A DNA stretch of 64,000 nt from Octopus vulgaris (lineage: Eukaryota), in assembly GCA_951406725.2 (NCBI GenBank), contig OX597831.1, positions 79,794,001 to 79,858,000 on the forward strand. Direction: 5' to 3'. This document shows positions 1-64,000 of the stretch, piece by piece. Position 1 is the stretch's first letter. The number at the start of each line of letters is the position of its first letter. The translations under genes were made by a program, and so were the position numbers. The notes below the pieces were generated by a model, which worked only from the letters and a program-made list of their open reading frames with translations, ran no database searches and had not been told where the DNA came from.

Positions 1-1810
1 AACATCTAAATCATGTGACCTGGTGTCATTGAGGCGTTCCTGCTTCCAGCCTGACATCAGGCTACGCACATTTATGCACCCCACGTGACTACTACACATA
101 CTTACCTTAGTGAGAGGTTTTCTCCTTTTCACGGGCTCGTGGGCTGGTGCTTTGACATAGGTCCTCATACATGGATTTGTTAAAGTTCAGTTTTGGAGGA
201 CCTATGTCTGTTGGGAGCTATTGTTTTAAGATATGATGGTTTAGTTCATCTATTTGATAGATGACTATATCGGCGGGAAGTTTTTGATAATGTTCTCTGT
301 CGATCCTTATTTAATTTTGTGTAACAACTGTTTGTTGTTTATCTTTATTGCCACCAGTACTTGTTTGAATCCCTTTTTCTTTGGGCTGGGGGGAGGAATG
401 TTTCTGGGCTTGGGAGTGGATGTAGTGGGCAGAAGTGCAGGGTTGAGGGCCGGGAGAGGGAAGTCAGCGCTGGTGGGAGGGAGGGGAGTCTCAGCTCTGG
501 GGCGAGGGTAAGGAAATATCGTATGATATCCGGCGTTGGATGGAGAGTAATGCGAAAAAGATATTGACTTTCGGGGGCAGTAGTGGTAGTGAGGGATGGG
601 TTTTTCTTGTGTGATTGCGGCAGGGGTTTTTCTTGTTTGTGCTGGGAGTGGGTGGGGTATACCGACCCGCCATCTTTGTCCCCAGCTTGTTGAGTATTCT
701 TAGTGCTGGGGTCCTGGTGGTCGGTCTTTTGGTTTTGCTGTTCCATCTTTTCGCTACTTTCTTCATTTTGGACTTCTTCCGCCTTACGGGTGGGGCAGTT
801 CGCTCGAATGTGACCCTTTTCACCACACTCGAAACATTGTGGTTTTCTCCCCTCCACCATCACCCGCAAGGTAGTTTCTTCCTCTCGAAGGATGTTTTCC
901 ACTGTCTTCTAGTGTCTGGGGGGTCGCTTGGATGAGGACCTCTGACCCCACCAGTTTTGCTGCTGGATTCTTGTTGCTTCAATTATTTAAATTTTCTCTT
1001 CTAATCCCATTAGTAGGTTTGAACAGGGCCAAGTAACGTCGGGATTTCATCAATTGTTACTTTAGTCGTGCACCTACCCAAATACGTTGGTAGGAGCACT
1101 GTTTCATTCCTTTTTCAATGGATGGGAAATGTTTTATCGCCCCTTTTCTTCATCCTTATAATAGACCCCCCCCCCACTGCTGCGTATCTTTTCCCTCTCG
1201 TCAGGAATTCTTCATCCTGCCAAATTGGTTGCAAACAGTTTTCGATCTGTTCATTTGAAGTCTTTTCAATCTTTTATCATTGTTTTGAAGCTGATCATTT
1301 TCTTTCGAGTCTGCTCTGTTAATTCGTTTGGGAGGGTGGCATTTGCATCAAAGCCCTCCCTTGCAAACAGGTTTCTGTGTTGTAACAATACACCTGGTTC
1401 GATGTTTAGTTTATCTTTTTTTACACCTGCCGCAGCGACAAACTTGACCTTTTTATAGATTTCAGTTTCATTCACCTCTTTTCAGAGGAATTTTCTGGAG
1501 TATTTATCTTAAGTTTTTCCTTGGGTTCCCAAGGAATTTTTCCCATTCAGATATTTCTTGGGATAAGGTTTTTTTCTTTGGATGACATAGACATGTCTTC
1601 AATAATGGTTGTTCATTAGAAACACAAAAATTTTTGTGAAAACACTCAGAAATATCGCCCCCTCTCACGGAGGGGAACAACAGTTAAGTCCGTCAAACAC
1701 AGAACGTAGTTACAAACAACAGTTCAACAGCAGGAATAACAAGCAAAATTTACTATACCGAATTGATCCAAACAAGAACGAACACAACCAATATTGACGA
1801 TTAGTTGGTG
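1..1810 (-). mobile_element. Decayed Tx1/L1-like non-LTR retrotransposon, 5' part (5' UTR, broken ORF1, start of ORF2 APE at the window edge)
   Basis: ORF 345..902 has a zinc knuckle (VMVEGRKPQCFECGEKGHIRANC) like ORF1 at 36407..36940 (VMVEGRQPRCFACGKKGHIKKNC). Bases 1-100 match the APE start of the duplicate at 38730..38978 (HVGCINVHSL...WKQ). Confidence 0.75.
345..902 (-). pseudogene. Tx1-like ORF1 (gag-like) fragment with CCHC zinc knuckle
   Basis: CX2CX4HX4C motif; upstream fragment 1266..1475 is in another frame. Confidence 0.7.
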
Positions 1811-1934
1811 ACTGCGGCCCACCCGTTAAGCATCGTGGTCGATGCTATAAACTCGCCTGCTGCGCTGAAATTTCTGCCCTCGCGCCTAGAGTAGAATTAA
1901 TATTAGGTCACGTGTTGGAAAAATCGGTTGTTTA

Positions 1935-2325
1935 ACGGACAAAAGTGTTTGGCAGCATTTTTCCGGCTATTTACGTCTCCAGTTCAAATCCCGCCGAGGC
2001 CAAATTTCGGGTTTTCTTCTATTGGAGTCAAATAAGTACCACTTGAGGACTGGTGTGCATGTCAACCACTTACCCCTCCTCTAAAAATTTTTGGCCTCGT
2101 GCCGGAACTTGAAAGCATTTCTAATGCGGTGAGCTGACAGAATCGTCAGCGCATCTGACAAAATGCTTAGCGGAATTTCTTTCGGCTTTTTATGTTCTAA
2201 GTTCGAATCTCACCGAACTTAACTCTGCCCTTTCATGTTTTCGAAGATCGATAAAGTGCCAGCCAAGTATCGAGATCGATGTAATTGACCCCTTTCCCTA
2301 AAATTGCAGGCATTGTGCCAAAACT
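1935..2325 (+). mobile_element. Two adjacent degenerate octopus-type tRNA-derived SINEs
   Basis: gcggtgagctgacagaatcgtcagc...aaatgcttagcgg...gttcgaatctcaccga (A/B-box-like), similar to 45531-45740. Confidence 0.7.
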
Positions 2326-2449
2326 GACAATCACTGAGAGTAAATAAAAAGGCAAATGTTAGTGTTCTGATTTCATACGTTTTGAGTTCGAATTTCTCCG
2401 GCGTCAATGTTTCCTTTTAATTCCTATGAGTCACCTTGCTCGATACCTC

Positions 2450-4560
2450 AGACCAGTTCTTTTCTATCTGGGGATCTGGGCCAAACCACATTCTTAGCAA
2501 CTTAACTGGGCCCATCATCCAGCGTCCCACGACGTTAATCGAAGGCATCGACTTGACCCTCCAGCTGCCGAGTTGCAAGCCGACCTATTTTTCCCGGTTA
2601 ATTTTCGCTCCTGCCACCGTCTCGTAAACCTTGGTTTCGCCTACTTTCTGTAGGTGTTCCATCTTGGTCATGTCGTCAGCGTACGCTATAACCGATCCTC
2701 CACCTCCTGGATTCGTCGGAATGCCGCTCAGCTTTCGCAGCAATGGCTCGAGGGCCATTATGTACACAAGCGGAGAGAGTGGACATGCTACACGCGTTAA
2801 TCCTTTTGCTAACACCTTGGCCAAAATCTTCATCTTGGCCAAAATCTTCATCTTGGCCAAAATCTTCATCTTGGCCAAAATCTTCATCTTGGCCAAAATC
2901 TTCATCTTGGCCAAAATCTTCATCTTGGCCAAAATCTTCATCTTGGCCAAAATCTTCATCTTGGCCAAAATCTTCATCTTGGCCAAAATCTTCATCTTGG
3001 CCAAAATCTTCATCTTGGCCAAAATCTTCATCTTGGCCAAAATCTTCATCTTGGCCAAAATCTTCATCTTGGCCAAAATCTTCGTCACCATTCCCCGGCG
3101 CACAGATCTGGGAATCCACCCATTCTGTTGTCAGTTCGCGTAAACGCTAGCCAGTACGTGTCCGAATAAGTCTGGTATACTTTTATATAGCTCGTACGGT
3201 TGACCATCGAGTCCCGGCGCCTTGCCACTGCCGCAGTCCACTATAGCCTCAGTCACCTCCTCATGTGTGATCGACCCTTCACAGCTTTCCGCATCCTGCT
3301 CCGAGAGACACGGCAACCCGGTGAGCAAATCTGTAAGGTCCATCCTCCTATCCGGCCCATCGCTCCCCGCCGAAAAGCTGGGCGAAGTGCTCCTGAAAAG
3401 TCAGACATATCTCTTCGGGTTTGTTTATCAACTCACCTTGAGAATTCACCACAGATCGAATTATGGAATCATTTCCACGTTGAGCTTCTACAACCCGTGC
3501 CCATCCAGCGGCCTTGATTCCCTCGCTCCCCATTGCACGAAGTCTATCTCTGACGATACAACCCATGTTTGGCTTCGAGGCACTGGTTTCACTCCAGTCT
3601 CTTCACCTTCACCTGGGATGCGTCGCCAGTTCTCATGGCTTCCTCTTAGGCCTTAACTAGTTCAATTTCCTTCCTACGCCTTCTAGCCACTAAACCTGCC
3701 CTATATTTAATACTCAAATTTAATGGCTCTCTTGAGGGCTACCACCATTTAATAATGGAACAAGTCAACTCCCACCGTATTAATAACTTAATCCGGCTCC
3801 TGTACTCCTCAATCGCCAAAAGGGACTTATTGAGTTTCCAGTAGCCGGAACCCTTACTCATAACTTATCTAGGTACAGTTTACAAATGACCATCTTGTGA
3901 TCACTGTAACAGACCAGGTTATACTGTGGACACGTAACTATATCTTTATCTATTTTTCTAATTAAAAATCCTATCTATATATGACCTTGAAGACCCGTCG
4001 CTATTTGACTGTGTCCACAACGGAGCGTTCGGGAATTCTAGTCTGTAGGGATCTACTAGCTGAAATGATATATTAGATCCCGGAAGCCAATATTAGGTCT
4101 CCTATCAGAATTAGCGTCAACACTATCCACGTGTGCATCGAGAATAGTGTTAGCCTCCTAACACAACTAATGAACGTGATGTGTCTAGAAACGTCTCCAA
4201 CACTCGATAATAATCAGACTCGAAATGGGTGCATAAACAGCCACCAACCTGATTTCCTTACCACAATTAAACGTCAGATCTAAAACGATCAGCCTACATT
4301 CTGGATCAGAAAAAATTTAACTTTTTCTCTGAAACCTGGTTTCTTTTAAGTAGGACCCCCCCCCCCCCCATGTCCGGCCTGGAGAAATGAACTTTCAGGA
4401 GCGGAAGCAGATCTCTTGGCCCTTTTAACCGAGTTTCAGTAGCAACAATGACATCTAAACCTTGTGCCCTGTCGTCATTTAGGAAGCGTCCGTGTTTCCA
4501 GCTTGACGCCTGGCCACGTACATTTAAGCATCCTACATGAACAAGCATAACAGGACTTAC
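2450..4560 (-). mobile_element. Decayed Tx1/L1-like ORF2 (APE endonuclease + RT) with internal deletions
   Basis: VHVGCLNVRG...DVIVATETR (APE), GSGYWKLN, GKAPGLDG, CPLSP, AYADD; colinear with the better copy at 34268-36104. Confidence 0.9.
2816..3083. repeat. 18-bp minisatellite (cttggccaaaatcttcat) x ~15
   Basis: Perfect tandem units encoding KILAKM in the RT frame. Confidence 0.98.
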
Positions 4561-4579
4561 CGTTTAATCGGTGTCTGGA

Positions 4580-4727
4580 CCGAGAACTCTTGAAAGTAAA
4601 ATCGCCACTTCGTGCCTCGTCGATAACACACGGACACACACACTCGTGGTCTTCGTCGTACACAGCTCTGCTTTCGCTAGACAGTAGATAGGGACAGTGG
4701 GAATCTCCTCGCCTTCGATCCGTTCAC
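4580..4727 (-). repeat. Diverged 28S-derived / rDNA-spacer-like sequence (region just downstream of the R2 target site)
   Basis: ctttcgctagacagtagatagggacagtgggaatctc...gatccgttca resembles 20716-20764 and shares diagnostic variants with 18764-18900. Confidence 0.8.
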
Positions 4728-4730
4728 CTT

Positions 4731-6361
4731 CTTAGCGAAACTCTGCAGAGTTCATTCCCTGTTTTTATTGTGGGTGGTCCCACATTCTCACAGCCAATTC
4801 CCTATCTTGCGATAACCCAAAACGAATTAAAAAGTAAATTTTCTACTAGGAATTTAACCCATAGTAGAGAGGATCTAAAATTATCTGCAAGGCGGGTACT
4901 TTTTCCATAGGCAGAAAAAGCAGAAGTCAAATCCCGGATTATTTATTTTGTTTTCAGTTCCTATCGAGGCACGGCCCCCAAACCCTGCCACCTCCCCAAA
5001 AAAAAAACTTGAGGGGCATCCTGCACACCAGCCTCTCAGTCCTCGAACAAAAAAAAAATTTGAGGACATCATTGAGGGGGTTTTATGTGCAGGATCCGAT
5101 AGGAACACTCAGGGTCAAATTTGGTGTATGAGCCACTGGTAATGCCTGCAGTGTAAATGGCTCTCTACTACTGCAGGGAACGTTGATATTGGCCCAACGT
5201 GATTGGGCAACACGCTCGGCCTGGCTTGGAGGCCCCGCTCTTAACCTGCATGCCACCAGCTTATACGGCCCCTGGCAACCGTATGTTTTATACCTTATAT
5301 TTTAGGATTTAAACTTCGCGGCATTTTCCAAGAGTACGTGGAAGATAATCAAGAATACAGGAGTAAGGAATCAGGCCCTGTAGACCGTAAGCCAACATCC
5401 TTCCTGGCCAACCGAAATCCGCACACCATGCCAAACACCCGGCAACAGCCCGTGAAGGGCTCCATACTGACAGTTTACCTGTCAGCGGATTAGCTCCAAG
5501 TAGTGAGACAGAAAGTGAGCCCGCTCAGGCGATAAATTTTCCGAGCCACAACAATCTGGCTTCTGGAGACAGCAATCCAGAGCCACCCAGGGACAGTAGC
5601 CTTCACGAGGCGCTAACTTGTAGGCGAGATAAGAGGCAGGATGCAAGCACCTCATCCCCACCTCACCCCGTCAGCAGCCCAAACCGGACAGCGAACCCAG
5701 CCGTTCCGACCATAACCGTCCGAGGGCGCCGTCCCGTGAAATTCTCCTGAGAAATGGGGGGCCTTCACACAATACCGAAGCCAAGTAATGGCCGATCCGG
5801 ATGAACAGAAGGCCGACAAGCGCAGCCACGACCAACCAACAGGGCATCATCCCACTCTGTAAACGAAAATCCTCCACACTGCTTGGTCCCCACCAAATGA
5901 TTGACACCGCTATGGGGAAAGGACACTTTTAGTTTGTCCGCGGAAGGGTTGGTACCAGCAAGAGCCAATAATGGCTTGCATCCCACCCGCAGACGTAAGC
6001 TCTTAAACCACGACAAGGTAGTGTCCCAGTGGGTGAAGCCTGGCAGTGCATCCATCTCCCGGGTAAAACCCGGCAGATCATAACATACCAGACAAACTTG
6101 ATGGTGCATCCACCCTCTCGCCTCGCTGCCAATGTTCCGATCGGACACCGCAGGTGTGTATCCCCCTCTACACACCCACAACGGTGTTCCTATAGGACAC
6201 CGTAGGTGCCATCAGCCGATTGGATCTTTTCTGCCCCCAACGAAACTCGGTGGGGTGGGGACAAATTGCATCCAATCGTACCCAAGCGAGTTCACCCCAA
6301 GTGAATGAGCAGTAGGAACAACCCTTTGCAAGGTTCGTGGGTCATAACCATCAAGCCCCAC
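4731..6361 (-). mobile_element. Non-autonomous internally deleted R2 derivative (SIDE-like), copy A
   Basis: R2-type 3' end (gtgggtggtcccac hairpin, A-tracts) joined near 5115 to sequence homologous to the start of the R2 ORF, then a 5' UTR and ribozyme ending in ccccac; no RT. Confidence 0.85.
5921..6361 (-). ncRNA. Predicted HDV-like ribozyme of SIDE A (P1 5' strand absent)
   Basis: RNA sense: P2 GGACACT/AGTGTCC, P3 ACC/GGT, L3 TTGTCGT, P4 GTCTGCGG/CCGCGGAC, J4/2 AAACTAAA. Confidence 0.7.
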
Positions 6362-7953
6362 TGTAGCGAGACTCAATAGTCCATTCCCTTTTTTTATTGT
6401 GGGCGGTCCCACACTCTCTCAGCCAATTCCCTAACTTGCGTTAACCCAAAAAACGAATCTAAAAGAGCAAAAAAAAAAAAAATTCTACCTTAGAGGGGAT
6501 TTAAAATTAACAGCAAGGCGGGTGCTTTTCGAAAAAAGCAGAAGTCTAATCCGGGTTTTAATTTATTTATAATTTTCGGTTCCTATCGAGGCGCGGCCCC
6601 CAAACCTTGCCACCTCCTCAAAAAAAAAAAAAAAATTTTGAGGGGCATCCTGCACACCAGCCTCTCGGTCCTCTAAAAAAAAAAAAAAATTGAGGACTTC
6701 ATCGAGGTGGATTTATGTGCAGGATCCGATAGGAACACTCAGGGTCAAATCCGATATTTGAGCCATTGGTATTACCTGCAGTGTAAATGGCTCTATACAA
6801 CTGCCGGGAACGTTGATATCGGCCCAACGTGGTTGGGCAACACGCTCGGCCTGGCTTGGAGGCCCCGCTCTTAACCCACAAGCCACCATCTTATACGGCC
6901 CCTGGCAACCGTGTGTTTTATACCTTATAGTTTAAAGGATTTAGACTTGGCGGCATTTTCCAAGAGTACGTGGAGGAAAATCAAGAATACAAGAGTAAGG
7001 AATCAAGCCCTGTAGAACGTATGCCAACATCCTTCCTAGCCAACCGAAATCCGCACACCATGCCAAACACCCGGCAACAGCCCGTGAAGGGCTCCATACT
7101 GACAGTTTACCTGTCAGCGGATTAGCTCCATGTAGTGAGACAGAAAGTGAGTCCGCTCACGCGATAAATTTTGCGAGCCACAACAATCTGTTCTGGAGAC
7201 AGCAATCCAGAGCTACCCAGGGACAGTAGCCTTCACGAGGCGCTAACTTGTAGGCGAGATAAGGGGCAGGATGCAAGCACCCCATCCCCACCTCACCCCG
7301 TCAGCAGCCCAAACCGGACAGCGAAACCAGCCGTTCTGACCTTAACCGTCCGAGGGCGCCGCCCCGTGAAATTCTTTATAGAAATGGGGGGGCCTTCACA
7401 CAAAACCGAAGCCAGGTAGTGGCCGATCCGGATGAACAGGAGGCCGACAAGCGTAGCCACGACCAACCAACAGGGCATCATCCCACTCTGTAAACGAAAA
7501 TTCTCCACACTGCTTGGTCCCCACCAAATAATTGGCACCGCTATGGGGAAAGGACACTTTTAGTTTGTCCGCGGAAGGGTTGGTACCAGCAATAGCCAAT
7601 AATGGCTTGCATCCCACCCGCAGACGTAAGCTCTTAAACCACGACAAGGTAGTGTCCCCGTGGGTGAAGCCTGGCAGTGCATCCATCTTGATGGTGCATC
7701 CACCCTCTCGCCTCGCTGCCAATGTTCCAATCGGACACTGCAGGTGTGTATCCCCCTATACACCACCCACACCGGTGTTCCTATCGGACACCGCAGGTGC
7801 CCCTCCGACTGAACCTTTCTGCCTCCAACGAAACTCGGTGGGGTGGGGACAAATCGTATCAAATCGGGTTTTAGCAAGTTCACCCCAAGTAGATGAGCAG
7901 TAGGAACAACCACCCATTGCAAGGTTCGTGGGTCATAACCATCAAGCCATCAA
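6362..7953 (-). mobile_element. Non-autonomous internally deleted R2 derivative (SIDE-like), copy B
   Basis: Tandem paralogue of 4731-6361 with the same internal breakpoint (~6744); small deletion near 7686; ccatcaag duplicated at its 5' junction. Confidence 0.85.
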
Positions 7954-7957
7954 GCTA

Positions 7958-10900
7958 TCTAAATTCTCTACTCGAGGCTTCCCTGTTTTATAGTGGGTGG
8001 TCCCACTATCTTACAGCCGGTACCCTTTTCCCCCATTTTAAAAGAAGAATAGTGACGAAAAAAAAGGATTAGTAAAAACAAAACCAAATTCAATATTCTC
8101 CTCGCAAGGCAGGGCTTAGTCATGTCCGGTGTTATTTTTGTAAAGTATTTTCTAAGTTGGACTCAACCCCACCGAAGCTAGGCTTTACCCGCCTAGCTAC
8201 CCCTCGCAGTAAAATAAAGTAAGCTCAAAAAAAAAAAAAAAAAAAAACACTGCAGGGTCACCAACAAACCTGCCTCTCAGTCAAAAAAAAAACAAAAAAT
8301 TTGGACTTCACTGAGGGGGTGTTATGTTGGGGTCGGTGAGGAAATAGGCTTATATGTGAGGGCTAATCCCTCAACATATTGTAAGTGCAGATTAAAGAAG
8401 TCCGGCTGAGAAGTCGTTGAAATGACTCCTCTTTTATGCCCAAGGCATCTCGTGCAAGACTCGCTGGCCTGCACCAGGCCCCACAGGCACCGATTGGGAG
8501 TCCATGCACCTCCACCGGCCAGTCAAACTCCTGCAACAGCAATTGTTCAAGTGGACGGTATTTGCGCATTTTCTCGAGGGCAGCCCCTTTCAAGGCGTCC
8601 CCCTGCTCCAATCTGATAGTCACATCAACGACAACCACCTTTACCGGACGACTAAAGACCAGGTCAGGTATCAGCCTAGAGCCGTTTATAATATAAGACG
8701 GCTCTACACTGACGCTCCAACCATGGTCTACAGCTTCCTTAGTCACCAGGTCACAAATTTTGTTGTGCCTGGCAAGTCGTGGCCCTTTAAGAGCACCACA
8801 GACTCCACTGACGTGAGATATTGTCTCTGCACCTAATCTACATCTCGGACACGTTGAGTCACCACGGAGTCCACGTGTCAGAGTTTCACGGGTAGGGTAA
8901 ACGTTAGAGCGCATCTTGAGTAAACTCAAGAAGCATCTCTCCGTTAACCTACCCGGCTTACTTATCCAACTATTGCCTATAGCATCCCCACGATAGGCCG
9001 CCGCACACATTCCCTGCACCGGCTGGGCCGCCCATCGATGGGAGTGCGCCAGCCGGATGTCAGGGTCGTAATTGGCCGCGTCCGCAGGAAGTAACGGCAG
9101 GTCGAAGGAAACTATAAGTTGTTGGTTCTGTTCGGCTAATCCTGCAGAATCCGCAACCTTTCTAACAGACACATAATCAGACGTTAATAGGCGAAGGTTA
9201 CGGCGAATAACTGATTTCGGTATTAGCTTCACCAATTGGTGAAGACTTAATCCTCCATCTCGCCGGCTGCTATATAGGAAGGTAGAGTAGGGGAGATGTA
9301 GCATCCTCTTGGCCCCCACACGGATGGCCGTGTCAAGCATCTCTGACGTCCCTCTCGACGGCAGAGCCTGCACCAGACCATAGAACAGTCTGGGCAGGTA
9401 ATAGCTCTGCAGCAAGAGGAACTTTTGTCGGGGTTTCAGCGGAGCCCTGCACATTTTATCAATGTCCAGTGACACCTGCTCCACTGAATTTAAGTTTGAC
9501 TCCCGACTAGAGATAGAAGTCCACGTAGGGATATTAACACCAAGATATGATACCTTATCTCCCGGCTCTACCTTTTTAATAGCGATCCCATTGATCATCG
9601 GCGGGGTGCCATCATTGACAAGGTAGGACTTGCCCCAGCCGCGAATGGAGAACCACGCACACTTACCCACATTAAGCCCCAGTCCAACCGCGCTATAGAA
9701 CTCCTGGCATCTATCCATAAGAGCCTGGAGCCCCTCGCGCGATTTCGCAACTAGGGCCATGTCGTCCGCGTACGCGATTCCATCCACTCGGATCCCCTCA
9801 ACAAGCAAGTCCCCACGGCAGGATAACACATCTAGCAGTGGGTCCGTTGCAATGTTAAAGAGGATCGGCGAGAGCGCGTCCCCCTGTCTAACACCTCGAC
9901 GAATCATAATAGGTTCGCTTAACTGCCCATCGACTGAGAATCTGGTAGTACTACCTTCGTAGATCCCCTCCACGAGCGCTAAAACGTGTTCGTGGAATCC
10001 AAGCCTCCGCAGTCCCGCATACACAAGCGAGTGCGAGACACTGTCGAAAGCCTTGGAGAGATCTAAGAAGGCAACCTCGAGCCGCGGTATTCTCAGTCGT
10101 GCTGGCCTCCCCATCGCGCGAGTGACGAGTTGTCGTAGGAGAAAAGAGTTCTCACTACATCCGTCCGCGCAAATAAAGCCACGTTGACTTTGATTTAGGG
10201 AGTTACCTGAAGCATGCGTTTGGCGACCATCTTTGAAAATAAACGATATACCGCAGAACATATCGTGATTGGCCGCCAATTCGCAAGATCGTATGGGTCG
10301 TCTGATTTCTTCGGTATCAAAATCGACTTCCCTCGCTTCAGGATCTCGGGTACTTTACCCGCCAGCAACATGCAGTTGCATATATTGGTTAAAACAGCTG
10401 GGTCCATTGCTTTGATTTCACCTATTGTGATACCATCTGGACCCGCCGCTGAGGAGATCTTCATTTGCTTCCTACTTACCTTAATCTCCTCCACGGAGAA
10501 CGGACTCAAGATAGTCGTTCTCAACCTGGGAGGAGGAAGGGTATTTCTTCAGATCTACCTCAGGGCCTGGAGCGGAAAGCCTGTTCTTATAAAATTCCTC
10601 TATAGCATAGATTGGAATAGGGCATTCCCGCTTCCTGTTTTCACCTAACACAACTGCAAGGAGCTTCTTCCTATTTTTCCTAAATAAATCCTGATGTCGG
10701 GCATAAGCTTGACGCTTATCCCGACGCCTAGAGCTAGATTTGTATAGATTGGAGGTATGTCTATCACTATCTAAATTTCTCCTGTTGTTGGTAACTTCCC
10801 TACGCGATTTATAGTGCTCCACCCAGTCCTCTATAGCATTCTCAAATGAGCCCCAAGCAATCGCTGTCCCGTCTTCCACGAGTTCCAACAGGGCCTCGGA

Positions 10901-13293
10901 GAAGACTGCAGACCAGCAGGTGTGCCCGGGGCTTGCAGAACCGGGGAAGAGATCCCTCCAGTCAGAACTAGACTGGGGTTCTCGCCCGATTTGTGATTGG
11001 GAATTGGTAGTGGTAGTGGACTGTTCTGACCCTTGATGACTCTTGTGAGCCCTTTTGGCCAGAACCGCCCTTTTCGACCCCACCTGTTTAGCTGTTTTAC
11101 CAGGTAGGAATCGTGCAATGGCTGCATTGATTTGCTTAACCCCTGTCTTCATCAGTTCAAACTCCTTTTTGACGAGGACCGCTACTTCCTCGTCGGACCA
11201 ACAGCCCCTGCGTCTTTGGCCAATTGCCTCAGCAGCGGCTGCCCGATCTGCACGTTTCTTTGCTATTTCTTCAAGGCGAGCAGCAATCCTGCGGGCATTC
11301 GCCACAACAGGATGCTTATGCCAAACGTGCTGTGATCGACCTATAGCCGTCAAAAAAGAACGGCTACAGTGGTCACACTTAAAAGAGGCTGGAACCGGAC
11401 TAGGGGCAAGTGCTCTAAATGCACTGCCATCACATCTACCAGCGTGACACCTCAGAGAGTGTAGGTGACCGCTTTCCCTATCACACTTAATGCATCTGTA
11501 GACAGGTCTAATACCATGTCTACAGATAACATGTTCTCCCCAATCCTGGGGGAGGAGAAGCGCAGAGGACATAGCGGGCAGGCTATGGAGCAAGACGCGC
11601 AGGGAATAGTAAGTGAGAATTCTCTACCACTAGGAGTGGGGCTTCATACCCCCACTTCCTCCTCTCGATCCATTTCTAAATAAAGAGAATGGTTGGGGAG
11701 GTCCCTAGCATCGCCCTCTCTGTCCGTCTCTAACGAAAACCGGACTTCAATGATGGGGTCATGTGCTAGGTCCAGTGGGAGTTGTTCTCCTCTTACTATC
11801 AGGGAATGTTCTCTATATTTTAAACTAAATATGTCTTTCCTATTTCTATAGTACTTCAGTGTCGGACGCAAAAAGAGCGCCCGACACTGGTCATGTTGAA
11901 GCCTAATGAGCCACTTGTACTTACTCGCACCGGAGATGACTCGTTGTCCCGTGCAAGGGAGGGTAGTCTTTCGGCCAACCGCATTTGGTTTGTGCGGTCG
12001 GCCTGACGTGTGGGCCCCATCTCGGACTCACAGGCCACCAGTTTGGCGGCGCCTGGCTGCCGTGTGTTTCTAAAATTATTGTTAGACATCACTATTCTTG
12101 GCGGCATTTTACTAGGGAACCTAGCCGAAACGATAAAGTTGAACTTAAAGGAAGTGCAACGCCAACCCCACCAAGATCGGCAAGCTACGCCACTAACCTA
12201 ACCAAAGAATCCTAACGGCCGCCCAACCGAATCAAGAGACAGAAAGCAAGTAGCCACCCCTCCGAGAACTAATTCCCCCAGAGAACATCCGGGGGACCTG
12301 TCTGGGCTAGACGGGACCCGTGAGTGTATCTACCCCAAAGCTAAAGCGGTGGACAAGAAGGAGCCACCTTATGATAAGTCCTACGATATATCCAATTACG
12401 GAAACCTCAACCGGCGAGTGAGGCGATAAAACACGCTCTAGGCTAATATAGAAGATACGGCTATATCCCACCCGTCACAACAACCGGCTAGAACATTAAC
12501 ACCAATAAGGCGCCAATCTCTATGGCATTCACCCCCATAATGGAAGCAAACGAGAGGGCCTTCACTCCACACTGCTACGAGGCTACAGCCCGACTATACG
12601 AGCCGGACAGTCCCCCATCTACAGCCCGTGAAGGGCTCTATTCCCTAACACCGCAACTGGGTACTTAACTCACAGGCCCCTCGACACCGGCACGGGAAAA
12701 ACTGGCGATCCATATAACTGAACCAACCAGAACCCCCGGCTCCTATCTGCACCAGACCACTATTCATTGGCTCCATAGAGCCATGACCTTCATCACTTTG
12801 AGAGGAGAACCGCCCACCAACTGACCAAAAATAACAGCAAGCTAACCGGGTCATTAAAGACCAAATAGGGAAACTAAGGCACGGCCAGCGGCCGCTCAAC
12901 CTAACCAGCAGGGAGGCACGCACCCCCCTATCAGAATCGCCTATGAACCACTAGCTCCCCACCAAATTAAATTTGGAACCGCTTTGGAGAAAGGACACGT
13001 TTAGTTTGTCCAATGCGGGGTTATTATCCGGCATTGCATAAAGCACATCCGGCATCGACCCCTGCATGGACGTAAGCTCTCTTACCACGCCAAAGTAGTG
13101 TCCAAAAGGGTGAAGCCTGGCAGTGCATCTACCTGGCAGTGCATTTGCCTGGCAGTGCATCTACCTGGCAGTGCATCCACCTGCCGAGTAAAAAACAATG
13201 AGCAAAGCCCACTGAATCCCGACAGGTCATAACATACCAGGCCTACGTGTTAATGCATCCACCTCAAAAGAGGTCATAAGAAACAGGCCCCAC
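7958..13293 (-). mobile_element. R2 retrotransposon copy 1 (full length, disabled)
   Basis: 3' end ...gagaatttaga followed by TAGC of the target; ZF-ZF-ZF-Myb-RT-CCHC-RLE ORF; 5' end GTGGGGCCTG. Confidence 0.95.
8363..12107 (-). pseudogene. R2 ORF (3 zinc fingers, Myb, RT, CCHC, restriction-like endonuclease), frameshifted
   Basis: CPLC..H..H, CIKC..H..C, CDHC..H..H, WSDEE Myb, LDLSKAFD, QGDALSP, YADD, CPRC..H..C, RHN, PDLV..D..EK.RKY; split across ORFs 11856..12107, 11644..11871, 10481..11593, 10195..10524, 8363..10279. Confidence 0.95.
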
Positions 13294-13300
13294 AAGAGTG
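12993..13300 (-). ncRNA. Predicted HDV-like ribozyme, R2 copy 1
   Basis: Same P2/P3/L3/P4/J4-2 elements as 18336-18611; four units of the 16-mer at 13116-13183. Confidence 0.7.
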
Positions 13301-13348
13301 AAGCAGGCCCCACAAGAGAGGAAACAGGCCCCACAAGAGAGGAAACTA
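13281..13348. repeat. Head-to-tail R2 junction with ~21-bp unit (gaaacaggccccacaagagag) x3
   Basis: Reiterated R2 5' terminus plus CTCTCTT; cta at 13346-13348 is TAG from the target. Confidence 0.9.
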
Positions 13349-13607
13349 TTTAATTCTCTTCTCGAGACTTCCCTATTTTATAGTGGGTGGTCCCACTGTC
13401 TCAATAGCCAGTACCCTTTCCCCCTTTTTAAAAGAAGAATAGTGACGAAAAAAACAAAATGTTAGTAAGAAACTAAATTCAAAATTCTCCTCACAAGGAC
13501 GGGCGTAGTCATGTCCGGTGTTCTTTTTAATGAAAGTATTTTCTCAGTAGCACTCAACCCCACCGAAGCTAGGCTTTACCCGCCTAGCTACCCCTCGCAG
13601 TAAAAGT

Positions 13608-13639
<32 letters not shown>

Positions 13640-16600
13640 GACTTTTGGACTTCACTGAGGGGGTGTTATGTGGGGTCGGTGAGGGAATAGGCTTATATGT
13701 GAGGGCTAATCCCTCAACATATTGTAAGTGCAGATTAAAGAAGTCCGGCTGAGAAGTCGTTGAAATGACTCATCTTTTATGCCCAAGGCATCTAGTGCAA
13801 GACTCGCTGGCCTGCACCAGGCCCCACAGGCACCGATTGGGGGTCCATGCACCTCCACCGGACAGTCAAACTCCTGCAACAGCAATTGTTCAAGTGGACG
13901 GTACTTGCGCATTTTCTCGAGGGCAGCCCCTTTCAAGGCGTCCCCCTGCTCCAATCTGATAGTCACATCAACGACAACCACCTTTTCCGGACGACTAAAG
14001 ACCAGGTCAGGTATCAGCCCAGAGCCGTTTATAATATAAGACGGCTCTACACTGACGCTCCAACCATGGTCTACAGCTTCCTTTGCCACCAGGTCACAAA
14101 TTTTGTTATGCCTGGCAAGTCGTGGCCCTTTAAGAGCACCACAGACTCCACTGACGTGAGATATTGTCTCTGCTCCTAATCTACATCTCGGACACGTTGA
14201 GTCACCACGGAGTCCACGTGTCAGTTTCACGGGTAGGATAGACGTTAGAGCGCATCTTGAGTAAACTCAAGAAGCATCTCTCCGTTATCCTACCCGGCCT
14301 ACTTATCCAACTATTGCCAATCACATCCCCACGGTAGGCCGCCGCACACATTCCCTGCACCGGCTAGGCCGCCCATCGATGGGAGTGCGCCAGCCGGATG
14401 TCAGGGTCGTATTTGGCCGCGTCCGCAGGAAGTAACGGCAAGTCGAAGGAAACTATCAGTTGTTGGTTCTGTTCGGCTAATCCTGCAGAATCCGCAACCA
14501 TTCTAACAGAGACATAATCAGACGTTAATAGGCGAAGGTTACGGCGAATAACTGATTTCGGTATTAGCTTCACCAATTGGTGAAGACTTAATCCTCCATC
14601 TCGCCGGCTGCTATATAGGAAGGTAGAGTAGGGGAGATGTAGCATCCTCTTGGCCCCCACACGGATGGCCGTGTCAAGCATCTCTGACGTCCCTCTCGCC
14701 GGCAAAGCCTGCACCAGACCATAGAACAGTCTGGGCAGGTAATAGCTCTGCAGCAAGAGGAACTTTTGTCGGGGTTTCAGCGGAGCCCTGCACATTTTAT
14801 CTATGTCCAGTGACACCTGCTCCACTGAATTTAAGTTTGACTCCCGACTAGAGATAGACGTCCACGTGGGGATATTAACACCAAGATATGAAACCTTATC
14901 TCCCGGCTCTACCTTTTTAATAGCGATCACATTGATCATCGGCGGGGTGCCATCATTGACAAGGTAGGACTTGCCCCAGCCGCGAATGGAGAACCACGCA
15001 CACTTACCGACATTAAGCCCCAGTCCAACCGCACTATAGAACTCCTGGCATCTATCCATAAGAGCCTGGAGCCCCTCGCGCGATTTCGCATCTAGGGCCA
15101 TGTCGTCCGCGTACGCGATTCCATCCACTCGGATCCCCTCAACAAGCAAGTCCCCACAGCAGGATAACACATCTAGCAGCGGGTCCGTTGCAATGTTAAA
15201 GAGGATCGGCGAGAGCGCGTCCCCCTGTCTAACACCTCGACGAATCTCAATAGGTTCGCTTAACTGCCCATCTACTGAGAACCTGGTAGTACTACCTTCG
15301 TAAATCCCCTCCACGAGCACTAAAACGTGTTCGTGGAATCCAAGCCTCCGCAGTCCCGCATACACAAGCGAGTGCGAGACACTGTCGAAAGCCTTGGAGA
15401 GATCTAAGAAGGCAACCTCGAGCCGCGGTATTCTCAGTCGTGCTGGCCTCCCCATCGCGCGAGTGACGAGTTGTCGTAGGAGAAAAGAGTTCTCACTACA
15501 TCCGTCCGCGCAAATAAAGCCACGTTGACTTTGATTTAGGGGAGTTACCTGAAGCATGCGTTTGGCGACCATCTTTGAAAATAAACGATATACCGCAGAA
15601 CATATCGTGATTGGCCGCCAATTCGCAAGATCGTATGGGTCGTCTGATTTCTTCGGTATCAAAATCGACTTCCCTCGTTTCAGGATCTCGGGCACTTTAC
15701 CCGCCAGCAACATGCAGTTGCATATATTGGTTAAAACAGCTGGGTCCATTGCTTTGATTTCACCTATTGTGATACCATCTGGACCCGCCGCTGAGGAGAT
15801 CTTCATTTGCTTCCTACTTACCTTAATCTCCTCCACGGAGAATGGACTCAAGATAGTCGTTCTCAATCTGGGAGGAGGAGGGATAGTTTCTCAGATCAAC
15901 CTCAGGGCCTGGAGCGGAAAGCCTGTTCTTATAGAATTCCTCTATTGCATAGATTGGAATAGGGCATTCCCGCTCGCTATTTTCACCTAACACAACTGCA
16001 AGGAGCTTCTTCCTATTTTTCTTAAATAAATCTTGATGTCGGGCATAAGCTTGACGCTTATCCCGACGCCTAGAGCTAGATTTGTATAGATTGGAGGTAT
16101 GTCTATCACTATCTATATTCCTCTTGTTGTTGGTAACTTCCCTACGCGATTTATAGTGCTCCACCCAGTCCTCTATAGCATTCTCAAATGAGCCCCAAGC
16201 AATCGCTGTCCCGTCTTCCACGAGTTCCAACAGGGCCTCGGAGAAGACTGCAGACCAGCGGGTGTGCCCGGGGCATGCAGAACCGGGGAAGAGATCCACC
16301 CAGTCAGAACTAGACTGGGGTTCTCCCCCGATTTGTGATTGGGAATTGGTAGTGGTAGTGGACTGTTCTGACCCTTGATGACTCTTGTGAGCCCTTTTGG
16401 CCAGAACCGCCCTTTTCGACCCCACCTGTTTAGCTGTTTTACCAGGTAGGAATCGTGCAATGGCTGCATTGATTTGCTTAACCCCTGTCTTCATCAGTTC
16501 AAACTCCTTTTTGACGAGGACCGCTACTTCCTCGTCGGACCAACAGCCCCTGCGTCTTTGGCCAATTGCCTCAGCAGCGGCTGCCCGATCTGCACGTTTC

Positions 16601-18602
16601 TTTGCTATTTCTTCAAGGCGAGCAGCAATCCTGCGGGCATTCGCCACAACAGGATGCTTATGCCGAACGTGCTGTGATCGACCTATAGCCGTCAAAAAGA
16701 ACGGCTACAGTGGTCACACTTAAAAGAGGCTGGAACCGGACTAGGGGCAAGTGCTCTAAATGCACTGCCATCACATCTACCAGCGTGACACCTCAGAGAG
16801 TGTAGGTGACCGCTTTCCCTATCACACTTAATGCATCTGTAGACAGGTCTAATACCATGTCCACAGATAACATGTTCTCCCCAATCCTGGGGGGAGGAGA
16901 AGCGCAGAGGACATAGCGGGCAGGCTATGGAGCAAGACGCGCAGGGGATAGTAAGTGAGAATTCTCTACCACTAGGAGTGGGGCTTCATACCCCCACTTC
17001 CTCCTCTCGATCCATTTCTAAATAAAGAGAATGGTTGGGGAGGTCCCTAGCATCGCCCTCTCTGTCCGTCTCTAACGAAAACCGGACTTCATCGATGGGG
17101 TCATGTGCTAGGTCCAGTGGGAGTTGTTCTCCTCTTACTATCAGGGAATGTTCTCTATATTTTAAACTAAATATGTCTTTCCTATTTCTATAGTACTTCA
17201 GTGTCGGACGCAAAAAAGAGCGCCCGACACTGGTCATGTTGAAGCCTAATGAGCCACTTGTACTTACTCGCACCGGAGATGACTCGTTGTCCCGTGCAAG
17301 GCAGGGTAGTCTTTCGGCCAACCGCATTTGGTTTGTGCGGTCGGCCTGACGTGTGGGCCCCATCTCGGACTCACAGGCCACCAGTTTGGCGGCGCCTGGC
17401 TGCCGTGTGTTTCTAAAATTATTGTTAGACATCACTATTCTTGGCGGCATTTTACTAGGGAACCTAGCCGAAACGATAAAGTTGAACTTAAAGGAAGTGC
17501 AACGCCAACCCCACCAAGATCGGCAAGCTACGCCACTAACCTAACCAAAGAATCCTAACGGCCGCCCAACCGAATCAAGAGACAGAAAGCAAGTAGCCAC
17601 CCCTCCGAGAACTAATTCCCCCAGAAGATATCCGGGGGACCAGTCTAGGCTAGACGGGACCCGTGAGTGTATCTACCCCAGACCTAAAGCGGTGAACAAG
17701 AAAGAGCCACCTTATGATAAGTCCTACGATATATCCAATTACGGAAACCTCAACCGGCGAGTGAGGCGATAAAACACGCTCTAGGCTAATATAGAAGATA
17801 CGGCTATATCCCACCCGTCACAACAACCGGCTAGAACATTAACACCAATAAGGCGCCCATCTCTATGGCATTCACCCCCATAATGGAAGCAAACGAGAGG
17901 GCCTTCACTCCACACTGCTACGAGGCTACAACCCGACTATACGAGCCGGACAGTCCCCCATCTACAGCCCGTGAAGGGCTCTATTCCCTAACACCGCAAC
18001 TTGGTACCTAACTCACAGGCCCCTCGACACCGGCACGGGAAAAACTGGCGATCCATATAACTGAACCAACCAGAACCCCCGGCCCCTATCTGCACCAGAC
18101 CACTATTCATTGGCTCCATAGAGCCATGACCTTCATCCCTTTGAGAGGAGAACCGCCCACCAACTGACCAAAAATAACAGCAAGCTAACCGGGTCATTAA
18201 AGACCAAATAGGGAAACTAAGGCACGGCCAGCGGCCGCTCAACCTAACCAGCAGGGAGGCACGCACCCCCCTATCAGAATCGCCTATGAACCACTAGCTC
18301 CCCACCAAATTAAATTTGGAACCGCTTTGGAGAAAGGACACGTTTAGTTTGTCCAATGCGGGCTTATTATCCGGCATTGCATAAAGCACATCCGGCATCG
18401 ACCCCGCATGGACGTAAGCTCTCTTACCACGCCAAGGTAGTGTCCAAAAGGGTGAAGCCTGGCAGTGCATCCACCTGCCGAGTAAAAAACAGTGAGCAAA
18501 GCCCACTGAATCCCGACAGGTCCTAACATACCAGGTCATAACGTACCAGGCCTACCTGTTAATGCATCCACCTCAAAAGAGGTCATAAGAAACAGGCCCC
18601 AC
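13349..18602 (-). mobile_element. R2 retrotransposon copy 2 (full length, disabled)
   Basis: Colinear with copy 1; 5' end abuts sequence resembling the upstream half of the 28S target. Confidence 0.95.
13706..17450 (-). pseudogene. R2 ORF with stops (TGA 16986, TAG 14364) and frameshifts
   Basis: ORF pieces 16986..17450, 15823..16695, 14364..15866, 13706..14230 carry the same domains. Confidence 0.95.
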
Positions 18603-18611
18603 AAGAGAGTC
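18336..18611 (-). ncRNA. Predicted HDV-like self-cleaving ribozyme, R2 copy 2
   Basis: RNA sense: P1 GACTCTCTT/AAGAGAGCT (G-U at position 1), J1/2 closed by GTGGGGCCTG/CAGGCTTCAC, P2 GGACAC/GTGTCC, P3 ACC/GGT, L3 TTGGCGT, P4 GTCCATGCGGG/CCCGCATTGGAC, J4/2 AAACTAAAC. R2 5' HDV-like ribozymes are established. Confidence 0.8.
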
Positions 18612-18853
18612 GAAGTTACTCCCGCCGTTTACCCGCGCTCTCTTTGGAACTTCTTCACTTTGACATTCGGGGCAGCGGGGCAGAAATCGCACTCTTTCTC
18701 CCCGGCGCCGAATCACTCGGCGCACTCTTGCTCGATACCGAGAACTTCAAGCCCGTACCCTCGGCTCTGCTTTCGCTACACAGTAGATAGGGACAGTGGG
18801 AATCTCGCCTTTGATCCGTTCAGGCGGCGCCTCACCAATCAGACGACGATGCC
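18603..18853 (-). pseudogene. Diverged, order-permuted copy of the 28S rRNA R2 target region
   Basis: 18603-18692 resembles 28S upstream of the site (aagagagtcgaagttactcccgccgtttacccgcgc); 18693-18853 resembles 28S downstream of the site, with many substitutions relative to 20672-20790. Confidence 0.85.
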
Positions 18854-19294
18854 GAGAACTCGTCGCTTCGACAACACACACTCGTGGTGTTCGTCGATAA
18901 CGCCGCGTACTACTCAGACTTTGTCCGCCGCACCACGAGACCGGGGCTCGCGCTCGTTGCCGACAACTCGTCGGCGGTTCGGAAATTTACGTACACTCCG
19001 ACTGCCACATGCTAACGCAGCCACCCTGTGTACGCGCGCACTAAGCAGGAGGTGCCGTTTCCTCCACTTCTCACTTAAACGAACCGGCAACGGAGCGCGC
19101 GCTGCTAAGTCCATGCGCGCTCGATTCGGAGACGAAGACGGTTACGGCGACGACTACCGCGCGCTGAGTCGTTCGCCGCCGCCGCCGCCGCAAACACACT
19201 TCGTCGATCAGCGCGATCGTAACAACTCGCCGCCCTTCGATCGCGCTGTAACAGTTTGCCATCTTTCGCACCGCTTCCGCCTCGAAGGGGGCGG
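18854..19294 (-). other. Probable rDNA 3' ETS / intergenic spacer
   Basis: GC-rich sequence directly beyond the 28S 3' end on the minus strand. Confidence 0.5.
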
Positions 19295-19982
19295 ATTGTG
19301 TCGTTAACGAGAAGAGACTCAATAGATCGCAGTGTGGTAGCTGCTCTACTGAGCACGTCACTCCGAACGGCAAGTCGAGTCGTATGCAAGCGATCCCTTT
19401 CGTCTCGATCTCTTCGAACTAGACGGGGCGGGACGACGAGCAGACGACGACGGCGCGAACGCCCCGGCCGCCGCCGCGTCCCCGAATGGCAATTCCGCCG
19501 GCGATGCTGCCGCTCGCCGCGTGTACGCGACGGCCGGACGGCGAACGCCGAGCTAAGGCGTGCGCCTTGAGGTTGAGACGCTTTTGGAAAACAACTCGGG
19601 TCCGGCTACGGTTCCGGCTGAGAGGCGTTCAGCCGTTATCGCTCAGGGGCAGCCTGGCACCACCGCTCTATCGAGCGAGTGCGCAAACCGTTGCTCTGAT
19701 CCCGCGGTTCCTCTCGTACTGGACGGGATAGCCGTAGCCGAGTTGACGTTGCCGACGCCCGCCTAAGGTCGGCCGGAGAAACGCCGACGGCACGGCCAGG
19801 ACGGACGACGCGCGAGCGCGCCGCCGCCTCGACTGCACGCCGAGTACCCCGACGCGACTCGGGGCGCCGCGTACGCGCGATGCATCGGTAGGATAAAACT
19901 AACCTGTCTCACGACGGTCTGAACCCAGCTCACGTTCCCTGTTAGTGGGTGAACAATCCGACGCTTTGCGAATTCTGCTTCG

Positions 19983-20020
<38 letters not shown>

Positions 20021-20046
20021 GATGTCGCTGCGAACGCTTGGCCGCT

Positions 20047-20086
<40 letters not shown>

Positions 20087-20690
20087 CGGCGGACGCAAAG
20101 CTCGCCGCTGTAATTCGGAAAGGATCGATGGGCCACGCTTTCGCGGTCCGTATTCGTACTGAAAATCGAGATCGAGCGAGCTTTTGCCCTTTTGCTCGAC
20201 GTGTGGTGTCCGTCCACGCTGAGCTCGCCTTGGGACACCTGCGTTACCGTTTGACAGACGTACCGCCCAAGTCAAACTCCCCGACCGACACTGTTCTCGA
20301 CTAAGGGTCGCGCATCGGCTGCGCCGGCGCCCGCAAAAGCGCCCGACATGCACCGCGCGCTTCGCACCAGATAATGAACCACCGCTCGGCGACGGCCCGC
20401 TCCCTTCGCCATCGAGTGAGAGAGGAAACTACGGAAGTGGCGGTTTTTCATCGTCAGAAACGCGCGCGACACCCCGACGTCGAACGCGCTTAGCCGACGG
20501 CGCCCACGGCGCACCGACGAGACCGACGCTGCGCGAGGCGACGACGAACCCTCGAACAGCGCGCCGCCGGTAACGGCAGCGCCCGGCGCGGGGCATCGCG
20601 AGTGCTACCGCCTATGCTACGCCTACCGTGTGCCCTCACAAAACCGGACTAGGGTCAAGCTCAACAGGGTCTTCTTTCCCCGCCGATCCG

Positions 20691-20725
<35 letters not shown>

Positions 20726-20760
20726 CAGTAGATAGGGACAGTGGGAATCTCGCTGATCCG

Positions 20761-20800
<40 letters not shown>
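19295..20800 (-). rRNA. 28S rRNA 3' portion, from the R2 insertion site to the 3' end
   Basis: catttggcta (reverse of TAGCCAAATG) at 20791-20800; peptidyl-transferase region 19885-20085; sarcin-ricin loop cggttcctctcgtact ~19704-19720; 3'-terminal caatagatcgcag ~19320. Confidence 0.95.
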
Positions 20801-23800
20801 TGTAATTTCTCTTTCTTGAGAATTGAATTCCCTTTATTTTGAGTGGGCGGTCCCACTGTTAGCTGAGCCTGTACCCTTCTCCCCCATTTTAAAAAAGAAT
20901 AGTGACGAAATTCTTTATTAGTAAAAGAGAAAATTAAATACACTATTGTTCCTCACGAGGTAGGGCTTTGAGTCAAGTCCGGTGTTATTTTTAATGTTTT
21001 TCTAAGTTGGACTCAACCCCACCTAAGCTAGGCCTTAAAGCCTTGCTACCCCTCGCAGTAAAAGTAAAGTAAAAAAAAAAAATTGACTTCACTGAGGGGG
21101 TGTTATGTTGGGGTCGGTGAGGAAATAGGCTTATTATGTGAGGGCTAATCCCTCAACATATTATAAGTATAAATTAATGTAGTCCGGCTGAGAAGTCGTT
21201 GAAATGACTCATCTTTTATGCCCAAGGCATCTAGTGCAAGACTCGCTGGTAGGTACCACACGCACCGATTGGGAGTCCATGTACCTCTACCGGCCAGTTA
21301 AACTCCTGCAACTGCAATTGTTCAAGTGGACGGTACTTGCGCATTTTCTCGAGGGCAACCTCTTTCAAGGCGTCCCCCTGCTCAAATCTGATAGTCACAT
21401 CAACGACAACCACCTTTTCCGGACGACTAAAGACCAGGTCTGGTATCAACCTAGAGCCGTTTATAATATAAGACGGCTCTACACTGACGCTCCAACCATG
21501 GTCTACAGCTTCCTTAGCCACCAGGTCACATATTTTGTTGTGCCTGGCGAGTCGTGGCCCTTTAAGAGCACCACAGACTCCACTGACGTGAGATATTGTC
21601 TCTGCTCCTAATCTACACCTCGGACACGTTGAGTCACCACGGAGTCCACGTGTCAGAGTTTCACGGGTAGGGTAAACGTTGGAGCGCATCTACCCGGCCT
21701 ACTGATCCAACTATTGCCTATAGCATCCCCACGGTAAGCCGCCGCACACACTCCCTGCACCGGCTGGGCCGCCCATCGATGGGAGTGCACCAGCCGGATG
21801 TCAGGGTCGTATTTGGCCGCGTCCGCAGGAAGTAACGGGAAGTCGAAGGAAGCTATTAGTTGCTGGTTCTGTTCGGCTAATCCTGCAGAATCCGCAACCT
21901 TTCTCACTGAGACATATTCTGACATTAATAGGCGAAGGTTACGGCGAATGACTGACTTTGGTATTAGTCTCACCAATTGGTGAAGACTTAACCCTCCGCC
22001 TCGCCGGCTACTATGAAGGAAGGAAGATGAGGTAGAGTAGGGGAGATGAAGCATTCTTTTAGACCCCACGCGGATGGCCGTGTCAAGCCTCTCTAATATC
22101 CCCCTTGACGGCAAAGACTGCACCAGACCGTAAAAGAATCTAGGCAGGTAGTATCGTTGAAGCAAGAGGAATTTTTGTCGGGGTTTCAGCGGAGCACTGC
22201 ACATTTTATCAATGTCCAGTGACACCTGCTCCACTGAATTTAAGTCAAACTCCCGACTAGAGATTGAAGTCCACGTAGGGATGCCAACACCAAGATATAA
22301 TACCTTATCCCCTGGTTCTACCTTTTTGATAGTGATCCCATTAATCATCGGCGGGGTGCCATCATTGACGAGGTAGGACTTGCCCCAGCCGCGATGGAGA
22401 ACCACGCACATTTACCGATATTAAGCCCCAGTCCAACCGCGCTATAGAACTCCTGGCATCTATCCATAAGCGCCTGGAGCCCCTCACGCGATTTCGCAAC
22501 TAGGGCCATGTCGTCTGCGTACGCGATTCCATCCACACGGATCCCCTCAACATGCAAGTCCCCACAGCCGGATAACATATCTAGCAGTGGGTCCGTTGCA
22601 ATGTTAAAGAGGATCGGCGAGAGCGCATCCCCCTGTCTAACACCTCGACGAATCTCAATAGGTTCACTTAGTTGCCCATCGACTGAGAATCTGGTAGTGC
22701 TACCTTCGTAGATCCCCTCCACGAGCACTAAAACGTGTTCGTGGAACCCAAGTCTCCGCAGTCCCGCATACACCAATGAGTGCGAGACTGTGTCGAAGGC
22801 CTTGGAGAGATCCAAGAAGGCAACCTCCAGCCGCGGTATTCTCAGCCGTGCTGGCCTCCCCATCGCGCGAGTGACGAGCTGTCGCAGGAGAAATGAATTT
22901 TCACTGCAGCCGTCCGCGCGAATAAAGCCACGTTGACTTGGATTTAGGGGAGTTACCTGAAGCATGCGTTTGGCGACCATCTTCGAAAATAAACGATACA
23001 CCGCAGAGCATATCGTGATTGGCCGCCAATTTGCAAGATCGTATGGGTCGTCTGATTTCTTCGGTATCAAAATCGACTTCCCTCGCTTCAGGATCTCGGG
23101 CACTTTACCCGCCAGCAACATGCAGTTGCATATATTGGTTAAAACAGCTGGGTCCATTGCTTTGATTTCACCTATTGTGATACCATCTGGAACCGCCGCT
23201 GAGGAGATCTTCATTTGCTTCCTACTTACCTTAATCTCCTCCACGGAGAATGGACTCAAGATAGAGTCGTTCTCAACCTGGGAGGAGGAAGGGTATTTCT
23301 TCAGATCTACCTCAGGGCCTGGAGCGGAAAGCCTGCCCTTATAAAATTCCTCTATAGCATAGATTGGAATAGGGTATTCCCGCTCCCTGTTTTCACCTAA
23401 CACCACTGCAAGGAGCTTCTTCCTATTTTTCCTAAATAAATCCTGATGTCGGGCATAAGCTTGACGCTTATCCCGACGCCTAGGCCTAAAGTTACTCGTG
23501 TTTGGTATATTTCTATCTCTAGCTAAATTTCTCCTGTTGTTGGTAACTTCCCTACGCGATTTATAGTGCTCCACCCAGTCCTCTATAGCATTCTCAAATG
23601 AGCCCCAAGCAATCGCTGTCCCGTCCTCCACGAGTTCCAACAGGGCCTCGGAGAAGACTGCAGACCAGCGGGTGTGCCCGGGGCATGCAGAACCGGGGAA
23701 GAGATCCTTCCAGTCAGAACTAGACTGGGGTTCTCCCCCGATTAGTGATTGGGAATTAGTAGTGGTAGTGGACTGTTCTGACCCTTGATGACTCTTGTGA

Positions 23801-26106
23801 GCCCTTTTGGCCAGAACCGCCCTTTTCGACCCCACCTGTTTAGCTGTTTTATCAGGTAGGAATCGTGCAATGGCTGCATTGATTTGCTTAACCCCTGTCT
23901 TCATCAGTTCAAACTCCTTTTCGACGAGGACCGCTACTTCCTCGTCAGACCAACAGCCCCTGCGTCTTTGGCCAGTTGCCTCCGCAGTGGCTGCCCGATC
24001 TGCACGTTTCTTTGCTATTTCTTCCAGGCGAGCAGCAATCCTGCGGGCATTCGCCACAACAGGATGCTTATGCCAAATGTGCTGTGATCGACCTATAGCC
24101 GTCAAAAAAGAACGGCTACAGTGGTCACACTTAAAAGAGGCTGGAACCGGACTAGGGGCAAGTGCTCTAAATACACTGCCATCACATCTACCAGCGTGAC
24201 ACCTCAGAGAGTGTAGGTGACCGCTTTCCCTATCACACTTAATGCATCTGTAGACAGGTCTAATACCATGTCTACAGATAACATGTTCTCCCCAATCCTG
24301 GGGGGGGGGGGGGGTAGAAGCGCAGAGGACATAGCGGGCAGGCTATGGAGCAAGACGCGCAGGGAATAGTAACTGAGAATTCTCTACCACTAGGAGTGGG
24401 GCTTGATACCCCCACTTCCTCCTCTCGATCCATTTCTAAATAAAGAGAATGGTTGGGGAGGTCCCTAGCATCGCCCTCTCTGCCCGTCTCTAACGAAAAC
24501 CGGACTTCATCGATGGGGTCATGTGCTAGGTCCAGTGGGAGTTGTTCTCCTCTTACTATCAGGGAATGTTCTCTATATTTTAAACTAAATATACCTTTCC
24601 TATTACTATAATACTTCAGTGTCGGACGCAAAAAGAGCGCCCGACACTGGTCGTGTCAAAGCCTATTGAGCCACTTATACTTACTCGCACCGGAGATGAC
24701 TCATTGTCCCGTGCAAGGGAGGGTAATCTTTCGGCCAATTGCAACTGGTTAGTACAGTCGGCCTGACGTGTGGGCCCCATCCGGACTCACAGGCCACCAG
24801 CTTGGCGGCGCCTGGCTGCCGTGTGTTTCTAAAATTATTGTTAGATCATCACTATTCTTGGCGGCATTTTACTAGGGAACCTAGCCAAAACGATAAAGTT
24901 AAACTTAAAGGAAGTGCAAAGCCAACCCCACCAAGATCGGCAAGCTAACGCCACTAACCTAACCAAAGAAACCCTAACGGCCGCTCAACCAAGAATAAAG
25001 AGACAGAAGCAAGTAGCCACCCCTCCGAGAACTAATTCCCCCAGAGAACATCCGGGGGACCTGTCTAGGCTAGACGGGACCCGTGAGTGTATCTACCCCA
25101 GACCTAAAGCGGTGGACAAGAAAGAGCCACCTTATGATAAGTCCTACGATATATCCTTTTACAGGAAACCTCAACCGGCGTGTGAGGCGATAAAACACGC
25201 TCTAGGTTAATATAGAAGATACGGCTATATCCCTCCCTTCACAACAACCGGCTAGAACATTAACACCAATAAGGCGCCCATCTCTAGGGCATTTCACCCC
25301 CATAATGGAAGCAAACGAGAGGGTCTTCACTCTACACTGCTAAGAGGCCACAGCCCGACTATATAGAGCCGGACAGTCCCCATCTACAGCCCATGAAGGG
25401 CTCCAATCCTCCCTAACACCGCAAATGGGTACCTATCTCACAGGCCCCTCGACACCGGCACGGGAAAATCCCGGCGATCCATATAACTGAACCAACCAGA
25501 ACCCCCGGCCCCTAACTGCACCAGATTTCCATTCATTGGCTCCATAGAGCCATGAGCTTCATCCCTATGAGAGGAGAACCGCACACCAAATGACCAAAAA
25601 CATAAGCTAGCTAACCGGGTCTTAAGAGACCAAATGGGGAAACTAAAGCACGGCCAGCAGCCGCTCAACCTAACCAGTAGGGGGGCACGCACCTCCCTAT
25701 CAGAATCACCTAGGAACCACGAGCTCCCCACCAAATTAAATTTGGAACCGCTTTGGAGAAAGGACACGTTTAGTTTGTCCAATGCGGGGTTATTATCCGG
25801 CATTGCATAAAGCACATCCGGCATCGACCCCGCATGGACGTAAGCTCTCTTACCACGCCAAGGTAGTGTCCAAAAGGGTGGAGCCTGGCAGTGCATCTAC
25901 CTGGCAGTGCATCTACCTGGCAGTGCATCTACCTGGCAGTGCATCCACCTGCCGAGTAAAAAACAATGAGCAAAGCCCACTGAATCCCGACAGGTCATAA
26001 CATACCAGGTCATAACATACCAGGTCATAACATACCAGGTCATAACATACCAGGCCTACGTGTTAATGCATCCACCTCAAAAGAGGTCATAAGAAACAGG
26101 CCCCAC
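20801..26106 (-). mobile_element. R2 retrotransposon copy 3 (full length, disabled) with precise 3' junction at the canonical 28S site
   Basis: ...gagaaattaca|TAGCCAAATGCCTCGTCATC; more diverged UTRs than copies 1, 2 and 4. Confidence 0.95.
21145..24867 (-). pseudogene. R2 ORF with frameshifts and small deletions
   Basis: ORF pieces 24272..24631, 22345..24105 (ZF3-Myb-RT continuous), 21653..22411, 21231..21689. Confidence 0.95.
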
Positions 26107-26113
26107 AAGAGTG
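25762..26113 (-). ncRNA. Predicted HDV-like ribozyme, R2 copy 3, with expanded J1/2
   Basis: Core as in copy 2; 16-mer x4 at 25884-25951 and 15-mer x4 at 25991-26054. Confidence 0.7.
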
Positions 26114-26161
26114 AAGCAGGCCCCACAAGAGAGGAAACAGGCCCCACAAGAGAGGAAACTA
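26094..26161. repeat. Head-to-tail R2 junction identical to 13281-13348
   Basis: Same triplicated unit including the aagagtgaagcagg variant. Confidence 0.92.
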
Positions 26162-29100
26162 TTTAATTCTCTTCTCGAGACTTCCCTATTTTATAGTGGG
26201 TGGTCCCACTGTCTCAATAGCCAGTACCCTTTCCCCCTTTTTAAAAGAAGAATAGTGACGAAAAAAACAAAATGTTAGTAAGAAACTAAATTCAAAATTC
26301 TCCTCACAAGGACGGGCGTAGTCATGTCCGGTGTTCTTTTTAATGAAAGTATTTTCTCAGTAGCACTCAACCCCACCGAAGCTAGGCTTTACCCGCCTAG
26401 CTACCCCTCGCAGTAAAAGTAAAGTAAAAAAAAAAAAAAAAAAAAAAAGACTTTTGGACTTCACTGAGGGGGTGTTATGTGGGGTCGGTGAGGGAATAGG
26501 CTTATATGTGAGGGCTAATCCCTCAACATATTGTAAGTGCAGATTAAAGAAGTCCGGCTGAGAAGTCGTTGAAATGACTCATCTTTTATGCCCAAGGCAT
26601 CTAGTGCAAGACTCGCTGGCCTGCACCAGGCCCCACAGGCACCGATTGGGGGTCCATGCACCTCCACCGGACAGTCAAACTCCTGCAACAGCAATTGTTC
26701 AAGTGGACGGTACTTGCGCATTTTCTCGAGGGCAGCCCCTTTCAAGGCGTCCCCCTGCTCCAATCTGATAGTCACATCAACGACAACCACCTTTTCCGGA
26801 CGACTAAAGACCAGGTCTGGTATCAGCCCAGAGCCGTTTATTATATAAGACGGCTCTACACTGACGCTCCAACCATGGTCTACAGCTTCCTTTGCCACCA
26901 GGTCACAAATTTTGTTATGCCTGGCGAGTCGTGGCCCTTTAAGAGCACCACAGACTCCACTGACGTGAGAAATGGTCTTTGCTCCTAATCTACATCTCGG
27001 ACACGTGGAGTCACCACGGAGTCCACGTGTCAGAGTTTCACGGGTAGGATAGACGTTAGAGCGCATCTTGAGTAAACTCAAGAAGCATCTCTCCGTTATC
27101 CTACCCGGCCTACTTATCCAACTATTGCCAATCACATCCCCACGGTAGGCCGCCGCACACATTCCCTGCACCGGCTAGGCCGCCCATCGATGGGAGTGCG
27201 CCAGCCGGATGTCAGGGTCGTAATTGGCCGCGTCCGCAGGAAGTAACGGCAGGTCGAAGGAAACTATAAGTTGTTGGTTCTGTTCGGCTAATCCTGCAGA
27301 ATCCGCAACCTTTCTAACTGAGACATAATCGGACGTTAATAGGCGAAGGTTACGGCGAATAACTGATTTTGGTATTAGCTTCACCAATTGGTGAAGACTT
27401 AATCCTCCATCTCGCCGGCTGCTATATAGGAAGGTAGAGTAGGGGAGATGTAGCATCCTCTTGGCCCCCACACGGATGGCCGTGTCAAGCATCTCTGACG
27501 TCCCTCTCGCCGGCAAAGCCTGCACCAGACCATAGAACAGTCTGGGCAGGTAATAGCTCTGCAGCAAGAGGAACTTTTGTCGGGGTTTCAGCGGAGCCCT
27601 GCACATTTTATCAATGTCCAGTGACACCTGCTCCACTGAATTTAAGTTTGACTCCCGACTAGAGATAGAAGTCCACGTAGGGATATTAACACCAAGATAT
27701 GATACCTTATCTCCCGGCTCTACCTTTTTGATAGCGATCCCATTAATCATCGGCGGGGTGCTATCATTGACGAGGTAGGACTTGCCCCAGCCGCGAATGG
27801 AGAACCACGCACACTTACCGACATTAAGCCCCAGTCCAACCGCACTATAGAACTCCTGGCATCTATCCATAAGAGCCTGGAGCCCCTCGCGCGATTTCGC
27901 AACTAGGGCCATGTCGTCCGCGTACGCGATTCCATCCATTCGGATCCCCTCAACATGCAAGTCACCACAGCCGGATAACACATCAAGCAGTGGGTCCGTT
28001 GCAATGTTAAAGAGGATCGGCGAGAGCGCGTCCCCCTGTCTAACACCTCGACGAATCTCAATAGGTTCTCTTAACTGCCCATCTACTGAGAATCTGGTAG
28101 TACTACCTTCGTAAATCCCCTCCACGAGCACTAAAACGTGTTCGTGGAATCCAAGCCTCCGCAGTCCCGCATACACAAGCGAGTGCGAGACACTGTCGAA
28201 AGCCTTGGAGAGATCTAAGAAGGCAACCTCGAGCCGCGGTATTCTCAGTCGTGCTGGCCTCCCCATCGCGCGAGTGACGAGTTGTCGTAGGAGAAAAGAG
28301 TTCTCACTACATCCGTCCGCGCAAATAAAGCCACGTTGACTTTGATTTAGGGGAGTTACCTGAAGCATGCGTTTGGCGACCATCTTTGAAAATAAACGAT
28401 ATACCGCAGAACATATCGTGATTGGCCGCCAATTCGCAAGATCGTATGGGTCGTCTGATTTCTTCGGTATCAAAATCGACTTCCCTCGCTTCAGGATCTC
28501 GGGTACTTTACCCGCCAGCAACATGCAGTTGCATATATTGGTTAAAACAGCTGGGTCCATTGCTTTGATTTCACCTATTGTGATACCATCTGGACCCGCC
28601 GCTGAGGAGATCTTCATTTGCTTCCTACTTACCTTAATCTCCTCCACGGAGAATGGACTCAAGATAGTCGTTCTCAACCTGGGAGGAGGAGGGGTAGTTT
28701 TTCAGATCTACCTCAGGGCCTGGAGCGGAAAGCCTGTTCTTATAGAATTCCTCTATTGAAAAGATTGGAATAGGGCATTCTCGCTCCCTGTTTTCACCTA
28801 ACACAACTGCAAGGAGCTTCTTCCTATTTTTCCTAAATAAATCATGATGTCGGGCATAAGCTTGACGCTTATCCCGACGCCTAGAGCTAGATTTGTATAG
28901 ATTGGAGGTATGTCTATCACTATCTATATTCCTCTTGTTGTTGGTAACTTCCCTACGCGATATATAGTGCTCCACCCAGTCCTCTATAGCATTCTCTATA
29001 GCCCCAAGCAATCGCTGTCCCGTCTTCTCAAATGAGCCCCAAGCAATCGCTGTCCCGTTCCAACAGGGCCTCGGAGAAGACTGCAGACCAGCGGGTGTGC

Positions 29101-31409
29101 CCGGGGCATGCAGAACTAGACTGGGGTTCTCCCCCGATTTGTGATTGGGAATTGGTAGTGGTAGTGGACTGTTCTGACCCTTGATGACTCTTGTGAGCCC
29201 TTTTGGCCAGAACCGCCCTTTTCGACCCCACCTGTTTAGCTGTTTTACCAGGTAGGAATCGTGCAATGGCTGCATTGATTTGCTTAACCCCTGTCTTCAT
29301 CAGTTCAAACTCCTTTTCGACGAGGACCGCTACTTCCTCGTCGGACCAACAGCCCCTGCGTCTTTGGCCAATTGCCTCAGCAGCGGCTGCCCGATCTGCA
29401 CGTTTCTTTGCTATTTCTTCAAGGCGAGCAGCAATCCTGCGGGCATTCGCCACAACAGGATGCTTATGCCGAACGTGCTGTGAACGACCTATAGCCGTCA
29501 AAAAAGAACGGCAACAGTGGTCACACTTAAAAGAGGCTGGAACCGGACTAGGGGCAAGTGCTCTAAATGCACTGCCATCACATCTACCAGCGTGACACCT
29601 CAGAGAGTGTAGGTGACCGCTTTCCCTATCACACTTAATGCATCTGTAGACAGGTCTAATACCATGTCTACAGATAACATGTTCTCCCCAATCCTGGGGG
29701 GAGGAGAAGCGCAGAGGACATAGCGGGCAGGCTATGGAGCAAGACGCGCAGGGAATAGTAAGTGAGAATTCTCTACCACTAGGAGTGGGGCTTCATACCC
29801 CCACTTCCTCCTCTCGATCCATTTCTAAATAAAGAGAATGGTTGGGGAGGTCCCTAGCATCGCCCTCTCTGTCCGTCTCTAACGAAAACCGGACTTCATC
29901 GATGGGGTCATGTGCTAGGTCCAGTGGGAGTTGTTCTCCTCTTACTATCAGGGAATGTTCTCTATATTTTAAACTAAATATGTCTTTCCTATTTCTATAG
30001 TACTTCAGTGTCGGACGCAAAAAAGAGCGCCCGACACTGGTCATGTTGAAGCCTAATGAGCCACTTGTACTTACTCGCACCGGAGATGACTCGTTGTCCC
30101 GTGCAAGGCAGGGTAGTCTTTCGGCCAACCGCATTTGGTTTGTGCGGTCGGCCTGACGTGTGGGCCCCATCCCGGACTCACAGGCCACCAGTTTGGCGGC
30201 GCCTGGCTGCCGTGTGTTTCTAAAATTATTGTTAGACATCACTATTCTTGGCGGCATTTTACTAGGGAACCTAGCCGAAACGATAAAGTTGAACTTAAAG
30301 GAAGTGCAACGCCAACCCCACCAAGATCGGCAAGCTACGCCACTAACCTAACCAAAGAATCCTAACGGCCGCCCAACCGAATCAAGAGACAGACAGCAAG
30401 TAGCCACCCCTCCGAGAACTAATTCCCCCAGAAGATATCCGGGGGACCAGTCTAGGCTAGACGGGACCCGTGAGTGTATCTACCCCAGACCTAAAGCGGT
30501 GAACAAGAAAGAGCCACCTTATGATAAGTCCTACGATATATCCAATTACGGAAACCTCAACCGGCGAGTGAGGCGATAAAACACGCTCTAGGCTAATATA
30601 GAAGATACGGCTATATCCCACCCGTCACAACAACCGGCTAGAACATTAACACCAATAAGGCGCCCATCTCTATGGCATTCACCCCCATAATGGAAGCAAA
30701 CGAGAGGGCCTTCACTCCACACTGCTACGAGGCTACAGCCCGACTATACGAGCCGGACAGTCCCCCATCTACAGCCCGTGAAGGGCTCTATTCCCTAACA
30801 CCGCAACTGGGTACCTAACTCACAGGCCCCTCGACACCGGCACGGGAAAAACTGGCGATCCATATAACTGAACCAACCAGAACCCCCGGCCCCTATCTGC
30901 ACCAGACCACTATTCATTGGCTCCATAGAGCCATGACCTTCATCCCTTTGAGAGGAGAACCGCCCACCAACTGACCAAAAATAACAGCAAGCTAACCGGG
31001 TCATTAAAGACCAAATAGGGAAACTAAGGCACGGCCAGCGGCCGCTCAACCTAACCAGCAGGGAGGCACGCACCCCCCTATCAGAATCGCCTATGAACCA
31101 CTAGCTCCCCACCAAATTAAATTTGGAACCGCTTTGGAGAAAGGACACGTTTAGTTTGTCCAAAGCGGGGTCATTATCCGGCATTGCCTAAAGCATATCC
31201 GGCATCGACCCCGCATGGACGTAAGCTCTCTTACCACGCCAAGGTAGTGTCCGAAAGGGTGAAGCCTGATAGTGCATCCACCTGGCAGTGCATCCACCTG
31301 CCGAGTAAAGAACAATGAGCAAAGCCCACTGAATCCGACAGGTCATAACATACCAGGCCTACCTGTTAATGCATCCACCTCAAAAGAGGTCATAAGAAAC
31401 AGGCCCCAC
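26162..31409 (-). mobile_element. R2 retrotransposon copy 4 (full length, disabled; near-duplicate of copy 2)
   Basis: Same 3' UTR, same TAG/TGA stops and same 5' flank as copy 2. Confidence 0.95.
26515..30257 (-). pseudogene. R2 ORF with stops, frameshifts and a local rearrangement
   Basis: ORF pieces 29793..30257, 29028..29501, 28634..29275, 27175..28677, 26515..27171. Confidence 0.95.
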
Positions 31410-31418
31410 AAGAGAGTC
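31143..31418 (-). ncRNA. Predicted HDV-like ribozyme, R2 copy 4
   Basis: Same fold as 18336-18611, including the GACTCTCTT P1 strand. Confidence 0.78.
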
Positions 31419-31495
31419 GAAGTTACTCCCGCCGTTTACCCGCGCTCTCTTTGGAACTTCTTCACTTTGACATTCGGGGCAGCGGGGCAGAAATC
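31410..31495 (-). pseudogene. Diverged 28S upstream-of-target fragment (identical to 18603-18688)
   Basis: aagagagtcgaagttactcccgccg...gcggggcagaaatc. Confidence 0.88.
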
Positions 31496-32797
31496 TACCA
31501 CAGGGCCTGGAGCGGAAGCCTGCCCTTATAAAATTCCTCTATTGAATAGATTGGAATAGGGCATTCTCGCTCTCTGTTTTCACGTAACACAACTGCAAGG
31601 AGCTTCTTCCTATTTTTTCTAAATAGATCCTGATGGCGGGCATAAGCTTGACGATTATCCCGTCGCTTAAGTCTAGTGTTTCTATTGTTGTTATTATTAC
31701 TATCACTAACTAAATTCCTCCTGTGTGTGGTTACTTCTCTACGCGATTTATAGTGCTCCACCCAGTCCTCTACAGTTTTCTCAAATGAGCCCCAAGCAGC
31801 CGCGGTCCCGTCCTCCACGAGTTCCAATAGGGCCTCGGAGAAGACTGCAGACCAACGGGTATGCCCGGGGCATGCAGCATCGAGGAAGTGATCCTTCCAG
31901 TCAAAACTAGACTAGGGTTCTCCCCCGATTTGTGATTGGGAATTGGTCGCGGACTGCTCTGACCCATGACGACTCTTACGAGCCCTTTTGGCCAGGTCAG
32001 CCCTTTTCGATCCCACCTGTTTGGCTGTTTTACCCGGTAGGAATCGTGCAAGAGCTGCATTGATCTGCTTTACCCCTGTCTTCTTCAGCTCAGACTCCTT
32101 TTCAACGAGGACCGCTACTTCCTCGTCGGACCAACAGCCCCTGCGTCTTTGGCCTATTGCCTCGGCAGCGGCTGCCCGATCGGCACGTTTCTTTGTAATT
32201 TCCTCAAGGCGAGCAGCAATCCTGCGGGCATTTGCCACTACAGGATGCTTATGTCGAATGTGCTGCGATCGACCTACGGCCGTCAAAAAAGAACGGCTGC
32301 AGTGGTCACAATCAAAGGAGACTAGAGCCGGACTAGGGGCAGACGCTCTAAATGCACCACCATCGCACCGACCCGCGTGACACCTTATAGAGTGGAGGTG
32401 CCCGCTTTCCCTATCACATTTACTGCATTTGTATACAGGCTTAATGCCATGTCTACATGTAACGTGCTCCCCCCAATCATGGGGGTAGGAGAAGCGCAGA
32501 GGACATAGCGGACAGGCTATGGAGCATGACGCGCAGGGAATTGTAAGTGAGAATTCACTCCTAACTGGAGTGGGGCTTGATACCCCCACTACCTCCTCTT
32601 GATCCATTTCTAAATTAAGAGAATGAATGGGGAGGTCCCTAGCGACCCCATCTCGGTCCGTCTCTAAATCAGAAGACCGGACTTCATCGATCGGGTCAAG
32701 TGCTAGGTCCAGTGGGAGTTGATCACCTCTCACTATCAGGGAATAGTCACTATATTCTAATCTAAAGATATTCTTTTTGTTTTTGTAGTACTTCAGT
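31496..32797 (-). mobile_element. R2 copy 5: internal fragment (N-terminal region, 3 ZFs, Myb) of a more diverged variant
   Basis: ORF 31912..32733 has all three zinc fingers and Myb in one frame; 31495..31827 continues toward RT. Confidence 0.92.
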
Positions 32798-32835
32798 GCT
32801 TAAGTTCGGCGGGTAATCGCGTCCGAGTCGAGGGC
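32797..32835 (-). rRNA. 28S rRNA 5'-terminal fragment
   Basis: tgcttaagttcggcgggtaatcgcgtccgagtcgagg matches the reverse of the conserved 28S start (ACCCGCTGAATTTAAGCA). Confidence 0.8.
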
Positions 32836-33234
32836 AGCGTGAAAAAAGAAGAGTTCACCGCTACGAAGAGACGGCTGCTGGTCATGGTGCTCGCAAAGCG
32901 TGCAAGCCCCGTCGTCCGAGCGCCATATGGGCGGGCCGACGCCGGCAGGGTGGTTGCGCGGTCGGCGGCAGAGAGTGCGGCAAGTTGGCGGGCTGCCGCG
33001 ACTGCTACTGCTGCGCTGTTAGAGGGCCAAAACAAGAGCATTCGGTGGTACCCGGGCGAGGGGGCCCGTCCGCGACTTGTGTGTGTGGCTCGGCAAGTTT
33101 CGCGAAGAAACTGCGCGCTAGGAGGCGAGGAACAACGGCCGCGCGTTACGGTGGTCATAGGAAGGCGCCGGGCAGAGCCCACGGCCTAGGACGAATCGCG
33201 ACTTGAAATGGGCGGATCGTAAAAACCACGGCGC
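32836..33234 (-). other. Shortened ITS region, no recognisable 5.8S
   Basis: ~400 bp GC-rich sequence between the 18S 3' end and the 28S 5' end. Confidence 0.65.
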
Positions 33235-33292
<58 letters not shown>

Positions 33293-33399
33293 AGCGATCG
33301 GGTTCGGTCGTCTTCTCCGGGCCATCAGAGAACGCGCCGACGACGGCGCGGAACTCGTCGGCTAGATCCGAGGACCTCACCAGATCCGAGGACCGTTCG

Positions 33400-33442
<43 letters not shown>

Positions 33443-33835
33443 GATAGACGCGGGCTGATGACCCGCGCCTACCGGGAATTCCTCGTTCACGGGGTTGGTT
33501 CCAGGCCCCGATCCCTATCACGGGAGGTGGTTCAGAGGTTTCCCAACCCTCTCGGGCCGGGGGAGACGCGCCCGCTGATACCTCCAGTGTAGCGCGCGTG
33601 CGGCCCCGGATATCTAAGGGCATCACAGACCTGTTATCGCTCCGCCTCGTGCGGCTTTCTGCCACCCGTCCCTCTAAGAAGCGCTGCGTTCGCCAACCGA
33701 CTGGCCCGGAGACGACGGCGGGCCGCCGCCGGGCTCGCGCGGGCCGAGCCGACCGAGTCACCGCCGCCGCTCCGCGACCGCCCCCGCGAGGGGGACGGCG
33801 GCCGCAGCGCCGGACGCGAAGGAGAGCGGCGACAA
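33235..33835 (-). rRNA. 18S rRNA 3' fragment (truncated in V7)
   Basis: taatgatccttccgcaggttcacctacggaaaccttgttacgactt, gacgggcggtgtgtacaaagggcagggac, aagggcatcacagacctgtt. Confidence 0.95.
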
Positions 33836-46823: not shown

Positions 46824-48029
46824 ATGCACATGGCGGCTGCTTACTCCATCCATCATTATTGAAATACTGTAAGAATGCATCGGAGTACACCACGATCATT
46901 AATATCATCGACATAAAATGGTGGATCGCCATTTCATCTCGGCAGACAGCGTCCCGTCGCCATCACTGCCATCGTGTCCATCGTGATCATCCTCATCACC
47001 AATGCCGGAATATCCACTTAGCCACCCACATTACCAATACCATCAGAATAATAATGGTTTCAAATTTTCGGCACGAGACCAGCAATGTTGAAGAGAAGGG
47101 GGGAAAGTCGTTTACATCGATCCCAGGGCTCTAGTGACATTTTATCGATATCGATCTCTCCGCCGCTGCCAAGGGTGAAAAGCAAAAATCGAAATTAGAA
47201 TGTAAAGATGGACGAAATACTACTCCCTTTGTCTATTTTTCCAACTACCCTCGAAGAAAAACTCTTTAAGTATTCAGTTTAAGCTGGTCTAAAACATTTC
47301 CGTTTCCTATTTTTACAATTTATAAATTAATTTTAAGCTTCCAAAATTCCGTGCTGTACGGAAAGATGTCGTTGTTGTTGAAATCGTAACTTTCTATTGC
47401 TTTTGGTCTTAATAGTTTATTTCAAAATTTTGCCATAAAGGTCTGACACAGAGTGGCTTGCGCTCTGGACAAAAATACTGAGATGATGAAAAAGGATGAT
47501 TTTTTTTTGCTTCTCAAATACATTATTCTTTTTAAAAAAAAGAGGTATTAGACTTCTTACTTTAGTTTTTAATTACAAATTTTCTTTTGTCTTTCTACAA
47601 AAAAGAACACACAAAAATGAGCTAATAAACCTCTTCCACAGACTGAGACACCAAGTCTCTTCAACCATCCCCTATCAATTCTCTTGCCGCCTGCAGGTAA
47701 TTCCTCAGCCGCAAGTCGGGGCGTCAAAAGATGTAATGTTTCTTCGGACAGGACTCCACTATTCGAAAGAACTCTTTCTTTCACCATCAGCGCCGGCACC
47801 TGCGGAGGCCAATGCTGACTATCAGTACAGGCCGATTCCATCAGGTCCTGACTGTCAAGACAACTGTTTAGAAAGTTGTCAACAACCACTCCCCTTTTCT
47901 TTCACTTAGAGGGGCCACAGCTTCCTCTGTCGGTGGCACGAAGTTGGTCTTCATAGTTATTGATTTAATGGTTCGTTGGCGGTGTTGCTTGTGTTCATGG
48001 ATTGCTTCTTTTACTGCAAATGGTGACAC

Positions 48030-48560
48030 TGCTGTTGGTATGATGGCGATGTCGGTGGACGCACTGCAGTTAACATCGTTTTAGAAGCAAGGCTGGGCAA
48101 CAGAGCCTATAACTAGACTGCTATATCGGTTGATAAACGTATGTATGATACTGAATACAATTTATCTTACTCATCCAGCATCTTACACATTTAAGATGAC
48201 TGATGTAAAACTACAATTGCATCAGAAGCTTTGTAACTACAGGAAATACAAACTTCTAGTAACTTGCAGTTGCTTAGCTGCAATGCCGTGTATTTTGTTA
48301 TGAAAAGTTTTCTTAGCGCCACCAATTCTCTGGTCAGTTTTACTACAACTGTTTTAAACATATTAGAGTAGTCTTCTCGTAGACCTTACTTTCACATCGG
48401 TTTAACTTCTGACACCGGGGTACCTTTTAGGTTACCCTTTACATCCATTCTTCTGTCACTTTACAAACTTGCACAACGCAATTTGGTTCAGAAAACTTTG
48501 CAACGGGTAGTTGTATCAACCACCCGTATCCTGGATCAGGCTACAAATGTTTTATCAGTT
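48030..48560. repeat. Old dispersed repeat, paralogous to ~53730-54440
   Basis: Shared colinear blocks gtcggtggac, tttaagatg..cgtaaaactacaattgc, agacctt..ttt.acatcggttt, gtatcaa.cacc. Confidence 0.65.
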
Positions 48561-48869
48561 CCCTATCCATTCTGTTTCCAGTCCATGTACCTTTTTGATT
48601 GTGCAGTTTCTCCCCACTTCGAGTGTGTCGAAGAATTGATCCATTTTGTAAACCATTCAATAATATTTACACTTGACGGATATTTGTCCTCATCTTGTTT
48701 AACAAAACGTTTCGCTGATATACCCTCCAGCCTTCATCCGGTGTCATGGGGAAATTTCAAACCTGGGTTCGATGTTATTATTCAGCTCAATAGCAATCTA
48801 TTAAGCAACAACTACCCCTAAAACATACTATCTTTATGAAGAAAGAGGACGAAACCGATAAACTGTCCA

Positions 48870-49165
48870 GTCTGTCAACCCTATGTGAAAGGCTTCTCCG
48901 AAGAGATGCAAAATATATACGGTCCATATGACATCGTGACAGCATTCAAGAGTAATACAACACTTCGCAAATATCTTCTTCGGGTAAAAACCACCAACAG
49001 AAGAGAATATGATCAAAAACTGCGTGTGCTCTATTTCATGCAGCTGCGGTAGGTTAAACAAAGATGAAACATGCCGCCCCCTCAAAATAAGGGAAGATGA
49101 ACATCGCAAATCTGTGACATGAGGAGATATTGATAAATCGGGTAAAGCTGATCATGTATGTGAAA
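48870..49165 (+). mobile_element. Penelope-like element remnant (GIY-YIG endonuclease region)
   Basis: Translates across frameshifts as PYVKGFSE..TAFKSNTTLRKYL..NCVCSISCSCG..ETCRPLKIR..EH..KSGKADH. Confidence 0.65.
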
Positions 49166-49739
49166 ATGGAGAACTTTAGAAGCAATTTGTCTCGAGTCCC
49201 CTCCAATAGACCCAACCTCGTTTCAGCAAATTTTAATTCGAACAGGACGATGACGTTCCTTATATTCATAAACCTAAACAACTCGGTTTTGGCATGTTTG
49301 TTTGTGGAGTACATTGTTTTAAAAAAAACGTTTTTCTTGTGGATGACTTCACTTTCAGATACGCTTAGTTTATAAATGGCTGTAGTTTTCCCTTAACACT
49401 GGTTTTTCTTGGGGTTGTCTTCCCTTCATCCTCTGAAAAGATTGCTTCCATTCGTTGCGTTGCGTTCGTAAATGGATATTCTTTACCGTTATTCCAAAGT
49501 TCTTGACATTGTATTAGATATCGTTTTCGTTGTTGGTCATCAGCTCTCTTCAGGGTCTGATGAGGATTCCGCAGTGGTTTAATTTTATTTTATTTTACCC
49601 CATATCGGGCAAAATGGTGCCTGTATTTGATTTGACATACTTGTGGCTTCATTTTCTTTTTGTCTGTGAAATGTCATGTGTGTCACTAATTAGATAAGGC
49701 ATTTGGCGAGTTGAACGATACATTTATTGCATTTTACCC

Positions 49740-51913
49740 TATTTTTACCCGCATCCTCGCCTAATACAACCGCAAGGAGCCTCTTCCTGTCTTTTTTGTA
49801 CAAGTTCTGGTGACGGGCGTATCTACGAAGCTTACCCCACCGCCGAAAATTGGACTTATCAGCTACCCTATCCACACTATTTCCCCCGGCAGCATCTTCC
49901 CTACGCATCTTGCAGTGCTCCATCCAGTCCTCGACTCTACTAACAAATGAGCCCCAGGCAGCCGTGGTCCCGCCTTTCACTAGTTCTAACAGGGCTTCAG
50001 AGAAGACCGCAGACCAACGGGTATGCCCAGGACATGCAGCATCGAGGAAATGATCCTTCCAGTCTTAACAAGACGAAGGTCCGACCTCGACATGTGGTTG
50101 GGATTCGGCCACGGACCGCCCTGACCCTTGATGACTCTCGCGACCCCTTTTGGCCAGGGCTGTCCTCTTGGATCCTACCTGTTTGGCTGTTTTGCCCGGT
50201 AAGAACCGTGCAATGTCAGCACTGATTAGCCTAACTCCTACCGCCAAGAACTAGGCCTCCTTCTCGACGAGGACCGCTACTTCCTCGTCTGACCAGCAGC
50301 CTCTGCGTCTTCGGCCCAAGGCCTCGGCAGCGGCTGCCCGATCAGCACGCATCTTCGCCAGCTGCTCTTTGAGAAGCCATCCTGCGCGCATTCGTAGCCA
50401 CAGGATGTTTATGGCGTTCATGCTGTGATCTGCCTGCAGCCGTCAAAAAAGAACGACTGCAGTGGTCACATTGGAAGAGAGACCGAGTAGGACTAGGAGC
50501 AGGCGCATCAAATGCACCACTACACAGGCCGGCGTAACACCTCATCGAATGGAGGTGCCCGCTTTCCCTACCACATTTACTGTATCTGTAAACCAGTTTA
50601 ATGCCGTGTCCACATTGTATATGTTCTCCCCATCGTTGGGGAGAAGAGAGGCGCCGAGGACATAGCGGACAAGCTATGGAGCACGACGCGCAGGAAATAG
50701 GCAGCGTAAATTCGCTCCCTGCAAGAATGAGGCTTGATACCCTCACTACTTCTCGGTCCGCTTCTAAAGTAAGAGAGTGGACGTCATGGATGGGGTCATG
50801 CGCTAGGTCCAGCGGGAGCTGAGAGCCTTTCACTACCAGGGTCTGTGTGGGGTATATTAATCTAAATAAGCCCTGTTTCTATTATACATCAGTGTCGGGC
50901 ACAATGTATAGCACCCACCGATGGTCCTGTCACAATCCTGTGGGCCACTAGCTATACCTTGCGGTGGAGATGGCCTGTTGTCCACCGCAGGAGAAGAAAG
51001 CGAAGAGGCCAAGCGTGAGGGGGTAACACGCCCAGCCTAATCTGCGAGCCACGTCTCTGACCCGCAGGCCACCAGTTTAATGCCGCCGGCGGCCGTATGT
51101 TTGTGAACTTGTTATTAATCATGTTTACTATGAGGCGGCAATTTCCATGTTACATGGCTGCACCCTACAGGAGAGATAGACAAACCACCACCCCAACCAC
51201 CTAAACATCTGAGTCATAGTTACATCTTGGACACGTGGAGTCCCCTCAGACCCCACGTGTCAAGGCACCAGCCGGATGTCGGGGTCGTAATCGATAGCGC
51301 CTACAGGGATCAACGTCAAATCGTAGAAAACTATTAATTGCTGATTCTGTTCGGCTCGTCCTGCATAATCGGTAATATTTGTAACGGAGGCATAACCCAA
51401 CGTCAGCGGATGACGCATTTGGGGATTAGTCTCACCATCTGGGGAAGACTTAATCCGCCATCACACCGGCTGCTATACAAGAAGGAAGAGGAAGTGGTAT
51501 CCGAGAGATGCAGAATCCCCCTAGCTCCTACGCGGATGACCGTGTCTAGTCGCTTGAGAATTCCACTTGACGGCAGCACCTGCGTGACACTTTAGAAAAG
51601 TCACGGCAGATAATATTGCTGCAGTAAAAGGAATTTCTGTCGGGGTTTCAGTGGAGCCCATCCGCCATAGCTCCCCACACGGACGTAAGCTCTTTCACCA
51701 CGAGAAGGTAGTGTCCATAAGGGTAAAGCCTGGCAGTGCGTCCACCTACCGGAAAACAACGGGTCATAACACGCCAGACGCCCAAAACGGGCGTACGGTG
51801 GAGCAGCCACCCACTCAGTCCCGGCAGGTCATAACATACCAGACAGACCTGGTGGTGCATCCACCTACTGAAAAAATAGTAGGTCATAACGCACCAGGCC
51901 CCACGAAATAACC
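49740..51913 (-). mobile_element. Old, diverged R2 subfamily, scrambled (5' ribozyme, thumb/CCHC fragments, then N-terminal ZF/Myb region)
   Basis: ORF 50342..50833 with 3 ZFs, 50065..50247 Myb, LKPRQKFLLLQQYYLP at 51601-51655, ribozyme core 51680-51913. Confidence 0.88.
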
Positions 51914-52099
51914 CTTGAAATATTTCAGGGGAGAAGTCTTTTAAAGGACCAGCTTTAGGGAAATCGTTTTTAGTATCCTTTAACTTATGTTGTCTAAAAT
52001 GAAAAGTTTTGTGTGCGGGAAAGTTGAACTTCTGTGAATGTTTTTTAATCTTTTGAGATTTGCTCAATCTTTTTCTCCAGCTCTTTGTTCGTAGAGCTG

Positions 52100-53640
52100 A
52101 TTACTATAATATTAGGGGGTTTTTTTGTGGGGAGAGGGAGTTTGCGTTTTGTGTTCTTGCGATGCATTTACTTGTACTGAGGACTGTTGGGGCTGGGATT
52201 TTCCAATTTTTGCGGGGAATTATTGGTCCAACTCCAAATTTGAGATTTTCGTTTCCTGTTCCCTTTTTGACCGTTTTAGGGTTTTCCATCTCCTATCTAG
52301 AGATTTCCACTAGAAGTGGAGTTGCAGATGTTTTCTCTCGGTGGGGGGAGGGGGGATTTTGCTCTTATGTGGCCTTTTTGGCCACACTTATAGCAGCAGG
52401 GTTTTCTACCTCCACCATCACCTGAGTTTTTCTTCCCACACCTGAATTGACAGCGATCTTTCCAAGGTCGACAGGGGCAGCCTGTATTAGCATCTCTAAG
52501 TCCTGCGACTCCCAGTTCTGCTGATGAAACTTGGTTGCTTGGAGGATGGTAATTTTTCTCCAAGCCAAAGATTGGTGCAGCCAGGCAACGTCTACCTCCA
52601 GTGAAACGTCTCCCACCCTTACCTTTGAAGTACGCCTTCCAAGGAATGTACCCCAAATCTTCAACTGCGCGTTAAGCAGTGATGGGTCGAAAATCATCTA
52701 TATCCCCCTTGTTTGGGTCCTTAACAGCACCACAACTCTCCGGCTCACAGATCTAGGTATGAACCCATTCTCTAGTCCCGGAGACTTGTCCCCTCCACTT
52801 CCGTAGCTGTGATAGGCCCCACATAGCAATACACTTCCCACCCCGCAAGAGACGCGGCAAACCGATGAGGAAGTCTGAAGTCCTCCCTGCGATCCAGCCC
52901 ACGCCCCTCCCGAACAGCTGGGCGAAATGCTCGAGAAAAACCTCGCACATCTCCTGGGGTTCGTTTACCGAACGCTCATCTTGATCCGTCAAGAACATCA
53001 TTGTGACATCATTGCCACGCCTGGTCTCTATCACAGGGCCCCATCCGACAGCGTTGATTCCCTCTCGTCTCATTGCACGAAGCTTTGCTCCTGATAATGC
53101 ATCCCTTGTTTGACGCCCAACCAATAATTCGAGGCTAATATCGCGGCCACAACTTGAGGCGTATCTACCTCTTCTAGATCCTTAACAAGGTCCCTTTCTT
53201 TTTTATTCTTACTTGCTAATTCTTTACTAAACTTAACACTCAAACTTGATACCTTCTTTTGAGGGTATGCTACCATTTGTTATTAATGTTTCCGGTTAAT
53301 ACCCTCATTATTAATTGCCTCATCTGACTCCTGTTCTTCATAACCTATCAAAGTCAAGTCAAGCCTACAGGTAACAAATTTGTGAACACTGTAACTGACA
53401 TAGTGGAATTGTGTACACCGTGCTAAGTATTTATCTTTACACCTAACAATCTTAAGATCTAGAAAACCTGATGCTATTAGGCCATGTCTACAATGGAGAT
53501 TCCGAGAGTTCTAATCCGTATCGATCTGCTAGCTGAGAACGACTGATCAGATCGCTGAGGTATGAGTTACCCCTCCTATCTGGATTCGAGCCAACCCAAT
53601 CTATGCGTGCGTCGAAAATCGTGTTAATCTCCAAGTACTT
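52100..53640 (-). mobile_element. Highly decayed, rearranged Tx1-like fragments (ORF1 knuckle plus ORF2 APE/linker)
   Basis: CYKCGQKGHIRA in 52297..52656; RGND..EPQEMCEVFLEHFAQLFG in 52753..53124. Confidence 0.75.
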
Positions 53641-53729
53641 TGCAAGTTTTTTGCTTGTCCGGTCTGGCAGGGCTTGGTGACTGTAACCTCAGTTTTATAT
53701 TCGTTGATAGCGAGCGGTGAAGCAGGTGG

Positions 53730-54440
53730 TTTTCAGACTGCTATGGCGGTGTCGGTGGACACGCCGCAGTTTACGTTCTCTTAAGAGAATCTGGCAAATG
53801 ATTCTATTTCTGAAGTTTTGTGTTTGTTAATAAAAGCAGTCTGATAGCAATATGCTGTTTATATTCCTCCGATGGCTTACATTATTTAAGATGGCTAACG
53901 TAAAACTACAATTGCCTCGTGGAATGAGTGGTTTTTAGCTACATAACATACAAACTATTAGCTTAGTTATGGCCATTATCTGTTATGCCTCACAATTTGT
54001 AATGTCAAATTTCCTTTGCATCGCTAATGCTCTTATTACGATAGTTTTTACTGCAGATATCGACATTTCTTAAATACAGAGGTTTCAATGCATCTCCGTA
54101 ACTTTGTGTTTTTTTACAGTGCACACTCGCTAGGGTTAGATTTAGGGTTACGTAGCTGCGTCGGGACCTCTGTACTTTAGTACCTAGATGTCGAACTTTT
54201 CTGAACGTTTTGTCGCAGACCTTTCTTTTACATCGGTTTGTAAAGATTTCCTTTGCAAACCGATTTTAGTCCCACCGAGCTTTTATTCATCTGCCTGTTT
54301 ACAACCTTTAAAAAATGCAATAGTTTACTACTAAAATCTTTCTCCAACCGATAATAGTATCAATCACCTCGATCCTGTCTCGTGACACAAATATTACAAA
54401 TATACGTTTTTATCAGATTTATATCCTTTATCAGTAACCA
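53730..54440. repeat. Old dispersed repeat, paralogous to ~48030-48560
   Basis: Same shared blocks as at 48030-48560. Confidence 0.6.
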
Positions 54441-56469
54441 TATCCTTATTGGGTCCTTGGTCTGGATTACGGTCATCTTCCAAGTCTACATAACTACCCA
54501 AACTCCTCCCCCCTAATCACTCTGGATTTCAAATTGACTAGTTTTAGTCTCTTTAACCCTGCCAGTGAATGCGTTTAAGCCCCTTTACTCTCTCTATACT
54601 CTCCAGTGTGCTAAGTCAAGAAGCAGTTTTAGACAGGGCTCTTTTACATACCTCTCTCACAGCCAGGTCCCCTAACTTCCAAATCCCATTGACGACTACG
54701 CACACAGTCACTTAAAACACCTTAAGAAAAATCACCCACCAACGAAATAGATTTTATTTATTGTTGGAAGTCTTGAAAGCCGAACAGAATCGTACCTTTT
54801 TTTTTTTTTATTGTACAAAAACCCCAGGAAGATTTTCGGTAGGGTATTTAATTTTTTTTTCCTTCAGTGGCACCGATGCAGTGTGAAAATAATTGTCATA
54901 AGCAGGCTGTGAAAATATCTATTAGCGGACTTTGTTCTGGGCCAGAATACAAATCAACGCCTTATCGCTATTGCTGAAAGTGACTGGCTGCCCTCACCTA
55001 TATCAGTATCACAATATTACTTTTGCTTAACCTCTGATTTCAAAACAAAATCGCAGGATGCAATGACGTGGTCACACAATCTCCTGTAAGACTCCATCCT
55101 CCAGTTTGGTACACTTTCATTGGAAAGAAATATTGGCTCTCATTGTTATCTCACCCGTGAATTAACACATTGGTACTTAGGAAGAGGACAAGGCCTCATT
55201 CAGCAACTACAGAAACCCTTTACTAACTCCAGTTGTCAAATTATGCAACGCAAAAGGACATAAAATAAATTGTAAGTTTTTTCATAAAAGTATATTGGTT
55301 AGTATTGTGACAGGCTTAACTGGCTCATTGCCGCCAATAAAGATGTCCTCAAACCTTTCACCCGCAACAACCATACTTCTTTTGCGATAGCCACTAGACG
55401 GAGGAAAACTGCCTTTCCCTGTTAAAGCAGCGGAGCAATCTTTATGGACTCGGTCGACAGCCGTTCTCGTCTCAGACGCGACAGGTTTTCAACATAAACC
55501 CACGTCGCTCTGTTTGCATCTCAGACAGGTCCGACTGACGCCACTTTTGTGCCTTAAGTCTAGAAATTGATCTTTGGTATAAAAACTCATATTGGCAATG
55601 ACTACACAATTAATCTGAAAGATTTTCAATCCGATTTCAACCATTGATGTTACAATTTGTTCTACGAAAGAAAATAAAAATGTCTGATATTGTGACTGTA
55701 AGTTGTCATTCACAAAGGTGACAGATTTCACTCCTTCATAGATCTAGTGATCACAAAGAGGCCCAAACTGAAATATTTGTTCCTGGGCAAATATCAAAAC
55801 GAAATCTTCTCCATGTGTCTTTAAAAGAACCTCTGCTAGTTTTGGCGATATTCAAATGAATTCTGTTGGTCCACTACCACAAACCAAAAGATCCAATTAC
55901 CACCACTCGCACTCTTTAACTTCTACCGACTAAGACATCTTTGACTGAAGCAGCAATTTTGTTACATCATTTTGGAAACTATTATCAATTTTCTCATTGA
56001 TCCTTGGACATTTTTGCCTCGAATTTTTGGACTCGGAACCGGTTAACTCGTTTCCAGTTTGTTACTCGGAATATTAAACACCAGTTTCATCATTACCTAA
56101 TGTTAATTCCATAGCTTTTCTTTTATTCATTACGTCTTATATTTCAAGAGAATTTGGACATCTGCTTACCCTTCATGGAATGTATGATGAAGCGGTTTCT
56201 CTCAACTGATTCAACCCCCACTCATTATTGAGATACGGACTATTATCTGGCATTTAGCTCCAATAATGAGTTATTCAAGAGGAAGAAGAAAGCGCTCGTC
56301 ACCTTTTCGCAAACACCACCTCAAATTTGTCAAATGCGACAGATTTTGCAACCTGGACCAACAATCCGGTCATTGCACCAACGTTTCCTTTCCGCACACG
56401 AGACTAGTGGCCTTCATAAACTTCTCCATCAGAACCAGCAGTATTTACATCTAGGTAGCTTTTAAAGAG

Positions 56470-56650
56470 AGCAGCAATATGGCGGAATCGTTACCACGTC
56501 GGAGAAAATGCGAAGCATTTCCTTTAAGTTCTGAGCTGAGCTCAAAACACGAGACTAATTTGGCCTTTCACCTCTCTCGGAGTCGAGAAAATCAAATACT
56601 GAGATAGATAAAATCAACTTGTTCCCCTCCTCTCAATTTCTGGCAACGAA
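56470..56650 (+). mobile_element. Degenerate SINE
   Basis: tggcggaatcgttaccacgtcggagaaaatgc...ttctgag...ttggcctttcacctctc. Confidence 0.55.
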
Positions 56651-58117
56651 CTGGCATCCCGATCAGGGAGAATGGGAGCTCCATCTCACTTATGTCATGG
56701 GCACCGGCGAACCACATTTTTTAGTCTTATGGCTCAGCTTTCGTAACTTTTTACAAGGTTTACTCAAGAGGAAGCAGCAGATGGTCTACCATTCTTTTAA
56801 CCAAACTTCGCAACATTACTGTAATATTCCACCCTCTACCTCACACCTTCTGTTTCAACTGTTAATACAAAGAAATTCGAGATATGGAATATAGACACGT
56901 TGAAACTTATTCTTGGAATTCTTCAAGATTTCACTTTTTTAATTTTAAAAATGCTGGTTTGTTTCTGAAATAAGCTAATCCTCCAGAGAAGCCCCGACTT
57001 GCTAGTAATAGTCACCAACTTGCCTCAAATACGTGCTACTGTCTTAAAATGTATACGAGGCGAAAAGGGAAGTCAGGGTGATCAACTAGAACGACGCTCG
57101 TCATATATTTACTTAACAGAACAGTCTTGGAGATAAGCAGAAGCAACATTGTTCCAATAATTAGCAGCCAGAACATAACGGTTTTTCGGACCGTTTCCAA
57201 GTCTCTTTTTGTATAACATTTGAAGCTGACTTTATTGGTCCCGAAACTATTCTGATTCATTTGTATTACCCTCATTTCCCCCACTTGTTGATATGTATTG
57301 CATTATTTGTATACGGTAACCCTTAAGAGCACAAATGGAGCGAAGAGAATAAGAGATGGACATATGGACAGTGTGAAAGATTACAACAGACAAATTCGAA
57401 GAATTGAACAAAATGCAAACATAGATTGAAGTTGTTATTGGTAAATATTTCGCCGGATGAAGAAAAAGTAGACCAACGTTTTGGGTGAACTCTTATCAAA
57501 GAAGCAAAAGCAATATCCATTCGATGCATGTGGGTATCCTCCTGCAACATGCTCTGACCGTAATTGCTTTTCTTCCGATGTTCTCCAATTTGTTTTCTGA
57601 CGTTCAGTTTATACCGCTCAACGTCTCCAGTGTTTATTTGTATAGATATTCTTTTTTCCAGGGTTCATTTTCAATGGTTACCGTTTATTTTGTTCGCCAT
57701 TTACTGTTTAGTTGTTAATGAATATTATAACTGGCATAAAAAGCCTGTTTACACGATAATTTTTATTTGTAACTATTAATGTTTGCTTTCCCAATTTTCA
57801 GTTTCAGATCTTAGCCAGCGTAATTCGTGCCAGTGTTTCGCAATGTTTGTTTCTAGTGTTCACTGACTCCTCTGTTCACTGACTCCTTTGTTCACTATTT
57901 GCAACATTTTCTTTTAACAATGACTTGGCACATGCAGGTTTACACTCTCAAAAGCCTGTTACCATAAACTATTCAATTTTCAAGCGTTCAGTTCCTAATG
58001 TCCAGTTTCTACTGTTCAACTTCATTGCTCCCAGTTTTTCTCTCCCACTGCTTCGTTCTAGTGTTCCATTGTCCACTGTTTGCATCGTTCACTATTTGTA
58101 ATGAATAGCGTGACACA

Positions 58118-58870
58118 TGGGCGGTGCATTGGCAGAATCGTTAATGCGACAGACAAGATACTTTGAGACATTTGTTGTAGGTGTAACCGTTCCGAGTTCA
58201 AATCCCACCGGAGTGAACTTTTATAAACTCCGCAGATAAAAAAAAATCTAAAACAGGTGTTCGATTTCATCGACTAACGCTCCTTCCCACTTAAAATTCT
58301 GGCTTTGACTCAATTTCTCCCCCTGCACCAATCAATAGTGGTAGACTGCTATATTCGTTCAAAATGCTTTGCAATATTTAGTTACGGTTCTTCACATTCT
58401 GAGTTCGAATCCTACCGAGATCAACTTCATCGAACTAGGATAAAATGGTAGTTCCAGTAACCTATTGGTTTGGATAATCGACTTTACCTGTCCCTTACAA
58501 AATTCTGGCCTTGTTGCTATGTTGCATTTTTTTTTTTTTTTTGTGCTAGATTCAGGATCGGTAACGCGACGAATTGAATGCCTTCCGGTGTTAGTAACGT
58601 TTTAATATTAATATTCCCATCCGAATCTGGAATACTGCTGGTTTGGAATTTTTCCAGAATTGGAATATGCTCTTGTGCCTATATTTGCAGCGGATTGGCC
58701 GACTCGTTAGAACTCTCGGGGGAAAATACTTTAAGCTATTTTTCTTACCATCTCTTCAATTTGTCAAATATGGCCGATTCATTTGACCTTTTCTCCTTCC
58801 GCAGCTGGTAAAATCAAGTACCAGTCGTGTAATACTTTCTTCCCTCAAAATTGCTGGCCTTGTTCCAAAA
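58118..58870 (+). mobile_element. Cluster of about three degenerate SINEs
   Basis: ggcggtgcattggcagaatcgttaatg..gagttcaaatcccaccg; ttctgagttcgaatcctaccgag; aagtaccagtc..aaaattgctggccttg. Confidence 0.6.
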
Positions 58871-58894
58871 CTTAAAAAGTATCTCTAAGGTGCA

Positions 58895-59175
58895 TAATCA
58901 GCAGCAGCAGCACCATCATCATCGTCATTTGCTGCCTTTCTTCCTTTTTTCATCCTCCTTCTCTCCCACCTCCTCCTCCGCCTTATCAGCATCATCCTCA
59001 ACATCATCGTTACCAGTATCACCGTCAACAGCATCAATTATCATCATTGTAATTATTATTCTCCTCCTCCTCCGAATCATCGTCGTCGTCGTCATCGTGA
59101 AAACTGCCATCGCTAACAGCAGCGTCACCAATGCTACAACCACCTCCACCACCATTCTCAGTGTCGCCATCATCA
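58895..59175. repeat. Trinucleotide low-complexity tract (CAG/CAT/CCT/CGT)
   Basis: Directly visible. Confidence 0.85.
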
Positions 59176-59654
59176 GTCGAACAAACTATGTGACAGCATT
59201 TCTTCTGGCTCTGTCCAGAGTTCGAATCCTGTCGATGTCACCTTTGAATTTCGTGTCGGTATCGATAAAATAGCAGCATCCCATTGACTTTCTTTCTCTG
59301 AATCGGCTTTGATGCCGTGGCACAAGGATCGTAGATGTTACTTGTCACAACCTTCCCTTTTTATTCAGAAACGATTTACTGAGGGTTTAGAGACCCTCAA
59401 AACCCACTATTCTAATAGTACAGACAAAGCGACAGATTAAATTCTCGTCGGTGTTCAATTTCGCTATCTTATATTCGAGGTTCAAATCCGGCTGTCGGTT
59501 TTTAAGTTTCCCAGCTAAATATGTACCAGCGATGGTAACTGGGTTTGATTGATTCAACCTCACCATTTTTCTGTATACGAAATAAGCAGGTTCGACGTCA
59601 GTACTGTTAAAATGTCGGTTTTAATACCTTGTGGTATTGTCGCATCCTTTTACG

Positions 59655-59742
59655 CCTCGGGCTTCTTTCAGTTTCCGTCTACCAAATCCACTCACAAGGC
59701 TTTGGTCGGCTCGATGCTATAGTAGAAGGCACCTGCCCAAGA
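59655..59742. mobile_element. Fragment of an abundant octopus-type SINE-like repeat
   Basis: cttctttcagtttccgtctaccaaatccactcacaaggctttggtcgg; recurs at 61664-61790 and 63935-64000. Confidence 0.65.
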
Positions 59743-60579
59743 TTAACAAGTTTGAGTTAATCTTTTATGCATTTCCAAGATCGGTAAGATGTATTATATC
59801 GATCTTCTGGCTCCTAATATATTATATTCATCCAACATGAATTTCCTGATGTGGCCATGCTAGAACCCTCATTCTTATATTTTCAATATGTAAAATATTG
59901 TACATACTTATAGAATTGTTTCTTCTTCCCTCGTTTATTACTGTTATTTTAACTCTTGTCCATTATCCGGAAATCTTTCGCCACACATCTGTGACCTCTT
60001 CAGCGATACTTTTCGTTTTCATGTGTGTTCTTGCTCCACTTACTCCATTCTCAAGTCTTTGGTATGTGATATATACTATACACAATATACACACACTTAC
60101 CTACATGAATGTGTAGTGTGTAGTATGACGTTCATGCAGTAGAACGCTGGATCAGTTAAGAAGGTAAAAATATAAAAAGATTGTGAAATTCGGCTACCCA
60201 GGGTTTCCCAGCCGAATTAACTTATTTAACCGTCTGCAAAGCTGTTGAATAAACTGTAAAAAAACAAACACGAAACCTTATCATTATGTATATTTTATTT
60301 AAATTGTTTTCTGATTTGTAAATTTTGATATGAAATAAATTATGTAACGTTTTATTGGGATTTCTGATCAATAAAATATATTTTGTATTGTTTAAGCAAA
60401 ATGTTGTTCATGTATAGTTCTGTTCATTTCTTGATATGAAACTTGTACATTTATATTTGTTCTATTTTTGATGTTTTAAAACATTTTTGGTGTATGGGAA
60501 ATGTTTCCCTAAAACTGCACAACAACATTTGATGTTATTCATATAACTTCTATATTATACAGAACACTGATATTTTATA

Positions 60580-60829
60580 TTGAGTTGGTGCATAATTATT
60601 GCGGCTTTTTTCAACAAATTTTATTCAACAAAAAACACTAACATGTAACAAAAACATCTTCAAATGATTATTCCGGAGCATATTCACCATCTACTTCAAT
60701 TACTGCTTCCCATTTGTTTGGCAGACGGTCAGACTGTCATTTAAAGATGTTTTTGTTAAATATTGTTTTTGTTGAATAAAATTTGTTTTTAAAAAAAAAA
60801 AAAGCCGCAATGATTATGCACCAGCCGAA
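60580..60829 (-). mobile_element. Mariner-derived MITE with long TIRs and TA target duplication
   Basis: TA|ttgagttggtgcataattattgcggctttttt ... aaaaaagccgcaatgattatgcaccagccgaa|TA; interior encodes DRLPNKWEAVIEVDGEYAPE* on the minus strand, like a mariner transposase C-terminus. Confidence 0.85.
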
Positions 60830-61374
60830 TACAATTGTATAGTACGGTATATTTTTGATGTGTAAAATGTACATATTAAGTCTTTACGTTATTTTCTGTC
60901 TCAACCCTCGAGCTGTTCCCATGCTGGGGCGTTATATGTAAAAATGTACCTATATCGTATTGTTTTTGTATATTTTTGATCTGCAAACGATGAACATTCT
61001 ATAACATATCACCCTGAAGTTTCTTTAAACGAATAAAACGTTGGAAGTGAAGATATCGTTTTGTGTTTTTTGCTAAGTAAATGATTTCTATTCAATAGAA
61101 GTATTGAATTGGAGTCGTTAGTGTCGGAGAGAAAACCTTGTATTTGTTGTGGCCTTTTGTTCTAGGGGCCCAATACAATAGTTCTCACAGAATATGTTCC
61201 ACCGGTCCTAACCTGTACTCACTTATCTACCATGCGAACCATTTTGGCCAGTTTAACATTTACGCTACAATCCACTTTTATTTTATAAAAAAAAAACTAC
61301 GTCTCCGCCATGAATGGACGGAGATCCTTTTGAATCTAAAACAACAGCAGGTCATAGAACTCGGTTCTTTTGGG

Positions 61375-61605
61375 ACCCTTTACTCTTTTACTTGTTTCGG
61401 TCATTTGACTGTAGCCATGCTGGAACACCGCCTTTAGTCAAATAAATCGACCCCAGGACTTATTCTTTGTAAGGTTAGTACTTATTCTATCGGTCACTTT
61501 TGCCGAACCGCTAAGTTACGGGGGCGTAAACACACCAGCATCGGTTGTCAAGCGATGTTGGGAGGTACACACACACATACACATATACATACATACATAT
61601 ACATC

Positions 61606-61664
<59 letters not shown>

Positions 61665-61790
61665 CGGGCTTCTACCAAATCCACTCGCAAGGCTTTGGTC
61701 GGCTCGATGCTATAGTAGTAGGCACTTGCCCAAGGTGCCACGTGGTAGGGCTGAATCTGGAACCACGTGGTTCGTAAGCAAGCTACTTTA
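61375..61790. mobile_element. Octopus-type SINE-like repeat with internal (CA)/(TA)n microsatellite
   Basis: tactcttttacttgtttcggtcatttgactg..ccatgctggaacaccgcctttagtc...; second copy at 63750-64000. Confidence 0.7.
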
Positions 61791-62749
61791 TTTTATCAAA
61801 TTTGCCATAGAGGCAGTACTAAGATGGGTAGCTTTGCGGGCTGGGCAAGACATTAATGAGGCGAACGATAATAATACAGGATGGTAAAAATGGGAGAAGA
61901 CAGAAAGTGCCCGCCGACCCTCTGCTTCTCCATAACATTGTTCTTTTAGAAAGACACATCTTGAGGTAATAACCCTCTTACAGAAATGGCAACATTATTA
62001 ATGCCTATTTACATATTTCGGCGCTGAGCCTATTCTTCTTCGCCTCCGACCGGGCTGTGAGCTGCCCTTAGGTACCCGGTCGGGGTCCAAAATCACGATT
62101 CTGAACAAGTCCCTCGTAAAGGAGCCCACCACCATGGCCATGTCGACCTCCGATATGACCTTCGCAGTCACTTGCGAAGGCCAATTCCTGCCTTCGGTCC
62201 AGGCTAAGGGCTCCTCCGTCAAGTCCCGCTTCCTTAGGTTTTCTATCGCCCCTCCCTTCAGAAAGAGTACAACAAACTCATCTTCCCTCCTGCTTGGATG
62301 GGTCAAGCTCCCTCTATCGGTGGCATACTTCCCACCGACAGTTTCGGGGCATGCTGGCAGTTGATTGTCAACTGCCAGCGATGTCCCATTCTTTTTTCTT
62401 TTTTTTCTTTTCTCGACGAGAGGATAAAGTTTCTCCAACTTGTCCGGGAGTCCCTCCTTCCCTCCCGTCACCTCAGAATCCATCGGTGGGCAACCATTGT
62501 CGCCAATCTTCTTTCTTTTTTTCCTTTCGAGGGGGCTACCTCCTCCTCGACTTTTTCTACATCTCCCTCCGTTATATACTCAGGAGGCTCCGCTGAAGGA
62601 AGCCACGCCTACCCCTTCCTCAGGAAAGGTGGTATTCGTTATTATGTGAACCCATCAGCCGCATGCGGCTCTGATCTCACATATGGCGGGTTAATTAAAA
62701 CAGCTTTGATTCTCAGTTTCCCAATGTTTCTTTCTGTGGCTGCAGTGGA

Positions 62750-62900
62750 AACCTGAATGTCTTTGGTGTGGTATTTCTGCAGATTCCTTTTTCTACGGAA
62801 GAAGCATTAGCATAGTGTTCTTTGATGGTACATCCGATGTAGAACTCATTGAATTTGATGCACGTGATTTTAATCACGTAGGACCGCACCGCAATCATTA
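62750..62900 (-). mobile_element. Possible Penelope GIY-YIG remnant
   Basis: VIKITCIKFNEFYIGCT..EH in ORF 62713..62898. Confidence 0.4.
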
Positions 62901-62939
62901 TCGTCTTTGATCAGGCAGTTGGAACGTGTGCACATGGTA

Positions 62940-62972
<33 letters not shown>

Positions 62973-62984
62973 ATATATTATTTA

Positions 62985-63196
62985 TTTACTACCCACAATG
63001 GGCTAAACACAGGGGGGACAGACAAAGGGATTAAGTCGATTACATCGACCCCAGTGCGTAACTGGTACTTAATTTATCGACCCCGAAAGAATGAAAGGCA
63101 AAGTCGCCGTCAGCGCAATTTGAACTCGGAACGTAACGACAGACGAAATACCGCTAAGCATTTCGCCTGGCGTACTAACGTTTCTGCCAGCTCGCC
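62985..63196 (-). mobile_element. Octopus-type tRNA-derived SINE flanked by (GT)/(GTAT)/(TA) microsatellites
   Basis: Reverse complement ggcgagctggcagaaacgttagtacgccaggcgaaatgcttagcggtatttcgtctg. Confidence 0.85.
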
Positions 63197-63197
63197 T

Positions 63198-63242
<45 letters not shown>

Positions 63243-63749
63243 GCGCGCGACTTCCACACTCCGACCCCATTTTTCACTTCCTGCCTCGCTGTATTTACTG
63301 CGAAACTTGTGAATCCCATTTCTAGTGTAAGGACATCTTATTTCTGATGGGCAGCGATGAATTTTAATGTGCAATAGTCCCCTGTACACCATTTGACATT
63401 TTACAGACAAGTGGTATGCACATTTATAATACCACTTTTACTGTCACACACGTCTGTACACACGTATAGGTTGATGTAGTAACAGATACATTATTCTGGA
63501 ATAATACAATATTTAGATAAATATGATGTGCCAAATATCGAACTCAACCTCATACAATTAAACTATCAGCGAATAAATTCATTTTTCTGTTCTACAAAAA
63601 ATACGAAACCTGGTCGTGTTTTTCCGAGCTTTAAAGTTTTCCTTCATTTCTTAGCTTCTATGAGAGAGATCGATGTGTAAGCTGTAAATTCGATTTCGGT
63701 AGACATTCGTTGATTGACCTAGACTTGATACGAATCGAGTGTATATCTT

Positions 63750-64000
63750 TCTTTTACTTCAACTGCTGTGAGGCTGGAGCACGACCTTAGCCGAGCAAAT
63801 CAACCCTAGCACTTATTCAAGCCTGGTACTTTTTCCATTGTACTCTTTCTGTCGAATCGCCATGTTACGGGTACGTAGACAAACCAGCACTGGTTTTTTT
63901 CAAGCGGTGGGAAACAACACCCGAGCACACGACAGTCTTTTTAGTTCCCATCTAGGAAATAAAATCACAAGACCTTGATCGGCCCGAGTCTATAGCAGGT
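63750..64000. mobile_element. Degenerate copy of the SINE-like repeat at 61375-61790
   Basis: gctggagcacgaccttagccgagcaaatcaacc..gttacgggtacgtagacaaaccagc. Confidence 0.6.

Follow-up and report, generated by a model that had tools for sequence, protein, structure and literature searches.

A diverged copy of the R2 target region among spacer-type repeats in Octopus vulgaris rDNA and its possible use as a secondary landing site

A rearranged rDNA region crowded with R2 elements

The window, a stretch of 64,000 nucleotides of the Octopus vulgaris genome (contig OX597831.1, positions 79,794,001 to 79,858,000), is a rearranged rDNA region in which Rfam places the 3' part of a 28S gene, ending at 19293, and the 3' end of an 18S gene at 33422-33243, both on the minus strand. 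The 28S part, called T1 below (Table 1), contains one Octopus bimaculoides 28S primer from the supplement of PMC13321053 exactly and a second with one mismatch, as aligned by eye. The helix 88 break motif of T1 (20099-20092, minus strand) is one base off the motif described in PMC13321053 as perfectly conserved among incirrates, a difference that probably arose in a dead copy.

Self-comparison of the window identified four full-length elements of 5.3 kb, arranged as two head-to-tail pairs (c1 with c2, and c3 with c4). In frames that are broken, the long elements code for a reverse transcriptase (Pfam RVT_1, E 2.8e-29). Among the 120 matches listed for the reverse-transcriptase frame, the one of highest identity, 71% across 22% of the query, is a protein of O. 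bimaculoides; with the primer matches, it marks the host as an incirrate octopod. Read by eye, the frames hold an N-terminal zinc finger and Myb motif and a C-terminal CCHC motif and restriction-like endonuclease; Pfam gave no match on the two frames in which these motifs were read. We assign the long elements to R2 because they encode RVT_1 and because two of the five long 3' ends, those of c3 and c6, lie exactly at the canonical 28S nick site. The other three run into another element after 3-4 target-like nucleotides: at 7957-7955, 13348-13346 and 26161-26159 (minus strand), the within-stack R2 3' ends give way to the opening 3-4 nt of the canonical target.

Two shorter elements combine an R2 ribozyme and an R2-like 3' end with no coding region, their longest sense stop-free frame being 129 aa, and are 86% alike in self-comparison. 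They resemble the R2 SIDEs of Drosophila (PMC3414825), which are likewise short, carry a ribozyme and an R2-like 3' end, lack a long frame and are stacked at the target, but at 1.6 kb they exceed R2Dwi_SIDE (529 bp), and their flanks are diverged rather than canonical 28S. The 1.6-kb elements would be mobilised by the R2 protein.

Several further pieces lie in the window. At 33860-32798 (minus strand), the 18S 3' end and ITS1 run almost straight into the start of a 28S gene, with no Rfam match to 5.8S, and this 28S start is fused to the internal R2 fragment p5; a candidate role for p5 as the 5' part of c3 was rejected, as the two are 13% apart. A more distant R2-family copy at 49896-51904 (minus strand) is 66-75% identical to c1-c4 and shows no 28S flank at its 5' end. 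Two copies of what is apparently another LINE family, 78% alike, lie at 3083-4550 and 34268-36106 (minus strand), the first ending the rDNA-derived DNA at 4550 and the second standing upstream of the 18S piece. Blocks of 0.7-0.8 kb with 95-98% identity are repeated between 1-2095 and 37240-41206, a sign of recent local duplication. The 28S piece behind c6 (45209-45439, plus strand) differs from T1 at 11 of 201 sites; within its first 120 nt, several states are like the Sepiola flank and the Rfam consensus, and the later part matches O. sinensis (by eye), so that it is possibly an older rDNA variant.

Table 1. Features of the window discussed in the text, in order of position.
Feature	Position	Strand	Basis or description
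Spacer-type flank of D'	4551..4664	-	Related to 18975-18853; 0/300 shuffles
D', second diverged downstream block	4665..4726	-	Begins 36 nt beyond the canonical nick; flanks the stack downstream
SIDE-like A	4733..6361	-	Short non-autonomous element; 3' end uncertain, 4733 to 4727
SIDE-like B	6362..7954	-	Short non-autonomous element; ribozyme region and 3' end in common with R2
R2 copy c1	7958..13345	-	Second in the stack; self-comparison
R2 copy c2	13349..18602	-	Frameshifted; first in the stack behind U; self-comparison and frames
Predicted HDV-like ribozyme of c2	18330..18609	-	5' strand of P1 is the last 7 nt of U (18609-18603)
U, diverged 28S upstream of the R2 site	18603..18688	-	8 substitutions and 3 inserted nt relative to cephalopod 28S
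RUM (R2 upstream binding motif, -34 to -22)	18620..18632	-	Unchanged inside U; defined in Bombyx R2 (PMC10499050), not in this lineage
Linker	18689..18747	-	Shuffle test
D, diverged 28S downstream of the R2 site	18748..18852	-	About +10 to +108; 10 substitutions and 6 inserted nt relative to T1
Spacer-type DNA	18853..19292	-	440 bp, GC- and CpG-rich, degenerate subrepeats; no rRNA match; CpG o/e 1.6-1.75
T1, 3' half of 28S rDNA	19293..20800	-	Starts at the canonical R2 nick site; R2-inserted unit; Rfam LSU_rRNA_eukarya
R2 dimer, c4 (26162-31409) and c3 (20801-26158)	20801..31409	-	Internal junction as between c2 and c1
Second copy of U	31410..31495	-	86/86 nt identical; directly before the 5' end of c4; abuts p5 at a 3-nt microhomology
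R2 fragment p5	31496..32798	-	Self-comparison
R2 copy c6	41209..45208	+	5'-truncated; self-comparison

Diverged target blocks among spacer-type subrepeats

Read on the minus strand, the 28S 3' end at 19293 is followed by 440 bp of non-28S DNA, the diverged block D from downstream of the R2 site, a 59-bp linker, the diverged block U from upstream of the site, and the 5' end of c2 at 18602, an order that had been drawn in a preliminary description of this DNA and was borne out by Rfam, alignments and shuffles. U corresponds to positions 2193-2275 of the Rfam LSU model (56.1 bits, E 3.7e-13), in helices 68-69. D aligns to the gene copy at 20791-20693 with 83.8% identity and a score of 140, reached by none of 300 shuffles (maximum 29); its six inserted nucleotides fall in three places. 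The 28S homology totals ~190 nt (86 + 105), less than the ~250 bp around the R2 site that had been estimated, and the 13 nt at the R2 site itself are absent; the stretch 18960-18853, which had been counted into the cassette, is spacer-type DNA. The linker is probably a spacer subrepeat copy rather than a continuation of the 28S, as judged from alignment: its score against 18975-18853 was reached by 1 of 300 shuffles, and its score against the 28S continuation by 51 of 300, so we reject the latter assignment.

Some 14 kb from D lies its counterpart D'. The two regions align over 62 nt at 91.9% and a further 23 nt at 95.7% (4726-4636), none of 300 shuffles reaching the score of the flank alignment. 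They share private changes, including all three motifs named in the preliminary description, and both lie against the same spacer motifs. The proposal that D is a repeat in its own right therefore stands, D and D' forming a small repeat family, as does the proposal that the blocks lie among spacer-type subrepeats. A 19-nt repeat, whose length was chosen after the repeats had been seen, occurs at 18955-18973, 18847-18865 and 18733-18751, with a best pair of 17/19 (0/300 shuffles), and copies of this spacer motif bracket D at a spacing of 108 and 114 bp; a test of a 14-nt repeat was not significant (18/300 shuffles). In the one unit available, D and U lie past the 28S 3' end in spacer DNA that is repeated within itself.

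Other assignments in and around the cassette were tried and rejected. The stretch 18975-18853 is neither a decayed U (95/300 shuffles) nor alike to the rest of the spacer (203/300). A 265-aa plus-strand frame over the cassette was set aside as a gene, having no Pfam match and lying antisense to rRNA-like GC-rich DNA, and CpG content was dropped as a marker of activity for want of a depleted background (0.86 at 53000-60000). A small-RNA search around the cassette gave three weak matches only (E 1-1.6), all rejected.

The elements c2, c1, SIDE B and SIDE A form a stack of 13,869 bp that is opened by U and closed by D'. Once this stack is removed, U and D' stand in gene order, so that the permuted order noted earlier is only apparent: an extra D lies upstream of a U...D' pair, and no special mechanism is needed. 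Because D' is missing the 36 nt that come directly after the nick, and the 4 nt preceding it are not clearly present, the empty site is a reconstruction. Behind the 3' end of c1 stand the opening 4 nt of the canonical target, just as they do behind c6; c1 may therefore have landed in a genuine 28S gene and been brought into the stack by recombination, in which case U and D' may not be the two flanks of one site.

The second copy of U stands before a dimer whose c4-c3 junction exactly repeats that of c2 and c1. Between c2 and c4, 72 of 5208 sites are different, and between c1 and c3, 325 of 5267; the probability that 86 nt remain identical at the c2/c4 divergence is 0.30. Alignment shows c3 following c1 at its 5' end and then carrying its own differences, a subfamily change, from about alignment column 277-438; this mosaic would mark an exchange inside R2. 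Since the dimer junction is shared, the two copies of U represent one event and not independent insertions, and the simplest reading is that a single U-R2 event was copied by exchange inside R2, placing U before the canonical T1.

Divergence of the blocks and the features used by R2

U and D are equally diverged, at about 10% (8 of 83 positions in U, compared by eye with other species, and 10 of 99 in D), which fits one duplication. Compared by eye with the flank of O. sinensis across 83 positions, U has 8 substitutions and 3 inserted nt, or 9 substitutions with the gap placement of Rfam. D carries the T1 state at all five sites where T1 and the gene piece from 45209 differ. All indels in both blocks are insertions.

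The substitution spectrum was compared with the singleton changes seen across five R2 copies, for which columns lying 5 positions or less from a gap were left out. C>T and G>A make up 100 of the 291 singletons in R2 but none of the 18 changes in U and D (Fisher p 0.001; for D by itself 0/10, p 0.03), and the ratio of AT>GC to GC>AT is 10:2 in U and D versus 102:124 in R2 (p 0.015; D alone p 0.10, not significant), in counts that are small and, for U, depend on comparison by eye with other species. This spectrum is unlike the decay of the neighbouring R2 copies and suits long residence in GC-rich rDNA, where GC-biased conversion within the array is a candidate cause of GC-ward drift. Together with the ~10% divergence, it speaks against the earlier suggestion that the blocks are fresh scars of R2 cleavage and repair. 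Capture of A-to-I edited rRNA was rejected as a source, A>G making up only 4 of the 10 changes in D and 1 of the 8 in U.

In Bombyx R2, cleavage is decided by a 13-bp motif at -34 to -22 and by the bases from -6 to +1, while +6 to +37 is dispensable (PMC10499050). U is unchanged at -41 to -16 and at -13 to -5, in a numbering that assumes the loss of 4 nt before the nick at the 5' junction. With 11 events, the probability of staying unchanged is 0.15 for the 13-bp RUM (not significant), 0.016 for the 26-nt stretch, and 0.048 for RUM plus the P1 strand of the ribozyme described below. Because the presence of R2 itself selects for such sites, the intact motif, as far as sequence can tell, shows competence as an R2 landing site and not selection; the alternative landing site proposed earlier is plausible to this extent, as U keeps the motif that R2 needs. 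As for the cleavage motif RASIN (-6 to +1) in the reconstructed empty site, positions -6 and -5 are found in U and +1 in D', and -4 to -1 can be assigned to either SIDE A or the target.

Ribozyme cores were sought with the layout of the HDV ribozyme. The end of U completes the predicted ribozyme of c2, in which P1, P2, P3/L3 and P4 were recognised by motif and folding: P1 forms 7 of 7 pairs with the end of U and P2 forms 6 of 6, and the fold of 18609-18330 recovers P1 and P4 (z -4.0, 0/200 shuffles). The predicted cut is at -11, 7 nt before the element, and falls inside the range of 9-36 nt upstream reported for R2 5' ribozyme cleavage sites (PMC3774820). The short 5' repeats of c1 and c3 keep just those 7 nt, the P1 strand, without U, and they do fit a target duplication at the R2 5' junction, whereas U, a block of 86 nt at 10% divergence, does not agree with a predicted cut at -11. 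The SIDE ribozymes expect canonical -9 to -3 instead of the -11 to -5 of R2.

Across the window, HDV-like cores at 18609-18330, 31416-31140, 7954-7510, 6361-5880 and 51904-51650 (minus strand) carry three different P1' strands. The P1' of the core near 51716 pairs with a sequence absent from its own 5' end, and the c1 ribozyme misses the exact core motif through a change in P3.

Origin of the blocks and comparison with known systems

The reading that we favour, with about as much belief as doubt, takes U, D and D' for an old duplicate of the target region that resides in the spacer and serves R2 as a secondary landing site. The course of events would be as follows:

(i) Some 200 nt of octopod 28S surrounding the R2 site would once have been duplicated into the 3' spacer.

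(ii) The duplicate would have been amplified together with local subrepeats into at least D...U|D'.

(iii) The copies would have drifted by ~10% through GC-ward substitutions and small insertions. The divergence and its spectrum are observed in both blocks, and their cause may be GC-biased conversion.

(iv) U would have kept the R2-binding motif and the 7 nt that complete the predicted R2 ribozyme, both of which are present in it today.

(v) An R2-family element would have inserted at the spacer site.

(vi) Later insertions or recombination would have assembled the stack c2-c1-SIDE B-SIDE A, with U on one side and D' on the other. The stack itself is observed, and its order and route of assembly are presumed.

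(vii) Exchange inside R2 may then have copied U and the dimer before the canonical 28S 3' half, giving rise to the copy ending at 31495, as the shared junction and the mosaic c3 suggest.

The site would be a landing site by opportunity; a selected function is unsupported.

The nearest parallels share some features with the octopus arrangement and differ in others. R2Bm also inserts into target-like sequence that is not part of a 28S gene (Xiong et al. 1988, as cited in PMC10499050 and PMC10257491), and U is similar in offering R2 a non-functional site that keeps the upstream binding motif (PMC10499050). The Bombyx site, however, has limited similarity to 28S, whereas the octopus site is ~200 nt long, 90% identical, repeated, and within 700 bp of the 28S 3' end. 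In Inachis io, R2 insertions are described in rDNA units that are not confined to the 28S gene. Duplications of 28S at R2 5' junctions (PMC3774820) are also comparable, in that upstream 28S is duplicated beside R2 and may diverge, and the P1 strand comes from 28S, but those duplications match the cleavage distance (9-36 nt), whereas U measures 86 nt and is accompanied by downstream blocks in spacer repeats. U thus appears to work like a secondary target site and not to be one of the short junction duplications. Certain fish R2 elements whose 3' UTR holds 28S-like sequence (PMC5035012) likewise place diverged 28S from the target region beside an R2 end. In fish, the 28S-like part belongs to the element, while in octopus D adjoins no element end, D' follows only one of the two SIDEs, and none of the five long R2 3' ends has diverged 28S. 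The octopod families R2-1_OVu, R2-1_OSi, R2-1_ORu and R2-1_ECi (PMC13188248, Table S2) share the nick site and, by eye, the P1' strand with the window copies; their printed upstream flanks, readable in three of the four, are canonical 28S, whereas the full-length copies of the window are preceded by U or by another element.

In searches of the open-licence literature, we found no report of a diverged, repeated R2 target copy in a spacer, and none of four motifs occurs in the full texts of open-licence papers. Exact-pattern scans of metagenome contigs gave 0 loci for the octopod 28S motif and 0 for the U motif. In a sequencing-run index queried with 18603-19290, none of the 15 listed runs (7 studies) held half of the 62 words, the shares being 0.48 in X1, which may be the source sample, 0.21 in X2 and small in the other 13, and no RNA run was listed.

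The cassette is known from one locus, in a dead, rearranged rDNA region, and it could be local debris: U, D and D' would then be pieces of an old drifted rDNA copy or paralogue class, shuffled at the edge of a dead array, and the contact between R2 and spacer would be accidental and unique to the locus. We consider this unlikely, although it is to be taken seriously. Deletion-type joints abound, as in the run from 18S-ITS1 through the 28S start to an R2 fragment, the 3-nt microhomology at 31495, and the mosaic R2; U, c4, c3 and T1 stand in gene order; and 45209-45439 supplies a second odd 28S variant. In U, also, only 1 of 8 substitutions falls at a paired site (P 0.004); this sparing of helix stems favours an rRNA variant that once worked, but it overlaps the R2 motif and D does not share it (4 of 10, P 0.39). 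Against debris, D and D' are flanked by spacer motifs and not by further 28S and have private changes in common 14 kb apart, and neither U nor D shows the C>T or G>A changes of decay.

A second possibility is that U is the captured 5' leader of one R2 subfamily (the c2/c4 type), a 28S duplication that has since diverged as in the Eickbush model, with D a separate spacer repeat. We regard this as improbable. It is favoured by the observation that both copies of U begin at the same base despite different left flanks (linker versus p5) and end at the R2 5' end, which the spacer-duplicate reading leaves unexplained, and it has precedents in the extension of R2 5' ends by target duplications proposed in PMC3774820 and in the 28S-like sequence inside fish R2 3' UTRs (PMC5035012). 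The predicted ribozyme, however, has its cut 7 nt ahead of the element, so that the remainder of U would be lost; c1 and c3 have the 7 nt without U; the dimer junction common to both copies of U leaves no independent insertions; U is like D in divergence and spectrum; and the cleavage sites given in PMC3774820 reach only up to 36 nt upstream.

It had also been suggested that such copies draw insertions away from functional 28S; as selected decoys, they would be kept by the host in most spacers since they absorb R2 insertions. Four elements are indeed stacked behind U, and the binding motif and P1 strand are unchanged against 11 changes elsewhere in U, with the probabilities given above for the 26-nt stretch and for RUM plus P1, but ascertainment would lead one to expect an intact motif. 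R2 also occupies both of the window's canonical downstream sites (2/2), as c3 and c6, with no sign of protection, and we hold selection for a decoy to be very improbable.

That U is simply the true 28S of this species upstream of the site is a reading in which we place next to no belief, and it is largely refuted. It draws on the colinearity of U-c4-c3-T1 with the gene, on a window without any true upstream 28S, and on the fact that U breaks no consensus pair inside helices 68-69. Table S2 of PMC13188248, however, has six cephalopod rows, with flanks readable to the site for Sepia lycidas, O. sinensis, O. rubescens and Eledone cirrhosa, and in all four the helix 69 loop lost in U is canonical; the preliminary description had named a true 28S of this sequence as the outcome that would undo it, and these flanks argue otherwise. 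Among the entries listed in that table, the canonical motif occurs at least 169 times and the variant of U not once. By eye, T1 and the downstream flank of O. sinensis are unlike at 2 positions within the first 150 nt, as against 11 of 86 positions in U. Loop changes in helix 69 are also damaging in E. coli: 1917 U>C strongly inhibits translation (PMC1190176), and by our own position mapping it corresponds to one of the two loop changes of U. From sequence comparison, U is not the true octopod 28S, with a small doubt remaining.

A block order produced by mis-joined reads in a collapsed rDNA region is similarly hard to credit: the near-tandem 10.5-kb duplication (8273-18688 versus 21051-31495, 94.7%), the frameshifted R2 frames and long T runs would invite such an artefact, which could change the order of the blocks but not the existence of diverged ones, yet the duplicated copies differ from each other as counted above, and the divergence of U and D does not look like read error, being directional, rich in substitutions and repeated at two places.

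It is an open question how R2 can last when each of its insertions kills an rRNA gene (PMC13580325), and a natural, repeated target copy in the spacer would permit a direct test of whether insertions can be diverted. U is also a natural mutational scan of the target, whose 11 changes all fall outside the known binding motif. Should the cassette prove unique to this dead locus, it would be only well-dated rDNA debris and a warning that the R2 flanks found in assemblies may not be real 28S. There is, finally, a slim prospect that the cassette is a regular 3' spacer part of octopod rDNA units and a safe harbour shared by host and element, in which case R2 and its SIDEs would have a landing site with binding motif and P1 strand preserved, near enough to the end of the 28S for Pol I read-through, and could multiply there while no 28S gene would be destroyed.
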